Below, one piece after another: positions 1-63,804 of a stretch of 63,804 nt of DNA. The DNA is from an uncultured Thermotogae bacterium. GTDB taxonomy: Bacteria > Bipolaricaulota > Bipolaricaulia > UBA7950 > UBA9294. Position 1 is the stretch's first letter. Each line of letters begins with the position of its first letter. The notes under the pieces were generated by a model. The model ran no database searches and was not told where the DNA came from. It worked only from the letters and a program-made list of their open reading frames with translations. The position numbers were made by a program, and so were the translations under genes. The stretch covers positions 1 through 63,804 of the forward strand of contig CAYUSW010000007.1 in assembly GCA_964447445.1 (NCBI GenBank), in the 5' to 3' direction.

Positions 1-468
1 CATGTACAGCCCGACGACGTCAATCACCTTCGCTACGAACTCAGGATCCGGCGACTGTGAGAAGGTACCGACGCGATGAGGTTTCAAGCGGTTCTCTCGC
101 AGGATGCGATGTACGGTACCCCGTCCTACCCCGGTCGCCTGTGCCAAGTTGCGCACGCTCCAGTGCGTTTCGTCAGGCGGAGTCGCTGCACACGCCGTTT
201 CGACGACCCGGAGCCGAGCGTCGTTGGTGTAGATCCGTGGGCGACCCGAGCGCGGCTGATCTGCGAGCCCGTCAAGGCCACTCTCCGCAAAGCGCTGTCG
301 CCACTGACTCACCATGCGGCGAGTCAGATCCACCTCTTGAGCGATGGCGGTGCTGGTCTTGCCTTCCGCTGCGAGGAGGACCGCTCGCGCACGCTGGACT
401 CTCCGGTACGGCTCGGTGCGCGATGCTGCCCACGCTTCGAGAACCTTTCGCTCTTCAGGACTCAACAT
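1..468 (-). CDS. IS630-family transposase, N-terminal part (3' end runs off the window)
   Basis: The minus-strand frame is open from ATG at 468 to position 1. It is absent from the ORF track because no stop is reached. Translation: MLSPEERKVLEAWAASRTEPYRRVQRARAVLLAAEGKTSTAIAQEVDLTRRMVSQWRQRFAESGLDGLADQPRSGRPRIYTNDARLRVVETACAATPPDETHWSVRNLAQATGVGRGTVHRILRENRLKPHRVGTFSQSPDPEFVAKVIDVVGLYM. The double HTH layout and the PRSGRP, LKPHR and DPEF..K..DVVGLY motifs are typical of IS630. Confidence 0.8.
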   Translation of the reverse strand, partial: MLSPEERKVLEAWAASRTEPYRRVQRARAVLLAAEGKTSTAIAQEVDLTRRMVSQWRQRFAESGLDGLADQPRSGRPRIYTNDARLRVVETACAATPPDETHWSVRNLAQATGVGRGTVHRILRENRLKPHRVGTFSQSPDPEFVAKVIDVVGLYM

Positions 469-548
469 CACTGTCGTTGCTCGTGGTGGCATGCCACAGC
501 ATACCAGATTCAGACCAAGCCGCACACCCACTAACGTGACGCGACACT
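1..548 (-). mobile_element. Partial IS630-family insertion sequence (one end only; the rest lies outside the window)
   Basis: Transposase ORF plus about 80 bp of upstream leader. The homology of the flanking ferredoxin-type gene breaks down near a TA dinucleotide at 548-549, and IS630 elements target TA. The exact inverted-repeat boundary cannot be defined without the other end. Confidence 0.5.
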
Positions 549-961
549 AGGCGGCATGGCGCCGACGGTGGGGCAGTCGCCGACGGAGACGCCGATGTTG
601 TGCTCAGCTCTGAGACCTGCATCGTCAAGCCCGGACAGCCGCATGGCGCGGCAGGCCGAGCCGTTTGCGCGTGCCTTCGGTTGGCCTCTTCCAAGCGCCT
701 CACTGCTTCTTCGCCCCGTGTCTTCAGCGGATGCCGGACTGTAGCCTGGATGTCAGAGTCCTCGCACTCGCGCTCTTCGATCTTCAGCGCTCCGGTTGGA
801 CGCGCGCCAATGCACTCGCCGAAGCCATCGCAGGTCTTCTCTCGCACGAGCCATGCTTTTCCGTCCACCACCTGAAGTGCCCCCTCGGCGCACCCGGTCT
901 GGCAGGCTCCGCATCCTGTGCATAGGGATCCGTCGATTGCAATGGTCTTCCGTCGCGGCAT
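549..961 (-). pseudogene. 4Fe-4S dicluster domain protein, 3'-truncated by the IS630 insertion
   Basis: ATG at 961 follows GGGGAG. Translation: MPRRKTIAIDGSLCTGCGACQTGCAEGALQVVDGKAWLVREKTCDGFGECIGARPTGALKIEERE...CGCPGLTMQ. It has a CxxCxxCxxxC motif plus a second CDGxGxC cluster. The track ORF (455-1033) then reads into IS sequence and stops inside the transposase start region. Confidence 0.55.
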
Positions 962-1102
962 GGATAGCTCCCCATGCGACGCTACCGGACCCCCACTCTC
1001 GCCGTCGGTGTTGCCTGAGGGACGAGAGTCCAAGACGTCTTCACGCAGCTTGACGGGAAGCGGCGCCGCGGACGCGCGCAGATAGCGTCCCTGCAGAGGA
1101 CC

Positions 1103-1735
1103 CTACTGCAGAAGACTCCAGAGTCCCCAGACGAGAAGCCCGACCAACGCCACGCCGAGCACGATCGCGGCGACGCCAAGGAAGACGTTGCCGCTCGCAC
1201 CGTCGGCCGCCGACGAGGACGCAGTCGCGGGAGATATCTCCCCAGGGGTAGGCGGCGTCTTCTGTGGTGACGCCTCGCCCGCGACGTCAGTCACCTCCCA
1301 GACCCACACCGCGGCGTCGACGATTGCCCCAAGCGTCCACACAAGGGATACCTTGAACCGATCGCCGTGCTGGAATGCATCGAGAAGGTCGATCTCGTCG
1401 GAGGTCTCCTCGCCCGGCAGAAGCGGCTTCGCGAAGTCGGCGCGTACGAGGGCTGCAAGCGGCTGGGGTTCCCCGTCGGTGGACACGATGAACGATCGAG
1501 CGGGATCGATGGTCAGCACGTTGGTGGAGTCATTGGCTACAGCCAGGCGCATCGATGTGAGGACGTTGCCCTCCCAGATTAGGTCGCTTGCCGCCACGTG
1601 CAGCCCGGCGAGCTTGGGGTCCCCGACGAGCCGCACGACAGGCGCAGCGTTCACCATCGCAGCAAACAGCACGACCGACAAGACCGCAGTAGCTGTTGCG
1701 AGCCGGCGAAGATGCGACGAATTCATGGGTCCCAC
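1103..1735 (-). CDS. Hypothetical secreted, C-terminally membrane-anchored protein
   Basis: 210-aa ORF with a signal peptide (RRLATATAVLSVVLFAAMVNA), a Pro/Ser/Thr/Ala linker and a terminal hydrophobic helix (VFLGVAAIVLGVALVGLLVWGLW). No family recognised. Confidence 0.6.
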   Translation of the reverse strand: MGPMNSSHLRRLATATAVLSVVLFAAMVNAAPVVRLVGDPKLAGLHVAASDLIWEGNVLTSMRLAVANDSTNVLTIDPARSFIVSTDGEPQPLAALVRADFAKPLLPGEETSDEIDLLDAFQHGDRFKVSLVWTLGAIVDAAVWVWEVTDVAGEASPQKTPPTPGEISPATASSSAADGASGNVFLGVAAIVLGVALVGLLVWGLWSLLQ

Positions 1736-2082
1736 CTCCTTGCAGGCATCTTAGCGCGGCGCGCGGGCCACGGCGAACGCGTGCGACTCCGATCGAGGCA
1801 CGGGCAGACGGCTCGCTGGACTTGTCGACGACCGGGGAGGATCCGTACGTTTGCCTCAGACGAGGCTGCTCCATGCCTTCGCCAAGACGAGCTCCAGCTC
1901 TGTGGATGGATCCACAGGCGTACGAACTTGTCCCGCTGGGCGAGAGCTCGGCTAGCGCGGGGCCTCGGTGTTCGTGCGGGGTGGGGACTGACGTGGCGGC
2001 GATGCTGTGCGACGATGAATGGCGGAGAAGGGTCTGGAATCTGCCAGCCGGGAGTGGAGTTCGATCTCAGAACTCACTCCTC

Positions 2083-2646
2083 TCAGTTGTCCCACGAGAT
2101 CGCCCGACGTAGCCACCATCTACCGCCATTCCGGCAGAGACAGGCGAGTCCGAACACGTACGCGTCGAAGAACGCGCCGAAGCCCTCTCCCGTAATCGAC
2201 AGGAGCATGCTCAGCACCATCGGGTAGTCCAACATCATTCTCTGGCGCCCGCAGGTCGTCCAGATCTCCTTGACGAGATCGCCGAGCGAGTGACGTCCCT
2301 GAGTGCGGCTCTAGATTCCCTGATCCAGCAAGTACGCTACGAGCGCCCCCTTGAGGTAGACAATGTACGAGCGCTGGTCGGAGGCTACCTGATCGGGGCG
2401 GGGCACGGGTGTTGGCGCTTGCTCTCCACTACGTGAGAATCCCGTCGCGGGTTCAGCACTGAACTCGGCTGCTTCTGGCTCGCATGCGGTGGCCACAGGA
2501 TGGTAGCGACTGGTGGAAAGGACGTGAGACGTGATCCCCTTTGTGCGGATCCTGAGCATCACTCCGACCGAGTGCGTGTGCGGAGAGGCGAGGTCGACTT
2601 CGTACGCGAGGGAGAGTCCTGCGCGGGTGAGGTCTGTTGGGGACAC
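2083..2646 (-). pseudogene. M61 (glycyl aminopeptidase)-like peptidase remnant with in-frame TAG and internal deletion
   Basis: A single minus-strand frame reads LAYEVDLASPHTHSVGVMLRI ... YLKGALVAYLLDQGI, then TAG (2311-2313), then SRTQGRHSLGDLVKEIW...GEGFGAFFDAYVFG. These pieces resemble the N-terminal and post-catalytic parts of M61 peptidases. The several-hundred-residue catalytic middle is missing. Confidence 0.4.
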
Positions 2647-2652
2647 GGGCTC

Positions 2653-3006
2653 CTAAGGCGCTTGGGCGGCAGTCTTGCCCGCGGACTCACTCGACGCGTC
2701 CGCGCCCGCGGCTTCCCACTGAATGGCCGTCGTCTCGTCACTGCTCGGCGCCCACGAGACTCGGGACCGACCGCTTGCAGTGAGTCCGCCGCCGGAAAAG
2801 GTGAAGGACTGCGCGGATCCGGAGTTGGGAGAGCGGGTCAGGAAGACCCCCGTGTCCCACGATGTGACGCGGACCGTCTGAGAGACGTCCATCGTGACCT
2901 CAGATGCCGTCGCGCCCGAGTCATCCCGGAGCGAGTCCGTGGTTCCGAGGCAGAAGAACGCGACCGCGCACAGCCAGAGCAAGACTACCGGGGCGACTCT
3001 CCTCAC
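2653..3006 (-). CDS. Hypothetical small secreted protein (start uncertain)
   Basis: GTG at 3006 gives MRRVAPVVLLWLCAVAFFCLG..., which is signal-like, followed by a Ser/Thr/Gly-rich body. The upstream part of the 185-aa track ORF looks non-coding. No family recognised. Confidence 0.35.
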   Translation of the reverse strand: MRRVAPVVLLWLCAVAFFCLGTTDSLRDDSGATASEVTMDVSQTVRVTSWDTGVFLTRSPNSGSAQSFTFSGGGLTASGRSRVSWAPSSDETTAIQWEAAGADASSESAGKTAAQAP

Positions 3007-3339
3007 AGCCCGCCTTGAGGGAGAGCATAGGGTGAGGGCAGGTACGCGAAATGGGACCGAACGTTCGAGATAGGTCGGGCGCACCTGTGAGCAAGACACG
3101 TCAGATGGGTACTGTATCGTAGCTTGCTTGTCCGAGGGAGAGGACTCGGATCCCTGGAGCGCGTCTCTGCTCGTCAGTAGGGGCGCCAACTCCTCGGTCT
3201 CTCCGTGCATCTCTCGCGGCAGCGCCGACCGGCTCGGCGCTTGGACGGTGTGTCCTGCTTGCGTACTCTTTCACTGTGCCCGCGGGACGGAGGGTCTAGA
3301 GTCATGTACCCGGGGTGCGAAGTATGGAGACGACGGAGG

Positions 3340-4257
3340 ATGATGAGGATGAGAGCGGCCTTCTGGAGGAGAACCTTGACTCTGGCGGCAGCTGGGCTTG
3401 CAGCTTTGGGGCTCACTGCGTGTGACTTGGAGGAGATCCTTGGCGCTCGCCACGAGGGCGTGCGAACGGAGACGGCGGCGTTCCCGGCATCGGGGAACCC
3501 GGTGGTTGAGATCACGAGTTCGAACGGAGCGGTCAGTGTGCGTGGCGTCGAGGGGCAGACGGACGTCCGCGTCACTGCCACAGTGCGTGCGCGGGGCAGA
3601 AGCCAGGCCCAGGCGGACGAGCGAGCCGCGGCGATCACCCTCCACATGGAGCAGCAGGGCTCGCGGATCGTCCTGTCCTACCGGTCGAGCGAGCAGGCCG
3701 AGGACGTGCGCCGGTTCGCGGGAGTGGCGTTCGACGTGTCCATGCCAGGCATCGTCGACCTCGTGGTCGGGACGAGCAACGGCGCCGTCTCCGTGTCGTC
3801 CCTGCAGGGGCGCTTTGATCTTCAGACCTCGAATGGAGAGATCAGCGTTGTCGATGCGGTGGGCCAGCTCCACGCCGAAACAAGCAACGGCCGGATCTCC
3901 GTCGAGCGAGCGCAGGGTGTCCTCGACCTCTCGACGTCGAATGGCGAGATCCGCATGATCGACGTGAGCGCGGCCTTTGACGCCGCAACGTCCAACGGGG
4001 CCATCACGTTCCGCGGCGCGGCCGTTGGAGACGCCAACAGCCTCCGCACAAGCAACGGACGGATCGGCATTGCGGTCTCGCCTGTCGCGTCGATCGAGTT
4101 CAAGGCCGAGACGTCGGTTGGAGCGATCACGTCGAGTCTCCCTCTGGTCGGCGACACGCAGGGCAAAGCGTGGCTCGCGACGCTGAATCCGCCTGCTTCT
4201 GCGAAGGTCGCGATGCAGACGAGCAACGGTGCGATCGAGATCGTCGGCCTGCCGTAG
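3340..4257 (+). CDS. DUF4097-like 'putative adhesin' lipoprotein
   Basis: Lipobox LAALGLTAC after a basic n-region. Nine copies of a TS(N/V)G(A/E/R)I-type beta-strand repeat. The start was chosen among ATGs at 3340, 3343 and 3349, just after GGAGG. Confidence 0.75.
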   Translation: MMRMRAAFWRRTLTLAAAGLAALGLTACDLEEILGARHEGVRTETAAFPASGNPVVEITSSNGAVSVRGVEGQTDVRVTATVRARGRSQAQADERAAAITLHMEQQGSRIVLSYRSSEQAEDVRRFAGVAFDVSMPGIVDLVVGTSNGAVSVSSLQGRFDLQTSNGEISVVDAVGQLHAETSNGRISVERAQGVLDLSTSNGEIRMIDVSAAFDAATSNGAITFRGAAVGDANSLRTSNGRIGIAVSPVASIEFKAETSVGAITSSLPLVGDTQGKAWLATLNPPASAKVAMQTSNGAIEIVGLP

Positions 4258-4344
4258 CGCGGCGGCGAGGGTGATACTGATTACAGACAGACTCCATGGG
4301 ATTCGACAGAATGGGGTGCTGGTTAGCCTCTGGAAAGAGGAGTA

Positions 4345-4382
4345 GCGGCCGCGGTTCTACATGACGCGGCCGCATCGTTTTT
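4345..4382 (+). terminator. Rho-independent terminator after the DUF4097 gene
   Basis: A 9-bp GC stem, gcggccgcg (4345-4353) pairing with cgcggccgc (4365-4373), with an 11-nt loop, followed by atcgttttt. Confidence 0.6.
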
Positions 4383-4404
4383 CCAGACTCCACCGTGTAC
4401 GCTG

Positions 4405-5019
4405 TTGCACATGGCGGATCGTCAGGCTCTTTGCGAGGCAGGCACCCGCATCAGTGTCGTGGGCACATGCGGCTCCGGGAAGACGACGACGGCTTCCGCT
4501 CTGGCGCAACGGCTCGGACTGGCGCACATCGAACTGGATGCCCTGTCGTGGGAGCCGAACTGGACCTCCGTACCGGACGAGGAGTTTCGCGTCGCGGTGG
4601 CTCGCGCAGCGGCAAGCGATCGCTGGGTGATCGACGGGAACTACAGCAAGGTACGAGACCTCGTGTGGGCACGCGCGGACACCGTCGTCTGGCTCGACTA
4701 CTCGTTCCCGCGCGTTTTCGCGCAGCTCCTTCGGCGCACATTCCGCCGGGCACTCCGCCGTGAGACTCTCTGGCACGGGAATCGGGAACGCCTGGCAACC
4801 GCGTTCTTCTCCCGCGACTCAATCCTCCTCTGGGCGATCAAGACCCACGGGCGCCGGAAACGCGAGTACGGGGAGCTCCTTGGCCGAAGCGAGAACCGAC
4901 GCCTGCGCGTCGTTCAGCTGCGGTCGCCACGGGAGGCACGCCAATGGCTGGCGCGGGTTCGCCCGCAGGCTCTCTGTTGTTACTCCACCCCATTGACTCC
5001 GACGGCGCTTTGCCGGTAG
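4405..5019 (+). CDS. P-loop NTPase, adenylate-kinase-like / topology-modulation (FlaR-like) family
   Basis: Walker A in ISVVGTCGSGKTT near the N-terminus, about 200 aa, with ...WVIDGNY...VVWLD... typical of small nucleotide-kinase-fold proteins. Confidence 0.65.
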   Translation: MHMADRQALCEAGTRISVVGTCGSGKTTTASALAQRLGLAHIELDALSWEPNWTSVPDEEFRVAVARAAASDRWVIDGNYSKVRDLVWARADTVVWLDYSFPRVFAQLLRRTFRRALRRETLWHGNRERLATAFFSRDSILLWAIKTHGRRKREYGELLGRSENRRLRVVQLRSPREARQWLARVRPQALCCYSTPLTPTALCR

Positions 5020-5049
5020 GTTGTACTAGCAAGAAGGAGGTGCAGGAGG

Positions 5050-5907
5050 ATGAAGAAGTTTCTCCTAGCAGTTGGTGTACTGGTTGCCCTCGGCCTGGGT
5101 GCTGTGATGGCTGCAGCGACAACGTACACGGTCGCTTCAGACACGACATGGCCGCCGTTTGAGTGGGCCGGGACGGATGGGAGTCTCTACGGCTTCGATC
5201 TGGATGTCGTGCGGCTCGTCGGGATTCTGCAGGGCTTCGACATCGAGATCACAAGCTACGATTGGGCCATCATCTTCGACGATGTGGGTATTGGTCGAAA
5301 AGACATCGGGGCGTCCGGCGCGACGATCAACGCCGAGCGCGAGCAGAAGGTCGACTTCTCCGCTCCGTACTGGACTTCGAACCAGGCAGTGATGGTCAAG
5401 GCGGATTCCGAGCTGAACATCGCGCAGGCTCTCTCACCCGGGCGGAAGATCGGTGCGCAGGTCGGGACTACGGGAGCCACGTGGGTACAAGAGCAGCTGA
5501 TTGACAAGGGAATCGCGGTTCAGCTTCTTGAGTACACGCTCTACCCGCTGGCGGTTCTTGACCTGGTGAATGGCAACATCGACGCGGTCGTCCAGGACGA
5601 GCCGGCGTCCCGCGCGAGCGCGGCCGCGGATGGTCGACTCCTGATCACGGGCGTCATCGAGACAGGCGAGCAGTTTGGCTTCTTCGTTGCGAACGGCGAC
5701 CCGAAGGGACTTCTGCCCAAAATCAACGCCGGAGTCACGGAACTCAAGTCCTCCGGCGCGTGGGACGATCTGATCGCGGCCTACATGGGCGGCGCGGACG
5801 TGGCCAAGATCGAGGCCGCGTGGAAGGCTGCGTCCAGCTTCCTCACCGCGAAGAACGTCGTCGGCTTCGCGCAGGCGCTGGCCGATGGGGTAGTAGGGGC
5901 TCCGTAG
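5050..5907 (+). CDS. Amino-acid ABC transporter substrate-binding protein (family 3)
   Basis: Signal peptide MKKFLLAVGVLVALGLGAVMAAA. The blocks YGFDLDVV, DIGASGATINAEREQKVDFSAPYW and NIDAVVQDEP are typical of polar amino-acid binding proteins. Confidence 0.85.
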   Translation: MKKFLLAVGVLVALGLGAVMAAATTYTVASDTTWPPFEWAGTDGSLYGFDLDVVRLVGILQGFDIEITSYDWAIIFDDVGIGRKDIGASGATINAEREQKVDFSAPYWTSNQAVMVKADSELNIAQALSPGRKIGAQVGTTGATWVQEQLIDKGIAVQLLEYTLYPLAVLDLVNGNIDAVVQDEPASRASAAADGRLLITGVIETGEQFGFFVANGDPKGLLPKINAGVTELKSSGAWDDLIAAYMGGADVAKIEAAWKAASSFLTAKNVVGFAQALADGVVGAP

Positions 5908-5941
5908 GAGGAAGACCTCGGAGAGACGTCGGAGAGACGTC

Positions 5942-5979
5942 GGAGAGGAACGTGGAGCATCGGCTCCACGTCCCTCTCC
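5942..5979 (+). terminator. Intercistronic stem-loop between binding-protein and permease genes (partial terminator or mRNA stabiliser)
   Basis: ggagagg-aa-cgtggagc (5942-5958), a 4-nt loop, then gctccacgt-ccctctcc (5963-5979). This gives about 16 paired positions with two bulges. It is preceded by a tandem 11-mer, cggagagacgt x2. Confidence 0.4.
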
Positions 5980-6010
5980 TGTAATCCAGCGCCGGCCGAA
6001 GGGAGCCATC

Positions 6011-6721
6011 ATGAGCGGCGCTCAGACGCTCTTGCAGAGCCTCGGTCCGTTCTTCACGAGAGGACTGCCGGAGACGGTCAAGATCACGGTGTTGCTCTTG
6101 CTGCTTGGGCTTGCGCTCGGCGTCTTGCTCGGGTTCACCCAGGTATACGGCCGGCGACCTTTTCGCTACTTGTGCGTAGGGTACGAGCAGATCTTCCGCG
6201 GCATTCCGCCGCTGGTGATGATTCTCATTCTTTACAGCGGACTTGCACGCTCTTTTCACGTCATGCTGCCGGCGACGACAGCCGCGGTCCTGGCGCTCGG
6301 TCTTCGCTCCGCGGCGTATCAGTCGCAGATCTTCCGCGGTGCGATTCAGGCCGTGCCGCCTGGACAGATGATGGCAGCGCGCTCCCTCGGGATGAGCAAG
6401 ATGCAGGCGATTCGATGCGTCATCCTTCCCCAGGCGTTTCGCTTGGCGCTCCCACCTTGGTCGAACGAGTACTCGGGCGTGATCAAGGACACGGCTTTCG
6501 CATGCTCCATCGGCGCGGCGGAGCTGACTCGCCAGGCTCAGCTTGCTATGACGCGTCTGGCCATGGTTCCGGACATCGGGACTCGTCTGATCCTTCCCGT
6601 CTTCCTCATCCTGGCCCTCTTCTACCTTGCGCTGACGTACGGAGGAAACGGACTCCTCGCGCTCTTGGAGCGGCGATTGCGCATCCCCGGATTCGAGATG
6701 AAAGGCAAGGTTGAGCGCTGA
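6011..6721 (+). CDS. Amino-acid ABC transporter permease
   Basis: Multi-TM protein with the FRGIPPLVMILILY and EAA-like (MAARSLGMSKMQAIRCVILPQA) motifs of His/Glu/Gln/Arg-type permeases. Confidence 0.85.
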   Translation: MSGAQTLLQSLGPFFTRGLPETVKITVLLLLLGLALGVLLGFTQVYGRRPFRYLCVGYEQIFRGIPPLVMILILYSGLARSFHVMLPATTAAVLALGLRSAAYQSQIFRGAIQAVPPGQMMAARSLGMSKMQAIRCVILPQAFRLALPPWSNEYSGVIKDTAFACSIGAAELTRQAQLAMTRLAMVPDIGTRLILPVFLILALFYLALTYGGNGLLALLERRLRIPGFEMKGKVER

Positions 6722-7506
6722 TGCCCGCAGGCACAGGGAACCATCTCGGCGATGTGATCCTCCGCGTGGAGGATCTTCACAAGCGATATGGCAAGGAGGA
6801 AGTCCTGAAGGGAGTGTCTCTTGAGCTCCGCCGCGGGGAAACGAAGGTTGTGATCGGACCCTCCGGAACGGGCAAGAGCACGCTCCTCCGCTGCATCAAC
6901 CAGCTGTCTGTCCCCGACAAGGGACGGGTCTGGCTCGACGACATCGAAATCACACACGCCCGCACGAACATCAATCACGTCCGAGCGCAGATCGGCTTCG
7001 TGTTTCAGGACTTCAACCTCTTCAACCACCTCACCGCGCTTCGCAATGTGAGCCTTGGGCTGATCAAGGTCCGAAAGATGCCGAAGGAGGCTGCGCTGGC
7101 GCGAGCGCGAGAGGAGCTGGCGAAGGTCGGCCTGGCCGCCAAGGCGGATTCATACCCGGCCGAGCTGTCCGGCGGCCAGAAGCAGCGTGTCTCGATCGCG
7201 CGCGCCTTAGCGATGGATCCGAAACTCATCTTGTTCGACGAGCCGACGTCGGCCCTGGATCCGGAGCTGATCGGCGAGGTTCTCGAAGTCATGATCCAGC
7301 TCGCGCGGGGCGGAATGACGATGATCGTCGTCTCGCACGAGATGGGATTCGCTCGCGCCGTCGCGGACAAGATCATCTTCATGGAGGGAGGCGGGATCCT
7401 CGAAGAGGGGACGCCGACCGAGTTGTTCTCTTGCCCGCGTTGCGAGCGGACGGCGCAGTTCCTGCGCAAGATCACCGAGCTCTATGGGGAGACCGACGCG
7501 CGATGA
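6721..7506 (+). CDS. Amino-acid ABC transporter ATP-binding protein
   Basis: Walker A GPSGTGKST, signature LSGGQKQRVSIARAL, Walker B ILFDEPTSALD. The start overlaps the upstream stop. Confidence 0.9.
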   Translation: MPAGTGNHLGDVILRVEDLHKRYGKEEVLKGVSLELRRGETKVVIGPSGTGKSTLLRCINQLSVPDKGRVWLDDIEITHARTNINHVRAQIGFVFQDFNLFNHLTALRNVSLGLIKVRKMPKEAALARAREELAKVGLAAKADSYPAELSGGQKQRVSIARALAMDPKLILFDEPTSALDPELIGEVLEVMIQLARGGMTMIVVSHEMGFARAVADKIIFMEGGGILEEGTPTELFSCPRCERTAQFLRKITELYGETDAR

Positions 7507-8195
7507 ACTACTTCGACTTCATCGGAATGGCGATGCCGCGCTTCCTTCGCGCGACCGTCGTCACACTCCAACTCACGGCGATAGGCGTCGGTGCGGGCTT
7601 CATCCTTGGGCTTGGGCTCGCGCTTGCCCGCGTCTACGCGAACCGCGTCGTGAGCGGCATCGCCAACGTGTACATCCAGTTCTTCCGCGGCACGCCGCTC
7701 GTCGTGCAGGTATTGATGATCTACTACGGACTCCCACCGTTCTTCGCTGCGATGGGGCTCTCTCCATTGAGTTCCTTTGCAGCGGTCTGCGTAGCGCTCG
7801 CGCTCAACAGCGCGGCGTACCAGGCCGAGTACTTCCGCGGGGCAATCCAGACGATCAGCTCAGGGCAGATGCTCGCGGCCCGGTCGATGGGAATGAGCAA
7901 GCCTCTTGCCGTGCGCACTGTGATCCTGCCCCAAGCTCTTCGGGTCGTCCTGCCGTCGTGGTCCAATGAGCTGATCTACACGCTGCTCTATTCATCCGTC
8001 GCGTACTTCGTTGCTCTGGAGGAGCTGACGTTTGCCAGCATGAAAGTTGCTGCCAAGTATGGGCGGGCGTTTGATGCCTACTCCGGGGCCGCCTTGATCT
8101 ATCTTCTGATCGTCGTGCTGCTGACTCGCGTTCTGGCCTACGCCGAAGCGCGGCTTCGAATCCCCGGCCTGTCGGTCGATGATCGCGCTCGGTAG
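7503..8195 (+). CDS. Amino-acid ABC transporter permease (second)
   Basis: ATG at 7503 forms an ATGA overlap with the ATPase stop. It carries FFRGTPLVVQVLMIYYG and an EAA-like motif (AARSMGMSKPLAVRTVILPQA). Confidence 0.85.
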   Translation: MNYFDFIGMAMPRFLRATVVTLQLTAIGVGAGFILGLGLALARVYANRVVSGIANVYIQFFRGTPLVVQVLMIYYGLPPFFAAMGLSPLSSFAAVCVALALNSAAYQAEYFRGAIQTISSGQMLAARSMGMSKPLAVRTVILPQALRVVLPSWSNELIYTLLYSSVAYFVALEELTFASMKVAAKYGRAFDAYSGAALIYLLIVVLLTRVLAYAEARLRIPGLSVDDRAR

Positions 8196-8240
8196 ACTGC
8201 AGGCGCCAGCGCCGGGCGCGCGCGAAGGGAGCGAGGAGAA

Positions 8241-8786
8241 GTGACCCACAGACCGGCCGCCGATGCAGTAATAGCGGCCGTTGCGCGCCGCCTCCCGACC
8301 GGAGACGTTCGCTCGGTGGTCGTGGCGAGCAGCAGCGGGCAAACGGCGGTCCGGTTTCTCGAAGCGTTGTCCGGCAGCGACGCGTCCCTCATCTGCGTGA
8401 CACATCATGCCGGGTTTCGGTCCGGCGATGACGTCGACCTTCGGCCGGACTACGCCGCGCACCTGCGCGAGGCGGGCGTCCCGATCGTTGTTGCTACGCA
8501 TGCGCTGTCGGGAGTTGGTCGTTCGATCTCGACGCAGTTCGGCGGCGTGACGCCGGTCGAGCTCATTGCCCACACGCTGCGGTTGTTCGGTCAGGGAATG
8601 AAGGTGTGCGTCGAGATCGCCGTCATGGCCGCGGACGCCGGAGCCATCCCGACGGACCACGATGTGATCTGCGTTGGCGGCACCGGCCGCGGCGCCGACA
8701 CGGCCGTCGTTCTCCGTCCGGCGCACATGAACCGGTTCTTCGAGCTTCGCATTCGCGAGGTCCTCTGCAAGCCGTGCGACGTCTAG
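8241..8786 (+). CDS. Stand-alone pyruvate-kinase alpha/beta (C-terminal)-domain-like protein
   Basis: GTG start, 181 aa. The pattern VVVASSSGQTA...VCVEIAVMAADAG...CVGGTGRGADTAVV recalls the PK C-terminal domain family. Assignment is by eye only. Confidence 0.5.
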   Translation: MTHRPAADAVIAAVARRLPTGDVRSVVVASSSGQTAVRFLEALSGSDASLICVTHHAGFRSGDDVDLRPDYAAHLREAGVPIVVATHALSGVGRSISTQFGGVTPVELIAHTLRLFGQGMKVCVEIAVMAADAGAIPTDHDVICVGGTGRGADTAVVLRPAHMNRFFELRIREVLCKPCDV

Positions 8787-8837
8787 GCGGGATGACGCCT
8801 CGCGAGGCAGGCGCCGCTCCCGACGCCGAGGTGGACG

Positions 8838-9236
8838 ATGAGTGACTCGAAGGCGTGGATCAGGGACATCGTGGCTTCTCTCGAAGGCGAGACCGAAGCC
8901 GAGACCTGCCGGCGCGTGCTCGAGCCCTGCGGCCGGCGGTGCTTTCCCGCGTCGCTCGGCAAAGAGGTCCGGACGATGTGGGAGGTGTCCACGACGGCGC
9001 GCGCGTTTCTCGATCGCCTCCAGAAGGCCTCTCCTCACGTCACGATCGTCGGCGAGGAGGAGATCCACGTCGTCTATCCGAAATGCCACTGCTCGGTCGG
9101 TTGGGCGAAAGAACTCTTCCGCCAGGCGACGGGCCGCGATGTAGATGTCGTGGCTCTCACGACGATCATCCGCGGCGGAACGGGGTGTCGGTTCCGAGTC
9201 GACCTCGGCATCGCGCTCGATGCACCGTTGCGCTAG
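8838..9236 (+). CDS. Hypothetical Cys-containing protein
   Basis: 132-aa ORF with coding-like composition. Cys residues lie in EPCGRRC, PKCHC and GCRF. No family recognised. Confidence 0.5.
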   Translation: MSDSKAWIRDIVASLEGETEAETCRRVLEPCGRRCFPASLGKEVRTMWEVSTTARAFLDRLQKASPHVTIVGEEEIHVVYPKCHCSVGWAKELFRQATGRDVDVVALTTIIRGGTGCRFRVDLGIALDAPLR

Positions 9237-9892
9237 TCGGCCCACCGCGCAACGACGCCGAGAAGCTCAGCAAACGACGCGATGGTTGCGTCCGCGGTCT
9301 CGAGTTCTCCGTCGCGCGCGTACCCGTAGAGGGCTCCTACCATGCGGCAGCCGTTAGCCCTCGCAGCCTCGACATCGTGATATCGGTCGCCCACCATGAT
9401 CGGGCGGGGGGACTGGAACTCGCGGATGAGGTCTCCGACCCTCTCGGACTTCGACCGACCGCCGATTTCGAGCGTGCTCAGGCGCTCAAACAGGGAGAGG
9501 ATTCTCCCGCGTCCGAGCACGGCATCGACGTAGCGCCGGTCGCCGTTCGTGCAGAGAGCGAGGAGGCAGCCTCGCCGGCGCAGCTCGCCCAACGTCTCCG
9601 GCACGCCGCTGTAGAGCTCGCCATGCGAGCGGATGGCCTCCATCTCCGCGCGCCCGATCTCATCCTGCAACTCGTCTCGCTCGGCGCCGAATCCCTGCCC
9701 GGCGAGCCAGTCGAGAAACGTCGCGAAGGTCTCGCCGACCATGCCAAGGATCGCACCGTCTCCCGGATACGGCAGACGGTGCCGAGAGTACACGCCCCGC
9801 ATGGTCCGCACGAACGACGACTCCGTCCGGTACAGGGTCCCATCGAGGTCGAAGATCAGGAGTGGCGCGGCGAGGGTCGGTTGACTCATCAT
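9233..9892 (-). CDS. HAD-superfamily hydrolase (phosphoglycolate-phosphatase-like)
   Basis: Motif I LIFDLDGTL, motif II LCTNG, motif III/IV MVGDRYHDVEAARANG. Confidence 0.85.
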   Translation of the reverse strand: MMSQPTLAAPLLIFDLDGTLYRTESSFVRTMRGVYSRHRLPYPGDGAILGMVGETFATFLDWLAGQGFGAERDELQDEIGRAEMEAIRSHGELYSGVPETLGELRRRGCLLALCTNGDRRYVDAVLGRGRILSLFERLSTLEIGGRSKSERVGDLIREFQSPRPIMVGDRYHDVEAARANGCRMVGALYGYARDGELETADATIASFAELLGVVARWAD

Positions 9893-9996
9893 CGGTCCTG
9901 ACAGTAGCGCGGGGCGCTTCCCGGCTCAACGTTGCCGCCGGATCTCGGCCTTGAACCGGACGCCCGACCCCAGCGACTCACCGGCGGAGGGATCCC

Positions 9997-11307
9997 ATGC
10001 TGAGATGTGGCACTCCATGGCGGGCAGACCGATGGCGAGGACGGTTCTTCACGATCTGGACAGGGCAAGCGCTGTCGCTCTTTGGAAGCCAGCTCGTGCA
10101 GTTCGCCCTCGTATGGTGGCTTACGGAGAAGACGGGATCCGGCGTCGTTCTTACCATGGCAACGCTGGCAGCTGTCCTACCGCAGGTCATCCTGGGACCC
10201 TTCGTTGGGACCCTCATCGATCGATGGGACCGGCGACTCACGATGATCGTCGCCGACGGCGCCATGGCGGCGGCGACCCTGGGCCTCGCGCTGTTGTTCG
10301 CATTCGGCCTTGCGCGGGTCGAGCATGTCTACGTCGTCCTGTTTGTGCGGTCGATCGGAGGCGGCTTTCATTGGCCCGCGATGCGGGCCTCGACGACGCT
10401 CATGGTTCCGGAGGCTCAGTTCGGCCGGATCTCCGGGCTCAATCAGGCGCTCTACGGAGCCATGTCCATCGTAGCTCCGGCCGCCGGGGCAGCTCTCCTC
10501 GTCCTGACGCCACTCCAGGCGATTCTCGCCGTCGATGTCACGACGGCCCTCCTAGCGATCTTACCCCTCCTGGCCTTCCGGATTCCGAACGTCGAGGTGC
10601 CGGTGGGAGCTGCCCGGACGTTCGCACGAGATCTCGCCGAAGGGCTCCGCTTCGTCGCCTCGTGGCGGGGCCTCCTCGCCGTGGCTGCCATCGCTGCGTT
10701 GCTCAACTTCTTCATGGCGCCTGCCGTCTCTCTCCTGCCCCTGCTCGTTGCTGAGCGCTTCCACGGGACGGCGACGCACTTCGCCGTGGCCAACATGGCG
10801 TTTGGCGTCGGCGTCGTGGTCGGCGGAGCGATCTTGGTGGCGTGGGGCGGATTCCGCCGGCGCATGGCGACGTCGCTCGTTGGCATCGTCTGCCTAGGAG
10901 GCTTCACGCTCGCCGTCGGTCTGACGCCCCCGGGCCTCTTCGCCGTGGCGGCCGTCGCGATGGGGCTTTCCGGGATCATGCAATCCATGGCCAACGGTCC
11001 GCTCGGCGCCGCTCTCCAGGCGAGTGTCCCGCCTGAGCTGCAAGGGCGCGTGTTCACGCTCGTTTCCGCTGGCGCCGCCGCCATGATGCCGGTCGGCCTC
11101 GCTCTCGCCGGCCCGCTCTCTGACCTCGTGGGCGCCAACGTCTGGTTTGTCGTTGGTGGAGCCGCCTGCATGCTCCTCGGCGTCGCGGGGCTGTTCACTC
11201 CTGCGATCCTGAGCCTTGAGGAGCAGGGGGCGGAGCTTGCCGGCCGGCGCCAGGCGGCCACGGCAGACAGCTCCGCGGGGCCGCACGCTGAACCCGAACG
11301 CCGCTAA
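9997..11307 (+). CDS. MFS transporter (EntS / macrolide-efflux-like subfamily)
   Basis: About 12 hydrophobic segments. The N-terminal FFTIWTGQALSLFGSQLVQFALVWWL and DRWDRR loop motif are typical of this MFS subfamily. Confidence 0.8.
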   Translation: MLRCGTPWRADRWRGRFFTIWTGQALSLFGSQLVQFALVWWLTEKTGSGVVLTMATLAAVLPQVILGPFVGTLIDRWDRRLTMIVADGAMAAATLGLALLFAFGLARVEHVYVVLFVRSIGGGFHWPAMRASTTLMVPEAQFGRISGLNQALYGAMSIVAPAAGAALLVLTPLQAILAVDVTTALLAILPLLAFRIPNVEVPVGAARTFARDLAEGLRFVASWRGLLAVAAIAALLNFFMAPAVSLLPLLVAERFHGTATHFAVANMAFGVGVVVGGAILVAWGGFRRRMATSLVGIVCLGGFTLAVGLTPPGLFAVAAVAMGLSGIMQSMANGPLGAALQASVPPELQGRVFTLVSAGAAAMMPVGLALAGPLSDLVGANVWFVVGGAACMLLGVAGLFTPAILSLEEQGAELAGRRQAATADSSAGPHAEPERR

Positions 11308-11379
11308 AGAGCACGTATCTGCGCAGGCTGCTGCGGACATGCATGCGGGCGCTGGGCCCGCGAAGGAAGAGGAGGAGCC

Positions 11380-12213
11380 ATGGTCGCGGACATTCGGGAT
11401 GTCGGGAACCTCGTTCGGGAGGAGCGATCGGTCGAGCCGTTTGATCGCGTGTCGCTGGATGGAGTCGGTCACGCCGACGTCCATGAGGGCGATGGGGACC
11501 ACCTTGTCGTCGAAGCCCCGGAGCACCTGATGCGTCATGTTGAGACGTACGTGGACCGGGGGACGCTTGTGCTCCGCTTGCACCGACCAGGGTTCGGCGC
11601 TCGCCTCTCTGGCGAGTCCGTCCACTACGAGATCACGATGCGAAACATTCGTGGTCTAGGCATCGACGGAAGTGGAAGCATCCGCGCGCCGCGCGCGGCC
11701 GGTGAATCCCTCGACGCAAGCATCGACGGCGCCGGAACCATCGAGATCATCGACGTCGATGTCCGCGGACTCGCACTCGGCATCGACGGATGCGGGCGCC
11801 TGTCGATCGAGCGGGCGAAGGTCGACGAAGTCGACTGCAGCATCGACGGTTCGGGGACCATCAGTCTCGGTCACGTGGGGGCGCGCCAGGTGAGCGTGGC
11901 GATCGACGGGCAGGGGCGGCTCGAAGCGCACGGCGAGGCGGAGTCCGTGGCTGTTGCGATTGATGGCGCCGGGAGCGTTCTCGTCGGGGATCTTCGGGCT
12001 CGCACCGTCAGGGTGTCGATCGACGGAGTCGGCAAGGTCGTGGCGTGGGCGGAGGAGTCGCTCGATGCGAGGATCGACGGCTATGGGAGGGTCGAGTACG
12101 CCGGAACGCCTTCGGTCGTGCGCCAACGCGTCGAAGGGACCGGCCGCGTTGTGCGCGTGGCGAACCCTGAGGACGTCCAGCAGACTACGGAGTCTGCTCG
12201 CATCGTGGGGTGA
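11380..12213 (+). CDS. DUF2807-like beta-helical 'putative adhesin head' protein
   Basis: Eight IDGxG(S/T/R/K)(I/L/V) repeats (IDGSGSI, IDGAGTI, IDGCGRL, IDGSGTI, IDGQGRL, IDGAGSV, IDGVGKV, IDGYGRV). No obvious signal peptide. Confidence 0.7.
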   Translation: MVADIRDVGNLVREERSVEPFDRVSLDGVGHADVHEGDGDHLVVEAPEHLMRHVETYVDRGTLVLRLHRPGFGARLSGESVHYEITMRNIRGLGIDGSGSIRAPRAAGESLDASIDGAGTIEIIDVDVRGLALGIDGCGRLSIERAKVDEVDCSIDGSGTISLGHVGARQVSVAIDGQGRLEAHGEAESVAVAIDGAGSVLVGDLRARTVRVSIDGVGKVVAWAEESLDARIDGYGRVEYAGTPSVVRQRVEGTGRVVRVANPEDVQQTTESARIVG

Positions 12214-12276
12214 CAAACAAGAACGCGGTGGCGCCCTCCGTGGCGCGAGCGTCCTATAATGTCACGGAGGTGTGCC

Positions 12277-13158
12277 ATGAACCGACGCGTCTCGATCTTG
12301 GTTGCGGGCTTCCTTCTCGTGTCGGCCGTTGCTGTGTCCGGCGCGTGGAAGGAGGCGCGATGGAGCTCCGACCTGGCCCTCGATCCAAAGACGGGCTCCC
12401 CTGCGGTCTACTTCAACGTGGTCCTCGAGTACGAAGCTCGTCCCGAGACGGCCGTTCTGTCCATCTCTTGGTCGCTCTACGCGCTCGCCGATGGGCGTGA
12501 GGTACCCGTCGACTCTCTGGCCCAGGCAAGGACGGTGACTCCCGGCCCCAGCAAGCTCTACCTCATGTCGCCCCCTCTGCCGGTGGAACCCGGAAAGACG
12601 TACGGCGCCCACCTGGTCGTGCAGGATTCCGCGAACAGCCTTACGCATCGGCGGGACTTCCGCTACCTGTCGCCTCTGGTCGTCCCGATCGGGCTGCGCC
12701 TCGAGGGCTGGGACGGGTCGACCGCCGTCGACCTCACGGGCGTTCCGGACGAAGAACTCGAGGATCTGGTCACGATCTACAACCATCTGAAGGCATACGA
12801 GCAGACCGCGTCGGAGCAGACTCTCGATGCGTTCCTCGTTGCGCCGCTCCCACCCGAGCAGGCCTATCCCAAGGTCGTGATGCTGATCCCGACTGCCGGT
12901 CTGACGACGAACTACGGCGGAGCTCAGGGCGTCAAGCTGACGGTAGGCCAGTACTTCGTGCTGTACGTCGTACCGTCGTCCGACGCGGTGTCCGCGCTGC
13001 GCGCCCAGGTGGCCCAGTTCGACCAGCCGATCAAGGGCGCTGCCTACGTTGGAAGCGGAGATCTAGGGGTCCTGACCGCGACGCACGCGTTTGTGGACAA
13101 GACAGCGTGGGCCATCCTGCAGGCTGCCTCGGCAGAGTGGACGAAGAGAACGAAGTGA
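12277..13158 (+). CDS. Hypothetical secreted protein
   Basis: ATG at 12277 lies 7 nt after GGAGG. Signal peptide MNRRVSILVAGFLLVSAVAVSGA. No family recognised. Confidence 0.55.
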   Translation: MNRRVSILVAGFLLVSAVAVSGAWKEARWSSDLALDPKTGSPAVYFNVVLEYEARPETAVLSISWSLYALADGREVPVDSLAQARTVTPGPSKLYLMSPPLPVEPGKTYGAHLVVQDSANSLTHRRDFRYLSPLVVPIGLRLEGWDGSTAVDLTGVPDEELEDLVTIYNHLKAYEQTASEQTLDAFLVAPLPPEQAYPKVVMLIPTAGLTTNYGGAQGVKLTVGQYFVLYVVPSSDAVSALRAQVAQFDQPIKGAAYVGSGDLGVLTATHAFVDKTAWAILQAASAEWTKRTK

Positions 13159-13162
13159 CGCG

Positions 13163-13645
13163 CTAGGCGTTGGGCGCGTTCTTCGTCCCATCGTGCAACA
13201 GCCAGATCAGAAGAGACAGCGGGTCGCCGCCGTCGGGGATGCGTTGCCACGTCTTCCCGTTGTCATACACGTCGCGCAGCGGGCCGGACTCGTCGATGAC
13301 TACTCCGGCGGCGTCGAGGAGCCGGATCACGAGCACGTCGTCGTTGCGCAGTCGGAGACCCTCGTAGGCGAATACGGTTCGTTGCCCCGGCCGCAACGTG
13401 AGGCTTGCAGTCGAGATGACGACCGCGCCGTCGATCGGGTAGTCGTACGTAAGCGACCATCCAGCAAGGTCGACAGTCGTCGTTCCTACGTTGAGAAGCT
13501 CGACCCACTCCGCGCCTCGATCCAACCCGTCGGGGTTCACTTCGACCTCGTTAATGACGATCGTCCGGACGGGGACCTCCGTCGCGCCCGCGACGAGAAT
13601 CCAAAGGAGGACCATCCCCAGACCGATGATTCCGCGCTTCGCCAT
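13163..13645 (-). CDS. Lamin-tail-domain (LTD) protein, secreted or membrane-anchored
   Basis: N-terminal hydrophobic segment, then VINEVEVNPDGLDRGAEWVELLNVGTTTVDLAGWSL, which is the characteristic LTD opening motif. Confidence 0.7.
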   Translation of the reverse strand: MAKRGIIGLGMVLLWILVAGATEVPVRTIVINEVEVNPDGLDRGAEWVELLNVGTTTVDLAGWSLTYDYPIDGAVVISTASLTLRPGQRTVFAYEGLRLRNDDVLVIRLLDAAGVVIDESGPLRDVYDNGKTWQRIPDGGDPLSLLIWLLHDGTKNAPNA

Positions 13646-13671
13646 CTTCCGCCTCCTCTCGATCCCGAACC

Positions 13672-14397
13672 CTACTCGACGGGGTTCCGGAGAATCCCGA
13701 TCCCGTCGATCTCTACCTCTACGACATCGCCGCGCGACAGGCGGCCAACACCCTCAGGAGTCCCGGTGGCCACAACGTCGCCCGGCTCAAGCGTCATGAA
13801 CGATGTGATCTCTTCGATGAGAAGCGGAATCGGGAAGATGAACGCGCTCGTCCACCCGTCCTGCTTCAGATCTCCGTTGAGCCGCAACCGGACGTGAAAT
13901 GGTTCTTCGACTTCGTCCGGCGTCACGAGAACCGGGCCGAGCGGCGCCGACGAGTCAAAACCCTTGGCGCGCACCCAGTTCTTCTCCCACTTCTGCGCCA
14001 CTCGGTCCGACACATCATTGAGGCAGGTGTACCCCAGGATAACGTCGGTCGCCCGAGCCGCACTCACGCGACGACAGCGCTTCCCGATCACGACGGCGAG
14101 CTCCGCCTCGTAGTGCACGTCTTCGCTTTGTGGTAGAACAATCGGGTCGCCGGGTCCTACGACCGCGGACGGTGGCTTGAAGAAGAGGAGGGGCCTCTCC
14201 GGAACTTCATTGCCCAACTCGGCGGCGTGAGCGGCGTAGTTGCGGCCGACGCAAACAAGCTTTGACGGGACGCAGGGCGCTGCGAGGCGGACCGATACGA
14301 GCGGATAGCGCCGTCCTCCAGATCGCACGACATCGCCCTCGAGGACCCCGTCTCGTACGTCGTCCTCGCCCGGTCGCCGAAACCTGACTCGTCTCAT
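13672..14397 (-). CDS. Fumarylacetoacetate hydrolase (FAH) family protein
   Basis: GRNYAAHAAELG, LFFKPPSAVVGPGDPIVLP, HYEAELAVVIGK and PGDVVATGTPEGVG are hallmark FAH-family blocks. Confidence 0.85.
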   Translation of the reverse strand: MRRVRFRRPGEDDVRDGVLEGDVVRSGGRRYPLVSVRLAAPCVPSKLVCVGRNYAAHAAELGNEVPERPLLFFKPPSAVVGPGDPIVLPQSEDVHYEAELAVVIGKRCRRVSAARATDVILGYTCLNDVSDRVAQKWEKNWVRAKGFDSSAPLGPVLVTPDEVEEPFHVRLRLNGDLKQDGWTSAFIFPIPLLIEEITSFMTLEPGDVVATGTPEGVGRLSRGDVVEVEIDGIGILRNPVE

Positions 14398-14504
14398 GCC
14401 TCCTCCTTGGCCTTCCTACCGTACTCGGACGGTGGCGGCTCGTCAACGTGTGATGCTGATCCTGTCTTGACGCGCGCTCTGCCCTCGGATACGCTCGCCG
14501 GACC

Positions 14505-14972
14505 ATGGCCTATGCTGCGTTTGCCGTTCTCGCGGCGCTCCTCTTTGCGTTCGATCGAGTCACCAAGGCATGGGTTACGCAGACCCTCGCGGTTGGGGAT
14601 CCGCAGCCCCTGCTCGGCAACGTGATTCGCCTCACGCGCGTGCATAACCCTGGCGGGGCCTTCGGACTGCTGGCGGAGCGTCCGATCCTGTTCATCGTGG
14701 TATCGTTCGTCATCGCGATCGCCGTGTTGGTGGCCTTTCTTGTCCTGCGTGGCCGCCGCCCCGTGCTACGGCTTGCGCTTGTCTTCGTGTTCGTGGGCGC
14801 CGTCGGGAACCTCATCGATCGCCTTAGCGTCGGCTACGTAGTCGACTTCTTCGAGATCGTGGGCTTCCCGGTGTTCAACGTTGCGGACTCCTGCATCACG
14901 CTCGGCGCGGTCCTCATCATCGTCTACGCTCTCGTCGGAGGTGGGCACCCATCGACCTCTCCGGAAAACTGA
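14505..14972 (+). CDS. lspA: Lipoprotein signal peptidase II
   Basis: 155 aa with four TM segments. VHNPGGAFG, GNLIDR and FNVADS are the conserved LspA motifs. Confidence 0.9.
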   Translation: MAYAAFAVLAALLFAFDRVTKAWVTQTLAVGDPQPLLGNVIRLTRVHNPGGAFGLLAERPILFIVVSFVIAIAVLVAFLVLRGRRPVLRLALVFVFVGAVGNLIDRLSVGYVVDFFEIVGFPVFNVADSCITLGAVLIIVYALVGGGHPSTSPEN

Positions 14973-15562
14973 TCGTCTTCGAGGGGCTGGACTTCACCGG
15001 AAAGTCGACTCAGGTTGCGCTGCTCGGCAGTCGCCTGCGCCAGGCAGGGCACGAGGTCGTCCTCACGGGCGAGCCCGGTGGCACCGAGATTGGCACCAGC
15101 ATCCGCCGCATGCTGTTGTCGCCCGCATACCGCGACAGCCTCACACCCCTCTCAGAGTTGCTGCTGTTCATGACAAGTCGAGCCCAGCACGTGAGCCAGG
15201 TCGTCCTCCCCGCACTCCAGGCCGGGAGGACCGTCGTGTCGAGCCGATATCGCCTGTCGAGTCTCGCGTACCAGGGATACGGGCGCGGGCTTGATCTCGA
15301 TCTCATCCGGCAACTCAACGATGCGACGACGCGCGGCCTTGAAGCCGACATCACGATTCTGATCGATGCCCCGGCGGGCGTCGTCCTTGCGCGCAAGCGC
15401 GGGCGCGGCGACCGCATCGAGGCTGAGACGGTCGAGTTCTACGAGCGGGTGAGACGCGGATTCCTCGAACTTACGGAGGGAGACCCGCGCGTCCATCGCG
15501 TCGACGGCGGCCTTCCCGTCGAGGCGATTGCCGAAGACATTGCCCGTCGGCTTTGCCTCTAG
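14951..15562 (+). CDS. tmk: Thymidylate kinase (non-canonical start)
   Basis: The frame encodes LIVFEGLDFTGKSTQ (P-loop), LTGEPGGT and SSRYRLSSLAYQG. The first ATG/GTG/TTG in frame is only at 15110, downstream of the P-loop. Candidate starts are ATC at 14951, which lies 9 nt after GGAGG, or CTG at 14969, which forms a CTGA overlap with the lspA stop. Confidence 0.8.
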   Translation: MDLSGKLIVFEGLDFTGKSTQVALLGSRLRQAGHEVVLTGEPGGTEIGTSIRRMLLSPAYRDSLTPLSELLLFMTSRAQHVSQVVLPALQAGRTVVSSRYRLSSLAYQGYGRGLDLDLIRQLNDATTRGLEADITILIDAPAGVVLARKRGRGDRIEAETVEFYERVRRGFLELTEGDPRVHRVDGGLPVEAIAEDIARRLCL

Positions 15563-15630
15563 CTTTTGTCCCCCTACAAACCGATCGAGTATCATGCCTC
15601 CGGGTCGGCATACGACAAGGGAGGTCACGG

Positions 15631-16785
15631 ATGGACTTCGTCTGCGCGAAGAGTGACTTGGTTCTGGGGGTGAGACTCGCGAGCTATGCTCTCGGCACGC
15701 GAAGCAGCATGCCCATCCTCGCGGGCCTCAAGATGGAAATCGTAGGCTCGCACCTCTCACTGCAGGCTACCGATCTCGAGCGCGCTGTCCGGTGCGAGAT
15801 CCCGATCGAGAACAGGGGCGGCGATGAGGCCGCGGTGTTAAATGGCGCCATCCTGAACCAGATCGCGACGCATCTTCCCGCAGACGACAAGATCACGTTC
15901 CGCACGGACGAGGGGAAGGGAAACACGGTTGCCCTACGCTGCGGCGAGGCTCTGTTCGACCTGCCTACCCTCCCCGTTCAGGACTACCCCGAGGTTGCCG
16001 TGCTGCCTGCGACGAAGATCGCCACGATCAACGCTGTCGACTTCCACCACGGGCTCGAACACACGGCGTTTGCCGCGCTGAAGGCAGGCGAGACCACGCG
16101 GATGAGTCTGACGGGCGTCGACCTCGTGCTGAAGGGCGACCAGCTGCGCATGGTGGCGACGAACGGCTATCGGCTGGCCGTGAAGACGATCCACGTCGCG
16201 GAGTGCGAAGAAGAAGGCGAGTACTTGGTTGAGGCGAGCGCCCTCACGGATTTGGACCGAGTTCTAGCCCAGATCGACTCCCCCACTCTGGAACTCCGCC
16301 GCGGCGAGGGCCAGCTCTTCTTCCACGCCGGCTCGGTCACGTTCACGGCTCGGACCATCGGCGAGGAGTTTCCTGACTTCGAGCGCGTGATCCCACGCGA
16401 CAACCCGATCTCGCTCACGTTCGAGCGGCGCGCACTACTCGAAACGCTGCAGCGCATCCAGATTACAGCTGCGGAAGACTCGGGCGCCATCACAGTGGTA
16501 GCGGGGACGGACGAGGCGGCGGTGCGCATCCGCTCGTCATCCAAGGACAAGGGCGAAGCTGAGGAGCGTGTTCGCCTCAAGAAGACTCCCCAGAAACCCA
16601 TTGAGATCTCCTTCCGAGCCGAGTACATCATCGACGTTCTGAAGCGTCTTGCCTCGGACACGGTCACGATCTGGCTTGCCGACGGCCGCAAGGCGGGACT
16701 CATCGAGCCGGCGGCGGAGCCGGTTCCTCCGGCCGACCTGGGCTTCCTCTACGTCTGCATGCCGGTTCTCTTGCCGACCTCCTAG
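15631..16785 (+). CDS. dnaN: DNA polymerase III beta sliding clamp
   Basis: ATG at 15631 after GGGAGG. About 385 aa, with the MxF...L beta-clamp opening, LRMVATNGYRLA in the middle, and the typical C-terminal YVCMPVLL ending. Confidence 0.85.
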   Translation: MDFVCAKSDLVLGVRLASYALGTRSSMPILAGLKMEIVGSHLSLQATDLERAVRCEIPIENRGGDEAAVLNGAILNQIATHLPADDKITFRTDEGKGNTVALRCGEALFDLPTLPVQDYPEVAVLPATKIATINAVDFHHGLEHTAFAALKAGETTRMSLTGVDLVLKGDQLRMVATNGYRLAVKTIHVAECEEEGEYLVEASALTDLDRVLAQIDSPTLELRRGEGQLFFHAGSVTFTARTIGEEFPDFERVIPRDNPISLTFERRALLETLQRIQITAAEDSGAITVVAGTDEAAVRIRSSSKDKGEAEERVRLKKTPQKPIEISFRAEYIIDVLKRLASDTVTIWLADGRKAGLIEPAAEPVPPADLGFLYVCMPVLLPTS

Positions 16786-19391
16786 GGCGTAGGGTGCAGC
16801 CCGGCGCCGGCCAAGCGGCGCCCTTCCGCCAGCGCGTCGCCCAGTCGGTCCAGGCTCGGGCCACCGCCCTGGGCAAACCCGCGGCCTCCGCCGCCTCCTC
16901 CGCCGAGTGTCTTGGACATGGCGCGGACGACGGCGCCGGCATCCACGCCCTTCACGCTCTTGGACACCTTGCACACAGCCGTCGCGCGGCCGTCCGACGC
17001 GCCAACCAGCACAAGAACAGCAGGCTGGGCGCGTTCTTCGATTTCGTCGGCGAGCGACTTCAGTGCGTCCGACGCAAGATCGACCCGAGCTGCAATCAGC
17101 TTCACGCCGGAGATTGTCTCGGCTTCGGAGATGAGCGACTCGCCCTGCGCCGCAACCTCTCGCGCCGTCAGGGAGGCGAGTTCCTTCTCCAGGGCCAGAA
17201 CCCGTTGCCTCAGCTTCTCGATTCCCACTTCGATGTCGTCGCCGAGGGCGCCACGTAGGCGCTCGATCCGATCGTGCTGCCCCCGCAGCACGGCGAGCGT
17301 CGCGCTGCCGGTCACGGCGCGTATACGGCGCACGCCGGACGCGACACTCTCCTCGGACACGACTCGGATGAGTCCGATCTCGCCCGTCCGGCGCACATGG
17401 GTCCCGCCGCACAGCTCCAGGCTCACGTCGTTCACCTCGACGAGCCGCACCTTGTCGCGCCCGCGGTACTCGTCTTCGAACAACCCGATCGCTCCACGTC
17501 GATGAGCCTCTTCGAGCGAGACGTCACGGATCGGAACCTCGTAGTCGGCAAGCACGGCGGCGTTCGCGAAGTCCTCGACGCGCGCAATCTCATCTGGCGT
17601 CATCTTCTCGAAGTGCGAGAAGTCGAAACGCAGCTCGCGATCGGTCACCTCGGACCCCGCCTGCTGCGCGTGCGCCCCAAGGACACTGCGCAATCCGGCA
17701 TGAAGAAGGTGCGTCGCGGTGTGATTCCGCTCGATCCGACGTCGGCGCTCGACGTCTACGGTCAGGCGGCAGCGATCGCCCGGCTTGAACTCGCCGTCGA
17801 GGATCTCCACTCGATGGAGGAAGATGCCCGTTGGGTTCTTCGACACGTCAACGATCCGTGCCGTCCCCTCCCGGGATAGGTTCTTGGCGAGCCCTGTGTC
17901 AGCGATCTGGCCTCCCGACGCCGCGTAGAACGGGGACTGTGGGAAGACGAGATTCTCGATGACGTTCTGGCCCTGCGGCAGGACGTTCTCGACATCAGAT
18001 TCTGCCTCGGTGCTGTCGTAGCCGAGGAAGACGGTGGGTTCCTTCCCGACGGGGACCATCTTCACATCGGCGGTTGCTGAGATCGATACCGTCGTCTCCA
18101 ATACCCTGCGCGACCTCGTGCGCTGCGCCGCCATCGCGCGGTCGTAGGCCGGCCGATCGAACGACAGTCCCCGCTCGGCGAGGATCTCTTCGATCATCTC
18201 AAGCGGGTACCCATAGGTGTCCTTCAGCTCGAAAACCAGGTCACCGGGAACCACCTTGTCACCGCTCTTCTCCATGTCGCCTGTGATCTTGTCGAGCCGA
18301 CGCTCGCCGTCCCGTAGCGTGCGTCGGAACGTGTCCTCCTCGCGGTTGATGAGCCGCACCGTGACGTCCCGCGCCGAGACGATTCCGGGATACACCTTCC
18401 CCAACGAGTCGATCACGGGGGCGACGAGCGTGCTGAGGGATCCGGGCTGCATCTCGAGCTTCTCCCCGGCGCGAATCGCGCGGCGCAGGATGCGTCGCAG
18501 GACGTAGCCTTGGCGTTCATTCCCCGGCATCACGCCGTCGGCCACGAGGAAGAGCGTTCCGCGAATGTGGTCAGCGATCGTGTTGCGGTACGGGGTCTCT
18601 TCCTTCCGTAGGCGGCGGCCGGCGCAATGCGCGATCGCGTCGAGCAGCGGGGCGAACACGTCGGTGTCGAAGTTCGTCGGGACGCCCTGCAAGACCGCCG
18701 TCGCCCGCTCCAGCCCCATGCCCGTGTCGATGTTCTTGCGGGCCAGCGGGGCGAACGACCCGTTCTCTAATGCGTCATACTGCATGAAGACGAGGTTCCA
18801 GATCTCGGCGTAGCGGTCGCAGTCGCAGGCCGGGCCCCGGCATGCGGGACCGCAGGCTCGTTCTTTGCCGGTGTCGTAGTGCAGCTCCGAGTCCGGACCG
18901 CACGGGCCCGTCTCGCCCACCGGCCCCCACCAGTTGCTGTCCTTCCCGAGGCGCACGATCCGCTCGCTTGGGACGCCGGCCACGTCGCGCCAGATGGCGT
19001 AGGCTTCGTCATCCTCCTCGTAGACGGTGATTGCGAAGTGCTCGCCGGGGATGCCGAGCTCACGCGTCAGGAACTCCCACGCCAGCTCGATCGCCCCCTG
19101 CTTGAAGTAGTCGCCGAACGAGAAATTGCCGAGCATCTCGAAGAACGTGTGGTGGTAGGCCGTTCGGCCCACCTGCTCGATGTCCGTCGTGCGAAAGCAC
19201 TTCTGGCACGATGTCGCACGGCGGAAGCTCGGTTCCGAGCGCCCCCAGAAGTAGTCCTTGAACTGCACCATGCCAGCGGCCGTGAACAAGAGAGTCGGGT
19301 CGTTGGGCACGAGAGGCGAACTCGGCACGAGCTTGTGGCCGCGCTCGGCGAAGAAGCCGAGGTAGCGCCGACGGAGTTCGTGGGACTGCAT
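16782..19391 (-). CDS. alaS: Alanine--tRNA ligase
   Basis: 869 aa with FFAERGHKLVPSSPLVP, FTAAGMVQFK, HHTFFEMLGNFSFGDYFK and the editing-domain HTATHLLH motif. Confidence 0.95.
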   Translation of the reverse strand: MQSHELRRRYLGFFAERGHKLVPSSPLVPNDPTLLFTAAGMVQFKDYFWGRSEPSFRRATSCQKCFRTTDIEQVGRTAYHHTFFEMLGNFSFGDYFKQGAIELAWEFLTRELGIPGEHFAITVYEEDDEAYAIWRDVAGVPSERIVRLGKDSNWWGPVGETGPCGPDSELHYDTGKERACGPACRGPACDCDRYAEIWNLVFMQYDALENGSFAPLARKNIDTGMGLERATAVLQGVPTNFDTDVFAPLLDAIAHCAGRRLRKEETPYRNTIADHIRGTLFLVADGVMPGNERQGYVLRRILRRAIRAGEKLEMQPGSLSTLVAPVIDSLGKVYPGIVSARDVTVRLINREEDTFRRTLRDGERRLDKITGDMEKSGDKVVPGDLVFELKDTYGYPLEMIEEILAERGLSFDRPAYDRAMAAQRTRSRRVLETTVSISATADVKMVPVGKEPTVFLGYDSTEAESDVENVLPQGQNVIENLVFPQSPFYAASGGQIADTGLAKNLSREGTARIVDVSKNPTGIFLHRVEILDGEFKPGDRCRLTVDVERRRRIERNHTATHLLHAGLRSVLGAHAQQAGSEVTDRELRFDFSHFEKMTPDEIARVEDFANAAVLADYEVPIRDVSLEEAHRRGAIGLFEDEYRGRDKVRLVEVNDVSLELCGGTHVRRTGEIGLIRVVSEESVASGVRRIRAVTGSATLAVLRGQHDRIERLRGALGDDIEVGIEKLRQRVLALEKELASLTAREVAAQGESLISEAETISGVKLIAARVDLASDALKSLADEIEERAQPAVLVLVGASDGRATAVCKVSKSVKGVDAGAVVRAMSKTLGGGGGGGRGFAQGGGPSLDRLGDALAEGRRLAGAGLHPTP

Positions 19392-19423
19392 GGCGGGCTC
19401 CTTTGGGGCAACCGAATGGCGGA

Positions 19424-20819
<1,396 letters not shown>

Positions 20820-20853
20820 ACGTCGGCTCCGGGGAACGCCGGCGGAGGCAGAG

Positions 20854-21183
20854 ATGAGGGTATGGGCGAGGGCGAAGAGCCTACTCCAGCAGCTCCCAGT
20901 TGCCCGTCATCGCCGGCGCGTTGTTGCGGGGTCGATCGCTCTTCTCTTGCTCACGGTCGTCGCGATCTTCGTCAGCAGGCAGTTTGCTGTCGCCGGACTG
21001 CGCCGTGACATCGCGCGTCTCGGAGTGGAGCAGGCTGCCGCCGAGGTCGAACAGAAGGAGTTGCGCGCCGGCGTGGCGTCGACCTCCGACCCCGCCACTC
21101 TGGAAGAGGAGGTCCGAGAGCGCCTCGGGCTGGTGAAGAGGACGGAGGAGAAGGTGTTCTTCGTTGAGGAGAAGGGACCATGA
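20854..21183 (+). CDS. Septum formation initiator family protein (FtsB/DivIC-like)
   Basis: 109 aa with a single TM (VVAGSIALLLLTVVAIFV), then a coiled-coil segment and LGLVKRTEEKVFFV. It sits directly after eno, as in many genomes. Confidence 0.7.
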   Translation: MRVWARAKSLLQQLPVARHRRRVVAGSIALLLLTVVAIFVSRQFAVAGLRRDIARLGVEQAAAEVEQKELRAGVASTSDPATLEEEVRERLGLVKRTEEKVFFVEEKGP

Positions 21184-24100
21184 CGGCGCGGTTCGTGCAC
21201 CTCCATGCGCACTCGGAGTACAGCGTGCTCGACTCCTCCTGCCGTCTCCCCGATCTGGTCGAGCGGGCAGCACGTTGCGGAATGACGTCCCTGGCGCTCA
21301 CCGACCACGGAGTCATGAGCGGGGTGGTCAAGTTCTACCGTGAAGCGCAAGGCCACGGCATCCACCCCGTCTTAGGTTGCGAGATCTACGTTGCTCCGGG
21401 CGACCGGCGGGACCGCACGCCCTCCGAGGGAGAACGATACTACCACCTCGTCCTTCTCGCGGAGACTAACGTCGGCTATCGAAACCTCCTGCGGATTGTG
21501 AGCGCGTCCCACACGGAGGGTTTCTACTACCGTCCCCGCGCGGACAAGGACCTGTTGGCGCGATTCTCCGAGGGCCTGATTGCTCTCTCCGCCTGCGAGT
21601 CCGGTGAGATCCCTCGCCTCCTTCAGGCCGGACGAGTCCCCGAAGCCGAGCGAGTAGCGCGCGAGTTCTCCACGATGTTCGGCGCCCATCGCTTCTTCAT
21701 CGAGATCCAGCACCACGGCACCGAGCGCGACGCCCAGCTGCGACGTCGCCTCGTCGCGTTGGCGCGCAAGCTGGATCTCCCCCTCGTTGCCACGAGCGAC
21801 ATCCACTACCTCGATCGCGAGGACAAGCTCGCCCACGAGGTGTTGATCAACATCCGCGCCAATCGGACGCTTGCAGATCCGGAGCATCGGACCTTCGACG
21901 GCGAGGGCTATCACTTCCGGACCAGCGAGGAGATGGAAGAGCTGTTCTCGGAGTTCCCGGACGCGATCGACAACACCCTCGCGATCGCCGACCGCTGCCA
22001 AGTCACGCTGGACCTCGACCGGATCCTGATCCCTCCCTTCCCGCTACCGCCGGGGGTTGAGAACACGGACGCCTTCCTGCGGGAGCTTGCCTACGCGGGA
22101 ACCCAGAAGCGGTACGGTGAGATCACGCCAGAGGTCAAGGAACGTCTCGACTACGAGCTGGACGTTATCGCCAAGATGGCGTACAGCACGTACTTCCTTA
22201 TCGTCTGGGACTTCGTTCGCTATGCACAGGACAACGGCATCGCGGTGGGACCTGGGCGTGGATCGGCGGCGGGAAGCCTCGTCTCGTACGCGCTCGCGAT
22301 CACGGCGGTCGACCCCCTCCGGTACGGGCTCATCTTCGAGCGCTTCCTCAATCCAGACCGCGTGAGCATGCCGGATTTCGACATCGACTTCTGCATCCGC
22401 GGCCGCGACCGCGTCATCGACTACGTCCGCTTGAAGTACGGCGGCGAGCGTTGGTGGGAACGCATTGCTCAGATCGCGACATACGATCGGATGGCTGCCC
22501 GCAGCGTCGTGCGCGACGTCGGACGAGTGCTCGGGCTTCCGTACGGCGAAACCGACCGCATTGCCAAGATGATCCCGTTCGGGTCGAAGCTCAAGGCTGC
22601 CGTCGACAAGGTCGTCGAACTGCGGACGTTGTACGAAGACAACCCTGACGTGCGCCGTCTCGTCGACATCGGTCTGCGGCTCGAGGACCTTACCCGCAAC
22701 ATCTCCACGCACGCCGCGGGCGTCGTCATCGCGCCCGACGCGTTGGCTGAGCACGTTCCGCTGTTGCGCGTGGGGGAGAACGAGTTCGTCACGCAGTTCG
22801 ACATGACGGACATCGAAGCGATCGGGCTCCTCAAGATCGACTTCCTCGGCTTGCGGAACCTCACGCTGATCCAGGACGCGCTCGGACTGCTGTCCAAACA
22901 AGCCGGAGTCGACCTTTCCCTCGAGTCGATCCCACTCGACGACGAGCCGACGTTCGAACTCCTGCGCGCCGGCAAGACGGGAGGCATCTTCCAGCTCGAG
23001 GGGTCCGGTATGACGGGACTGATCCGCCGTGTTCAGCCGAACTGCTTCGAGGACCTCATCGCTCTCTTGGCGCTCTATCGCCCCGGACCCCTCGAGAGCG
23101 GCATGACCGACGAATACGTGGAGCGCCGGCACGGCCGCCGCACTGTGGCGTATGCGCATCCCAGCATTCGTGAGGTCCTCGAAGGCACGTTCGGCCTCCC
23201 GATCTACCAGGACCAGCTCATGCTCATGGCGGAGAAGCTAGCCGGGTTCACGCTTGCCGAGGCCGACACGCTTCGCAAGGCGATGGGCAAGAAGAAGAAG
23301 GACATCATGGCGAGCTTGCGCGAGAAGTTCGTCCGGGGCTGCATAGACAACGGACTGACGGGGGATCTCGCGACGACGACCTTCGACGATATGGAGAAGT
23401 TCTCGCGCTACGGGTTCAACAAATCGCATTCGACGGCCTACGCATTCGTCTCGTACTGGACCGCGTATCTCAAGGCCCACTACCCGACCCACTTCATGGC
23501 AAGCCTGCTGACAAGCGTCCAAGGCGACAGCGACAAGGTCGCCGAGTACATCGCCGAGTGCCGCGAGTTGGGTATTGCGATTCTGCCTCCGGACATCAAC
23601 GAAAGCGCGAGTTCGTTCACGCCAGTGCGAGAGGGTGTCGTGCGGTTCGGTCTCGGTGCGATCAAGTACGTCGGCGTCAACGCGATGGAGGCGATCCTCA
23701 CCGCGCGCGCCTCCGGCCCATTCTCGTCGTTCTTCGACATGTGTCGGCGCGTCAAACAGGACGGACTGGATCGCGAGGCGCTCGAGGCGCTTGTCAAGGT
23801 TGGGGCCTTCGACCCGTTCGGTGCGGCTCGCCGCGGCCTCCTGCGCCATCTTCCCGAAGGCGTGGAGCTGATGCAGGTCTCGCGTCGCGAGCGCCTGACG
23901 GGCCAGCGTTCGATGTTTGCCGATCTCTCCGAACCGCTCCCCGATCCCGCCGTCGTCGAGGACGAGTTCGCCCGGCCAGATCTCCTGGCGTTCGAGAAGG
24001 AACTCCTCGGCCTGTACATCACGGCCCATCCGCTGGACGCCCACGCGGTCACGCTGGCTACGTACTGCATTCCGCTTCGCCAGCTGGCGGAGCTTGGCGA

Positions 24101-24620
24101 GGGCACGTTCGCGCTTGTCGGTGGGCGAGTGAAGTCGCTCCGAAGAGTCGACACCAAGCGCGGTGGCCAGATGGCGTTCGTCGTCCTCGAGGACGGTGCG
24201 AGCCAGATCGAGGCCACCGTCTTCCCGAGGACTCTTGAGGTCGCTGCGCCTCTCCTCTGCGAGGACGGTCTGATCGCGGCCCGCGTGCAGGTCGGGCGAA
24301 GACACGGCGATGCCAACGTGGTTATCGAGGAGATCTTCCCGCTGGAAGAAGTAGCCCGCCGCAGTTCGATGTGCATGACGCTGGTGCTCGACAGCGACAG
24401 GCTTGACTCGCTCGCTCTGGAGCAGCTCGTCGCTCTGCTCCAAAACCACCCGGGACCCACCCCGGTGCGGCTCTGCCTCGCGGATCCGGACGGCGCAGAA
24501 GCCGTCGTCGTCTCGGCAGGCACCGGATTCACGGTGGCGCCGGATCCGAACCTGCGGGCGTCGCTCGGCGCCCTTGCCGGCGTCATCGCGGTGGCGTTGG
24601 CGGAGGCGGATGACCGATGA
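21180..24620 (+). CDS. dnaE: DNA polymerase III alpha subunit
   Basis: 1146 aa. PHP domain FVHLHAHSEYSVLDS and LALTDHG, and the polymerase core PDFDIDF. ATGA overlap with the upstream stop. Confidence 0.95.
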   Translation: MTARFVHLHAHSEYSVLDSSCRLPDLVERAARCGMTSLALTDHGVMSGVVKFYREAQGHGIHPVLGCEIYVAPGDRRDRTPSEGERYYHLVLLAETNVGYRNLLRIVSASHTEGFYYRPRADKDLLARFSEGLIALSACESGEIPRLLQAGRVPEAERVAREFSTMFGAHRFFIEIQHHGTERDAQLRRRLVALARKLDLPLVATSDIHYLDREDKLAHEVLINIRANRTLADPEHRTFDGEGYHFRTSEEMEELFSEFPDAIDNTLAIADRCQVTLDLDRILIPPFPLPPGVENTDAFLRELAYAGTQKRYGEITPEVKERLDYELDVIAKMAYSTYFLIVWDFVRYAQDNGIAVGPGRGSAAGSLVSYALAITAVDPLRYGLIFERFLNPDRVSMPDFDIDFCIRGRDRVIDYVRLKYGGERWWERIAQIATYDRMAARSVVRDVGRVLGLPYGETDRIAKMIPFGSKLKAAVDKVVELRTLYEDNPDVRRLVDIGLRLEDLTRNISTHAAGVVIAPDALAEHVPLLRVGENEFVTQFDMTDIEAIGLLKIDFLGLRNLTLIQDALGLLSKQAGVDLSLESIPLDDEPTFELLRAGKTGGIFQLEGSGMTGLIRRVQPNCFEDLIALLALYRPGPLESGMTDEYVERRHGRRTVAYAHPSIREVLEGTFGLPIYQDQLMLMAEKLAGFTLAEADTLRKAMGKKKKDIMASLREKFVRGCIDNGLTGDLATTTFDDMEKFSRYGFNKSHSTAYAFVSYWTAYLKAHYPTHFMASLLTSVQGDSDKVAEYIAECRELGIAILPPDINESASSFTPVREGVVRFGLGAIKYVGVNAMEAILTARASGPFSSFFDMCRRVKQDGLDREALEALVKVGAFDPFGAARRGLLRHLPEGVELMQVSRRERLTGQRSMFADLSEPLPDPAVVEDEFARPDLLAFEKELLGLYITAHPLDAHAVTLATYCIPLRQLAELGEGTFALVGGRVKSLRRVDTKRGGQMAFVVLEDGASQIEATVFPRTLEVAAPLLCEDGLIAARVQVGRRHGDANVVIEEIFPLEEVARRSSMCMTLVLDSDRLDSLALEQLVALLQNHPGPTPVRLCLADPDGAEAVVVSAGTGFTVAPDPNLRASLGALAGVIAVALAEADDR

Positions 24621-25939
24621 CGTGGCACCCGCGCGGCGCGCTGCGATGGCTGTATCCCGGCATGCGCGTGAAGCGCTGGCTGGCGCTTGCGTTTGTCTCA
24701 ATGGGCGCTCTTACGCTTGCCTTGCTCTATGCCTTCGGCATCGACCTGATGCGGTTTCTCTATCGCTCCTTCCCTCTGGCGCAACCTCTCCGGTACGCAC
24801 TGGCGGCGGTCGCGATCGCCGTCAGCGTTGCCGCGTTTCTCTACGCCATCCTGCGCCTCGTGCGGTCCGTCGCCCGCGGCGTTGCCCCCTCGTCGCACGA
24901 GAAGATGGCGGCCGCCGTCTATCGTACTCGCGTCCTCGAACGGGCTCCTCGAGTCGTTGCGATCGGCGGGGGAACTGGCCTTTCCACCCTGCTGCGCGGC
25001 CTCAAGCGCGTCACAGCGAACCTGAGCGCCATCGTCACGGTCACCGATGACGGAGGGAGCTCGGGACGGCTCCGCGATGAGATCGACATCCTGCCGCCCG
25101 GCGACGTGCGTAACTGCCTGCTGGCGCTTGCCGAAGACGAGTCACAGCTGTCCGACTACTTCCAGCACCGCTTTCCTTCGCCGCCGGAGTTGGCCGGCCA
25201 CTCTCTGGGCAACCTGATCCTGGTCGGCCTCGAGCAGGCGACGGGCAGCTTCGACCGAGCCATCGAGGCCATGAGCTACTTCCTCAATGTCCGCGGTCGC
25301 GTCCTGCCGGCGACGCTGACGAAGACCCACCTTGTCGCGCGGTTTGCGGACGGAGCCGTTGTCGAAGGCGAGTCGCGCATCGCGCAAGAGGGGCGAAGGA
25401 TCGAGCGCGTCTGGCTGTCGACATCGCCAGTGCCGGCCTACGACCGCGCTCTTGCCGCCATCGCGGAAGCGGACCTGATCGTGCTTGGCCCCGGCAGCCT
25501 GTTCACGAGTCTGGTCCCGAATCTGCTCGTCGATTCCATCGCCGACGCGCTCGAGCGGTCCGGCGCAGAGAAGGCCTTGGTCGCCAATCTGATGACCCAG
25601 CCGGGAGAGACCACGGGGTTCTCGCTGTCCGACCACCTCCGCGCCCTCGACGGATACATTCCCTTGCGGAGCTTCGACCTGCTCATCGTCAACTCCGCTC
25701 GGCCGACGGAGCCCCTTCTGGCGGGGTACCGCAGCGAAGCGGCGGAGCCTGTCGTGGACGATCTGCCGACGCCGAACAGCTACGGCCTCACCGTCGTCCG
25801 GCAAGACCTGATCGGAGTCGCTGACCTGGCGGGAAAGACCACGGTCAAGCACGACCCCGACAAGCTGGCACGGGCTCTGGTTCACAATGCGCGGACCTTC
25901 GCCCGACGCGCCGGAGCCGAGGAGCTCGACGACGTGTAG
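24617..25939 (+). CDS. YvcK/UPF0052 family (CofD-like fold) gluconeogenesis/morphology factor with N-terminal TM segments
   Basis: GGGTGLSTLLRGLK, VTVTDDGGSSGRLR, PPGDVRNCL and LGPGSLFTS. Two N-terminal hydrophobic helices. ATGA overlap with the dnaE stop. Confidence 0.8.
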   Translation: MTWHPRGALRWLYPGMRVKRWLALAFVSMGALTLALLYAFGIDLMRFLYRSFPLAQPLRYALAAVAIAVSVAAFLYAILRLVRSVARGVAPSSHEKMAAAVYRTRVLERAPRVVAIGGGTGLSTLLRGLKRVTANLSAIVTVTDDGGSSGRLRDEIDILPPGDVRNCLLALAEDESQLSDYFQHRFPSPPELAGHSLGNLILVGLEQATGSFDRAIEAMSYFLNVRGRVLPATLTKTHLVARFADGAVVEGESRIAQEGRRIERVWLSTSPVPAYDRALAAIAEADLIVLGPGSLFTSLVPNLLVDSIADALERSGAEKALVANLMTQPGETTGFSLSDHLRALDGYIPLRSFDLLIVNSARPTEPLLAGYRSEAAEPVVDDLPTPNSYGLTVVRQDLIGVADLAGKTTVKHDPDKLARALVHNARTFARRAGAEELDDV

Positions 25940-25945
25940 AGCGCC

Positions 25946-27406
25946 TTATCCTTTGATGACAACCATCGGCCGCAGGCGCGCCACAATCTTGTTGAGGCCT
26001 GCGTCCCGCGCCGCGGCCACGACGCGCTCCACGTCCTTGTACGCTCCTGGGGCTTCCTCGGCGATGCCGCGCGCACTGTGCGCGAGAACGCAGATGCCGT
26101 CCTTTCGGAGCCCTGAGATGACGTCGTCTCCCCAGAACCTCTTTGCGGCCTTCTTGCGCGACAGCGCGCGGCCCGCGCCGTGAATGCCGCTGCCGAAGGT
26201 CCTCTCCATTCCAAGCGCCGTTCCCCGCATCACGTACGACGCTGTGCCCATCGTTCCGCCGACCAGAATCGGGTGTCCCACGTGGCGGTAGGCCGACGGG
26301 ATCTCCGGGTGGTTGGGGCCGAACGCGCGCGTTGCGCCTTTGCGGTGAACGAGCAGCGACCGCCTCTTGCCCTCGACCTCGTGTTCCTCCAGTTTCGCGT
26401 TGTTGTGCCCAATGTCGTAGATGGTCCGGACCTCGGCAGCCTCGAGGCCGCAGGTCCGATGCAGGGAGCCGCGCACGAGGTGGGCGATCATCTGCCGGTT
26501 CGCGAAGGCGCAGTTCGCGCCGCTGGCGATCGCGGCAAGGTACTTGCGGCCCTCGGGGCTCTTGATCGGCGCGCAGACCATCTCCTGGTCCGGAATCGTG
26601 ATCCCGTACTTCGCACTGGCGGCGCCCAGCTCCTTCAGATAGTCCTGACCCACTTGATGACCCAACGCGCGGGACCCCGTGTGGATGGCGACGACGACCT
26701 GGCCCTCGCTCAGTCCGTACGCCTGTGCTGCCAGAGCATCGACGACGCGCTCGACGTACTGCAGTTCCACGTAGTGGTTTCCGGAACCGAGGGATCCCAC
26801 CTGGTTGAACTCGCGCTGCTTCGCCAGCGGACTCACCGCGCCGGGATCCGCTCCCTGCATCCGGCCTCCTTCCTCGGTGAACGTGAGGTCTTCCGGCAGC
26901 CCGTGTCCGAGTCGTACCACGTAGGCGGCTCCGTCTTCCAGCACATGATCGATCTCTGCTATCGACAGCCGCAGACTTCCCCCCGCCCCTAGGCCCGCGG
27001 GAACAGCACGAAACAGGGCCTCGCCGATGGACCTGAGGCGATTCGCGACGTCCTGGCGTCGGAGCGGCGTGCCGAGGAGGCGGACGCCGCAATTGATGTC
27101 GAACCCCACCCCCCCGACCACGGCAACACCCTCGTCGACGTCGAATGCCCCGACGCCGCCGATCGGGAAGCCGTAGCCGGGATGCACGTCCGGAAGTGCC
27201 AGCGCAGCGGACACGATCCCCGGCATCGAGGCAACGTGCTTCACCTGCCGGATCGCGCTCCACTGGGCGCCGTCGCCTTCTTCGTGCCGCAAGAGCTCGA
27301 TGGTCTCGCGATCCGCGTAGATCCTCCCCGGGACGCGCATCGCCTCGTGAGGAGGCAGCACCCACTCGACGTCTCCCACCTGCTCCAGGCGTTCGAATTC
27401 GCCCAT
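25946..27406 (-). CDS. rtcB: RNA-splicing ligase RtcB
   Basis: 486 aa with GFDINCGVR, GSGNHYVE, HTGSRALGH and HRKGATRAF, the RtcB metal- and GMP-binding blocks. Confidence 0.95.
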   Translation of the reverse strand: MGEFERLEQVGDVEWVLPPHEAMRVPGRIYADRETIELLRHEEGDGAQWSAIRQVKHVASMPGIVSAALALPDVHPGYGFPIGGVGAFDVDEGVAVVGGVGFDINCGVRLLGTPLRRQDVANRLRSIGEALFRAVPAGLGAGGSLRLSIAEIDHVLEDGAAYVVRLGHGLPEDLTFTEEGGRMQGADPGAVSPLAKQREFNQVGSLGSGNHYVELQYVERVVDALAAQAYGLSEGQVVVAIHTGSRALGHQVGQDYLKELGAASAKYGITIPDQEMVCAPIKSPEGRKYLAAIASGANCAFANRQMIAHLVRGSLHRTCGLEAAEVRTIYDIGHNNAKLEEHEVEGKRRSLLVHRKGATRAFGPNHPEIPSAYRHVGHPILVGGTMGTASYVMRGTALGMERTFGSGIHGAGRALSRKKAAKRFWGDDVISGLRKDGICVLAHSARGIAEEAPGAYKDVERVVAAARDAGLNKIVARLRPMVVIKG

Positions 27407-27415
27407 GCTCTCACC

Positions 27416-27838
27416 TCACGTGTCGGCGACGTACTCGGCGAACCACGTCCCATTCTCGGTCCGGATGCGGAGTCCGAGGAGACTGATCCCCTTGACCTCC
27501 GATCGCGCCTCGTGCCGAACGGCATCAAGAGGCTCGCCCCAGGCGGTCCCGCCTAGCGTGACCGCCGAGCCTTCCTCGGTCACTCGGACATCGAATCGCG
27601 AGAAGACAAGGCCGGTGAGGTCCTTCTCGGCTACCAACGCGGCGAGCCAGTCGACCAACAAGAGTTCGACGGAGCTGTCTTGGAGCGAAAAGCCCTTCTG
27701 GACGATCGGCCGAACACGATCCAGACTGACCATCGCAGCCACCAGCGCGCGGGCCGCCTCAACGAAGGCCTCGTCCAGCGTCTCTCCCCACGCGCGGACC
27801 GCGAGGTCGGCCCTGTGGTCGAGGTACGCGAAGCCCAC
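27416..27838 (-). CDS. Archease (RtcB activator)
   Basis: GTG at 27838, immediately after the thpR stop, gives (M)GFAYLDHRADLAVRAWGETLDEAF.... 140 aa, the typical archease size and opening motif. Confidence 0.8.
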   Translation of the reverse strand: MGFAYLDHRADLAVRAWGETLDEAFVEAARALVAAMVSLDRVRPIVQKGFSLQDSSVELLLVDWLAALVAEKDLTGLVFSRFDVRVTEEGSAVTLGGTAWGEPLDAVRHEARSEVKGISLLGLRIRTENGTWFAEYVADT

Positions 27839-27840
27839 GG

Positions 27841-28410
27841 CTACGCTCCCGTCTGCGCCGGGATTGGCGCCGAGAACAGAGGCGTGTACTGGGCTCCCCG
27901 CGGTGTCAACTCGCTCTGCATGAGCAGGATGCGGTCGGGTGAGCACTCCCGGGGCGGGAGTCCGCCAATCCCCACGACGACCTGCCGAAGCCGAGGGTCC
28001 GGAGCTCCCTTGAGCCTCGCGATCGTCGTATGCGCCACCGCGGGCTTCGGTTCCTCGGGAAACCCAAGCAGCGACAGATCTCGGTTGAGCGACCGGATCA
28101 GAGTCATGAAGCCCTGCGGGGTCTCGCCGCCTACCCAGAGCACGCGCGCCCGATCCAGCGAGGGGAAAGCCCCGATATCGCGTAGCGCGAGGGAGAACCT
28201 TCCACATTCCTCGGCTGCCCGCGCAGCGACACCTCTGAGATCCGCTGTTGCCAAGGGGTCGATCTCCCCGAGGAATCGCAGCGTGACGTGGTAGTTCTCG
28301 GGTTCGACCCACGACGCGGACATCCGCGTTTCTCGCCGAAGCCGATCCGCGGCCCGCGCGATCAGGGCCCGCAGGTCCGGGCCGAGCGGCAGGCAAAAGA
28401 AGGCTCGCAT
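27841..28410 (-). CDS. thpR: RNA 2',3'-cyclic phosphodiesterase (2H family, LigT/ThpR)
   Basis: ATG at 28410 after AAGGAGGGGG. Two HxT/S motifs, HVTLRFLG and AHTTIARL, about 90 residues apart. Confidence 0.85.
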   Translation of the reverse strand: MRAFFCLPLGPDLRALIARAADRLRRETRMSASWVEPENYHVTLRFLGEIDPLATADLRGVAARAAEECGRFSLALRDIGAFPSLDRARVLWVGGETPQGFMTLIRSLNRDLSLLGFPEEPKPAVAHTTIARLKGAPDPRLRQVVVGIGGLPPRECSPDRILLMQSELTPRGAQYTPLFSAPIPAQTGA

Positions 28411-28429
28411 GCTCCCCCTCCTTGCGTCC

Positions 28430-28438
28430 ATCATAGCA
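28430..28438 (-). promoter_or_regulatory. Candidate extended -10 promoter of thpR-archease-rtcB
   Basis: Minus strand CGTGCTATGAT, i.e. TGn followed by TATGAT, 19 nt upstream of the ATG at 28410. No convincing -35. Confidence 0.35.
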
Positions 28439-28466
28439 CGCCAGGGATGGCGGCTGGGAGAGCCGC

Positions 28467-28472
28467 TACAAT
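28467..28472 (+). promoter_or_regulatory. Candidate -10 box placed for a leaderless transcript of the giant gene
   Basis: TACAAT ends 6 nt before the ATG at 28479, and no Shine-Dalgarno sequence is present. Confidence 0.3.
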
Positions 28473-28478
28473 TGCTCC

Positions 28479-31400
28479 ATGCGAAAGCCCTTGCGATGCG
28501 CCGCCCTCCAGTTTGCCCTCCTTGGGCTGTACGGAGTCGCTGCCGTCGCCGCGCAGTGGGTCGTCGCTCAGGATGGCACAGGGAGCTTCCGCTCGATTCA
28601 GGGGGGCATTTCCGCCGCAAGCTACGGCGATGTCGTCTACGTATCGCCCGGCATCTACGAAGAGCGGATCGCTCTCAAGGACGGGGTGCGCGTTGTCGGA
28701 TCCGGAGCCTTGGACACCGTCATTCGGTACGCCTATGGGTTCGAAGAGGTCGTGCGTGCGCATCAGATGAGCTCGGGCTCGCTGGAGGGGGTGACCGTGG
28801 AGCGCCTCGCCTCGGTGCTCCCCGGACCGGCGGTGCGCGTGGACTCGGCCTCCCTCGCGCTGGTCGATTGCATCGTTTCGGGAGGGCAGGACGCGGGCAT
28901 CGAAGTGACCGAAGTGACTTCCACGCTGTCGCTGCAAGGCACCCAAATCAAGGCGAACGCCGGACACGGCGTGCTCGTCCACCATGGCGCTCAGGCCTCT
29001 CTCGACAACTGCACGATCGAAGGGAACGGAGGCTCCGGCCTCCTCGTCGGGAGTGACGCTACCGCGCGGATCTCCGGCACGACGCTGGCCTCGAACGGTC
29101 GTTGTGGCCTGGCGGTGGAAGGCAACGCCCGTCTGGAGGTCAGCGACTCGTCGATCGGCTCTCATCCGCAGTGGGGTGTCTTGGCCCTCGGCGATGCCCA
29201 CATCTCCCTCGTCGATGTCGAGCTCATAGAGAACGGTGTCGGGGGCGTCCGAGTGGCAGGGACGACGGACGTCACCCTGACGCGGGTCTCCGTGTGGAGA
29301 GGCGGCGCGGGCATCGAAGCGTCCGGTGCCGTCGGCCTGACGGCCACGCGCCTCCGACTGGCGAGCGTAGCGGGCGACGGCGTCGCCCTCCTTGAGACTG
29401 CGTCGCTCGTCGCGGATCACGTCGAAGTGGTCGCCGCCGGCCGGCATGGAATCGTGCTGGACACGTCGGGTGAGGCGAGCCTATCTCTCTCGACCATCGT
29501 CGAATGCGGCGAGGACGGAATCCTGGTCCGCTCGGGACATCCAGACGTGCGGCAAACGATCCTCGCCTACAACCACGGCGCCGGAATCCGCGTCGACGCC
29601 TCGCAGAGCCCGCCGGCCGGAGCTTATCTGGCCTACAACGCCGTCTGGGAGAACGCCAGCGACTACGTCGGCGTCCTGCCTTCGGCGACCGACACGGCCG
29701 CGCCGCCGCAGTTCGTCGACCCGGAGCGGGGCGACCTCAGTCTGCTTCCAGGATCAGCATGCCTGGACGCGGGCCCCGCCTGGACGACGATTGGGTCCGG
29801 CGTGGACGCCGCATCCCAGTCGTACGCGTCGTTCGAACTCCTCCCGCAGATCACCGATGGCTGGCTCGGGGCGACGTGGCGGTCCAACATCCGCCTCGCG
29901 GCCTTTCCGGCGGGACTTGAGACCCTCACTGCAGAGTGCCGGTGGGCGAGCGAAGCGTTGCGCTTCGACCTCGGAGCATCCCTCCTCGGCCGGTGGGGGC
30001 GACGCGCCACGGCGCACCTCGAAGGGGCTCAGCGCTGGCCGAGCCAGGGCACAGAGAGCGGTGGGATCGCCCTCGCATACGGTGTAGACGGCGCGCTTGC
30101 CGGATCTCAGTCCTGGGCTTCTGCCTGGCTCGAGGCTGAGGTCGAGCGGGCGGGGTTTGTCGCGAGCGGGCGCGGTTCAGTGGCCTGGCCTGACCACGTC
30201 TGGACAGCCGACCTCACTGCGGGCCTCAGGGGGCCGCTTGACGTCGAGGTCTCCGCCGGTGCGACCGGGCTCTCGCTCCGCTCGCTGTTTGCTCTGGCGT
30301 GCGCAGAGGCCGATGTCGCCGGAGGAACGATGTCGCTAGATGGCAGGATCACGCTTCTGCCAACCCTCGAAGGAATGCTGGAGGCGGAGTGGGGACGCGA
30401 CACGCTGGCGTGGCAAGCTCGAGTTGCGTTCCAGCCAGCAAGCGACGCATGGGCCCTGTCAGCGTCCGTGCGCGACGCTGCGGTGCGCGTCGAGGGAAGA
30501 GCGCGTTTCGTCTCCGGCGCTGCCGCGGACGGCGACCTCTCCGTTGAATGGGGGGGTGCGCGGGCACGAGTTCGGGCGGGTCTTGCGTTGGACTCGGGCG
30601 GCGCTCGGGTGCGCGCCGGCCTCGAGGTCTCGCTCGACAGCCTGCTCCGCCGTCCCGCGAATGAACCTCCTGTGCCGGCCTTCCGGACGGCACCCCCGGA
30701 CCCCGAGGCCGGGAAGCCGGTGCGGTTCCTGGCTGACGAGTCCTCCGACGGCGACGGGGAGCTGCGCGAGATCTGGTGGGACTTCGGCGATGGCGCCGCC
30801 GCGGAAGGCCGCGAGGCGAGTCACGCGTACAGAGAGGCGGGAACCTACGAAGTCACTCTCACCGTGTCCGACGACGCAGGGGCCGTCGCGTCTCTGACGA
30901 CATCGGTCCGCATCTGGCCTGCTGATACCACCCCGGTGGCGGCCTTCTCGGCCTATCCTGTCTCAGCAAGCGGCATCCGGCTGCCGCGTCCGCTTCGCGA
31001 CGGCGATCTCCTGCGTCTCGACGCGGGCGACTCGTCCGATCCCGACGGTTTGGTCGCCGAGTACGCGTGGGACATCGGGGCCGACGGTTCGTTTGATGTG
31101 GTCTCGGCGGAGGCCGCCGCGACGGTCGGCCCTCTCCCGGCAGGGGCGTACCCGATGACGCTCCGCGTCCTCGACGACAGCGGCCGCTCAGACGCCGTCA
31201 TGCATGTGGTTGTGGTGGACAGGAGCGAGGCGCCGCAGAGTAGGTTCTCGTATACGCCGCCGACGCCGGCCGTGCGCGACCCCGTACGGTTCTCCGACCG
31301 ATCGACCGACACCGACGGCGCGATCACGTCGTGGGAGTGGAGCTTCGGGGATGGGGCCACCAGCCACGAGGAGAGCCCGGTTCACCGGTATGAGCGCGTC

Positions 31401-32795
31401 GGCCGCTACGACGTCGTCCTGCGCGTTACAGACGACGCCGGATTGAGTTCCTCCGTGACTCAACCTGTGGAGGTGTTAGCCGTCCCCGAAATCGCAGACG
31501 TCGGCAACGTGTGGGCCGTCCTCATCGGCATCTCGGATTACTCCGAGGTGAAGGACCTTCAGTATGCGGGGGCCGACGCAACCGCTATGGCGCGATGGCT
31601 GCTGGATTCCGCGGTTGAGCAGAGTCACATTCGGCTCCTCGTGGACCACGAGGGTCCTGAGAGCAGCTTGGGGGGGCTCGTTGCTCGCCGTGCCACGCTT
31701 GTCAATGTGCGCGAGGCGCTTGGCTGGGTGCGCCGCCTCGCCTTACCTGACGACCTCGTGCTCATCCATTTCTCGGGCCACGGCTTCCAGGGAGCGGACG
31801 ACGACGGCGACGAGAAGGACGGCGTGGATGAGTTCTTCGTGCTCTGGGACACCGTGAACGCAGCGAAAGAGGACACGGCGCTTCGCGATGACGAGTTCGG
31901 CGCGGCCGTCGATCGGATCGAATCGCAGCATGTCGTCATCTTCTTCGACGGCTGTTACTCGGGAGGTCTGTCGCGCAGCCTTCCGTCCTCGGCCCGGCCC
32001 GTCGTGGGGAAGCAAGATCTCTTCTCCGACTTCTCCGTCGAAGGCCGCCTCGTCTTCTCGGCCTCCTCGGAGTCCCAGGACGCCTTTGAGTCGGACGAGC
32101 TCCAGCACGGAATCTTCTCCTACTACGTGTTGGAGGGTCTGCGCGGGCGCGCTGACTCGACGGGAGATGCCCGAGTCACGGCCTGGGAGCTGTTCGAGTA
32201 CGTCGCGCAGAGGGTGCCCGAACGAGCACGGGTTGAGCGGAGCGCTCGGCAAGACCCGCAACTCCTGGGAGAGGGCGAAGTGCGCGTCCTTCTGGCTGCT
32301 GCCGCCGCCGCCCCGGTCGCGGACTTCAGCTACGAGCCCGGAGTGCCATTCGTAGGTGGAGCGATCCGGTTCGCCGACCAATCGAGCGGAGATCGGCCGC
32401 TTCGGTCCAGACGCTGGTTGTTCGGAGACGGAGCGGCCTCTGATGAGACCGATCCCACGTACGCCTACGAACGGCCCGGGCAGTACGCCGTCGAGCTTCG
32501 CGTGACAGACGTGTCAGGAGGACAGGCAGACGCCAAGCAGGTCCTGACGATCCGACCGGCGGGCGCTGTCGTCGTTGCGGATGCAGCGTCCGGGCGACTC
32601 GTCGTCTCACTGGGGAGCGAGAACGGAGTCAGGGTCGGCGATCGGTTCGAGATCCTCGGAGCAGAGACGAGCGAGGAGCCGCAGGCCGAGCTCGAGGTGG
32701 TCGAGCTCATTGAGAGAGGCATGTGTGCCTGCCTCCTCCTCCGCGGGGAACCTCCCGAGGTGGGAGTCAGCGTCCGGCTGCTAGCGCCCGGCTGA
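28479..32795 (+). CDS. Giant secreted multidomain protein: parallel beta-helix repeats, unassigned region, 3 PKD, caspase (peptidase C14), PKD, small C-terminal domain
   Basis: 1438 aa.
- Signal peptide: MRKPLRCAALQFALLGLYGVAAVAAQ.
- Pectin-lyase-like opening DGTGSFRSIQGGISAASYGDVVYVSPGIYEE, then PbH1-type repeats.
- PKD motifs: WWDFGDGA, AWDIGADG, WSFGDGA, WLFGDGA.
- Caspase dyad: HFSGHG (His codon 31779-31781) and FFDGCYSGG (Cys codon 31953-31955). Confidence 0.85.
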   Translation: MRKPLRCAALQFALLGLYGVAAVAAQWVVAQDGTGSFRSIQGGISAASYGDVVYVSPGIYEERIALKDGVRVVGSGALDTVIRYAYGFEEVVRAHQMSSGSLEGVTVERLASVLPGPAVRVDSASLALVDCIVSGGQDAGIEVTEVTSTLSLQGTQIKANAGHGVLVHHGAQASLDNCTIEGNGGSGLLVGSDATARISGTTLASNGRCGLAVEGNARLEVSDSSIGSHPQWGVLALGDAHISLVDVELIENGVGGVRVAGTTDVTLTRVSVWRGGAGIEASGAVGLTATRLRLASVAGDGVALLETASLVADHVEVVAAGRHGIVLDTSGEASLSLSTIVECGEDGILVRSGHPDVRQTILAYNHGAGIRVDASQSPPAGAYLAYNAVWENASDYVGVLPSATDTAAPPQFVDPERGDLSLLPGSACLDAGPAWTTIGSGVDAASQSYASFELLPQITDGWLGATWRSNIRLAAFPAGLETLTAECRWASEALRFDLGASLLGRWGRRATAHLEGAQRWPSQGTESGGIALAYGVDGALAGSQSWASAWLEAEVERAGFVASGRGSVAWPDHVWTADLTAGLRGPLDVEVSAGATGLSLRSLFALACAEADVAGGTMSLDGRITLLPTLEGMLEAEWGRDTLAWQARVAFQPASDAWALSASVRDAAVRVEGRARFVSGAAADGDLSVEWGGARARVRAGLALDSGGARVRAGLEVSLDSLLRRPANEPPVPAFRTAPPDPEAGKPVRFLADESSDGDGELREIWWDFGDGAAAEGREASHAYREAGTYEVTLTVSDDAGAVASLTTSVRIWPADTTPVAAFSAYPVSASGIRLPRPLRDGDLLRLDAGDSSDPDGLVAEYAWDIGADGSFDVVSAEAAATVGPLPAGAYPMTLRVLDDSGRSDAVMHVVVVDRSEAPQSRFSYTPPTPAVRDPVRFSDRSTDTDGAITSWEWSFGDGATSHEESPVHRYERVGRYDVVLRVTDDAGLSSSVTQPVEVLAVPEIADVGNVWAVLIGISDYSEVKDLQYAGADATAMARWLLDSAVEQSHIRLLVDHEGPESSLGGLVARRATLVNVREALGWVRRLALPDDLVLIHFSGHGFQGADDDGDEKDGVDEFFVLWDTVNAAKEDTALRDDEFGAAVDRIESQHVVIFFDGCYSGGLSRSLPSSARPVVGKQDLFSDFSVEGRLVFSASSESQDAFESDELQHGIFSYYVLEGLRGRADSTGDARVTAWELFEYVAQRVPERARVERSARQDPQLLGEGEVRVLLAAAAAAPVADFSYEPGVPFVGGAIRFADQSSGDRPLRSRRWLFGDGAASDETDPTYAYERPGQYAVELRVTDVSGGQADAKQVLTIRPAGAVVVADAASGRLVVSLGSENGVRVGDRFEILGAETSEEPQAELEVVELIERGMCACLLLRGEPPEVGVSVRLLAPG

Positions 32796-33077
32796 GGAGT
32801 CAGGGTGCTCATCGATCGGCCGCGCTATCACGGGACCCGCGGCCCCCCGAGTCTGGCGCGATCCTCTCGCCCCGTGACGTCCAACGAGGGGCGGGAGCCC
32901 CGTGCTCCTGACAGATCGAGTCGTACGACCGTCTGCCCTGTGCCCCGCCGCCGACCGAAGACAACCAAGAGGCAGGGACGGCCGGACGTGGCCGGAGGGT
33001 GGTTCCCGGGCTTGTCCCTGGCCGGCACGCACGAGAACAAGACGCGGGCCGGCCAAACGAGGCCGAACGCCCCCGCC

Positions 33078-34067
33078 TCACTCCTCGATTTCGAGCGTCA
33101 GGAGGAAGTCGCGTTCGGGACGGTGCACTTTGACAACCACCCGATCGCCGGACTTCTTCGTTGCGAGGACACTCATCAGCTCCTGGCACGTGTTAACGGC
33201 CACGGCGTTGACGTGCGTGATGACGTCTCCTGCCTCGAGGCCGCGCAGCTCGGCGATCGTTCCCTCGACGACCCGCGTGATTCGAACGCCCACTCCGCCC
33301 GTCTCTCCGCACAGGATGCCGAGCGAGACCGAGGTTCGCGCGTAGTTGACCGAGACGACGTCGACCGGGGAGCCCGTCAGCGAGCCGAAGGGAACGAGGA
33401 TCGTCGGCTGTTCGATCACGCTGCCGGCGCCTGTGCCCCGAGAAGCGTCGGCCGGCAGAGTGTCCGGCAAGTACACGTCGACGCGAATCGTCCCCCGCTG
33501 CGAAGCATCGGTAGCTTGAGAGTGACTAGGTGTCTCGAAGCGAAACGCGAGCGCCTCGTCGGCACTCACCTGCCACCCTGCGATTCGCACCGTCTGGCGA
33601 GGCGACAGAATCCACTTCCGATCCTCGGCCGATCCGGAGGCCCTGGATCCGCCGTTGGTGTTCAGTCCGTCGATGACGAGGACAACTCCAAGCGGCGCAT
33701 CCGTCTTGTTCGTCAGAACGACGCGGTACGCGGCACCCAGTACAGGCTGGGCCGTGTATTGACGGGTGAACACGAAGTCCAGTTTCCCGAGCACTGCGCA
33801 CTCCACCGAGGGCGACGCCGCTCCTTCGCATGTGTCAGAAGCCCGAGCTGCGCTCGCGGCGTCGACAGCCGTCAGTTTCTCGATGTCCATCGACAGGAAG
33901 CGAGCGTCGAGCGGTTCGTACCAGCCCATCCCGAAGAGCCCGAGGGAGTGGAAGACTTCTATGCTCACATCGAGATACCGCGTGCTCATCCCCGACGCGC
34001 ACGCGCCAGTGGACGACAGGATCAAGAGCCCTACAGCGAGGGCTGGGATCAGCTTACGTCGAGGCAT
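33078..34067 (-). CDS. Lipoprotein with C-terminal PDZ domain
   Basis: ATG at 34067 after GGAGAAGGGGG. Signal and lipobox-like ALAVGLLILSSTGAC. The C-terminal GVRITRVVEGTIAELRGLEAGDVITHVNAVAV...GDRVVVKVHR is PDZ-like. The N-terminal roughly 250 aa are unassigned. Confidence 0.7.
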   Translation of the reverse strand: MPRRKLIPALAVGLLILSSTGACASGMSTRYLDVSIEVFHSLGLFGMGWYEPLDARFLSMDIEKLTAVDAASAARASDTCEGAASPSVECAVLGKLDFVFTRQYTAQPVLGAAYRVVLTNKTDAPLGVVLVIDGLNTNGGSRASGSAEDRKWILSPRQTVRIAGWQVSADEALAFRFETPSHSQATDASQRGTIRVDVYLPDTLPADASRGTGAGSVIEQPTILVPFGSLTGSPVDVVSVNYARTSVSLGILCGETGGVGVRITRVVEGTIAELRGLEAGDVITHVNAVAVNTCQELMSVLATKKSGDRVVVKVHRPERDFLLTLEIEE

Positions 34068-34182
34068 GGTTCCCCCTTCTCCGCCCGCAACCGCGGGACG
34101 GACCCGCGGAGCGCCCAGAAGACGTCTCAGTATACCCTCGCGCGTTGCGACCAGTTCCACGCCAGGCCGTGCCCGCCTCTCC

Positions 34183-34743
34183 TCAGCGCGGGAGAGTCAC
34201 GCCCGGTTGATCCTGATACCCGCCGCCGGCCTCCTTCTCCCCGTACGTGCGCTGCGGCCGTGAACCACGGAAAAAGACGACCTGAGCGATCCCCTGCCCG
34301 ACGTGCAGCCGGATGGGTAGCGGCGACACGTTCGCCAGTTCGATCGTGAGGATGCCTCGCCATCCCGGTTCAAGCGGCGTGACATTCACAAGCAGCCCAC
34401 ACCGGGCGTAGGAACTCTTGCCCCAGCAGACGCCGCACACATCGTCGGGCATCTGGAAGTGTTCGACCGACTCGGCGAGCACCTGCGCGTTTGGCGCGAG
34501 CTCAAACGCCTTGTCTACATCGAGCGTACGGAAGTGACCGTCGGGGAATTCCACCGGGTCGAGCACAACGTTGATTCCGCCGAGGGGCACGAGGATCTTG
34601 CGCCCGAGGCGGAGATCGTAGCCGAAGCTTCCGAGTCCGTAGGACGGTCTTCCCTCCTGCCGCGGGACGAAGGGCGACAGCATGGGGCGGCTGCCCGCGC
34701 ACAGCGCGGCGATCTCTTGGTCGGACAGGATTCCGTAGGTCAT
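34183..34743 (-). CDS. dcd: dCTP deaminase
   Basis: ATG at 34743. GSFGYDLRLG, GKSSYARCGLLVNVTPLEPGWRGILTIELAN and GIAQVVFF are canonical Dcd blocks. Confidence 0.9.
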   Translation of the reverse strand: MTYGILSDQEIAALCAGSRPMLSPFVPRQEGRPSYGLGSFGYDLRLGRKILVPLGGINVVLDPVEFPDGHFRTLDVDKAFELAPNAQVLAESVEHFQMPDDVCGVCWGKSSYARCGLLVNVTPLEPGWRGILTIELANVSPLPIRLHVGQGIAQVVFFRGSRPQRTYGEKEAGGGYQDQPGVTLPR

Positions 34744-34748
34744 GGGAT

Positions 34749-35273
34749 CTAGCTCTCCTTCAAGTACTCGGGGTGCTCCACGGACGCGATGAGTTGGTCG
34801 ACGAACTCGCGCCACTCCGGCAGCCGGTGCGATAAACGCTGTCGGACGATGCGCTGCAGCGCCATGTAGTTCGCCGACACGACGCGTCGCTGGAGGAAGG
34901 ACTCGGGAAGCTGCCACTTGGTCTCTTCCCATCGTCCCTCAGAGATCAGCCGGTTCAGGTGGGCGAGGTGCGCCTCAGGCACGGAGTGGGAGAAATCCGT
35001 CTGGGCAAGAGGACGCTGAGTCACGGTGTGCATCGTGGACTCGCTCTGCCGCGTCACCCCGACACGGTACGTGTCGAACTCCTGCCAGAAGTAGCGCGGA
35101 GCGACGACGTCAAGCCACACAACGATCGACTCGAGGAACTTGTTGTGGCCGTCCCCGAGGAACGCGAGCCGACGCGCCACTGCGGGCATTCGCGCCGGGT
35201 CCTGCCGATGCGATAGCGACAGGCCGAGTAGCGCTGGCTCGTGCCCGTGCTCTTCGAGAACTCGGAGTCTCAT
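34749..35273 (-). CDS. ThyX-like (Thy1-fold) protein with degenerate active-site motif
   Basis: GHNKFLESIVVWLDVVAPRYFWQEFDTYRVGVTRQSESTMH aligns by eye with Thermotoga ThyX [40 protein letters not shown], but RHR is replaced by TYR. Later, LPESFLQRRVVSANYMALQRIVRQR parallels the ThyX LP...T...N.RSL.NF..LR block. The protein has only 174 aa. Confidence 0.55.
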   Translation of the reverse strand: MRLRVLEEHGHEPALLGLSLSHRQDPARMPAVARRLAFLGDGHNKFLESIVVWLDVVAPRYFWQEFDTYRVGVTRQSESTMHTVTQRPLAQTDFSHSVPEAHLAHLNRLISEGRWEETKWQLPESFLQRRVVSANYMALQRIVRQRLSHRLPEWREFVDQLIASVEHPEYLKES

Positions 35274-35863
35274 GGTCCCGCCTTCGTGCCTTGCTTACGG
35301 CTCCCCGGCTGGCTGATCGGGATGCCGGCAGCGCACAGCGGGCACTCGTCGTACGCGTACGTAGGAATCTCCAGCCGGATCAACGCGTGAATGGGCAAAC
35401 CGTCAACCTCGTGCGTCTCCGAGCGATCGACGATCGCCGCTACGCATACCGGCTGCGCCCCGTGACCTTTGATGAGAGCCATGAGCTCGCGCGTCGTGCG
35501 CCCGGTCGTGATGACGTCCTCCACCACGGCGATTCGCTCGCCGGGATGGATCGAGAAGCCACGCCGCAGTTGGAAGAGACCGTCGGCGGCACGCTCGGGA
35601 AACTGAAACGGACGGCGCAACCCGCGCGCTACCTCGTACCCTACCAAGATCCCGCCGAGCGGCGGGGACATGACCCGATCGGCGTCGGCTCCTATTCGTC
35701 GCGCCAACTCGCCCCCGACCGCGGTTGCGTTCTCCGGATCCTCGAGGGCTTTCGCGCACTGGATGTACCGCTCCGAGTGACGGCCCGATGACAGGAGGAA
35801 GTGGCCGTTCTGCACAGCCCCGACCTCTTCCAGAAGCTTGAGCCACGGCTCTATGGAGCTCAT
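35270..35863 (-). CDS. pyrE: Orotate phosphoribosyltransferase
   Basis: GHFLLSSGRHS and the PRPP loop IAVVEDVITTGRT. The start is ATG at 35863 or 35869, abutting the pyrF stop. Confidence 0.9.
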   Translation of the reverse strand: MSSIEPWLKLLEEVGAVQNGHFLLSSGRHSERYIQCAKALEDPENATAVGGELARRIGADADRVMSPPLGGILVGYEVARGLRRPFQFPERAADGLFQLRRGFSIHPGERIAVVEDVITTGRTTRELMALIKGHGAQPVCVAAIVDRSETHEVDGLPIHALIRLEIPTYAYDECPLCAAGIPISQPGSRKQGTKAGP

Positions 35864-36612
35864 CGGCATTTCCCTCCGATCTCCTCTTTCCACCGCCGTG
35901 CCGCCGCGCCGGGTGACGGGTCGGCGTAGATGCCACGCGACACGTTGTAGAGCACCACGTCGTGCTGCACTGCCCGCTCGAACGCGACGAGGTTCCCGCC
36001 CTGCGCCCCGAGCCCGGGGACGAGCCAGGGCAGTCTCGGCGCCGCCTCGTGCACCCTCCGCGCAAGTTCCGGCCGCGTTGCGCCCACAACGAGCCCGACG
36101 CGCCCCGGATACTCCCGCTCCCAGCGCGCCGCCATCTCAGCGACCTTCACGAAAACGGGCGGCGTCCCGTGCTCGACGATCTCGGCCGCCGACGGGTTCG
36201 ACGGCAGGGTTACGACAAAGACGGTGCCGCCCCGCTCGAGGAAGGGCCGTACCGCATCCTCGCCCATGTACGGCACGACAGTGATCGCATCGGCTCCGAG
36301 GACGTCGAACGCCGCGCGCGCGTAGGCCTCGGCCGTCGACGCGATGTCGCCGCGCTTCGCATCAAGGAGGGCCGGCCGCTCCGCTTTGTGAATCCATTGG
36401 ATCGCCTCCGCGAGGACCTCCACGCCACGAGGTCCCAGAGCCTCGAAAAACGCGCTGTTCGGCTTGAAGACACAGGCGTGCGCCGCCGTTTCATCGATGA
36501 CGCGCCGGATCCGTTCTCGAATCTCGCCCGCTGAGCCCGACTGCGGATCGAGCCCGATGCATAGCCGGCCGCGGGTAGCGCGCTGCGCATCCAGAGCCCG
36601 CTCAAGAAACAC
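35860..36612 (-). CDS. pyrF: Orotidine 5'-phosphate decarboxylase (type 2)
   Basis: LCIGLDPQ, FKPNSAFFE, LLDAKRGDIAST and GLGAQGG blocks. Confidence 0.9.
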   Translation of the reverse strand: MFLERALDAQRATRGRLCIGLDPQSGSAGEIRERIRRVIDETAAHACVFKPNSAFFEALGPRGVEVLAEAIQWIHKAERPALLDAKRGDIASTAEAYARAAFDVLGADAITVVPYMGEDAVRPFLERGGTVFVVTLPSNPSAAEIVEHGTPPVFVKVAEMAARWEREYPGRVGLVVGATRPELARRVHEAAPRLPWLVPGLGAQGGNLVAFERAVQHDVVLYNVSRGIYADPSPGAAARRWKEEIGGKCR

Positions 36613-37525
36613 GCCACCCTCCCCGTTGCGCCGCTCCGACGAGCTCTGTCACGGATCCGATGCTGCGTTCGTCAAGCCACTCCTCGAGCTCCGTGGCCCA
36701 GCCGAACACGGCGGCCGGATCCACCATCAGCGCAAATCCCACTCCGACCAGGTTAGCGCCGGCGCAGAGCATCTCGACGACGGCGCGAACACAGTCCACG
36801 CCGCCTGTCCCGACGATGAACGTATCGGGGAACGCGCGCCGCACGCTGAATACGCTCGAGAGAGCTATCGGCAGGATCGCTGGCCCACACAGCCCGCCGC
36901 ACTCGCGCGCCATGTACGGCCGGCCTGTCTCGACGTGAATGCGCATGCTGCGGACTGCGTTGATCAGCGTCAGTCCATCCGCGCCGGCCGCGATCGCAGC
37001 GTCCGCCAATTCGATCAGCGCGTTGCTGCTCGGCAGCTTGACGAGGAGCGGCCGCGTCGACACGTCGCGCGTCGCTCGAACAAGAGCCCCGACCTGCTCA
37101 GGCCGGTTGGCCAGCATCTCTCCGCTCACGTTAGGGCACGACAGGTTCAGTTCCAGCCAGTCGATGCCCGCGTCTTCCTGCAATGCTCGGGCCATGGTTG
37201 CTGTCTCATCCGGGGAACCGCCCGCGAGGCTCACGATCCGCGCCGTCGGGAGTGACCGAATCTGTGGAAGGACGTTACTCCGGAACGCCTCCAGCCCGGG
37301 GTTCTCGAGCCCGACCGAATTGATCGCTCCCGCCGGCGCGTCCACGATTCGAGGCTGGGGGTTTCCATCTCGAGGCTCGAACGTGACGGTCTTTGTGGTG
37401 AGGGCCCCGATCCCGCGGAAGTCAAGAGAGCGCGCGAGCTCGATCCCGAATCCGGCGGGACCCGAGGCGAGGACGATCGGCGTGCGGAACGTCCCCTTCT
37501 CGTGGGTGACGCCTATCCGAGCCAA
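36602..37525 (-). CDS. pyrD: Dihydroorotate dehydrogenase 1B, catalytic subunit
   Basis: TTG at 37525, 4 nt after GGAGG, gives (M)ARIGVTHEKGTFRTPIVLASGPAGFG. It also has NSVGLENPG, ELNLSCPN and VGTGGV. The longer track ORF (to 37738) would overlap pyrK by more than 200 nt. Confidence 0.85.
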   Translation of the reverse strand: MARIGVTHEKGTFRTPIVLASGPAGFGIELARSLDFRGIGALTTKTVTFEPRDGNPQPRIVDAPAGAINSVGLENPGLEAFRSNVLPQIRSLPTARIVSLAGGSPDETATMARALQEDAGIDWLELNLSCPNVSGEMLANRPEQVGALVRATRDVSTRPLLVKLPSSNALIELADAAIAAGADGLTLINAVRSMRIHVETGRPYMARECGGLCGPAILPIALSSVFSVRRAFPDTFIVGTGGVDCVRAVVEMLCAGANLVGVGFALMVDPAAVFGWATELEEWLDERSIGSVTELVGAAQRGGWRVS

Positions 37526-38283
37526 GGCACCTCCGAACAGGCGAACAGGGGACCATCCACGCAGACGCGCCGCATTCCGGCGGGGGTCGGGATGCTGCAG
37601 CCCCGGCAGGCACCAAACCCGCAACCGAGGCGGACTTCCAGCGAGACGAACGCCGAAGGGTCCTCCCGGTGACGGCGAGCGACAGCCGCGAGCAGCGGCT
37701 CCGGGCCGCAGGCAATGATGCCGAGGCCTGTGTGCCACGAGCCCGTGAGCCGGCCGTCGGCGGTCTCGCCGTTCTCGTCTTCCACGGCGACGTCGATGCC
37801 AGGCAAGAGGGGGCGGACGCCGCCGGACCGGAACCCGAGAGCCAAGGCCGCAACGGAGTCCGGGTACCTCTCCGCAAAGTGGAGCAGCGGAGCTACGCCG
37901 GATCCGCCCCCCACCAAGACGTAGCGGCGGCCGCGATCGATCCGCTCGGCATACGGGACGCCGTACGGGCCGCGCACCTCAAGGGTAGCGTCTCGAGGAG
38001 CCTTCGCCATGGCTCCCCGCAAGATGCCGTCGCTCTTGATGAACACGTCGACCCACCCGTCGCCGGCGGCCAGAGCGGAGATAGCACGCGGCAGCGCCGG
38101 TCCCCAAGGGAATCGGACCATGACGAATTGCCCGGGCGCGGGCGTTGGAAACCCGCGGTCGACCGCTACGCGCAGTCGCCCGTACCCGCCCCCCTCTCGC
38201 GTTTCAACGATCCTCCCTGGCCAGAGACGGAAAGACGGCCCGCCGTGGGCCGTCCCGGTGCACTTCGAAGTTCCGACCTCCAC
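37513..38283 (-). CDS. pyrK: Dihydroorotate dehydrogenase 1B, electron-transfer (FAD/2Fe-2S) subunit
   Basis: GTG at 38283, 9 nt after AGGAGG, gives 256 aa. It has PGQFVMVRF, LVGGGSGVAPL and the C-terminal CGFGACRGC...CVDGP cluster. Confidence 0.85.
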   Translation of the reverse strand: MEVGTSKCTGTAHGGPSFRLWPGRIVETREGGGYGRLRVAVDRGFPTPAPGQFVMVRFPWGPALPRAISALAAGDGWVDVFIKSDGILRGAMAKAPRDATLEVRGPYGVPYAERIDRGRRYVLVGGGSGVAPLLHFAERYPDSVAALALGFRSGGVRPLLPGIDVAVEDENGETADGRLTGSWHTGLGIIACGPEPLLAAVARRHREDPSAFVSLEVRLGCGFGACRGCSIPTPAGMRRVCVDGPLFACSEVPWLG

Positions 38284-38531
38284 CCGAGTCCCCCTCCTGA
38301 TCCCCGGGGCGAGATAGTACGCGCTTGTGGGTCGGCCATGCAAAGACCCGGCGGGCGCGACCTCAATCAGAGCGTCGGCGTTCTCCAACGTACACGGCGA
38401 CGCCGATAGCGCCGAGGAAGAGCCCTCCGACGCAGACGAAGTAGGTGAGAATGCTCAACCACAGCGGCGACGGGATCATTCGTAGCACCATCGCGAAGGA
38501 CAACCCGCACGCGAGGAGCAGGAGGAGCAGG

Positions 38532-39623
38532 CTAGTCAGCAGGATGGCGCGTGGGCTCCGCAGGGCCCCCTCCTTCGCGGAACAACCAACACTCGACGCG
38601 ATGCCCCTTCACGGGCTCGAACGTCGGCGGTTCGTCTTGGTCGCACAACCCTGCGATCATGTGCTTGCAGCGAGGATGGAAGCGGCATCCGGACGGCGGA
38701 TGAGCCAGACTCGGCGGCTCTCCCGGTGGAACCTCCCTGAGGACGTGCGCATTCTCCGGGTCCGGGTCGGAAATCGCGGCAAGGAGCGCGTTCGTGTACG
38801 GATGGAGAGAGTGGCCGATCAGTTCGCGGACCTCCGCCTTCTCCACAATCCTTGCCGCGTACATGACGAACACGTACTCGGAGAAGTACCGCACCGTCGA
38901 CAGGTCGTGTGTGATATAGATAACGCCGAGGTTGTGCGTTTCCTGAACGCGTCGGAGCAGCTGCAGAATCTCGACGCGTACCGATGCGTCGAGCATCGAG
39001 ACGGGCTCGTCCGCGACGACGAGCTTGGGCTCAAGCACGATCGCCCTGGCGATCACGAGTCGCTGCTGTTGCCCCCCGCTCAGCATGTGAGGGTGCTTGT
39101 CGAGGAAGTCGTCCTGCGGGGTGAGCCGAACCTCCTCCATCACAGCCCGTACCCTGGCGAGCTGGTCCCTCCGCGGCACTTTGTGAATCGCCAGGGGCTC
39201 GCGCAAGATTCGCTCGACGGTCATGAACGGCGGGAGCGCCCCGTACGGATCCTGCTGGATGAAACCGACGTTAGCTCGCAGCCAATCGAGTGCCTTCCGG
39301 TTGCGCCCGTCCAGCCGCTCGCCTGCCAGAACGAGTTCGCCCTTTGTGGGGGGTACGAGCCCGAGAATCGTCTTGGCTAGGGTCGTCTTGCCCGACCCGC
39401 TCTCACCGACAATCGTGATTGCCTCTCCGCGCTTGAGGTCGAACGTCACGCCGTCCAGCGCCCTCACATGTCCGGAGAGGAAGAAGCCCCACTTGCGAAG
39501 CTCGTACCAGGTGCGCAGGTCGCGCACGGACAGAAGTGCGTTCTCCGCCGTCCGCCCTCGTCTTGTGCGAAGGTCGTTCCACGTACGGAAGCTACTCCCA
39601 GGAACTCGCTTCTGTTCTGTCAT
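38532..39623 (-). CDS. Opp/Dpp-type ABC transporter ATP-binding protein (OppF-like)
   Basis: Start is the ATG at 39623. Walker A GESGSGKTT, signature LSGGQQQRLVIARA, and a C-terminal CRFHPRC oligopeptide-type extension. Confidence 0.85.
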   Translation of the reverse strand: MTEQKRVPGSSFRTWNDLRTRRGRTAENALLSVRDLRTWYELRKWGFFLSGHVRALDGVTFDLKRGEAITIVGESGSGKTTLAKTILGLVPPTKGELVLAGERLDGRNRKALDWLRANVGFIQQDPYGALPPFMTVERILREPLAIHKVPRRDQLARVRAVMEEVRLTPQDDFLDKHPHMLSGGQQQRLVIARAIVLEPKLVVADEPVSMLDASVRVEILQLLRRVQETHNLGVIYITHDLSTVRYFSEYVFVMYAARIVEKAEVRELIGHSLHPYTNALLAAISDPDPENAHVLREVPPGEPPSLAHPPSGCRFHPRCKHMIAGLCDQDEPPTFEPVKGHRVECWLFREGGGPAEPTRHPAD

Positions 39624-39634
39624 GTTCCCCCACT

Positions 39635-40600
39635 TCACGCGTGCAACCAGCACTTGACCCAGCGGTCGCTGCCCACGTCCCGCAACTCCGGCTCCTGCTC
39701 GCACCGGTCGAACCGGGAAGGACAGCGCTCGGCGAAACGACAGGTCTTCGGCGGGTCCAGCAGACTCGGCGGCCTGCCCGGAATGAATCCGAGCTCCTTG
39801 TCTTCACGCAGCGTTGGGACGCTCGCCATGAGCCCGCTCGAGTACGGGTGCAGCGGCTCGCGGAAGAAGTGGCGGGCATCGGAGAGCTCGACGAGTTGGC
39901 CGGCATACATCACGGCCGCCCGATCGGCCAGCTCGCTCGACGTTGCGATATCGTGGGTGATGAGGATGAAGGTGACGCCGAGGTCACGCTTGATGCCCTT
40001 GAGGACGTTCATGATGTTCGACTGCGTCAGCACGTCGAGCGCGCTTGTCGGCTCGTCGAGGAACACGATGTCGGGTCTGGTCACGAGCGCCATTGCGAGG
40101 ACTGCGCGTTGGCGCATCCCGCCGGACAGCTCGAACGGGTAACGATCGAGGAAGTCCTTCGATACCCCAACGAGCCGAAACACCTCTTGAGCCTGAAGCA
40201 GCGCCTTCTTCTTGTTGGGCACGATGCGGTGGACGCGCAGCGGCTCGGAAACCTGGTCCCCCACCTTGATGACGGGGTTGAGAGAGTTCATCGCTGCTTG
40301 CGACACAAGGGACATTTTCAGCCACCGCACTTGTTGGCGGAACTGCTCTTCTCCCAGCGCCATGACATTCGTGCCGTTGAGCCAGACCTTGCCTTCGAAC
40401 GCATGAACGTTTCGAGGAAGGAGGCGCAGGATCGCCCTCGCGAGCGTGCTCTTGCCGCAGCCGGACTCCCCGACAACGACCGTCGCCGGACCCCGTTCCA
40501 AGGCGAAGCTCACCCCATCCACGGCCTGCACGGGCCCCCTCATGGTTCGGAAGTGAAGCTTCAAGTCTTCGACCCGAAGCACGTCGTCCCTGCTCGTCAT
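39635..40600 (-). CDS. Opp/Dpp-type ABC transporter ATP-binding protein (OppD-like)
   Basis: Walker A GESGCGKST, signature LSGGMRQRAVLAMA, C-terminal CRFAERC. Confidence 0.85.
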   Translation of the reverse strand: MTSRDDVLRVEDLKLHFRTMRGPVQAVDGVSFALERGPATVVVGESGCGKSTLARAILRLLPRNVHAFEGKVWLNGTNVMALGEEQFRQQVRWLKMSLVSQAAMNSLNPVIKVGDQVSEPLRVHRIVPNKKKALLQAQEVFRLVGVSKDFLDRYPFELSGGMRQRAVLAMALVTRPDIVFLDEPTSALDVLTQSNIMNVLKGIKRDLGVTFILITHDIATSSELADRAAVMYAGQLVELSDARHFFREPLHPYSSGLMASVPTLREDKELGFIPGRPPSLLDPPKTCRFAERCPSRFDRCEQEPELRDVGSDRWVKCWLHA

Positions 40601-40601
40601 A

Positions 40602-41957
40602 TCACATCGTCCTCAGCCTAGGGTTGAAGATCCGGTCCAGGGCAAACCCCACAAGGGCGAACCCGAAGCCCGTGACCATGAGCAGCACGGCCGGCTCCAA
40701 GACCCAGTAGTAGTAGCCCTTGTAGAGGGCATCGGCTGCTCGCGCATCGTAGATCAGCTTCCCCCAGGTCGGGAGCACCGGGTCCCCGAGGCCGAGAACG
40801 GCCAGCGAGGCCTCCAAGAACACGAACACCGGGACGACCAGCACGAACGTGGGCAAGAGCACCGGCACGATCCGCGGCAGCAAGTAACGGAAGATGATCC
40901 GTCCGTTGCTCGCGCCGTAGGCTCTGGCTGCTTCGATGTACGGCGCCTCCTTGGCCTGAAGGAACATGGCCCGATACGTGAGGTAGGCCCCGCTGAAGAT
41001 GCTGAGCAGGATGACGATTCCCATGATGACCCACAGACTCCGCCCGAAGAAGTGCCCGACCATGATCAGGAGCGGCAGGAGGGGGATGAGCAGAGTCAGC
41101 ATGGTGAGTCGCTGGAACAGCCCATCCAGACGCCCGCCGAACCACGTTCCGATGCCCGCGAGCACGAACGTCGCGGTGTTCGCCCCGACGGCGGCGGCAA
41201 GGCCGAACAATAGGGCGAGGGGAGTGCCCCAGAGAAGGGCGATCATGATGTCGCGGCGGAGGTTGTCCGTGCCGGCGAGCCCGTACGCTTGCCCGAACAC
41301 GACGAGCCTCGACTCAAATGCGGCGGTCTCGGGGATCTCCGCCTCCACGACCAGCTTGTATTCGCCCCGGCGGGGACTCCACTCGGCCGCTGGAGCTGTT
41401 GCTGCGGAATCGATGAACAACCCCTTCTCCGGAGCCGCCGTGTAGGGCATCCGGTCGCGAAGCTGATTGTCGAGGGACATGTAGTAGATGTCGCTCGCTC
41501 GCATGCCACGGCCGGAGACGATGGGGCTCGTCGATCCATCGGGCTTCACCCACGTCACGGAGAACTTGGTCCGCGAGCCTTCGTAGGTCGCAGCAGAAAA
41601 GAGCGACAGCTCCGTCGGGAACGTGGTGTACGGGAAGTCAAACGCCAAGGTGTGCCGGACGCGCACCTTCCCGTCGCCGAGCGGTTCAACGGTCCGGGTG
41701 CCGTCGGTGCGAGAGTCGACCGAGATCGTCCTTGCGAGCCGCTCGCTCGTGAACCAGTCGAACCACACGGGCACCGCGTTCCGCGGCGTCTCATCCCACA
41801 CGCCGGGGCCTCCCCGCCAGAGACGGATGGCCTCGCCGTAAGGGATGGCGATCATGGCGTACATCGACACGACCACCAATAGGCCGATGATGGCCAGCCC
41901 AACAATGGCCGAAGGGTACCGACGCAACTCCTTCAGACCGCGCAGGAAGCTGCTCAT
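40602..41957 (-). CDS. Opp/Dpp-type ABC transporter permease (OppC-like, with a long extracytoplasmic loop)
   Basis: The N-terminal TM is followed by a loop of about 200 aa, then a permease core with the EAA-like motif EAARAYGASNGRIIFRYLLP. Confidence 0.8.
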   Translation of the reverse strand: MSSFLRGLKELRRYPSAIVGLAIIGLLVVVSMYAMIAIPYGEAIRLWRGGPGVWDETPRNAVPVWFDWFTSERLARTISVDSRTDGTRTVEPLGDGKVRVRHTLAFDFPYTTFPTELSLFSAATYEGSRTKFSVTWVKPDGSTSPIVSGRGMRASDIYYMSLDNQLRDRMPYTAAPEKGLFIDSAATAPAAEWSPRRGEYKLVVEAEIPETAAFESRLVVFGQAYGLAGTDNLRRDIMIALLWGTPLALLFGLAAAVGANTATFVLAGIGTWFGGRLDGLFQRLTMLTLLIPLLPLLIMVGHFFGRSLWVIMGIVILLSIFSGAYLTYRAMFLQAKEAPYIEAARAYGASNGRIIFRYLLPRIVPVLLPTFVLVVPVFVFLEASLAVLGLGDPVLPTWGKLIYDARAADALYKGYYYWVLEPAVLLMVTGFGFALVGFALDRIFNPRLRTM

Positions 41958-41961
41958 GGGT

Positions 41962-43077
41962 TCATCGCCTCCCCCCACCAACCCGGACGCGCGGATCCAC
42001 CACGGCGTAGATGAGTTCCAGGAGGAGCAGAGTCCCCGCCAGCAAATACCCGTAGATCACGAGCGTACCGAGGATGACCGGCGTGTCGTTGAAGTTCACG
42101 GCGACCAGGAACTGGCGCCCGAGTCCCGGCCAGTTGAACACCGTCTCAAGGATGATCTGCCCCTGCCACGTCGTGATCAGCAGGAGCATCAAGCTGGTGA
42201 TAATGGTCGGAAGCGTCGGCCGCAGGATGTAACGGCGCTGGATCTCTCGGCGCGACAGGCCTTTGGCCTTGGCCAGTTCGACGTAGTCTTCGCTTGAGTA
42301 GATGAGGAAGAACGTCCGCCACCTGTAGATGTTGGCAAAGACCGCCCCGAGCGTGATCGCGAGAATCGGGAGGATCATGTGCTGCAGCACACTCACGGCG
42401 TACACGAGCGGTTCCTTCGGCGGTGGGACCTTGACGAGTCCGCCCCACGGAAGGACGCGCAGCACCGCGGCAAAGATGAGAATCATGAAGATGCCGTAGA
42501 ACCACCCCGGGGCGGACGACAGCGGAGCAAGGCCGACCAGGGTCTTGTCGATCACGCTGCCGTAGCGGCGTGAGAGGTACAACGCAACCTGAATCGCGAG
42601 GAAGAACAAGAGCAGACTGGACGTCGTGAACAGGAGAAGCGTTGCCGGGAGTCGTTCCGCCAAGATCTGGCGTACCTCGCGCGAACCCGTGTCGCTGGTC
42701 ATCTGCTCTGCGATTCCCAAGCGAAGTGACAACGCGGTGAACAGGTAATCTAGGCTGCGCCACGGAAAGAACGGGCGATCCAGTCCCAAGCGGCGAAACT
42801 CGATCTCGGCGGTCTCGTCGACCATCTCTCTGAGCACCGTGGCGGGGATTCCTCGGTTCGCCGGGTCGAGGAAGATCGCGGACCCAACGTTGGAGCGGAT
42901 CTCGCCCTTCCGCACTTCGTCCAACGCGCCGCCCATGTTGGCGATCAGGACGATGAGGTAACAGCCGATGACCACAGTGATGCCGAGCACCACGGACTTC
43001 ACCAACAGATAGCGGCCGATCGTCAGTAGGGTCTTCAAGGCGGCGCTCCTCCTCTCAGAGGCGGCTTCACCCTCCAC
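41962..43077 (-). CDS. Opp/Dpp-type ABC transporter permease (OppB-like)
   Basis: Six hydrophobic segments and the motif ELAKAKGLSRREIQRRYILRP (EAA loop). Confidence 0.8.
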   Translation of the reverse strand: MEGEAASERRSAALKTLLTIGRYLLVKSVVLGITVVIGCYLIVLIANMGGALDEVRKGEIRSNVGSAIFLDPANRGIPATVLREMVDETAEIEFRRLGLDRPFFPWRSLDYLFTALSLRLGIAEQMTSDTGSREVRQILAERLPATLLLFTTSSLLLFFLAIQVALYLSRRYGSVIDKTLVGLAPLSSAPGWFYGIFMILIFAAVLRVLPWGGLVKVPPPKEPLVYAVSVLQHMILPILAITLGAVFANIYRWRTFFLIYSSEDYVELAKAKGLSRREIQRRYILRPTLPTIITSLMLLLITTWQGQIILETVFNWPGLGRQFLVAVNFNDTPVILGTLVIYGYLLAGTLLLLELIYAVVDPRVRVGGGRR

Positions 43078-43096
43078 TCGGAGCGGAACCTAAGAT

Positions 43097-43129
43097 GGGG
43101 CTGCTGCCGCTATGCGCCGCAGCAGCCCC
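43097..43129 (-). terminator. Intercistronic stem-loop between binding-protein and permease genes
   Basis: An 11-bp perfect stem, ggggctgctgc (43097-43107) pairing with gcagcagcccc (43119-43129). On the minus strand it is followed by AUCUUAGGUU. Confidence 0.45.
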
Positions 43130-43158
43130 TTCGTCCACATACTCCAGCCTGCCGCCTC

Positions 43159-45342
43159 CTACTGCAGCGGGTTGAGCAGGAACATGAACTGCTCAGACGG
43201 GAGCTGATAGTCCGCGAACCGCTTCAGGACGACAACCTTCTCGATGGGATAGGCCTTCTCGAGGTAGTACGGACCGCTGCCGACCCAGAAGTGGCCCATC
43301 TTCGCGTAGAAGTTCTCGAGCAGCGTCCAGCGAGCCACCGCTTCCGACAGCGGCAGGAACTCCGCCATCGTGGGCTCGTACGGCCGGTATCCCGTGCTCA
43401 GACACTGAAGCATCATGTCGCGCAGGATGTCGAGCGAAGGCCCGGAAATGTAGCTGGCCCAAGGTACGCCAAGCTTTCCTGCCTTCGTGGTTCCGAACGT
43501 CAGCAGCCGCTGCTCCTCTGCCAGGATCCCGAGGGTAACCGTATGCCAGAAGCCCGGGCCCTGCGAGTAGTAGGGGAAGATCGCCGAACCGGCCACGACG
43601 CCGCCATTCACAGCTTGAAGCTCGGCGTCGAGTTGGTACGAGTCGGAGTAGTACTCAATGATGAGCGGATCCCGCTGCGTGATCCGGTAGCCCTTAAAGA
43701 TCTGCATGAAACTGCGATACGCGGGAACGGCCGCCTCGTCATAGATCTTGCTCTCCGGCTTCGCTCGATCACTCTGAACGATCATCGCCAGCACGATGTC
43801 GGCGATCGAAACCGTGGTTCCGTCATGGAGCTTCGTCTCGTAGAAGTCCGCCGGGTAGTAGACAACCGTCTTCACCTTGGCCGTCGTCCCATCCGGGAAC
43901 TTCTCGCCGATCGTGATCCACTTCTGCGTCGTGGCGTTGAAGTCGTACCACGCGTCCGCCGGAACCGTGATCTGGTCGGCGAACGTCAGCTTGCACCACG
44001 TGTGGCGAGGATCCGATGAGATCGGGAGACCCCTGAGAGCGGTCACCTCGGCACGCTCGAAGTGCAGCGGCCAGAGGAGTCCGTCGCGGGTGTCGCGCAC
44101 GAACGCCTGCTCTCCCGTTGCGCGAATCGGGAACATGTCGTAGACCCAGTTCGACCCGGCAATCGGGTTCCACGGGTTGCTCAACATGCTGTTCACGAGC
44201 GCGCGGAACGTCCCACCTTCCTGACGCGTGCCATCGGCGTTCTCGAAGTGAGCCGTCCAGCCCCACGCCTGCGAGCCGTAGATGCCGCCCGCGACGTCGG
44301 CGGCCACTCTGAAGTTCTTGACGTACGGGGAGAATGCCGTGCGGTCGACGAGCCAGACGCGGTGCGACTCCTTCATCGCGAGCGACAGCGCCTGCTCGAA
44401 CAGCTCCTCACGCTCGGCCATGCTATCGAAAGCGTTGTTCCAAAGCGCATCGGCCACAGTGAAGAACGCGGGGTCGTTCTCGTACGCCTGCCACAGCGGC
44501 TCGCTCCGGCCGACCTTCGTGTAGTAGTACGAGAAGTTCGTCCCTTGGTCACGCGCGATGGCGGTCGTGACCCAGCCGCCCGTGTACAGATTGAAGAGCC
44601 CCAACGCCGGATCGGAGTTCATCCAGATCGGCGAGGACTCGGCTCCGGTCCTGTACAGGCGCGTGATCTCGAACCCGAGGTCCTCGAGCAACCCGGCAAT
44701 GTAGTCGCCCATCTGCCGTCGCTCGTCCTCAACACGAATGAGGAAGATCAAATTGACGGGCTGGCCGTTGAACGTCCACTTCCCGTTGGCCTTGACCGCA
44801 CCGAGCTTGGGCATCTCCTCGTCGAAGATCGCTGCCGCTTTCGCCGGATCGTGGGCGTACTCATCCTCGATGGCTTCGACCATGTCCGGATAGCGGACTT
44901 GTGCATCCGCGAACGGTCCAAGAGTCGTGTACTTCGGAATGGCCAGACCTCCCATGATCTCGTTCGCGATGTAGTCGCGATCGCATAGGTAGTTCATGGC
45001 CTCCCGGATCCGGGGCACGGAGAACGGGTTGAGCGCTCCGGTCCCGGGGAAGGTCGGGCCCACGGGGTTCATCGTCAGTTCGCTCATCGAGCCGACGTTT
45101 CGGACGTACCCGAGGTCCGGATTCTCGCGGACCTGAGCAAACAGCCTGGCATCTGTGAGAGCGAAGATGAAAGCGTCCGCATCGCCTGCGGCGACGCGCG
45201 CCACGCCAGCTCCCAAATTGTTCTCCTGCGAGATGACCACCTCGTCAAACCAGGCGCCTGTGCGGGCAATGCCGCCAAGCGCCACGGTCAGCACGAGGAG
45301 GAACATGCCGACCAACTTCTGCCAACTCCGCCGCTGCACCAT
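43159..45342 (-). CDS. ABC transporter substrate-binding protein, family 5 (peptide/nickel type), unusually long
   Basis: ATG at 45342, 10 nt after GGGAGG. Signal or anchor WQKLVGMFLLVLTVALGG. 727 aa. The family-5 assignment rests on its position directly upstream of OppBCDF-type genes, its periplasmic-binding-protein-like composition, and family-5-like blocks that I judged by eye only. Confidence 0.75.
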   Translation of the reverse strand: MVQRRSWQKLVGMFLLVLTVALGGIARTGAWFDEVVISQENNLGAGVARVAAGDADAFIFALTDARLFAQVRENPDLGYVRNVGSMSELTMNPVGPTFPGTGALNPFSVPRIREAMNYLCDRDYIANEIMGGLAIPKYTTLGPFADAQVRYPDMVEAIEDEYAHDPAKAAAIFDEEMPKLGAVKANGKWTFNGQPVNLIFLIRVEDERRQMGDYIAGLLEDLGFEITRLYRTGAESSPIWMNSDPALGLFNLYTGGWVTTAIARDQGTNFSYYYTKVGRSEPLWQAYENDPAFFTVADALWNNAFDSMAEREELFEQALSLAMKESHRVWLVDRTAFSPYVKNFRVAADVAGGIYGSQAWGWTAHFENADGTRQEGGTFRALVNSMLSNPWNPIAGSNWVYDMFPIRATGEQAFVRDTRDGLLWPLHFERAEVTALRGLPISSDPRHTWCKLTFADQITVPADAWYDFNATTQKWITIGEKFPDGTTAKVKTVVYYPADFYETKLHDGTTVSIADIVLAMIVQSDRAKPESKIYDEAAVPAYRSFMQIFKGYRITQRDPLIIEYYSDSYQLDAELQAVNGGVVAGSAIFPYYSQGPGFWHTVTLGILAEEQRLLTFGTTKAGKLGVPWASYISGPSLDILRDMMLQCLSTGYRPYEPTMAEFLPLSEAVARWTLLENFYAKMGHFWVGSGPYYLEKAYPIEKVVVLKRFADYQLPSEQFMFLLNPLQ

Positions 45343-45487
45343 CTCCAAGACACCTCCCTGAGCTCGGTTCCTCACGGGACCAGCAGCCAAGCTCCTGAAT
45401 CCCTGACGACGCGACATCATGGACGGTCTGTAGCATCCGAACTCCTACTTCCCGCCCTGTGCGACTCTAGTGGAGAGCGCGAGTCGC

Positions 45488-45516
45488 AGTCTAGCATGCG
45501 TCGGCGATCCTGACAA
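45488..45516 (-). promoter_or_regulatory. Candidate promoter of the Opp/Dpp-type operon
   Basis: On the minus strand, TTGTCA (45516-45511), an exact 17-nt spacer ending in TGC, then TAGACT (45493-45488). A GCGACTC/GAGTCGC hairpin follows immediately. Confidence 0.4.
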
Positions 45517-45688
45517 CGGGTTCGCGAGGGCCTGCCTCCCTAAGGCGACACGGCATACCGAACGAGGACAGGAGAGGCGACGGCGGGGCAAGCCTGAGCG
45601 ATCAGATCGGGATGGTGCCACACGAACAGAGCCCTTGACGTGGACGAGCCGCCTCGAGAGGAGGATCGCAGGCGCTGCCTAGCTCGGA

Positions 45689-48385
45689 CTAGTAGAGGGT
45701 GCCGCCGTCGATGACCTCGACCGGGCGTTGCTCGACGAGCACGTTCACACCGACCTCAGCCCTCTCTCCAGCGGCGAGACGAACGACGGTCTCCTCTTCC
45801 GGCAGAGAGTGGAATCGCGGAAGCTCATCGCGCGCCACGCGGATCGTCCACTCTCCCGGGCGCAGTCGATCGAAGTGGAACTCCCCCGCCGCATTGCTCA
45901 CCGTGCGCAGCGCCTCGCCATCCTTGCTCTCTAGGGTGATCGCAATCCCGGCAAGGACGGTCGTGGTCTGGCCCTCTCCCGCGAGGATGAGGCCGCTGCC
46001 CGCCTCGCTCGAACTCGGCGCCGGAACGACGTCGACCCGGCCGCGCAGGCTCGCTGCCTTGACGACAGGGAGAGAGACGTCGGCCGTCCCTCCGGCCTCG
46101 AGCTCCGCACGAGTCGCAGCGAGAGTGGGGAAAACGTAGTCCAGGGGTATGTTGGCAACGCGGAGCGAGTAGCTGCCTGGTGGAAGCGGGGAGAAGCGGA
46201 ATCGTCCGTCCGCGCCCGTGAGCGCGCGGGTCCCGTCGAGCACAAGAACGACGTTCCCAAGGCCGATCTCGCCCGGGTCGCTCCGTCCATTGCCGTTTGC
46301 GTCGACGAACACGCGCCCGGCGAGCCGTCCCTTGCTGAGGAGGAATGGAAGCGGCAGGTTGAGTTGGTAGTTGAGCGTTGTCGACCAGCCCAGCTCCAGC
46401 TGGGACGAAGCCGCGCGATCCCATCCCGTCGTTGTGGCAAGGGTGAAGTCGAGCCCATCCGCCAGCCGGAGCGCGAGGGACAGGCCGGCGTCGAACTGGT
46501 TGTCGGTGTTGCCAAGATTTAGCTCCACAGTGCACGGCGCGCCTGAGGAGTCGAAGCGAAACGCGACACTCGTCGATGCGTCCGTCACCACTTCGGTGAT
46601 GAGGTCCTTCGCCTGGCGATGAATCAGCGTGAGTCCTAGACTGTAGCTGTCGAAAGTCATTCCGCAGCCGGCGACGATCGTCACGTCGCGCGTCGATGCT
46701 CCGAGGACATGATCGATTCGATCGACGCGCTCCGCGGACAGGTTGTAGGGAAAGGCCCCGATGCCGCCGCGCGCTGCGAACGCGAGGCGCAGGCGGGCGA
46801 GATCCTTCCACGTCGGATTCTCGCCGTGATCCCAGAGAAGTCCGAACTCGCCGCGCAAGCTCGGCCCGTCGAGGACTGGCGTGCCCGACGCGTCGAGTTC
46901 GAGTCGCTCGCGGATCGTGCGCTCGACGAGGGGCGAGGCGCTGGTGTCGTCCCACGTGTGGGCGAACGACCCGCCGAGTGTCAGCTCAGGCAAGTGGAGC
47001 CGCTGGGCGATGAGGATCCCGGCCGAGTCGCCGTGAGCGCCGGGGAACTCCGTGCCCACCGAGAGCACTTTGACGTCGAGATAGAATGGCCCCGCATCCA
47101 CCTGGGAGGCCAGCAGCAACCCCTGGCTCGCGACGCTGTTGTGCTCGCCGAGCGCTCCCTCCAGCTGCAGTGATACAACATCGAACGGGCGTGTCGCGAC
47201 CGCGAGACTCCAGATCGACTCAGCGTCACCGGCACTTCGCGAGTCTACGTAAGCGAGGCCGACGTTCAGCGCCTCCGGGCCAATGACCAACCGCCCGCCG
47301 GCCCGAGTCTCGCGCCGGAGCCCGCCGCCGACGAACATGAGCCCGTAGTTCTCCGCGTCGATCTCCAGCACCCCGCCGCGGCAGGAGATCCCGACGAGAT
47401 CTGTCAGGTGCTTCGCGGTGTCGCCGATCGCGAACGAAGTCATGTCGCGACGGTACAGGATCGAGACCGAGTGGACCTCGAGAGGGGAGGGCCCGAACCA
47501 CGACCGCACGCCGAGGTCGACAGACAGGGAGCCATCCTCGACGTCGCCGGCGAACGATAGGCCGACGTCGCCCGAGACCTGACCGCTGAACACGTCTTCT
47601 CCCACGGCGAACCGGACGATCGCGGGCAGGTGCTGCATCAGTGACCCACCGACCGCGTCGGGCGGCGGTGGCAGCACTTCGGTCGTGAGAACCGCAGAGT
47701 CGGAGACCTGCCGATCGAGCCGCGCGGTCACCGTGAGAGCCATCCGCACGAGATCTCCCGGCGTCGCCTCGGCCGAGATGGCCTGGCGCGCGACGGCCTT
47801 GGCCTGCCCTCCGGGAGGAATATCGAGGAACGCTGGAACGATCTCGACTGTAGGCGCGGCGGGGGAGAAGGCCGAGAGTTCGAACTCGGCTCGGCTGTTG
47901 CCACAGTTGTAGATGACCAGGGGGTACACGACCAGATCGCCGGGCAGCGCTCCCTGGTCCTGGACGCCGACCGCAAGATGGACGCCGGCGACTGCCAAGA
48001 CCGTCACCGTCTGAAACGCCTCGGACGTCACAGAGGGATTGACCAGGGAGATGGCCTGAAGCGGCACCTCGTAGACCCCCGCGGGCGTGCCCGCCGGGCA
48101 GCGGAGGACCAGGAGAACCGTCTCCGAGGCTCCGGCGCTGACTTGAACATCCGTGCCAAGATCGATCTCGCTCCACCGGTGCGGCGGCATCGAGTGGACG
48201 GCGAACGTATCGGGGATCGACCCAGTGTTGGTGACGCGAACGACGAGCGTCAGCGTGCCCGGCGGAGAGACAGAGACACCGTGCGAAACGTTGTCGATCG
48301 ACACCGTAGCGAGCGCGGGCAGCGCGACAAGCGCTAGGACGAAGCTAGACAGCAAAGCAGTCTGGGCTGAAGGTCGTCGTCTCAT
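45689..48385 (-). CDS. 898-aa secreted mosaic protein: two CARDB/NEW3-like domains, about 430-aa unassigned beta-rich region, two carboxypeptidase-regulatory/SdrD-B-like domains
   Basis: Start is the ATG at 48385. Signal MRRRPSAQTALLSSFVLALVALPALA. N-terminal LTLVVRVTNTGSIPDTF and DLVVYPLVIYNCGNSRAEF modules. C-terminal GRVFVDANGNGRSDPGEIGLGNVVLVL...GRFRFSPLPPGSYSLRV and LRGRV...AAGEFHFDRLRPGEWTIRV. Confidence 0.7.
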   Translation of the reverse strand: MRRRPSAQTALLSSFVLALVALPALATVSIDNVSHGVSVSPPGTLTLVVRVTNTGSIPDTFAVHSMPPHRWSEIDLGTDVQVSAGASETVLLVLRCPAGTPAGVYEVPLQAISLVNPSVTSEAFQTVTVLAVAGVHLAVGVQDQGALPGDLVVYPLVIYNCGNSRAEFELSAFSPAAPTVEIVPAFLDIPPGGQAKAVARQAISAEATPGDLVRMALTVTARLDRQVSDSAVLTTEVLPPPPDAVGGSLMQHLPAIVRFAVGEDVFSGQVSGDVGLSFAGDVEDGSLSVDLGVRSWFGPSPLEVHSVSILYRRDMTSFAIGDTAKHLTDLVGISCRGGVLEIDAENYGLMFVGGGLRRETRAGGRLVIGPEALNVGLAYVDSRSAGDAESIWSLAVATRPFDVVSLQLEGALGEHNSVASQGLLLASQVDAGPFYLDVKVLSVGTEFPGAHGDSAGILIAQRLHLPELTLGGSFAHTWDDTSASPLVERTIRERLELDASGTPVLDGPSLRGEFGLLWDHGENPTWKDLARLRLAFAARGGIGAFPYNLSAERVDRIDHVLGASTRDVTIVAGCGMTFDSYSLGLTLIHRQAKDLITEVVTDASTSVAFRFDSSGAPCTVELNLGNTDNQFDAGLSLALRLADGLDFTLATTTGWDRAASSQLELGWSTTLNYQLNLPLPFLLSKGRLAGRVFVDANGNGRSDPGEIGLGNVVLVLDGTRALTGADGRFRFSPLPPGSYSLRVANIPLDYVFPTLAATRAELEAGGTADVSLPVVKAASLRGRVDVVPAPSSSEAGSGLILAGEGQTTTVLAGIAITLESKDGEALRTVSNAAGEFHFDRLRPGEWTIRVARDELPRFHSLPEEETVVRLAAGERAEVGVNVLVEQRPVEVIDGGTLY

Positions 48386-48526
48386 GGTCGGCGCTCTATT
48401 CAGAAGAATGACCGACGACCGGAATCTCGCTCCGGCCACGCCGCCCGTCGCTACGGGACGTTCGACCTGTTGGCCCTGGAAGTTCGCTGCACCCCGCCGG
48501 CGCTGCGACACCCTCCCATCCGGCGC

Positions 48527-49345
48527 CTAGAAGTTGAGCGTGTAGCGCGCCGCGCGCACGAAGTCGTCGCCGTTGTCGAAGAAAACGAGGCCCTGATACG
48601 GTCCGCTCGCAATGCTGCCGATGACGAGCCGCTGGCGGATGGAACAGCCGGGATAAATCCGCATTCGCGTCCCGTCGTACCGGCCGACGAGCGTGCCCAG
48701 CGCGTCGTAGAGTTCAAGCCAGACGTCCGGACGCAGCCATCGTTCGCCATTGTTCTCGACGTCCATCTGAAGCACGACTCCCTCGTCGGTTCGCAGCAGG
48801 CTATGCCCGACGATCTCTAAGCTTCTCTCGCCGGTGTCATCGATCGTCGTGACGATCTGGAACCCGTACTGGACGACGACACGCATCCCCACTTGGTCGG
48901 CGGCGGCCTCCGGCGCCGGGGACGAGTCCACAGGCTTGATGAGGATCATGCTCCAGTACGTGCCGACGAGCGCAGGATCGTTCGGGATCGTCACGCGGTA
49001 GCTCACCACGGCGATGGATTGGGCGGGCACGGTGACGCGCTCGCCGGCCGGCAGAGCGATCCATGGTGCATTGGAGCGCGGCGTGGATCCCGGCTCGGCG
49101 TAGGAGTTGGACCCATCGAAGAAGAAAAGGTAGTCGACCTGCGTCATCGTCACGTCGACGGCGGCGTCGCTCGAGTTGGACACGCTGATCGTCCCCTCGA
49201 GGATGTCGCCCGGCGCGCAGACGAATTCGGCGTCAAGCCCGCCGCTGACCGCGATCTGCGCGCCCGCGCCTGCGGCGGCCAGGGCGAACCACGCGGCCGC
49301 GGCAACGGCTCCGACGATCCACCGACCTACATCTCGCTGTCTCAC
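48527..49345 (-). CDS. Secreted two-beta-sandwich protein with DUF916/DUF3324-like layout (chaperone-like candidate)
   Basis: GTG at 49345 after GAGGAGGGG. Signal WIVGAVAAAAWFALAAAGAGA. Module 1: PGDILEGTISVSNSSDAAVDVTM...VTVPAQSIAVVSYRVTIP...GTYWSMILIKP. Module 2: LEIVG...VVLQMDVENNGERWL...MRIYPGCS...ASGPYQG. No C-terminal TM. The protein ends in RYTLNF. Confidence 0.6.
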   Translation of the reverse strand: MRQRDVGRWIVGAVAAAAWFALAAAGAGAQIAVSGGLDAEFVCAPGDILEGTISVSNSSDAAVDVTMTQVDYLFFFDGSNSYAEPGSTPRSNAPWIALPAGERVTVPAQSIAVVSYRVTIPNDPALVGTYWSMILIKPVDSSPAPEAAADQVGMRVVVQYGFQIVTTIDDTGERSLEIVGHSLLRTDEGVVLQMDVENNGERWLRPDVWLELYDALGTLVGRYDGTRMRIYPGCSIRQRLVIGSIASGPYQGLVFFDNGDDFVRAARYTLNF

Positions 49346-49455
49346 CGGTCCCCTCCTCTTTCCGCGCGTGCCACCGTGGACGGAGTCCGGCCTCAGAGTA
49401 CCCGAGGTCGCGGCGCACCCGCAATCCCTGCTGTCTCCTTGCCGTTCAAGAGGAA

Positions 49456-49477
49456 GGGGCGGCCGCTCGGCCGCCCC
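49456..49477 (-). terminator. Rho-independent terminator-like hairpin after the P1 gene
   Basis: A 9-bp GC stem (49456-49464 pairing with 49469-49477) with a 4-nt loop. On the minus strand it is followed by UUCCUCUUGAA. Confidence 0.5.
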
Positions 49478-49504
49478 CCGACTCCTTGACTCTCACTGTC
49501 AGGA

Positions 49505-50002
49505 CTACGTGTTGACGATCGTCAGGGTGAGCGTCGTCGAGCCCACGACGGGTGGCGTGGTCGAGGTGGCCGTCAGTCGGAAGCTGACCTGAAGGCCGGT
49601 CTCGTTCAGCGAGTCGATTCCCGTGACGAGATCGCTCGCGGACGTGAGCATCTCGACATAGCCCGGGCTCAAAGCGCCCGTCGGCGCCGCAAGAGCGACC
49701 TCGAGCAAGAGACCGATCGCATCCATGTCATCGTCGACCACACCCGTGATCTTGTGCGCGTCGGTCCCGCCGTTCGACGTGATCATGTACGTGACCGTCG
49801 TTGTGTCAATGGCCGGATCGGGGGCCGACCCGGCAGTCGCCGTGTCGATCACCAGGTCCACCAGCGCGACGTTGGTGTCGATCGCGTTGATCTCGTCCAC
49901 CTCGTAGTTGATGACGACGGTGCAGTACTCCTCGGCCAGAATCGCCCCGGCGATCGCGAGGACGATCACGCCCGCCAGAATCGCTACCGAACCACGCTTC
50001 AT
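49505..50002 (-). CDS. Secreted subunit-like protein P1 (165 aa), paralogue of P2 and of the C-terminal module of P3
   Basis: ATG after AGGAGGAGAGG. Signal MKRGSVAILAGVIVLAIAGAILA. Blocks VVINYEVDEINAIDTNVALVDLVID, TTVTYMITSN and KITG. C-terminal GSTTLTLTIVNT. Confidence 0.75.
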   Translation of the reverse strand: MKRGSVAILAGVIVLAIAGAILAEEYCTVVINYEVDEINAIDTNVALVDLVIDTATAGSAPDPAIDTTTVTYMITSNGGTDAHKITGVVDDDMDAIGLLLEVALAAPTGALSPGYVEMLTSASDLVTGIDSLNETGLQVSFRLTATSTTPPVVGSTTLTLTIVNT

Positions 50003-50206
50003 ACGCCTCTCCTCCTGTCTTCTTCCGATCCTGCCTGACTAGCAGCCACGGCACGCGGTGGATGCTGTACCTATTCCACGATGCAAGCAGATACGTTGAT
50101 CTCTCTTGAGACTGCAGACTGCCGCGCCTGGCCTCCGCCTTGGACTCCTCTCGTGGTCGCGGAGATCCGAGACCCCGCGCTCCCGGGTTCCTTCCGGAAG
50201 TGCCCC

Positions 50207-50215
50207 GAGTCTAGC
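50207..50215 (-). promoter_or_regulatory. Candidate extended -10 promoter in the long P2-P1 spacer
   Basis: Minus strand CCGTGCTAGACT, i.e. TGn followed by TAGACT, about 205 nt upstream of the P1 ATG. No convincing -35. Confidence 0.3.
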
Positions 50216-50294
50216 ACGGAGGTGCCGGCTGGGTCTGTGATCCCAGTCACCGATGAGTAACGCGCGAACTTGCCTGCCTAGTCTCGGGTCGAAG

Positions 50295-50792
50295 CTAGGC
50301 GTTCACGATGGTGAGTGTGAGTGTCGTTGAGTTGAGGGGCACGACGCCCGCCTCGACGTCTGCCGAGAGCTGGAAATCCATCCAGAGGTTTGCCTGTACG
50401 ACGGCGCCCACTCCCAACATGACGTCCTCCGGACCCGTCCACAGTCCCAGCGTCACGGGCGTGCACTCAGGGCTTGGACGCTCCATCTGGAGCGTGAGAT
50501 AGACTCCCGGCGGAAGCTCCGAGTCGATCGAGGCGACGATCTTCCGACTTCCGGCTGGCGCGTTGGTCGTGATGCTGTACGTCACCGTCGTCGAGTCCTC
50601 GGCAATGTCGAGGCCGACCCCAGCAGCACCCGAATCGAGAACAAGCGTCACAAGCTCGACGTTCGTCTCGATTGAGTCGATCTCCGTCACTTCGTAGGTG
50701 ATGACGACATGGGCTGTCTCGGCTCCGTGCGCCGACGCGGCGGACGCGGCTAGCAGTGCTAGGATGAGAGTGACGCTCCTCCGGGTGCTCAT
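50295..50792 (-). CDS. Secreted subunit-like protein P2 (165 aa)
   Basis: ATG at 50792 after GGGGAGGGG. Signal MSTRRSVTLILALLAASAASAHG. Blocks VVITYEVTEIDSIETNVELVTLVLD, TTVTYSITTN and KIVA. C-terminal NSTTLTLTIVNA. Confidence 0.75.
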   Translation of the reverse strand: MSTRRSVTLILALLAASAASAHGAETAHVVITYEVTEIDSIETNVELVTLVLDSGAAGVGLDIAEDSTTVTYSITTNAPAGSRKIVASIDSELPPGVYLTLQMERPSPECTPVTLGLWTGPEDVMLGVGAVVQANLWMDFQLSADVEAGVVPLNSTTLTLTIVNA

Positions 50793-50938
50793 CGTCGATC
50801 GCCCCTCCCCAGCCACGTTTCTCCCCAACGAGCCGAGAGCCTACGCAAAAGAACGGCGCTTGTCCATCTCCTCGCCAGAACTCCGGGTTGCGGCCGGCGC
50901 TGCCGCTGCCCGCAGATCGCGGTCTCTGGACGCTACGC

Positions 50939-51979
50939 CTATGTCACGACGATCGTCAGCGTCAGGTCTGTCGAGCCGAGCGCGACGACTCCAGCGGCAG
51001 CCGTCGCCTCGAGGCGACACGCGACGGTCAGGCCCTTCTCGGCTGTGGATTCGATCCCAAGGACGAGATCGTGGGCTTGCGTGTTCGACATCACGACGTA
51101 GCTCCCGCCGCTTGCCTGATAGGCGCCGCCAGGAGGCGGGGTGAGGCGGATGGCCAACGTGACCCCGGCGGGGAGCGCGGAGGTGATGCTGCCCGTGATC
51201 TTCTGGCTCGCGTCGGATGCCGTCCCGTTCGTCGTGATCTTGTACTTCGCGTCCGACGTGTACACGGTCGCCGGCGGACTTCCGGCGACCGCAGAGGAGA
51301 TCGTTAGAGTGGTCTGGTTGCCCGGTGCGGCTCCCGGAGAGAAGTACAGGATGCGCTCCACGGTCGCATTCACAGAGCAATCGCCCGCCGTGGCGAGCAA
51401 CGCTCCGTCGGAGACCCTGACGAGTCGGAACGACAAGAGCGTCGCGTAGGCCTGAATTGGGCAGTAGATGCCGAAGCCGGTCAGCTCGATCTGGATCGGG
51501 ATGTCCGATCCGTCCGCCGTTAGCGTGAATAGCGCGGCGTAACTCGTCGTCACGGTCTGGTACTCGGTGCCGCCTGCGCACGTCGTGCAATCCCCGCTCC
51601 CGGTCGTCCGCCTCGCGCCAACGGAGATCGCCCAGTCCCGCGTCTGCCGCGTCCCCGCCCACGAATTGTCGCGCCTCACTTGGACTTCGTACGTCACGCC
51701 CTCGACGTCCACGTCGACATCAAGGGTGACGATGTCCGCCCCGCTCTCGTACGTCGATTGGAGGTCGTTCCCAGCCGCACACGAGTCGGCACAGCCCGGA
51801 AGGCAACCGGATGGGGTGCAGGCGTTTGACTGTCCGATGGTCGGCGACCAGCTGCCGGTGGCGGCAATGCTTGCCGCCATCGCGCAGAACGATACGACCC
51901 AACCCGCAACCAGCGCAGCAACGAGCGTGAGGCGAGTTCTGGCTCGGCTCTGCAAACGAGTGCCATTCGGAAGCCTCAT
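50939..51979 (-). CDS. Secreted two-domain protein P3 (346 aa): Cys-rich N-terminal domain plus P1/P2-like C-terminal module
   Basis: ATG at 51979 after AAAGGAG. Signal or anchor RTRLTLVAALVAGWVVSFCAMAASIAA. Eight Cys between residues 54 and 201. The C-terminal module carries AKYKITTNG, QKITGSI and GSTDLTLTIVVT. Confidence 0.7.
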   Translation of the reverse strand: MRLPNGTRLQSRARTRLTLVAALVAGWVVSFCAMAASIAATGSWSPTIGQSNACTPSGCLPGCADSCAAGNDLQSTYESGADIVTLDVDVDVEGVTYEVQVRRDNSWAGTRQTRDWAISVGARRTTGSGDCTTCAGGTEYQTVTTSYAALFTLTADGSDIPIQIELTGFGIYCPIQAYATLLSFRLVRVSDGALLATAGDCSVNATVERILYFSPGAAPGNQTTLTISSAVAGSPPATVYTSDAKYKITTNGTASDASQKITGSITSALPAGVTLAIRLTPPPGGAYQASGGSYVVMSNTQAHDLVLGIESTAEKGLTVACRLEATAAAGVVALGSTDLTLTIVVT

Positions 51980-52040
51980 CCTGACTCCTTTCCCGCCGCT
52001 GCGCAGCAGTATAGCTGCCCGCATCGTCAGCGGGCGAGAC

Positions 52041-53789
52041 CTAGGCGCTCGATTGAGCCTTCGCCCACGTATCGCGCAACGTCGCGGTGCGATTGAACAC
52101 GAGGCGACCAGAAGCGGAATCGGTGTCGCAGGCAAAGTAGCCCTTTCGCTCAAACTGGAATCGGTCTCCCGGCTTCGCGTCGCCCAGAGAGGGTTCGAGC
52201 TTGCAGCCGCCGACCATCGCCAGCGACTTCGCATTCACGCCGGCAAGCCAGTCGTCACCCTCTTCCACCGATTCGGGCTTCTCCGCAGGGAAGAGGACAT
52301 CGTACAACCGAGCTTCGGCGTTCACGGCGTGAGGCACCGACACCCAGTGCAGCGTCGCCTTGACCTTTCGCCCGTCCGGCGAGTCGCCGCCGCGGGTCTT
52401 CGGGTCATAGGTGCAGCGGATCTCGACGACCTCGCCCGCTGCATCCTTCAGGACATCCTCGCAGCGGACGAAGTACGCGTACCGCAGCCGCACCTCGCGC
52501 CCCGGGGCGAGCCGGAAGTACTGGCTCGGCGGATCCTCCATGAAGTCCTCGCGCTCGATCCATAGCTCGCGAGAGAACGGGACCTTCCGCGTCCCAGCCG
52601 CCGTATTCTCGGGGTTGTTCACCGCGTCGAGCCAATCGACCTCACCCTCAGGATAGTTGGTGATGACGACGCGAACGGGATCTAGGACGGCCATGGCCCG
52701 CGCCGCACGCAGGTTCAAGTCCTGTCGCACGCAGTGTTCAAGGTAGGCGAAGTCGACCATCCCCTCCGCCTTCGTCACCCCGACGCCGCGAATGAATGCT
52801 CGAATCGCCTCAGGCGTGTAGCCGCGCCGACGCAGGCCGCGCAAGGTCGGCATTCGTGGATCGTCCCAGCCGTGCACGTGCCCTTCCTCGACAAGTCGGC
52901 GCAGCTTGCGCTTGCTCATCACCGTGTGGGTGACGTTCAGGCGGCTGAACTCGATCTGCCGTGGCCGGCACGGTACGGGGAGGTTGTCGAGGAACCAGTC
53001 ATAGAGCGGGCGATGGTTCTCGAACGCGAGGTCGCACAACGAGTGCGTGATTCCCTCGATCGCGTCAGATTGCCCGTGGGTCCAGTCGTACGTCGGGTAG
53101 ATGCACCACGAGTCGCCGGTCCGGTGATGGGTGGCGCGGAGGATCCGGTACATCACCGGGTCGCGCATGTTGAGGTTCGGATGCGCCATGTCGATCTTGG
53201 CGCGCAGCGTCCGCGAGCCGTCGGGGAATTCTCCCGCGCGCATGCGACGGAACAGGTCGAGGCTCTCCTCCGGCGATCGGTTCCGGTACGGGCTGTCCTT
53301 TCCGGGGGGAGTGACCGCCTGTCCGGCGCGCTCCATCGCGGTCCCGCGGTACTTGCCCACTTCCTCCGGCGAGAGATCGCACACGTACGCCTTGCCCTCG
53401 CGGATCAGGAGTTCGGCCCACTCATAGAGCTGCTCGAAGTAGTCCGAAGCGAAGAAGAGCCTGTCGCCCCAATCGACGTCAAGCCAGCGCATGTCGTCGA
53501 TGATCCCGTCGACGAACTCCTGTTCTTCCTTCGCAGGGTTCGTATCGTCGAAGCGGAGGTTGAACATCCCGCCGTGCTCTTGCGCGATCCCGTAGCTCAG
53601 AAGAAAAGCCTTCGCGTGTCCGATGTGGATGTAGCCGTTCGGCTCCGGCGGGAAACGGGTATGGACTCGCCCATCGTTCTTCCCGGCCGCTACGTCGGCT
53701 GCGACGATCTCGCGAATGAAATCCAATCCTGGACCCTCTCGGCGACCCTCTACTGCCCCATGGCACCGACCTCCTGGTCGTGACTCCAC
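52041..53789 (-). CDS. glnS: Glutamine--tRNA ligase
   Basis: [39 protein letters not shown] (HIGH) and VMSKRKL (KMSKS). The start is GTG at 53789 or TTG at 53726. Confidence 0.9.
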
Positions 53790-53931
53790 CCCGCCCCTCC
53801 GGCGGGGACAAGGCGTGAGTCTACCTCAACGTCTCGCGAGTTGCCTAGGGCGCTTCGGCTTGTCTTTCAGGCAGCCCCGGCCTCTGCCGCCCGCGTGGAA
53901 CCGCGGGAGCCTGTTCCGGTACCCTTGTCAG

Positions 53932-54717
53932 ATGGCCTTCTGGAAGTGGAGCGAATGGCGACGCGGCCGCATCCGCCGCCGCGGCTTCCCCGCCGCGTGG
54001 ACCGACATCCTTCGCCGAACGTTCCCTCGCCACGCTCGCCTGTCCCCGGAAGACCGCGCGGAACTCGACGGACTCGTCCTGGTCTTCCTGGCTGAGAAGC
54101 GGTTCGATGGCGCGGCCGGGCTTGAGGTCACCGACGAGATTCGCGTCACGATTGCCGCTCAAGCCTGCCTCCTCCTGCTGCATCGGGGTAGCGACATCTA
54201 CCCGGGACTCGCCTCGGTGATCGTCTACCCAGGTGAGTATCTGGTGCGACAGCGAGTGTGCGACGAGGTCGGGCTCGTTCGCGAGGGCACGCAGGTGCGG
54301 CTTGGCGAGACGGGCGCCCGCGGCGCGGTGGTCGTGTCGTGGGACGCAACCCTGCGGGGCGCTTCGGGCGCGAACGGAGGCAGGAACATCGTCTTCCATG
54401 AGTTCGCTCACCTCCTTGACGCCCAGTCCGGAGGGTTCGATGGCGCTCCCCCTCTCGCGTCTCCTGCGCGGTACAGCCAGTGGGCGCGCGTGATGGCCGA
54501 TGAGTATGCTGAGCTCCGTGCCCGCTCCGAGAGCCACGAGCCCGGCGCCCTCGATTCGTACGGCGCCACAAGCCCCGCGGAGTTCTTCGCCGTCGCGACC
54601 GAACGCTTCTTTCAGGAGCCTCACGGGTTGTCGCGCGACGTGCCTGCGCTGTTCGACGAGCTGGCGCACTACTACCGGCAGGACCCTCGGCTCTGGGAGA
54701 GTCCGCCGTCCGGTTGA
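53932..54717 (+). CDS. MtfA-like zinc peptidase (M90 family)
   Basis: Start is the ATG at 53932. HEFAHLLD zinc motif, and the downstream SPAEFFAVATERFF typical of MtfA-family proteins. Confidence 0.75.
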   Translation: MAFWKWSEWRRGRIRRRGFPAAWTDILRRTFPRHARLSPEDRAELDGLVLVFLAEKRFDGAAGLEVTDEIRVTIAAQACLLLLHRGSDIYPGLASVIVYPGEYLVRQRVCDEVGLVREGTQVRLGETGARGAVVVSWDATLRGASGANGGRNIVFHEFAHLLDAQSGGFDGAPPLASPARYSQWARVMADEYAELRARSESHEPGALDSYGATSPAEFFAVATERFFQEPHGLSRDVPALFDELAHYYRQDPRLWESPPSG

Positions 54718-54773
54718 GACGCGGCTGCGACGCATCGCGGGCATGCTGCAGGATCTCCAGCAGGAGGATGCCA

Positions 54774-55613
54774 ATGCCTGAACTGCCCGAGATCGTCTGT
54801 CGCTCGCGGGAAATGAATGAGCGGCTCGCTGGCCGCGCGATCCGCGAGATCGAGGTTCTCCAGCCCAAGTGCCTCAACGTTGCAGTGGATGAGTTCCGTC
54901 GCGGACTCGTCGGCGCGAGGATTCGCAGCGTGGCGCATCGCGGGAAGTGGCTGCTCGTCGAGACATCGAACGGACACCTTCTGCTGAACCTAGGGATGGG
55001 TGGCGAGATCCTGCTTGTGCCGACGGGTAAGCTGCCGAACAAGTGGCGCGTTCGCCTAAACCTTGATCACAGCGAGTCGCTCGTCGTCAACTTCTGGTGG
55101 TTCGGCTATGCACACTACGCGCCACCTGGCCGCCTGAGCGAGCATGCGATGTTGGCGAGCCTCGGCCCCAACGCGCTCGACGTCTCGCTCGACGAGTTCC
55201 GGGCGCTTCTCGCCGGGCGCCGTGGCGGAGTCAAGTCGCTGCTTCTCGATCAGTCGAACCTCGCTGGAATCGGCAATGCCTACATCCACGACATCCTCTT
55301 CCGCGCTTGCCTTCACCCGCTGCGGCCGATTCCCTCGTTGTCGCGAGGCGATGTCGATCGCCTCCACGGCGCCATCCGCGCCGAGCTCGAACGCAGCATC
55401 GCCGTGGGCGCTGCGTTCTACGAAGTCGATCTCGATGGAAAGGCGGGCGGGTTCACGGCCTCTGAACTTCTTGTAGGCTACTGCGAGGGCAAACCCTGTC
55501 CCGAGTGCGGGGCGTCGATCGAGAAGATCAAGACAGGTTCGACAGCGTCGTTCATCTGCCCCCACTGTCAGCCGCTTCCGAAGGCGCGACCGAAGAAGAG
55601 GAACAGGACTTGA
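54774..55613 (+). CDS. mutM: Formamidopyrimidine-DNA glycosylase (Fpg/Nei family)
   Basis: MPELPEI N-terminus with the catalytic Pro2, GIGNAYIHDILF (H2TH), and the C-terminal zinc finger CPECG...CPHC. Confidence 0.85.
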   Translation: MPELPEIVCRSREMNERLAGRAIREIEVLQPKCLNVAVDEFRRGLVGARIRSVAHRGKWLLVETSNGHLLLNLGMGGEILLVPTGKLPNKWRVRLNLDHSESLVVNFWWFGYAHYAPPGRLSEHAMLASLGPNALDVSLDEFRALLAGRRGGVKSLLLDQSNLAGIGNAYIHDILFRACLHPLRPIPSLSRGDVDRLHGAIRAELERSIAVGAAFYEVDLDGKAGGFTASELLVGYCEGKPCPECGASIEKIKTGSTASFICPHCQPLPKARPKKRNRT

Positions 55614-55653
55614 CCGTCTACTCGCGGGCGGCGGAGCATGCGCCACCGCTTCG

Positions 55654-57843
55654 CTAGCGCAGTTCTTCCATCACCAAGTCGTCAAACTGGATCCGCGCGT
55701 CCCGCGTCGTCGAGAGGTTCTCGACATACAGGCCTACATAGCCTCCTTCGGCTGCCAACCAGGGATCGTCTTCTAGCGGGACGACGAGCACCATCGTGCC
55801 GTTGAGCTCGCACACGACACTCTCCCCGGTCAGGGTCATGGCCAGCCGGTTCTTCTCCGGGTTCATGACCGACGCCGGGCACGGCGTCCAGTCGCTGCGC
55901 CACATCACCCCTGCGGATGCGCTCCACTCGGTGAAACTCACCTCGCCAGAACTCCTGACGAGGAAGCTGCAATCCTCCTCATCATTGCCCCGTATCTTCG
56001 CAACGATTGCGACCACTACCTCTGCTCCCCGCTCCCATTCCGCGTCGATCGACACTCGTAGCTGGTCGAGGAAGGGTCCCGCCGTGGTGCTCCAGACGGT
56101 GAGGCTCTCCTCTGGCTGGAGAGCCATCCGATACTCGCCTCCGGCGACTTCGATCTTCCCCGCTGCATCGGCGCCCTGATACCAGTCCCCGCCGTCTTCG
56201 AAGCTCTCTGTGTTCACGAGCGTGCCCGTGCACACTTGGGCCTGAGTCGCTTGGAGAGCTTCGAGTTGGCCGAGGACCAGTGAGCCTGGCGAGAGGTCGA
56301 GGGGATTGCCGCGTAGGTCGATCCAGTATCCTGACTTCGCCTTCAGGGCCGCCACGAGGGGGGCCAGATCCGCGATCTGGTTGCCCGAGAGATCGATGTT
56401 CGCATAGAAGCAGCTGAAGTCGTAGCCGCCATAGACCCCGTCGGACGAATCTGCCTCAAGCCAGCCGGACGGGAATCCTTCAAGCGTGGCAATCCGATTC
56501 CCGGAGAGGTCGAGCCACCAGAGCCTCCCCATGCCCTTGAAAGGCTTGAGAGACGCGAGTTCGTTGCCTTGAAGTTGCAGCGTCTGCAGATTCTCCAGCT
56601 CGATAAGGGGACTCATGTCCCGGACGTGATTCCCTGCCAGCACGAGGTACTCGAGAGTTTCGAGCCTTGCGAGTGACGAGACATCCAAGACCTCGTTGTA
56701 GGCCAGGTCCAAAGCCCAGAGCGCAGGGAGACGTCCCAGGGGGGAGACGTCCGTAATGCCGTTGTGATACAGAATGAGCGTTCTGAGGCCCGTCAACGCG
56801 GAGAGAGGCGAGATGTCTCGCACCTCGTTGACCCCGAGCCCCAAGTCAGACAGACGCATCAGACGGGCCAGTGGGGAGACATCGCGGATGAGGTTTCCCT
56901 CAGCCTCCAGCACCTTGAGCTTCGTGAGGCCTGCGAGAGGAGTGAGATCCTCGATCCGATTCCTCGACACGTCCAGGCCCACGAGCTCCGTCAGGGAGGC
57001 CAGCGGCTCGACGTCGTCGATGTCGTTCCACGAGGCGTCAAGCCGCCAGAGTGACGTCATCCCGGACACGACGGATAGGTCGCGAGCTCCAACTGCCTTC
57101 ATGCGCAGGTCTGTCAGGCGGGTGAGTCGGGCGAGGGGCGTGAGGTCCGCCAAGGAGTTGAATGAGACGTCGAGTGTCGTGAGGTTCACAAGCGCTGCAA
57201 GAGGGCTGATGTCGGAGATGTAGTTCCCTTCGACGTAGAGCTCCTCGAGCGCGCTGAGGTCACGAAGAGGGGATAGGTCCTCAAACATGTTCAGGCCAAG
57301 ATCCAGGTGTCTCAGCTTCGCCAATTCGGCCAGAGGGCTCAGGTCCGTGATCTGATTGTCAGAGACACCAAGAACCGTCAAATCTGTTGCTTGCTCGAGG
57401 CCCGCGAGAGAAGCGATCTCCCGCCCGTCCGCGTCCAACTGCGTGATCGAAGCTAGCTCCGCCCCGCGGATTGGGCCCGCAAGTCGAGGCACGGCTCCGC
57501 GCAGCGCGTCTTCCAGCCCCGGGTCGGCGAAGGCGACGGGGCCGTCTCTGTCCGATCCGGTGTACTGCCACTCGTAGTCCACAAGACTCGCGTTGCCGGG
57601 CCTCCAACTGAGACGGAAGGAGGTCCCAACCGGAACTCGGCCGCCGGAGAGGGTGATCTCCGCCGCCTTCCCCGTTGTGGACACGTTGGGCAGGCTGTCG
57701 TCGTGGTCATCGATCGTGACCTTCTCCGAGAAGACCACGCGCAAACCGGTCGCCTGATGACCGGTCGCGTTGGGCAACGACTCCGCCAGACAGCCGCTGG
57801 CGGCGCAGGCGGCCAAGAGGACGGACGCAATAAGGGCTTGCAC
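55654..57843 (-). CDS. Leucine-rich-repeat (internalin-like) lipoprotein with N-terminal beta domain and about 190-aa C-terminal domain
   Basis: GTG at 57843, 6 nt after AAGGAGG. Short signal with lipobox VLLAAC. About 16 LRRs of 22 aa (L..L..L..L.L..N.I.D(I/V/L)SPL). The C-terminal domain is of uncertain family. Confidence 0.8.
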   Translation of the reverse strand: MQALIASVLLAACAASGCLAESLPNATGHQATGLRVVFSEKVTIDDHDDSLPNVSTTGKAAEITLSGGRVPVGTSFRLSWRPGNASLVDYEWQYTGSDRDGPVAFADPGLEDALRGAVPRLAGPIRGAELASITQLDADGREIASLAGLEQATDLTVLGVSDNQITDLSPLAELAKLRHLDLGLNMFEDLSPLRDLSALEELYVEGNYISDISPLAALVNLTTLDVSFNSLADLTPLARLTRLTDLRMKAVGARDLSVVSGMTSLWRLDASWNDIDDVEPLASLTELVGLDVSRNRIEDLTPLAGLTKLKVLEAEGNLIRDVSPLARLMRLSDLGLGVNEVRDISPLSALTGLRTLILYHNGITDVSPLGRLPALWALDLAYNEVLDVSSLARLETLEYLVLAGNHVRDMSPLIELENLQTLQLQGNELASLKPFKGMGRLWWLDLSGNRIATLEGFPSGWLEADSSDGVYGGYDFSCFYANIDLSGNQIADLAPLVAALKAKSGYWIDLRGNPLDLSPGSLVLGQLEALQATQAQVCTGTLVNTESFEDGGDWYQGADAAGKIEVAGGEYRMALQPEESLTVWSTTAGPFLDQLRVSIDAEWERGAEVVVAIVAKIRGNDEEDCSFLVRSSGEVSFTEWSASAGVMWRSDWTPCPASVMNPEKNRLAMTLTGESVVCELNGTMVLVVPLEDDPWLAAEGGYVGLYVENLSTTRDARIQFDDLVMEELR
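56287..57462 (-). repeat. Coding tandem repeat: about 66-bp LRR units
   Basis: Periodic 22-aa units such as ITDLSPLAELAKLRHLDLGLNM, ISDISPLAALVNLTTLDVSFNS and IEDLTPLAGLTKLKVLEAEGNL. The repeats are diverged at the DNA level. Confidence 0.8.
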
Positions 57844-57883
57844 AGGCTCCTCCTTTAGGGCAGCACTCTGTACCTGTCGTGAT

Positions 57884-57892
57884 ACTCTAGCA
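57884..57892 (-). promoter_or_regulatory. Candidate extended -10 promoter of the LRR lipoprotein gene
   Basis: Minus strand ACGTGCTAGAGT, i.e. TGn followed by TAGAGT, 41 nt upstream of the GTG at 57843. No convincing -35. Confidence 0.35.
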
Positions 57893-58039
57893 CGTCCTCC
57901 CTTATCTTGGGGCTCGGGCGGGCAACCCGCGCCTCCGGAGGATCGGCACGCCAAGCTCAGCCGGGGGGGGAGGAGAAGCACGCCGTGGGTCGGCGCACTT
58001 CTGCTGGCGGCGGCGGTGGACACGACGTACCCTCGCGGC

Positions 58040-59269
58040 GTGAACGCACCTGAGCTTGCGCCGACTCCTGTCTCCGGCCGGATCAACCTGCCTCTCGCGA
58101 CGTCCGCAGTCCTCGTCGCGATCTCTAGCGGCGGGCTCGGCCTGCTCGTTCAGCTCTTTCTCAAGGAGCGTGGCGCCTCGGTGTTCCTCATCAGCGCCGC
58201 ATCGAGCCTCGGTTCGGTGGGTGTCCTCGCAGGGAGCTACTTCTGGGGCCGACTGTCGGATCGCGCCGGCCGGCGGGGCTTCCTCATCCTGACCTCCGCT
58301 GGCGTTGCGGCTTCCATCGCGGTTCTGGCGCCGCTTCCCGGCAACGGAGTCATCGTCGCCATGTCGTTCGCCCGCGCGTTCATGGACATCGGCTTCGCGT
58401 CGATGAGCCTTGCCATGATCTCGGCGGCCAGCGTCACTGCGACTCGGGCTCGCGGCATGTCGTACAACTCGTCCGCGCGTTCGCTCGGGTTCTCCCTCGG
58501 CGCTCTGGGCGCTGGCGCCGTGCTGGAGGGGCTCGGCTACCAGAATGGGTTCATCCTCATGGCGTTCCTCCCCGTGGCGGCTGCGCTGTTCATCCTCCGC
58601 CTACCGCGCGAGCCGAGGCCGGTCCCCATGCCCCGGCAGCTCATGTGGCATGCCCTCCGCGAAGCCGGGCTGGTGCGCCTCTACCTTGGGACAATCCTCC
58701 GTCAGTTCGGGACGAACGGCGCGTTTGCCCTCCTCTACGTCTACATGGATGACCTCGGCATCCCGCCGATCCTGATGGGCACTGTCAGCTCGCTCAACAC
58801 TCTCACGCAGGTGGTGGCTCTTGTCGCGTTCGGATGGGTCGCTGACCGAATCGGCAGGCGTAGGGTGTTCCTGCTTGGCTTCGGCCTCTCGGCGCTCCTG
58901 CCGTGCATTCTCGCTATGGCGAACGGCGTTCCGATGATGGCTCTGAGTTACGTTGTCCTGGGGATAGGTTTCAGTTCCCTCTACATCGGGTCGACGGCCC
59001 ACATTGGCGACCGAGTGTCGGTCGAACGGCAGGGGACGATGCTGGGGCTGTTCGAGATGGCGCGCGGGTTCGGCGGCCTCTTGGGACCGCTCCTTGCGGG
59101 CGTTCTCGTGCCGCTGGTGGGGTTCCGCGGCATGTTCCTCACGATGGCCGGCGTGTCGGGCGCCGGCTTCCTGCTGGTCATCGGGGAGCGCTTTCCGTTC
59201 CCCGGGCGCGGCCCGAGCGCGCCGAAGCCGGAGGTCCGATCGCCGGCTGTCGACGGCGGTTCGACCTAG
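58040..59269 (+). CDS. MFS transporter
   Basis: About 12 hydrophobic segments and the loop motif GRLSDRAGRRG between TM2 and TM3. The start is uncertain: GTG at 58040 or GTG at 58016. Confidence 0.75.
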   Translation: MNAPELAPTPVSGRINLPLATSAVLVAISSGGLGLLVQLFLKERGASVFLISAASSLGSVGVLAGSYFWGRLSDRAGRRGFLILTSAGVAASIAVLAPLPGNGVIVAMSFARAFMDIGFASMSLAMISAASVTATRARGMSYNSSARSLGFSLGALGAGAVLEGLGYQNGFILMAFLPVAAALFILRLPREPRPVPMPRQLMWHALREAGLVRLYLGTILRQFGTNGAFALLYVYMDDLGIPPILMGTVSSLNTLTQVVALVAFGWVADRIGRRRVFLLGFGLSALLPCILAMANGVPMMALSYVVLGIGFSSLYIGSTAHIGDRVSVERQGTMLGLFEMARGFGGLLGPLLAGVLVPLVGFRGMFLTMAGVSGAGFLLVIGERFPFPGRGPSAPKPEVRSPAVDGGST

Positions 59270-59306
59270 AGAGGTCCCTTCCGTAGACTCCGAGGGAGGA
59301 GGCACG

Positions 59307-60248
59307 ATGGCCAAGCGGAAGCTGTCCCTGGTTGTCCTCGCGGCGGGCATGGGGAGCCGGTTCGGCGGGGTGAAGCAGATCGAACCGGTGGGGCCTAGTG
59401 ACGAGATTCTGCTCGACTACTCCGTCTTCGACGCAGTGTCCGCGGGATTCTCGCACATCATCTTCGTCGTCCGCGACGAGGTTGAAGCCGTGTTGCGCGA
59501 ACGGCTGAGCCCCGAGCTCGCCGGCCGCTGCGGGACGGACTTCGTCCTCCAGCGCCTCGACGACCTTCCGAGTCCACATTCCGCGCCCTTGCCCCGCGTC
59601 CGGCCGTGGGGAACCGGCCATGCCGTCCTCGCCTGCCGCGATCTTCTTGTCGGACCGTTCGCCGTCGTGAACGCTGACGACTTCTACGGTGCGGACGCCT
59701 TCCGCCGCGTCGCTCGATTCCTTTCGCGAGAGGACGTGCCCGCGGCCTCGCGGAACGCGCTTGTCGGCTACGCGCTTGCGGGCACACTCACCGAGCACGG
59801 AGTGGTGTCGCGGGGCGTATGCGAAGTCGACGGCGAGAATCGACTGACCTCCATCGTCGAGCGCCACGGCGTCGGTAGCCGCATCCGGGGCGGCGGCCCG
59901 GGCTCCGAGATCGGCTATCAGGATGACGCAGGCTGGCACGCGGTGCCGCGCGATGCCATCGCCTCCATGAACTTCTGGGGCCTCGATCCGAGTCTCTGCC
60001 CACTCCTCGAACGCGAGTTCCGCTCCTTCCTCGAGGCGGGTCCGAGCGATCAGGACGAGTTTCGCCTTCCGTCTGCCATCGGCCAGCTGATCGACCGCGG
60101 TGAGGCCGCCGTGCACGTCTTGAGAACGGAGTCCACGTGGCTCGGCGTCACGCACCGCGACGACCTGGAGTGGGTGCGCCGCTCGATCCGTGCCCGGGTT
60201 GTCGCGGGAGAGTATCCGAGCCCATTGTGGCGGCACGACGGAGCGTGA
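59307..60248 (+). CDS. Sugar-phosphate nucleotidyltransferase family protein
   Basis: ATG at 59307 after GGGAGGAGG. LVVLAAGMGSRFGGVKQ (the GxGxR nucleotide loop), WGTGHAV and VVNADDFYG. Confidence 0.75.
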   Translation: MAKRKLSLVVLAAGMGSRFGGVKQIEPVGPSDEILLDYSVFDAVSAGFSHIIFVVRDEVEAVLRERLSPELAGRCGTDFVLQRLDDLPSPHSAPLPRVRPWGTGHAVLACRDLLVGPFAVVNADDFYGADAFRRVARFLSREDVPAASRNALVGYALAGTLTEHGVVSRGVCEVDGENRLTSIVERHGVGSRIRGGGPGSEIGYQDDAGWHAVPRDAIASMNFWGLDPSLCPLLEREFRSFLEAGPSDQDEFRLPSAIGQLIDRGEAAVHVLRTESTWLGVTHRDDLEWVRRSIRARVVAGEYPSPLWRHDGA

Positions 60249-60287
60249 ACGTGCGGTGGGCACGCAGCCGCCCAAGCCCCTGTCGAG

Positions 60288-61334
60288 CTAAGCGCCGCGC
60301 CGCGAGCGACGCTTGAGTGGCCAGGTCAAGCCCAACACGATCTGATACAGAAGAGTCCAGAACACCGCGAGGACGACCGTGATGCCCGCTGTGCCCTTTG
60401 GGTACGCAAGTTGGGCCATGCCCGAGCGCGACGTGTCCGTCCTCTCCGGGCGCGTTGTGACCCCGCGGATGAGAGCCGCCGGTGTCATCTCAGTCGTCTG
60501 TCCCATGACCCCGCCGGCCATGGCGGCCACACAGTCAATGACGATGTTGGCGTCACCTGTCCGAAGCTCGCCGAACAGGTCGCGGGCGAACAACTTGCGT
60601 TCGACCGGGTCGAGGCCGGAGAACCCGACGGCCACGTCCAGCGTGCCGACTCGTCCGATCGGGCAGTAGCTGTCCGTCACGACGACAGGAAGATCCACGC
60701 CGAATCGCTCTTGCAGGTCGCCGCGCAGCCGCCGCGCGCTGGCGCACGGATCGACCGGGAGGCGCGTCAAGTACCCTTCCGGGGAGTTCATCAGGTCGAT
60801 CCCCGCCTCGTTGAGGACTGTCGCGTGCATCGAGTGATAGAAGACGAAGCGCTCCACGCGGTGCGCCCCCTCGGCGGTCGGCCGTCCGTCGGCGGCGAGG
60901 TCCTCCGTGACTGCCGCGCTTCTCCGCCATCGAGAGATGAAGCGCATCGGCAAGAGCGCAGGGGCTCCTGCGTCTTCGAACATCAGTTCTAGCTTGCGCG
61001 GATCCTTTGAGAAGAGCTTCGCGACGAGTCTCGCCCGCAGCGACGGTCGGACGTCGGCCAGACGCACCGTGCGACCCTCGAACAGCGCCGTCACTTTCGA
61101 CGAGACGGCGAGGATGTCGCCCGGCTCCGGAACGATCTCCGCGCGCGCCATGGCGTCCGCGAGGACTGCCGCCAATGTGGTTCCCACCGCGTCAGCGGGA
61201 GTGAGTGGGCGGGGGACGGTCAGTCCGAAGGCGTGAAACGCGCGAACCCTGGAAGGCGCGTGTTTCTCCGTTGCGAGAGCCTGCTCCATGTGCGCCATGA
61301 CACGAAGGATATCGAACCCTCGGCGCCCCTTCAC
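60288..61334 (-). CDS. CofE-like (F420-0:gamma-glutamyl ligase fold) protein with C-terminal TM helix
   Basis: GDILAVSSKVTALFEGRTV, GIDLMNSPEG, VVVTDS and AAMAGGVMGQTTEMTPAALIRG, plus the terminal ITVVLAVFWTLLYQIVLGL. The GTG start forms a GTGA overlap with the CapA-like stop. Confidence 0.65.
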   Translation of the reverse strand: MKGRRGFDILRVMAHMEQALATEKHAPSRVRAFHAFGLTVPRPLTPADAVGTTLAAVLADAMARAEIVPEPGDILAVSSKVTALFEGRTVRLADVRPSLRARLVAKLFSKDPRKLELMFEDAGAPALLPMRFISRWRRSAAVTEDLAADGRPTAEGAHRVERFVFYHSMHATVLNEAGIDLMNSPEGYLTRLPVDPCASARRLRGDLQERFGVDLPVVVTDSYCPIGRVGTLDVAVGFSGLDPVERKLFARDLFGELRTGDANIVIDCVAAMAGGVMGQTTEMTPAALIRGVTTRPERTDTSRSGMAQLAYPKGTAGITVVLAVFWTLLYQIVLGLTWPLKRRSRRGA

Positions 61335-62458
61335 GTCCTCGATGGATCTGGCGGCTGCGTGGGGAAGACCTCATCGAATCGACCCTTCTCCCGCGACCTG
61401 GCGATCGATGGACCCGCAAGAGAGCGGAGGCGCGCGGCCCGGCCGGATCGTTCGTAGACGTACGGGAGCACGCGGTACCCGAATCTGGAAGGACCCTCCG
61501 CGAAAAGGTCGAGGACGAAGACCAGGCTGAGACGACACGGCCATCTGCGGGCGCATGGATCGTTGGAGATCGCGTTGCCGCCGCTGTAGAGGACGAGGCT
61601 GTCTCCGATCCGTTCGAGACCTTGCACCACGTGGGGATGATGGCCGAACAGGACATCGAATCCCCGCGAGGCGAGAGCTGCCGCGAGACGCCGCGTCGAC
61701 ACCTGCGGCGCATGGCGGAACTCCATGTCCCAGTGCGGGAAGCCGATGAGGAAGTGGAGACCGAGATCGCGCTTCGCAGCGCGCCAATCGGCTCCCTCAA
61801 CATCACGCGTAGTCCATGGCCGCGGAGCGCAGGCCCCGCCCGGGCGGTTTCTCCAGTGCGTCCAAGCGCAGAGCCCGACGCGCGCCCCGGTCTCGGCCAC
61901 CGTGACGAGCCTTCCCCCATCGTCTTGCTCCCGCAGGCCGACCACTCGTGCGCCCATTCCCTCGATTCGTCGCGCCGTCTCGAGGAGCGCACGAGCTCCT
62001 CGGTCTTCGGAGTGGTTGTTGGCCACGGAAACGACCAGGCGTTCAGGCTTCGCTCCAAGCGCGGCGACGTGCCGAGCAAAGGCGGCGGCCTCGAACTGGA
62101 AGCGGACTCCACGCACATCAGAGGTATCGGCGAGAGGAGACTCGCAATTCGCGACGACGAGATCAGCCTCCGCGATCGCCGTGGTCAGGACGGGATCGAC
62201 ATCGAGTCTGAGGTCCGCGGGCGTCGGCATGAGATCGCCGAGGAATGCGATCGTCGCGATCGGCTTGTGCATCCCGTCGGCTTCGCCCACAGGCGGAAGC
62301 GGCACGAACCCGGCCTTGCGAGGGGGCAACGGGCACGCATAGCGGAGCGGCCACGCCAGCGCCACCGGCCATGGATAGGGGATCCCCAGCGCGCGCCTCA
62401 GCGGGCCAACCTTCGGCCTGTCTGCCCAGCCCTCGCGCGCCGAGGCCGCGGCAGCCAT
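61331..62458 (-). CDS. CapA/PGA_cap-family metallophosphatase-like protein
   Basis: IAFLGDLM, VVANCESP, VANNHSEDRG, GFPHWDMEF and FGHHPHVVQG. The ATG at 62458 shares one base with the upstream TGA. An alternative start is the ATG at 62272. Confidence 0.7.
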   Translation of the reverse strand: MAAAASAREGWADRPKVGPLRRALGIPYPWPVALAWPLRYACPLPPRKAGFVPLPPVGEADGMHKPIATIAFLGDLMPTPADLRLDVDPVLTTAIAEADLVVANCESPLADTSDVRGVRFQFEAAAFARHVAALGAKPERLVVSVANNHSEDRGARALLETARRIEGMGARVVGLREQDDGGRLVTVAETGARVGLCAWTHWRNRPGGACAPRPWTTRDVEGADWRAAKRDLGLHFLIGFPHWDMEFRHAPQVSTRRLAAALASRGFDVLFGHHPHVVQGLERIGDSLVLYSGGNAISNDPCARRWPCRLSLVFVLDLFAEGPSRFGYRVLPYVYERSGRAARLRSLAGPSIARSREKGRFDEVFPTQPPDPSRT

Positions 62459-63804
62459 CAGGCTCCCGTCCCGGCCGACGCGGCCGAGCCGAAGACGTCC
62501 TCGAACGCCTCCGGTCTGCGCCAGACCTCGACCCGACCGTCCGCATCCACGGCCAGCTTGCCGGGAAGCGGGAACCCGCATGAGTTCGACGCGAAGTGAT
62601 CGGCCGAATACGCGCCGGTGAGGTAGATGGCCAAGCGCTCTCCGACACGCGGGGCGCGGTTCAGGTGCACCTTGACCTTGCTCAGCATGTCACCGGAGAA
62701 GCAGAGACGTCCGGCGAGGAAGGCATCGACCGGCCTGTCGCCGCGGCGTCGCGGCAAGACGGCGGCGGGAAAGATGTCAGGCGTGATGAGATTCGTGCCG
62801 TGGTTCGTGATCCCGACGTCGAGCGACACGACGCGGTTCCCCAGTACGTCTTTCGTGCCGCGCACTTCGACCAACGTCACGCCCGCGGGCGCCATCAGAC
62901 TCCGCCCCGGTTCCGCGATCAGAGTTGGAGACCCGAGCTCGGCCAGGTGCTGCGCGGTCGTCCGGCCGTCGGGATGAACGAAGGTCAAGAGATGTTCGAA
63001 CATCCGAGCGCCAGGGTACGGCGACCAGTACGCCTTGCCAATCCATTCCGAACGCACCTCGCCGCCGGCCGTCCCGTAGCCCATGGGTAAGTCGTTCCAG
63101 GTGACGGCATCCGCCGTCTTGTCCGGGCAGCGCAGGCGCGCGAGCAGGCGCTCGCGGAAGCTCGCCCACTCCGTTTCCGACAGGAACGACACCGGATACC
63201 CGCCGCCGAAGTCGATTCGGGACAGCGGGAGGCCCCGCGACGCGGCGCGCCGCGCCAAGGCGACGAAGTGCACGGCCAGCCGCTCGTAGGCCAGCGGCTG
63301 AGCGATCTGCGTCCCAATGTGGGCCGAGATGCCCTGAAACAAGGCGCCGGGTGCGTCGCAGACGCGAGCGAACACCTCATCCGCCGCCTCGATCGGGAAG
63401 CCGAACTTCGTCCACTCGGATGCCGTCGTTTGATCGTCGGCCGTGAACCCCGAGAGCGGCATGCCCCGGAATCGAACAAGGATCGGGGCTTGCACACCAC
63501 GCTTGATTGCCGCGCGGGAGAGCTCTTCCAGTTCATCTGCGTTGTCGACAGCGCACGTCGCTCCCGATTCCACGATGGCTTCGATGTAGCGGGACGTCTT
63601 TGCGTTTCCGTTGCAGACAATCCTGTCGGACGGAACACCCTCTTCGAGCGCCGCCCGCAGCTCATGCTCGGAGGCCGTGTCCGTTCCGAGTCCCAGCCGG
63701 GCCGCCGCACGGACAGCGCCTCGACACGGGTTCGACTTCACAGCGAAGAGAACGACCGTCCGCGGGTAGAGCCGCCGAGTGACCTCGCGGAACTCGGATG
63801 CCGC
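62458..63804 (-). CDS. PLP-dependent decarboxylase, Orn/DAP/Arg (alanine-racemase-fold) family; 5' end outside the window
   Basis: The frame is open to the window end (AASEFREVTRRLYPRTVVLFAVKSNPC...). FAVKSNP carries the PLP lysine. IDFGGGYP, EPGRSLMAP and GRLCFSGDML are also present. Confidence 0.8.
   Translation of the reverse strand, partial: AASEFREVTRRLYPRTVVLFAVKSNPCRGAVRAAARLGLGTDTASEHELRAALEEGVPSDRIVCNGNAKTSRYIEAIVESGATCAVDNADELEELSRAAIKRGVQAPILVRFRGMPLSGFTADDQTTASEWTKFGFPIEAADEVFARVCDAPGALFQGISAHIGTQIAQPLAYERLAVHFVALARRAASRGLPLSRIDFGGGYPVSFLSETEWASFRERLLARLRCPDKTADAVTWNDLPMGYGTAGGEVRSEWIGKAYWSPYPGARMFEHLLTFVHPDGRTTAQHLAELGSPTLIAEPGRSLMAPAGVTLVEVRGTKDVLGNRVVSLDVGITNHGTNLITPDIFPAAVLPRRRGDRPVDAFLAGRLCFSGDMLSKVKVHLNRAPRVGERLAIYLTGAYSADHFASNSCGFPLPGKLAVDADGRVEVWRRPEAFEDVFGSAASAGTGA

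Follow-up and report, generated by a model that had tools for sequence, protein, structure and literature searches.

Metacaspases and orthocaspases (MEROPS C14B) are among the closest described systems to the protease presented here, and those studied so far, among which we compared Yca1 (4f6o), T. brucei MCA2 (4afv), Arabidopsis MC4 and MC9, GSU0716 from Geobacter (3bij) and MaOC1 from Microcystis, are soluble and cytoplasmic. The paracaspase MALT1 (caspase-Ig3 structures 3uo8 and 4i1p) is likewise a cytoplasmic signalling protease, of eukaryotes, with death and Ig domains; its caspase domain leads directly into an Ig-like domain and has an Asp at position -2 from the catalytic Cys. Nevertheless, extracytoplasmic proteases with a caspase fold are not unprecedented. 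Gingipains (C25) are extracytoplasmic, Arg/Lys-specific and attached to the outer membrane, and combine the caspase fold with Ig-like domains, and the Myxococcus anti-sigma factor DdvA places a caspase-fold CHAT domain in the periplasm (PMC11506125). Both belong to other families (C25 and CHAT) and use other anchors (T9SS/A-LPS in gingipains, an inner-membrane helix in DdvA). Joining a Sec leader and an outer-membrane barrel in a single chain is, on the other hand, typical of autotransporters, whose passengers are β-helical in type Va (pertactin-like) or consist of tandem Ig-like domains after the barrel in type Ve (intimin/invasin), the barrel itself being terminal and 12-stranded. Barrels of 19 strands whose loops are very short at either end are found in the mitochondrial porin superfamily (VDAC, Tom40 and Mdm10).

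Here we describe a locus of an uncultured sediment bacterium, lying in a window of 63,804 nucleotides (the whole stretch of DNA analysed). The stop-free open reading frame at 28479-32795 (+ strand) translates into 1438 residues and, judged from its sequence, is a real gene for an exported protein, in which a β-helix and a predicted membrane-spanning β-barrel are combined with four PKD domains and with an intact protease of the caspase family (Table 1). The N-terminus is, on a heuristic reading, a Sec-type leader: it is helical in the AlphaFold2 (AF2) model (residues 2-21), and throughout the family a hydrophobic leader ends just upstream of the Q(W/L)VVS.DG motif of the mature part, with A-x-A kept at the junction. 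The β-helix that follows matches the Pfam families Beta_helix (E 1.6e-23) and NosD (E 2.6e-9) above their curated cut-offs and is modelled with a pLDDT of about 95-98; among its Foldseek matches are PL6 alginate lyase, phage tailspikes, the epimerases AlgG and AlgE4 and a GH87 glucanase, and we recognised no conserved catalytic signature in it. Four stretches of the protein match PKD_4 (E 4.4e-64, above the curated cut-off), with an additional K319L-like_PKD match at residues 846-911; to the fourth, a β-sandwich in the AF2 model, the PKD domains of the collagenase ColH can be aligned. The chain closes with an all-β domain (pLDDT about 90-96) carrying the conserved motif SLG..NG..(V)GDRF ... 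LEVVEL, in which FlgT_C is matched below the Pfam cut-off (E 0.02 here; 14 of 26 family members match, the best with E 0.0026).

Table 1. Features of the large gene and of its neighbour (positions in the window; residues of the 1438-residue protein).
Feature	Position	Strand	Residues	Basis
Sec-type signal peptide	28479..28553	+	1-25	Read from sequence: MRKPLR, hydrophobic core, AVAA then QW
Right-handed parallel β-helix (CASH/NosD-like)	28554..29744	+	26-422	Pfam, AF2, Foldseek
Linker with short helical turns	29745..29825	+	423-449	DSSP of AF2 model
Predicted 19-strand transmembrane β-barrel	29826..30632	+	450-718	AF2, Foldseek, amphipathicity
Three tandem PKD domains	30660..31487	+	about 728-1003	Pfam PKD_4, K319L-like_PKD
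Metacaspase-like Peptidase_C14 domain	31500..32300	+	about 1008-1274	Pfam PF00656, phmmer, AF2, Foldseek
Catalytic His (SGHG)	31779..31781	+	1101	Codon CAC; invariant in 81/81 homologues
Catalytic Cys (FDGCYSGG), with Asp1157 at -2	31953..31955	+	1159	Codon TGT; both invariant in 81/81 homologues
Low-confidence, probably flexible loop after catalytic Cys	31980..32039	+	1168-1187	pLDDT, conservation
Fourth PKD domain	32307..32555	+	about 1277-1359	PKD_4, ColH alignment, AF2
C-terminal small β domain, FlgT_C-like	32556..32792	+	1360-1438	AF2, motif, sub-threshold Pfam
Convergent partner: Sec-exported protein with C-terminal DegP/DegQ-type PDZ	33078..34067	-		Pfam PDZ_2, family profile

The modelled structure and the conservation over 81 full-length homologues both support an intact, strongly conserved C14 domain of caspase fold. 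Peptidase_C14 (PF00656) matches residues 1012-1261 with E 5e-13 (49.7 bits, cut-off 21.4), and phmmer (E 4e-10) aligns HFSGHG and FDGCYSG to HYSGHG and FDSCHSG of Yca1, the motifs that contain the catalytic His220 and Cys276 of the yeast enzyme. The domain is modelled with a pLDDT of 87, and its Foldseek matches (E 5e-15 to 1e-11) comprise MALT1, Yca1, the Candida glabrata metacaspase, TbMCA2, AtMC4/9 and GSU0716. Besides the profile match, the dyad motifs and the predicted caspase-hemoglobinase fold, the protein shares with metacaspases an acidic cluster after the His (DD..DE.DGVDEF, invariant in the 81 homologues) and a conserved Arg in the flexible loop after the Cys (pLDDT below 50 at model residues 176-195). 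This residue, Arg1173, is kept in 95% of the family and would, by analogy with metacaspases and orthocaspases, be a candidate autoprocessing site. Identity to metacaspases in structural alignments is only about 18-22%; the protein also differs from them in bearing a signal peptide and in carrying C14 behind the β-helix, the predicted barrel and PKD repeats. The top Foldseek matches are to MALT1 (E about 5e-15), with which it shares the Asp at -2 and the directly following Ig-like domain, although the overall rmsd is about 17 Å because the domains are oriented differently, and no kinship beyond the shared fold is implied. The first-pass annotation, which had proposed a secreted protein with a β-helix, four PKD domains and an intact C14 dyad, is thus borne out on the leader (heuristically), on the domains (by profile), on the fold (by modelling) and on the dyad, whose two codons lie exactly where it had put them.

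The same annotation had left an unassigned segment between β-helix and PKD repeats, which AF2 and Foldseek now predict to be a membrane β-barrel. The AF2 model with this region (pLDDT 92.6, pTM 0.86) shows 19 antiparallel strands of 9-15 residues each, with pLDDT mostly 90-97, and the best Foldseek matches other than those of the β-helix are VDAC, Tom40, Mdm10 and LptD (for VDAC1, TM 0.62-0.67 and rmsd about 5 Å over about 290 columns). In the 81 homologues, the residues of each of the 19 strands fall alternately on a hydrophobic face (mean KD +1.8; 0-18% charged, median 2%) and on a polar one (mean KD -1.2; 18-52% charged). The loops have 2-7 residues and near-constant length, and they are equally short and invariant on both faces, so that they do not reveal the orientation of the barrel. 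Since Pfam, the PDB and wider sequence and profile searches returned no relative of this segment outside the family, the case for a role in the membrane is built on the prediction and on the amphipathic pattern. The likeness to mitochondrial porins (TM up to 0.67) may be purely geometric: the host is bacterial, the barrel sits mid-chain, and Pfam, PDB and profile searches detect no sequence similarity. Autotransporters differ by their terminal barrels, whereas here the barrel is internal, with large domains at both ends, and matches neither PF03797 nor IAT_beta. Taken together, the barrel model, the matches to VDAC, Tom40 and LptD and the BamA/Omp85 encoded in the same genome make anchoring in the outer membrane most likely, rather than a free, stalked exoenzyme; Bipolaricaulis has been described as a simple diderm without LPS (PMC6092417). 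The protease is therefore not simply displayed on a β-helix/PKD stalk, as had been suggested: the predicted barrel separates the β-helix from the PKD-caspase arm, and each arm may be on its own side of the membrane.

A survey of this domain order found it in about 88 sequence clusters, all the named ones being Candidatus Bipolaricaulota MAGs, and within a sample of 151 genomes the gene is confined to some genera of one GTDB family. It is single-copy and, on comparative grounds, vertically inherited, its synteny being unchanged in each of the 11 other loci compared (at least 4 genera), among flanking genes that include dnaE, yvcK/cofD, rtcB-archease and dcd/pyr. Conservation climbs along the chain from β-helix and barrel (mean identity 0.40 and 0.27) to the caspase domain, the best-conserved part (0.65 overall, 0.70 in the core); the β-helix core and the barrel evolve fastest, PKD1-3 (mean identity to the query 0.55) and C14 slowest. 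The C-terminal cassette also recurs behind other domains: a paralogue (P0089) has it behind SBP_bac_8 and Phosphonate-bd domains and P0090 behind a WD40 propeller, both with signal peptides. The second C14 protein of the genome combines PKD and C14 behind a lipoprotein-type leader. By our own reading of the sequence, a PEGA-like domain, of a type known from S-layer proteins, precedes a related cassette in another family; that fusion fits a surface location. We found no RNA or protein expression data for the gene, which occurs in DNA metagenomes only, and no description of the protein in the literature searched.

The convergent neighbour is supported by its genomic distribution as a genuine partner candidate. 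It adjoins the large gene in 29 of 31 related loci and is present in 12/12 genomes with that gene against 2/20 without it. The C-terminal domain matches PDZ_2 (E 9.5e-11) and, with the family profile, the PDZ domains of DegQ/DegP (E 1e-16); the N-terminal domain of about 230 residues is conserved and has no assigned family. The partners make up a closely knit family (88 clusters) that lacks distant relatives. The neighbour had been called a PDZ lipoprotein; it remains a partner candidate, but because the lipobox Cys is not conserved in orthologues, the protein is better described as a Sec-exported PDZ protein, in which we recognised a plain Sec leader and no anchor. The C-terminal tails of the large protein are atypical as PDZ ligands.

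Several observations bear on where the protease would work. Its cassette sits elsewhere behind periplasmic solute-binding, WD40 and PEGA-like domains, which suggests an arm facing the periplasm; the exported partner with no recognised anchor and the conservation gradient lean the same way. We accordingly give some preference to a periplasmic arm over the extracellular protease originally stated. The opposite topology, rather unlikely in our judgement, would have the barrel as anchor, the β-helix in the periplasm, as in NosD and AlgG, and the PKD-caspase arm exported in the manner of an inverse autotransporter's Ig-like passenger, to degrade environmental proteins or process surface proteins much as gingipains do. 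The succession of barrel and tandem Ig-like (PKD) domains, which mimics intimin and invasin, recalls such surface passengers and fits a surface location. Furthermore, 19 strands put the barrel ends on opposite membrane faces, NosD- and AlgG-type β-helices are periplasmic (by Pfam description and Foldseek matches), PKD domains are frequent in secreted enzymes (e.g. ColH), and Bipolaricaulis needs external amino acids while having few annotated exoproteases (PMC6092417). However, slowest evolution of the cassette would be unusual for an exposed scavenging enzyme, the paralogue fuses that cassette to periplasmic solute-binding domains, the co-inherited PDZ protein has a Sec leader only, no IAT_beta or autotransporter profile is matched, and we know of no precedent for passing 720 residues through such a barrel.

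It is less probable still that this multidomain protease is soluble, in the periplasm or secreted, and that AlphaFold has over-interpreted amphipathic β-hairpins belonging, for instance, to a large soluble sheet or sandwich. The segment indeed resembles none of the known outer-membrane protein families in sequence, its aromatic girdle is weak, the loops at either end are shorter than is usual in bacterial outer-membrane proteins, and we know of no odd-stranded barrel in bacteria. Against this stand the high confidence throughout the segment, the whole-domain matches to VDAC and Tom40, the presence of BamA and the low-charge face of every strand, which would not be buried inside because the barrel is too wide. 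Finally, a suicide or defence device triggered by envelope breach or phage, modelled on cytoplasmic caspase/CHAT conflict systems or on DdvA, with a surface β-helix sensing the invader and the caspase arm destroying envelope proteins, seems very improbable, since, although the generic PADLOC caspase profile (PDLC02987, E 2.7e-17) and NCBIfam caspase_w_EACC1 are matched, variable sensor-like N-domains before a constant protease cassette recall conflict systems and the β-helix resembles phage tailspike folds, the second match (74.8 bits) falls short of the 140 bits set as its cut-off, no NTPase, sigma/anti-sigma pair (unlike DdvA) or other defence gene lies nearby, and the single-copy, vertically inherited and syntenic gene is unlike mobile defence islands.

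The explanation that we favour, an envelope protein anchored by an outer-membrane barrel and acting through a working C14 protease together with the PDZ partner, has in our estimate about an even chance of being right as a whole. Sec would export the protein and BamA would insert the central barrel into the LPS-less outer membrane, anchoring an N-terminal arm, the glycan-binding-type β-helix, and a C-terminal cassette formed by three PKD domains, the metacaspase-like C14 domain, the fourth PKD and the FlgT_C-like domain. The His1101/Cys1159 dyad would make C14 a working cysteine endopeptidase, probably cleaving after Arg or Lys, by analogy with metacaspases, with Asp1157 and Asp1033 in the S1 pocket; it is probably Ca2+-dependent, via the invariant acidic cluster, and probably matures by a cut at Arg1173 in the flexible loop. 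In the periplasm, this arm would cleave specific envelope substrates jointly with the co-inherited exported protein, whose PDZ domain may bind the C-terminal tails of substrates or products.

The large gene reads through 1438 codons without a stop, and its product opens with MRKPLR, a hydrophobic core and AVAA followed by QW, which on a heuristic reading resembles a Sec leader. Among the homologues, too, a hydrophobic leader gives way to the mature motif Q(W/L)VVS.DG, and the protein is, with little doubt, exported. In Pfam searches, Beta_helix (PF13229; 83.5 bits, E 1.6e-23), PKD_4 (PF18911; four stretches, 213 bits, E 4.4e-64) and PKD (PF00801; 139 bits) all lie above their gathering thresholds, and the beta-helix, which is right-handed, is also matched by NosD (E 2.6e-9). 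The signal peptide, beta-helix, four PKD domains and C14 domain proposed in the first-pass annotation stand, as do the codons that it assigned to the catalytic pair; what changes is the segment left unassigned there, which AlphaFold2 and Foldseek predict to be a membrane barrel.

Coordinates of the large gene, of parts of its product, and of neighbouring and related genes.
Feature	Sequence	Nucleotides	Strand	Residues	Remarks
Large gene	window	28479-32795	+		leader, beta-helix, barrel, PKD1-3, C14, PKD4, C-terminal domain
Linker	large protein			423-449	between beta-helix and barrel
Predicted barrel	large protein			450-718	
Peptidase_C14 match	large protein			1012-1261	
Catalytic histidine codon	window	31779-31781	+	His1101	
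Catalytic cysteine codon	window	31953-31955	+	Cys1159	
PDZ gene	window	33078-34067	-		Sec leader, N-domain of about 230 aa, DegP/DegQ-type PDZ domain
Archease-domain gene and rtcB	window	25946-28396	-		divergent from the large gene
Omp85/BamA homologue	own genome, contig C86 (L015)	10723-11526			58.7 bits; 762-aa open frame
Second caspase gene	own genome, contig C64 (L001)	1414-2541	-		375 aa
PEGA-like cassette protein	L058, another family of the phylum	1907-4372	-		821 aa
Archaeal caspase-like match	L047, Methanomassiliicoccales archaeon MAG	6001-6618			985-aa ORF

The catalytic domain belongs to family C14 and has metacaspase/orthocaspase character. Peptidase_C14 (PF00656) scores 49.7 bits against a gathering cut-off of 21.4 (E 5e-13), the alignment covering profile positions 3-222 of 233, and the gene scores 54.6 bits when the genome is searched in six frames, so that the family named in the first-pass annotation is borne out by its profile. 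In a phmmer search of PDB sequences, the yeast metacaspase Yca1 (4f6o) was matched at E 4e-10, with HFSGHG and FDGCYSG aligning to HYSGHG and FDSCHSG, the motifs with the catalytic dyad of Yca1. Both His1101 and Cys1159 are invariant in the alignment of full-length homologues (81/81), and the dyad is thus intact, as had been claimed. Asp1157 (position -2 from the cysteine, aligned to the Asp of FDSC in Yca1) and Asp1033-Ala1034 are likewise invariant in this set, and an acidic stretch, DD..DE.DGVDEF, is mostly so. The AlphaFold2 model of residues 993-1438 (built on a 73-sequence alignment) reaches a pLDDT of 87, and Foldseek relates it, with probability 1.00 and E-values from 5e-15 to 1e-10, to the paracaspase MALT1 (caspase plus Ig3), to fungal, plant and trypanosome metacaspases and to Geobacter GSU0716, in agreement with the expected caspase fold.

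Based on this evidence, the C14 domain is predicted, with high confidence, to be catalytically competent. In the structures of TbMCA2, Yca1 and MALT1, an Asp at -2 from the cysteine and an upstream Asp line the Arg/Lys S1 pocket, and the acidic cluster is the Ca2+ binder of metacaspases; since the same Asp pair and cluster occur here, the domain would by analogy be an Arg/Lys-specific endopeptidase, probably dependent on Ca2+. The sole low-confidence stretch of the 993-1438 model (residues 1168-1187) directly follows Cys1159 and contains Arg1173, a residue kept in 95% of the family and, by analogy with metacaspases and orthocaspases, a candidate autoprocessing site.

Expressed as mean identity to the query across the 81 full-length homologues, conservation is highest in the C14 core (0.70), followed by PKD1-3 (0.55), the beta-helix (0.40), PKD4 and the C-terminal domain (about 0.36) and the barrel (0.27). 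For the last of these, the AlphaFold2 model of residues 1-744 (pLDDT 92.6, pTM 0.86) shows the beta-helix ending at about residue 420, after which come 19 antiparallel strands of 9-15 residues each. Foldseek against the PDB matched the beta-helix part to PL6 alginate lyase, phage tailspikes, AlgG/AlgE4 and GH87; its other matches were VDAC1/2 (TM normalised to target 0.62-0.67, rmsd of about 5 A, about 290 columns), Tom40, Mdm10 and LptD. All 19 strands alternate, across the 81 homologues, between a hydrophobic face (mean Kyte-Doolittle +1.8; 0-18% charged residues, median 2%) and a polar one (mean -1.2; 18-52% charged). Because the width of the barrel excludes a hydrophobic core, the hydrophobic face should point outwards into lipid, and we regard a membrane barrel as a probable reading of this modelled segment. 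An Omp85/BamA homologue encoded in the same genome supports a diderm envelope for the organism.

In sequence, the barrel stands apart. A profile built from 26 sequences recovered, among 1.84 billion representative proteins, only the same family, always at the same position. The 26 barrel segments gave no match at E <= 10 in Pfam, OMP family profiles included, nor did the barrel match any PDB sequence at E <= 10; by these searches it lies outside the eukaryotic porin superfamily (VDAC/Tom40, PF01459), which it resembles in predicted fold only. Since it is without sequence relatives, we make no claim of homology to VDAC, autotransporters or porins. The translocator barrel of type Va and Ve autotransporters has 12 strands and is terminal, whereas the present one is internal, with 19 predicted strands; as neither PF03797 nor IAT_beta matches the whole protein (E <= 0.1) or the 26 segments (E <= 10), the protein is not an autotransporter of these types. 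The loops are short on both faces (2-7 residues, of near-constant length), a feature that is VDAC-like and untypical of bacterial porins.

Downstream of the C14 domain, the AlphaFold2 model contains the fourth PKD domain and then an all-beta domain of 80 residues, with the motif SLG..NG..(V)GDRF ... LEVVEL. FlgT_C (PF16538) scores 15.8 bits here (cut-off 27, E 0.02), and similarly weak matches occur in 14 of 26 family members (best E 0.0026); because these scores are below threshold, the domain is called FlgT_C-like only. A profile search of the PDB with this domain returned matches at chance level only. The arm as a whole, from the PKD domains through C14 to the FlgT_C-like domain (hereafter the cassette), recurs in other proteins. 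Two metagenome proteins with signal peptides have cassettes 40-44% identical to the present one, behind two periplasmic solute-binding domains (SBP_bac_8 and Phosphonate-bd) in P0089 and behind a WD40 propeller in P0090, and in a protein from another family of the phylum the cassette follows a domain that, read from the sequence, looks PEGA-like. The pattern points to a family of envelope proteins in which a variable binding domain is combined with a constant protease. The genome also has a second caspase gene, whose product combines a leader of lipoprotein type (..VFVSGC) with a single PKD domain and a C14 domain whose dyad (FFSGHG / DACYSGG) is intact; the gene beside it encodes a product with papain-like (C1) motifs. 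Additionally, an archaeal ORF has one caspase peptide pattern in common with the large protein and is 25% identical to it over C14.

The convergent PDZ gene adjoins the large gene at 29 of 31 loci. It is present in 12/12 tested genomes with the large gene vs 2/20 without it, both exceptions being assemblies of 85% completeness from genera in which the pair is otherwise found. Its product belongs to a tight family, in which the 88 clusters all show 41% identity or more and beyond which no distant relatives were found; this count matches that of the large-protein family (about 88). Joint gain and loss, together with the fixed adjacency, are good evidence for a functional pair, and a functional link between the two proteins is likely. 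The N-domain of the PDZ partner shows strong conservation, with conserved cysteines and numerous invariant positions (YR..L.N.T, DGL, KW.L, GWQ), and has no match in Pfam or among PDB sequences; a likeness to DUF4384 was considered and is unsupported. The lipobox-like Cys of the copy in the window is not kept in orthologues. Binding of the large protein's own C-terminus by the PDZ domain was rejected, as the tails vary and their last residue (Gly, Ser, Pro, Asp, Ala, Thr or Arg) does not make a typical PDZ ligand.

A search of 5.8 billion clustered proteins recovered about 88 clusters with the length (about 1420-1460 aa) and Pfam set of the large protein, at 38-69% identity. Named clusters all come from Candidatus Bipolaricaulota / Bipolaricaulis MAGs, save one labelled Thermotogota, and the 31 loci in GTDB genomes agree, some of their records being labelled "uncultured Thermotogae" or "Atribacteria"; the only database name is "PKD domain-containing protein". 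Among 151 genomes sampled from the phylum, full-length copies are confined to one GTDB family (genera with our handles g1, g4, g6, g9, g10, g13 and g16), and the gene, which is single-copy, is missing from eight further genera of the same family; its distribution is therefore that of a clade and not phylum-wide. Three orthologues look damaged (in G128:C31, G024:C12 and G112:C23, given as genome and contig), one by an in-frame TAG and two by a break that leaves a pair of neighbouring ORFs. Pseudogenes or errors of assembly could account for them, and they hint that some lineages are losing the gene. Independent assemblies of the gene come from at least seven runs of sediment metagenomes; among sequencing runs, only DNA metagenomes of sediment matched, and no RNA run with the gene was found.

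In the window, the gene order is dnaE, a CofD/YvcK-like gene, rtcB, the archease-domain gene, the large gene, the PDZ gene, dcd, a ThyX-like gene, pyrE and pyrF, and the stretch from rtcB-archease through the divergent large gene and convergent PDZ gene to dcd is kept in all 11 other loci examined. Archease is matched at 11/11 searchable loci and rtcB at 10; their position probably reflects merely conserved gene order. A role in a defence system was rejected, since PADLOC returned a generic caspase-domain match only, the score against the caspase profile of EACC1-associated type (NCBIfam NF047832; 74.8 bits) is below its cut-off of 140, and the neighbours are housekeeping genes.

In the mechanism that we propose, the Sec system would export the protein and its central barrel would be inserted in a BamA-dependent manner, so that an active protease of metacaspase type would be anchored to the outer membrane. 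The two arms could be arranged in three ways. The beta-helix may lie outside with the protease arm in the periplasm, or both arms may be periplasmic, if the linker threads the lumen in the manner of the VDAC N-terminus or if the number of strands is even; alternatively, the protease arm may lie outside and the beta-helix in the periplasm, as in an inverse autotransporter. We sought an orientation cue in loop length, variability and charge, and found no asymmetry. On indirect grounds, we lean towards the first two arrangements, taken together, because the same cassette is fused to solute-binding domains, because the genome encodes a C14 protein with a lipoprotein-type leader, because the PDZ partner bears a Sec leader only, and because of the conservation gradient, in which the beta-helix core and barrel evolve fast and PKD1-3 and C14 slowly. 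If the barrel is closed, an odd strand number would separate the beta-helix from the PKD-metacaspase arm, with one on each face of the outer membrane. A truly closed 19-strand barrel of this kind, joining a surface beta-helix that binds glycan or another ligand to a periplasmic protease in one trans-outer-membrane signalling or processing chain with a dedicated PDZ protein, seems to us rather unlikely; if true, it would have no reported precedent among bacterial beta-barrels in its odd number of strands, and its geometry would be like that of VDAC and Tom40.

Caspase homologues studied in bacteria are mostly cytoplasmic, and gingipains are extracytoplasmic caspase-fold proteases. Given the gingipains and the CHAT domain of DdvA, an exported caspase is not in itself new. 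The DdvA domain is periplasmic, a caspase-fold protease outside the cytoplasm (PMC11506125). The novelty lies in the architecture, in which an internal barrel, possibly with an odd number of strands, connects a beta-helix with a PKD-metacaspase cassette, and in the dedicated PDZ partner; a literature search for this protein found nothing specific. The cassette is small enough for expression and assay, which makes the central claims directly testable.

The family thus places an exported, strongly conserved metacaspase-like protease within an apparent outer-membrane protein of a barely known uncultured phylum that has an unusual, LPS-less envelope. If the barrel prediction holds, the range of architectures known for outer-membrane proteins would extend to an internal barrel that is flanked on either side by large domains and may have an odd number of strands. 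The protein would also provide a bacterial example of VDAC/Tom40-like geometry and, with its PDZ partner, a defined pair of genes for the study of envelope proteolysis in deep-branching diderms.

What the first reader, a model, noticed from the sequence alone, without database searches (positions are those of the whole stretch)
45689..51979. Five consecutive secreted-protein genes that look like an uncharacterised surface-fibre (pilus-like) assembly locus
Seen in sequence:
- On the minus strand (51979 down to 45689), five back-to-back genes all open with signal peptides. They are P3 (346 aa), P2 (165 aa), P1 (165 aa), a 272-aa two-module protein and an 898-aa mosaic protein.
- P1, P2 and the last roughly 140 aa of P3 are paralogues. 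P1 and P2 share the block VVI.YEV.EI..I.TNV.LV.LV.D, and all three share a TVTY/KYKIT..N block and a KI block.
- All three end in an almost identical hydrophobic final strand: GSTTLTLTIVNT, NSTTLTLTIVNA and GSTDLTLTIVVT.

Established knowledge: small subunits, a two-domain subunit, a two-beta-sandwich protein and a very large beta-rich protein together form the parts list of chaperone-usher pili and of Firmicute Csc/WxL surface complexes.

What is missing: I see no PapC-type usher signature, no LPXTG or sortase, no type IV prepilin motif and no conserved WxL tryptophans.

Inference: this is a subunit-polymerising or surface-display system of a class I cannot match to a described one. The locus sits between glnS and an Opp operon, with only 61 nt and a weak hairpin separating it from glnS.
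Basis: partly seen in the sequence, partly recalled or inferred. Interest (0 to 1): 0.85.

Follow-up and report, generated by a model that had tools for sequence, protein, structure and literature searches.

The report
Undescribed chaperone–usher-like surface fibre locus
These five genes are one copy of a gene cluster found across more than twenty bacterial phyla but never described: small secreted subunits, a two-domain helper protein and a large outer-membrane barrel protein, which most likely build a surface fibre much as chaperone–usher pili are built, using unrelated or only remotely related parts.

Summary
Five minus-strand genes (346, 165, 165, 272 and 898 aa) all encode signal peptides. 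P1, P2 and the C-terminal half of P3 are paralogues (E 1e-9 to 1e-22).

The set is a conserved three-part module, S(n)–C–U:
- In 163 related loci, 126/126 with room upstream carry S genes.
- 94/104 with room downstream carry U.
- No other neighbour is conserved.
- Carriers span more than 20 phyla, almost all uncultured MAGs.

S is a family with no Pfam, NCBIfam or PDB sequence match. Type A has an extra N-terminal beta-strand. Type B lacks it and normally sits just before C. P3 is a B–A fusion.

C is a remote homologue of the Firmicute WxL-interacting protein (DUF916+DUF3324; hhalign 92–95%). It lacks the membrane anchor and shows no similarity to FimC.

U has a C-like tandem Ig module, then about 22 long beta-strands with porin-type hits in orthologues, then two transthyretin-like domains. 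FimD and PapC ushers are the best barrel-containing fold matches, but the model is weak.

Best reading (about 0.55): a chaperone–usher-like fibre pathway, probably using donor-strand exchange. Polymerisation is inferred, not shown. Novelty: new variant of a known kind.

The parts
50939..51979 (-). P3, 346 aa: signal peptide, then a type-B subunit domain, then a type-A subunit domain (a natural B-A fusion; proposed tip module)
   Evidence: ORF; 346-aa gene call. Type-B HMM matches residues 10-198 (3.8e-43) and type-A HMM matches residues 190-344 (2e-34). It has 10 Cys and no Pfam hit.
51386..51952 (-). P3 type-B domain (ATGSW...DLQSTYES...YEVQVRRDNSW). Like all type-B subunits, it lacks the N-terminal extension strand.
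50948..51412 (-). P3 type-A domain. It is preceded by a linker of about 12-14 residues and a degenerate N-terminal strand (ATVERILYF).
50295..50792 (-). P2, 165 aa: type-A subunit. It has a signal peptide, the N-terminal strand HVVITYEVTEI and the C-terminal strand TTLTLTIVNA.
49505..50002 (-). P1, 165 aa: type-A subunit. It has a signal peptide, the N-terminal strand TVVINYEVDEI and the C-terminal strand TTLTLTIVNT.
   Evidence: The AF2 model gives a low-confidence beta-sandwich.
49454..49479 (-). Perfect 11-bp G+C stem-loop (GGGGGGCGGCC-GAGC-GGCCGCCCCCC-type) starting 26 nt after the P1 stop. It may be an attenuator or an mRNA-stabilising hairpin between the subunit genes and the chaperone gene.
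   Evidence: seen in both the MFE and the centroid structure. The simple terminator scan did not call it because it has no T-run.
48527..49345 (-). C, 272 aa: secreted two-Ig-domain protein. It is a remote homologue of the WxL-interacting protein (DUF916+DUF3324) without the C-terminal TM helix. Proposed periplasmic chaperone.
   Evidence: No similarity to FimC.
45689..48385 (-). U, 898 aa: proposed outer-membrane assembly platform
47675..48304 (-). U residues 28-237: two CARDB/NEW3-type beta-sandwiches, homologous as a tandem to C
   Evidence: AF2 pLDDT about 80; NPCBM_assoc and FixG_C hits; hhalign of C family against U family gives Prob 90.9, E 1.1e-6.
46367..47623 (-). U residues 255-673: about 22 long amphipathic beta-strands, proposed transmembrane beta-barrel. 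A stretch of about 60 residues (343-403) is not modelled and follows the sixth or seventh modelled strand.
   Evidence: Strand pattern. Porin_4 hits in 9/42 orthologues (best 6.7e-10) and OMP_b-brl hits in 6/42; the OMP_b-brl and Porin_OmpG hits seen in individual orthologues fall in the central region. Weak OmpG match. FimD and PapC are the top barrel-containing fold hits.
45734..46330 (-). U residues 686-884: two transthyretin-like (CarboxypepD_reg / SdrD_B) beta-sandwich domains

Best explanation
The five genes are one instance of a conserved, undescribed three-component envelope system, S(n)-C-U.

Proposed mechanism:
1. The small S proteins are exported by Sec. They are beta-sandwich subunits.
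2. C, a soluble two-Ig-domain relative of the Firmicute WxL-interacting protein, binds them in the periplasm, probably by lending a beta-strand.
3. C hands them to U. U is an outer-membrane beta-barrel with a C-like tandem Ig module on one end and two transthyretin-like domains on the other.
4. U threads the subunits to the surface.
5. Type-A subunits carry an N-terminal extension strand that completes the preceding subunit next to its C-terminal strand (donor-strand exchange). Type-B subunits lack this strand, so they can only sit at the distal tip.

In this window the tip subunit B is fused to an A domain (P3), and P2 and P1 are shaft subunits.

Shown: the gene set, its conservation and order, the C-WxLIP homology, the domain layout of U, and the A/B difference.

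Inferred: chaperoning by strand donation, passage through U, polymerisation, and tip position.
For: Conservation:
- 375 species genomes and at least 517 metagenome contigs encode a C relative.
- The C profile finds 810 clusters (50% identity) at E<=1e-30.
- In 163 loci, 126/126 with room have S upstream and 94/104 have U downstream. In the first 86 loci the median C-to-U spacing is 0 nt.
- Only S, C and U are conserved neighbours.

Subunit order and types:
- The gene next to C is type B, without the N-terminal strand, in 120/153 loci.
- More distal S genes have the strand in 166/186.
- Type A has about 12 extra mature N-terminal residues.

Subunit termini:
- S ends 1-4 residues after a conserved alternating C-terminal strand in 190/218.
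- In coupling analysis, Y32 of the N-terminal strand and R152 at the start of the C-terminal strand form the third strongest non-local coupling. There is a weak antiparallel ladder around it.

The helper protein C:
- The family profile hits the solved EfmWxLIP1 at E 6.6e-7 over both domains.
- hhalign gives Prob 94.8 and 92 against two WxLIPs.
- For WxLIP, published AlphaFold models show one of its strands completing the WxL beta-sandwich (PMC10599100).

The large protein U:
- Its N-terminal tandem is homologous to C.
- Its centre has about 22 long strands, with porin-type Pfam hits in orthologues.
- FimD and PapC ushers are the best barrel-containing Foldseek hits, E 3e-11 to 6e-6 over 750-940 columns.

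The P3 fusion:
- P3 has B's last strand, then a linker, then A's N-terminal strand. This is the topology used in engineered self-complemented pilins (the comparison to engineered pilins rests on established knowledge).

All five proteins have signal peptides and no other anchor.
Against: - No structure or complex prediction shows strand exchange.
- Both AF2 models are low confidence because of shallow permitted alignments: pLDDT 54 for P1 and 55 for U.
- TM-scores to ushers are only 0.15-0.23, and Ig-repeat proteins score equally well.
- The P1 model has no significant fold match.
- Sequence profiles show no relation to FimA, FimC or FimD.
- The coupling signal cannot separate contacts within one subunit from contacts between subunits, and it rests on only about 177 effective sequences.
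- In 22/153 loci the gene next to C does have the N-terminal strand.
- The barrel-type Pfam hits shown individually are below the curated cut-offs, and the window's own U has no barrel-type hit.
- Whether the source organism has an outer membrane was not established.
- Intergenic gaps here (141-292 nt) are much longer than in relatives, so co-transcription is unproven.
Confidence: 0.55

Rival explanations
1. A non-polymerising surface-display or adhesion complex, the diderm counterpart of Firmicute WxL/Csc clusters. C docks individual S proteins onto the envelope, U is the outer-membrane anchor or exporter, and no fibre is formed.
For: C is homologous to WxLIP. The published role of WxLIP is scaffolding of WxL proteins on the wall, not pilus assembly (PMC10599100). 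Several paralogous small secreted proteins plus one large protein also describes WxL clusters.
Against: S has no similarity to WxL domains. C has lost the membrane anchor. There is no LPXTG protein. The A/B difference, which is confined to one N-terminal strand and comes with a fixed gene order, is hard to explain without strand exchange.
Confidence: 0.2
2. A true but extremely diverged member of the classical chaperone-usher superfamily (for example an archaic Csu-like branch). Under this reading U descends from ushers and the mechanism is the classical one.
For: The operon logic and sizes are the same: subunits of about 165 aa, a protein of about 270 aa and one of about 900 aa. FimD and PapC are the best barrel-containing fold hits. 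About 22 strands is close to the 24 of ushers, and a stretch that could not be modelled follows roughly the sixth strand, where ushers carry the plug (the usher topology rests on established knowledge).
Against: No PapD_N/C, Usher, Fimbrial or SCPU Pfam hit in 57 C, 42 U or 97 S members. hhalign probabilities against FimC, FimD and FimA are 1% or less. C is instead related to WxLIP. U's terminal domains are CARDB-type and transthyretin-type, unlike usher NTD and CTDs.
Confidence: 0.12
3. A solute- or polymer-uptake device. U is a specialised porin and S and C are periplasmic or surface binding proteins, functionally linked to the neighbouring Opp-type transporter.
For: Porin-type hits in U orthologues. 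The window locus lies next to an SBP_bac_5/BPD_transp_1 ABC transporter.
Against: The transporter adjacency is not conserved; only S, C and U recur. Two to six paralogous S genes with conserved terminal strands and a fixed A-B order do not fit binding proteins. No ligand-binding family hits.
Confidence: 0.06

Closest known systems
Classical chaperone-usher pili (Pap/Fim; archaic Csu type)
   Same: The operon grammar is the same: several subunits of about 160 aa, then a two-beta-sandwich protein of about 270 aa, then an outer-membrane protein of about 900 aa with beta-sandwich domains on both sides of a large barrel, sometimes followed by further subunits. One subunit class lacks the N-terminal extension, as tip subunits do. 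A conserved C-terminal strand lies close to the C-terminus. FimD and PapC are the top barrel-containing fold hits.
   Different: No sequence or profile similarity for any of the three parts. The chaperone candidate belongs to the WxLIP lineage. U starts with a chaperone-like tandem Ig module and ends with transthyretin-like domains. The system occurs mostly in uncultivated, non-proteobacterial phyla.
Firmicute WxL / Csc surface-protein clusters (WxLIP = DUF916+DUF3324, small and large WxL proteins, LPXTG protein)
   Same: C is a remote homologue of WxLIP across both domains. It is clustered with several small secreted beta-rich proteins. WxLIP is predicted to complete the WxL fold with one of its strands (PMC10599100).
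   Different: No WxL domains or motifs. No TM helix on C. No LPXTG protein. An outer-membrane barrel protein is added. WxL domains are more than 91% Firmicute (PMC9772566), whereas this system spans more than 20 other phyla.
Pam pili of Candidate Phyla Radiation bacteria (bioRxiv 10.64898/2026.03.03.709456)
   Same: A recently found donor-strand-exchange pilus with non-classical Ig-like pilins. It has a single-domain tip pilin lacking the linker strand and two-domain chaperones encoded in the operon.
   Different: Pam chaperones are membrane-anchored and there is no usher, because CPR bacteria lack an outer membrane. Pam pilins are reported as CPR-exclusive and two-domain.
Type V pili (FimA/Mfa of Bacteroidia)
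   Same: Strand-exchange polymerisation of beta-sandwich subunits outside the classical pathway.
   Different: Type V pilins are lipoproteins matured by a protease. Here there is no lipobox, and a dedicated C and U are present instead.

Membership tests
Classical chaperone-usher pathway | PapD-like periplasmic chaperone (Pfam PapD_N/PapD_C) | tested here: not met
   No such hit for the window protein or among 57 family members at E<=0.1. The profile finds no PapD, FimC or Caf1M chain in the PDB at E<=10. hhalign against FimC gives Prob 1%.
Classical chaperone-usher pathway | Usher protein (Pfam Usher, PapC_N, PapC_C) | tested here: inconclusive
   Sequence tests are negative: no Usher hit in 42 members and hhalign against FimD gives Prob 0.5%. 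The fold search ranks FimD and PapC highest among barrel proteins (E to 3e-11), but TM is only 0.15-0.23 on a pLDDT-55 model.
Classical chaperone-usher pathway | Pilin subunits of the Fimbrial/SCPU families | tested here: not met
   No Fimbrial, SCPU or DUF4402 hit in 97 S members. hhalign against FimA gives Prob 0.5%. No PDB sequence hit.
Classical chaperone-usher pathway | Operon of subunits + chaperone + usher | tested here: met
   The order A(n)-B-C-U is conserved in 163 loci.
Classical chaperone-usher pathway | Donor-strand complementation and exchange between incomplete Ig-like subunits | not testable with these tools
   No multimer prediction was available. Indirect support only: the A/B N-terminal strand difference, coupling between the N-terminal and C-terminal strands and the P3 fusion topology.
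WxL / Csc cluster | WxLIP protein (DUF916 PGBD + DUF3324 HBD) | tested here: met
   Met at the level of remote homology. PDB EfmWxLIP1 E 6.6e-7 over both domains. hhalign Prob 94.8 and 92. 12/57 members give sub-threshold PF06030 hits. The window protein alone does not reach Pfam cut-offs.
WxL / Csc cluster | C-terminal transmembrane helix on WxLIP | tested here: not met
   All 57 family members end directly after the second domain. No TM-like segment.
WxL / Csc cluster | At least two WxL-domain proteins (dual W-x-L motifs) | tested here: not met
   No WxL Pfam hit in the window proteins or in 97 S members. No W-x-L motifs in P1-P3. hhalign of the S family against two WxL-locus proteins gives Prob <5%.
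WxL / Csc cluster | LPXTG/sortase-anchored partner (frequent, not obligatory) | tested here: not met
   No LPXTG motif in the five proteins. No sortase among the conserved neighbours.
Type V pili | Lipoprotein signal on pilins | tested here: not met
   No lipobox in any of the five proteins.
Type IV pili | Class III (prepilin) signal peptide | tested here: not met
   No G/FTLIE-type motif.
Pam pili (CPR) | PamA/B-type two-domain pilins and membrane-anchored PamC/D chaperones | not tested
   No Pam sequences were on hand. By description they differ: TM-anchored chaperones, no outer-membrane component, and restriction to CPR bacteria.

The most novel reading that the evidence does not exclude
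S-C-U is a third, independently built chaperone/usher-type pilus pathway. It uses a WxLIP-type chaperone and a usher-like barrel that carries its own chaperone-like module. It is spread across more than 20 mostly uncultivated diderm phyla. It would also be the diderm sister (or ancestor) of the Firmicute WxL clusters, which would then be reinterpreted as remnants of a donor-strand assembly system rather than simple wall-binding scaffolds.
Probability: 0.35. Interest if true: 0.9.

Novelty: new variant of a known kind. Interest (0 to 1): 0.78.

Why it matters
Surface fibres decide how bacteria attach, aggregate and meet hosts or prey. Almost nothing is known about them in the candidate and deep-branching phyla that dominate sediments and groundwater.

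This module is abundant there. At least 375 species-level genomes carry it, and its helper protein forms 810 sequence clusters. Every part is annotated as hypothetical.

If it is a fibre pathway, three things follow:
- It adds a new class to the short list of pilus assembly systems.
- It gives the first functional handle on the small-subunit family, which has no Pfam, NCBIfam or solved-structure match here.
- It links the poorly understood WxL surface clusters of enterococci, listeriae and lactobacilli to a strand-donation mechanism.

It also offers a concrete test case for whether usher-like platforms evolved more than once.

Tried and rejected
Structure prediction:
- The permitted shallow alignments gave low-confidence models for P1 and U.
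- The P1 fold search was uninformative.

Searches that found nothing or failed:
- Single-sequence PDB searches found nothing useful.
- The 57-sequence alignment was too diverse to seed a locus scan, so a 15-sequence subset was used.
- The word-indexed homology search found only 5 relatives of P1 and 8 of U. Relatives were recovered from neighbouring genes instead.
- The promoter and terminator scan gave nothing informative. Intergenic folds were not better than shuffles, apart from one hairpin.

Apparent findings that were dropped:
- Two apparent extra fusion proteins (L064, 373 aa; L052, 363 aa) turned out to be ORF-calling artefacts and were discarded.
- A link to the neighbouring Opp transporter or glnS was rejected because it is not conserved.
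- A paper mentioning DUF916 in metalloprotein neighbourhoods was irrelevant.

Coupling analysis gave only a weak signal.

The source organism's taxonomy and envelope type were not determined.

Full report
**1. Observation**

The region holds five consecutive minus-strand ORFs:
- P3: 50939-51979, 346 aa.
- P2: 50295-50792, 165 aa.
- P1: 49505-50002, 165 aa.
- A 272-aa protein, here called C: 48527-49345.
- An 898-aa protein, here called U: 45689-48385.

Independent assemblies of the same sequence carry gene calls of exactly these sizes. All five products begin with a typical Sec signal. None has a lipobox, LPXTG, W-x-L pair, prepilin motif or additional TM segment.

P1, P2 and the C-terminal half of P3 are paralogues. 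The phmmer E-values are 1.5e-22 for P1-P2, 5e-12 for P1-P3 and 2e-9 for P2-P3.

The flanks are a class-Ic Gln/Glu-tRNA synthetase, 61 nt away, and an SBP_bac_5/BPD_transp_1 ABC transporter. The rest of the window is ordinary chromosome: alaS, dnaE, enolase and RtcB. G+C content is uniform at about 65%.

**2. What the curated libraries say**

Pfam and NCBIfam find nothing for P1, P2, P3 or C.

U has a weak NEW3/CARDB-type match near the N-terminus and clear SdrD_B/CarboxypepD_reg matches near the C-terminus. Residues of about 240-680 stay unassigned.

Single-sequence PDB searches are empty apart from the SdrD B-domain match in U.

**3. The set is a conserved module**

C has 92 relatives at 33-51% identity in the word-indexed protein collection. 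All are unnamed or annotated as hypothetical.

Its neighbourhood in three distant contigs repeats the same pattern: two to four proteins of about 160-220 aa, then a protein of about 270 aa, then one of about 900-1240 aa.

A scan of one genome per species found 375 genomes with a C relative. The 80 loci kept come from Bipolaricaulota, Thermotogae-labelled MAGs, Armatimonadota, Zixibacteria, Ignavibacteria, Bacteroidota, Planctomycetota, Verrucomicrobiota, Gemmatimonadota, several deltaproteobacterial orders, Atribacteria, Synergistota, Dictyoglomi, Aminicenantes, KSB1, Krumholzibacteriota and others. Almost all are MAGs.

A profile of the C family finds 810 50%-identity clusters at E<=1e-30 among 1.84 billion representatives.

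I called ORFs on all loci and searched them with the window proteins and iterated HMMs. The small proteins (S) and the large protein (U) are homologous across loci. In the pooled 163 loci:
- 126 of 126 with at least 1.2 kb upstream have S genes directly upstream of C on the same strand.
- 94 of 104 with at least 3.2 kb downstream have U directly downstream.

In the first 86 loci the median distance from the C stop to the U start is 0 nt. The exceptions are mostly fragmented genes.

Clustering all neighbours shows that only S, C and U recur. Two-component or sigma-54 regulators appear in about a third of loci, and a long protein with no Pfam match appears in eight. The glnS and Opp adjacency of the window is not conserved.

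**4. The subunits (S)**

S proteins are about 160 aa, and 172 of 182 have a signal peptide. Two regions are strongly conserved:
- The mature N-terminus, consensus AN-T-x-x-QTVTYxVxAINEIsVSGnPGxLTInsATAGSqP.
- The C-terminus, consensus s-x-TRTVTLTLTD.

The C-terminal alternating strand ends 1-4 residues before the C-terminus in 190 of 218 members.

None of 97 members hits WxL, Fimbrial, SCPU, DUF4402 or any other informative Pfam family. The family profile finds nothing in the PDB.

Two subtypes exist:
- Type A carries the first strand, QTVTYxV.
- Type B begins about 12 residues later (IsIxAtGGWxETID...) and has an insert (WRVDvRRsDtnW).

Their positions are ordered:
- The gene next to C is type B in 120 of 153 loci, and in 11 more it is an A-like protein whose N-terminal strand region does not match.
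- Genes further from C have the strand in 166 of 186 cases.

The commonest layouts are A-B-C-U and A-A-B-C-U. Some loci have an extra A gene after U.

The window departs from this order. P3 is a genuine in-frame fusion of a type-B domain (residues 10-198) and a type-A domain (190-344), and it is placed first. Two other apparent fusions proved to be ORF-calling artefacts.

A mean-field coupling analysis used 207 type-A sequences (effective number 177). It puts Tyr32 of the N-terminal strand and Arg152 at the start of the C-terminal strand as the third strongest non-local coupling. A faint antiparallel ladder surrounds it: 30/31-154 and 27-158. So the extra strand lies beside the C-terminal strand. 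The method cannot tell whether this contact is within one subunit or between two.

It is a low-confidence beta-sandwich (pLDDT 54) with the first 57 residues unplaced, and it has no significant fold match.

**5. The 272-aa protein (C)**

The family has two beta-rich halves and ends directly after the second, so it has no membrane anchor.

Its profile matches the solved structure of Enterococcus faecium WxLIP1 over both domains, at E 6.6e-7 (profile positions 41-267, chain residues 28-256).

hhalign gives:
- Probability 94.8% (E 4.9e-8, 211 columns) against that sequence.
- Probability 92% (E 6.4e-7, 216 columns) against an independent protein annotated as DUF916 and DUF3324 domain-containing, from an E. 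wangshanyuanii plasmid.
- Probability 1% against FimC.

Twelve of 57 members give sub-threshold hits to the WxLIP_PGBD model.

C is therefore a remote, anchorless relative of the WxL-interacting protein. For WxLIP, Hassan et al. reported confident AlphaFold complexes in which a WxLIP hairpin becomes a strand that fills a gap in the WxL beta-sandwich (PMC10599100). That is donor-strand complementation in all but name.

The S proteins themselves show no similarity to WxL-locus proteins.

**6. The 898-aa protein (U)**

All 42 aligned orthologues share two C-terminal transthyretin-like domains. Most share N-terminal CARDB/NEW3/FixG_C-type domains.

The N-terminal tandem is homologous to C as a unit: hhalign 90.9%, E 1.1e-6, 175 columns.

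The centre is poorly conserved in sequence but consists of regularly spaced amphipathic beta-segments. Barrel-type signals in this family are:
- Nine of 42 orthologues hit Porin_4 (best 6.7e-10) and six hit OMP_b-brl.
- The OMP_b-brl and Porin_OmpG hits seen in individual orthologues fall in the central region.
- The family profile weakly matches OmpG.

It shows:
- Two confident N-terminal sandwiches, residues 28-237.
- About 22 strands of 11-15 residues joined by short turns, residues 255-673, at low confidence.
- An unmodelled stretch, residues 343-403, after the sixth or seventh modelled strand.
- Two C-terminal sandwiches.

Foldseek places FimD and PapC ushers as the best barrel-containing matches, with E from 3e-11 to 6e-6 and alignments over 750-940 columns. 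TM-scores are only 0.15-0.23, and multi-Ig proteins score similarly. I treat this as suggestive only. Sequence profiles do not connect U with FimD.

**7. Interpretation**

The anatomy is a secreted-subunit set, a soluble two-Ig-domain partner from a lineage predicted to donate a strand, and an outer-membrane barrel with periplasmic beta-sandwich modules at both ends. The three are always together and in fixed order. This is the grammar of a chaperone-usher pathway.

One subunit class differs from the others essentially by lacking a single N-terminal strand. That strand couples to the C-terminal strand. This is what donor-strand exchange predicts: a subunit that can accept a strand but not donate one can only be the distal tip.

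P3 joins a B domain through a 12-14-residue linker to the N-terminal strand of an A domain. This is the arrangement protein engineers use to make self-complemented pilins (established knowledge), and it fits a pre-assembled tip.

I therefore put about 0.55 on a chaperone-usher-like fibre pathway. The rivals are:
- About 0.2 on a non-polymerising display complex analogous to WxL clusters.
- About 0.12 on the system being a true, very diverged branch of the classical superfamily.
- About 0.06 on an uptake device.

Polymerisation, chaperoning and passage through U are inferences. None was tested directly.

**8. Comparison with what is known, and novelty**

By sequence the system fails the membership tests for classical chaperone-usher systems (chaperone and pilins not met, usher inconclusive). 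It also fails the tests for WxL clusters: no WxL domains, no anchor and no LPXTG protein. It shares operon logic with the former and the C lineage with the latter.

WxL domains are reported as more than 91% Firmicute (PMC9772566).

Full-text searches for related descriptions found nothing on this module. They did find a 2026 preprint on CPR 'Pam' pili. That preprint shows that non-classical donor-strand pili with operon-encoded two-domain chaperones do exist outside Proteobacteria.

Source annotations for the members seen are 'hypothetical protein' or generic domain names.

I rate it a new variant of a known kind. It is an undescribed, widespread pathway that most likely works like chaperone-usher assembly but is built from different or only remotely related parts.

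**9. Caveats**

- The window's organism was not identified, and its envelope type is unknown.
- The intergenic gaps here (141-292 nt) are much longer than in relatives.
- One strong G+C hairpin follows P1, so operon structure may differ.
- Both structure models are weak because only sequences from the capped homology searches could be used.

Noticed in passing
window 49454-49479 (-): A perfect 11-bp G+C stem with a 4-nt loop starts 26 nt after the P1 stop and is followed by UUCCUCUU. It might attenuate or stabilise the subunit transcript ahead of the C gene, as happens after major pilin genes in classical operons.
   Followed up: partly
window 48386-48526, 49346-49504, 50003-50294, 50793-50938: The intergenic gaps inside this locus are 141-292 nt, whereas in related loci the genes abut or overlap (median C-to-U distance 0 nt). 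No significant structure or promoter was found in the gaps.
   Followed up: partly
window 28479-32795 (+): A 1438-aa protein combining a right-handed beta-helix, four PKD domains and a caspase (Peptidase_C14) domain. This is an unusual secreted-type architecture.
   Followed up: no
window 55654-58086 (-): An 810-aa protein made largely of leucine-rich repeats (LRR_4, LRR_8).
   Followed up: no
L054 (uncultured Bacteriovoracaceae MAG), 1-20798: Two complete S-C-U systems lie in tandem on one 20-kb stretch with at least 15 S paralogues. This is the largest expansion seen.
   Followed up: no
L003:5318-8299 and seven other loci: A long protein (543-993 aa) with no Pfam match sits just upstream of the S genes in eight loci. 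It could be a lineage-specific adhesin or an extra component.
   Followed up: no
L001:6262-7647 and about 25 other loci: Response regulators, histidine kinases or sigma-54 activators lie next to the module in about a third of loci, hinting at signal-controlled expression. None is present near the window copy.
   Followed up: no
L091:5815-11656 (Enterococcus wangshanyuanii plasmid): This is a plasmid-borne WxL locus. WxLIP homologues occur on 106 plasmids in the collection, so this Firmicute relative of C is mobile.
   Followed up: no
window 53716-54717 (+) and 61331-62581 (-): A Peptidase_M90 (MtfA-like) gene lies divergent from glnS, and there is a PGA_cap capsule-synthesis family gene. Neither is linked to the module in other genomes.
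   Followed up: no
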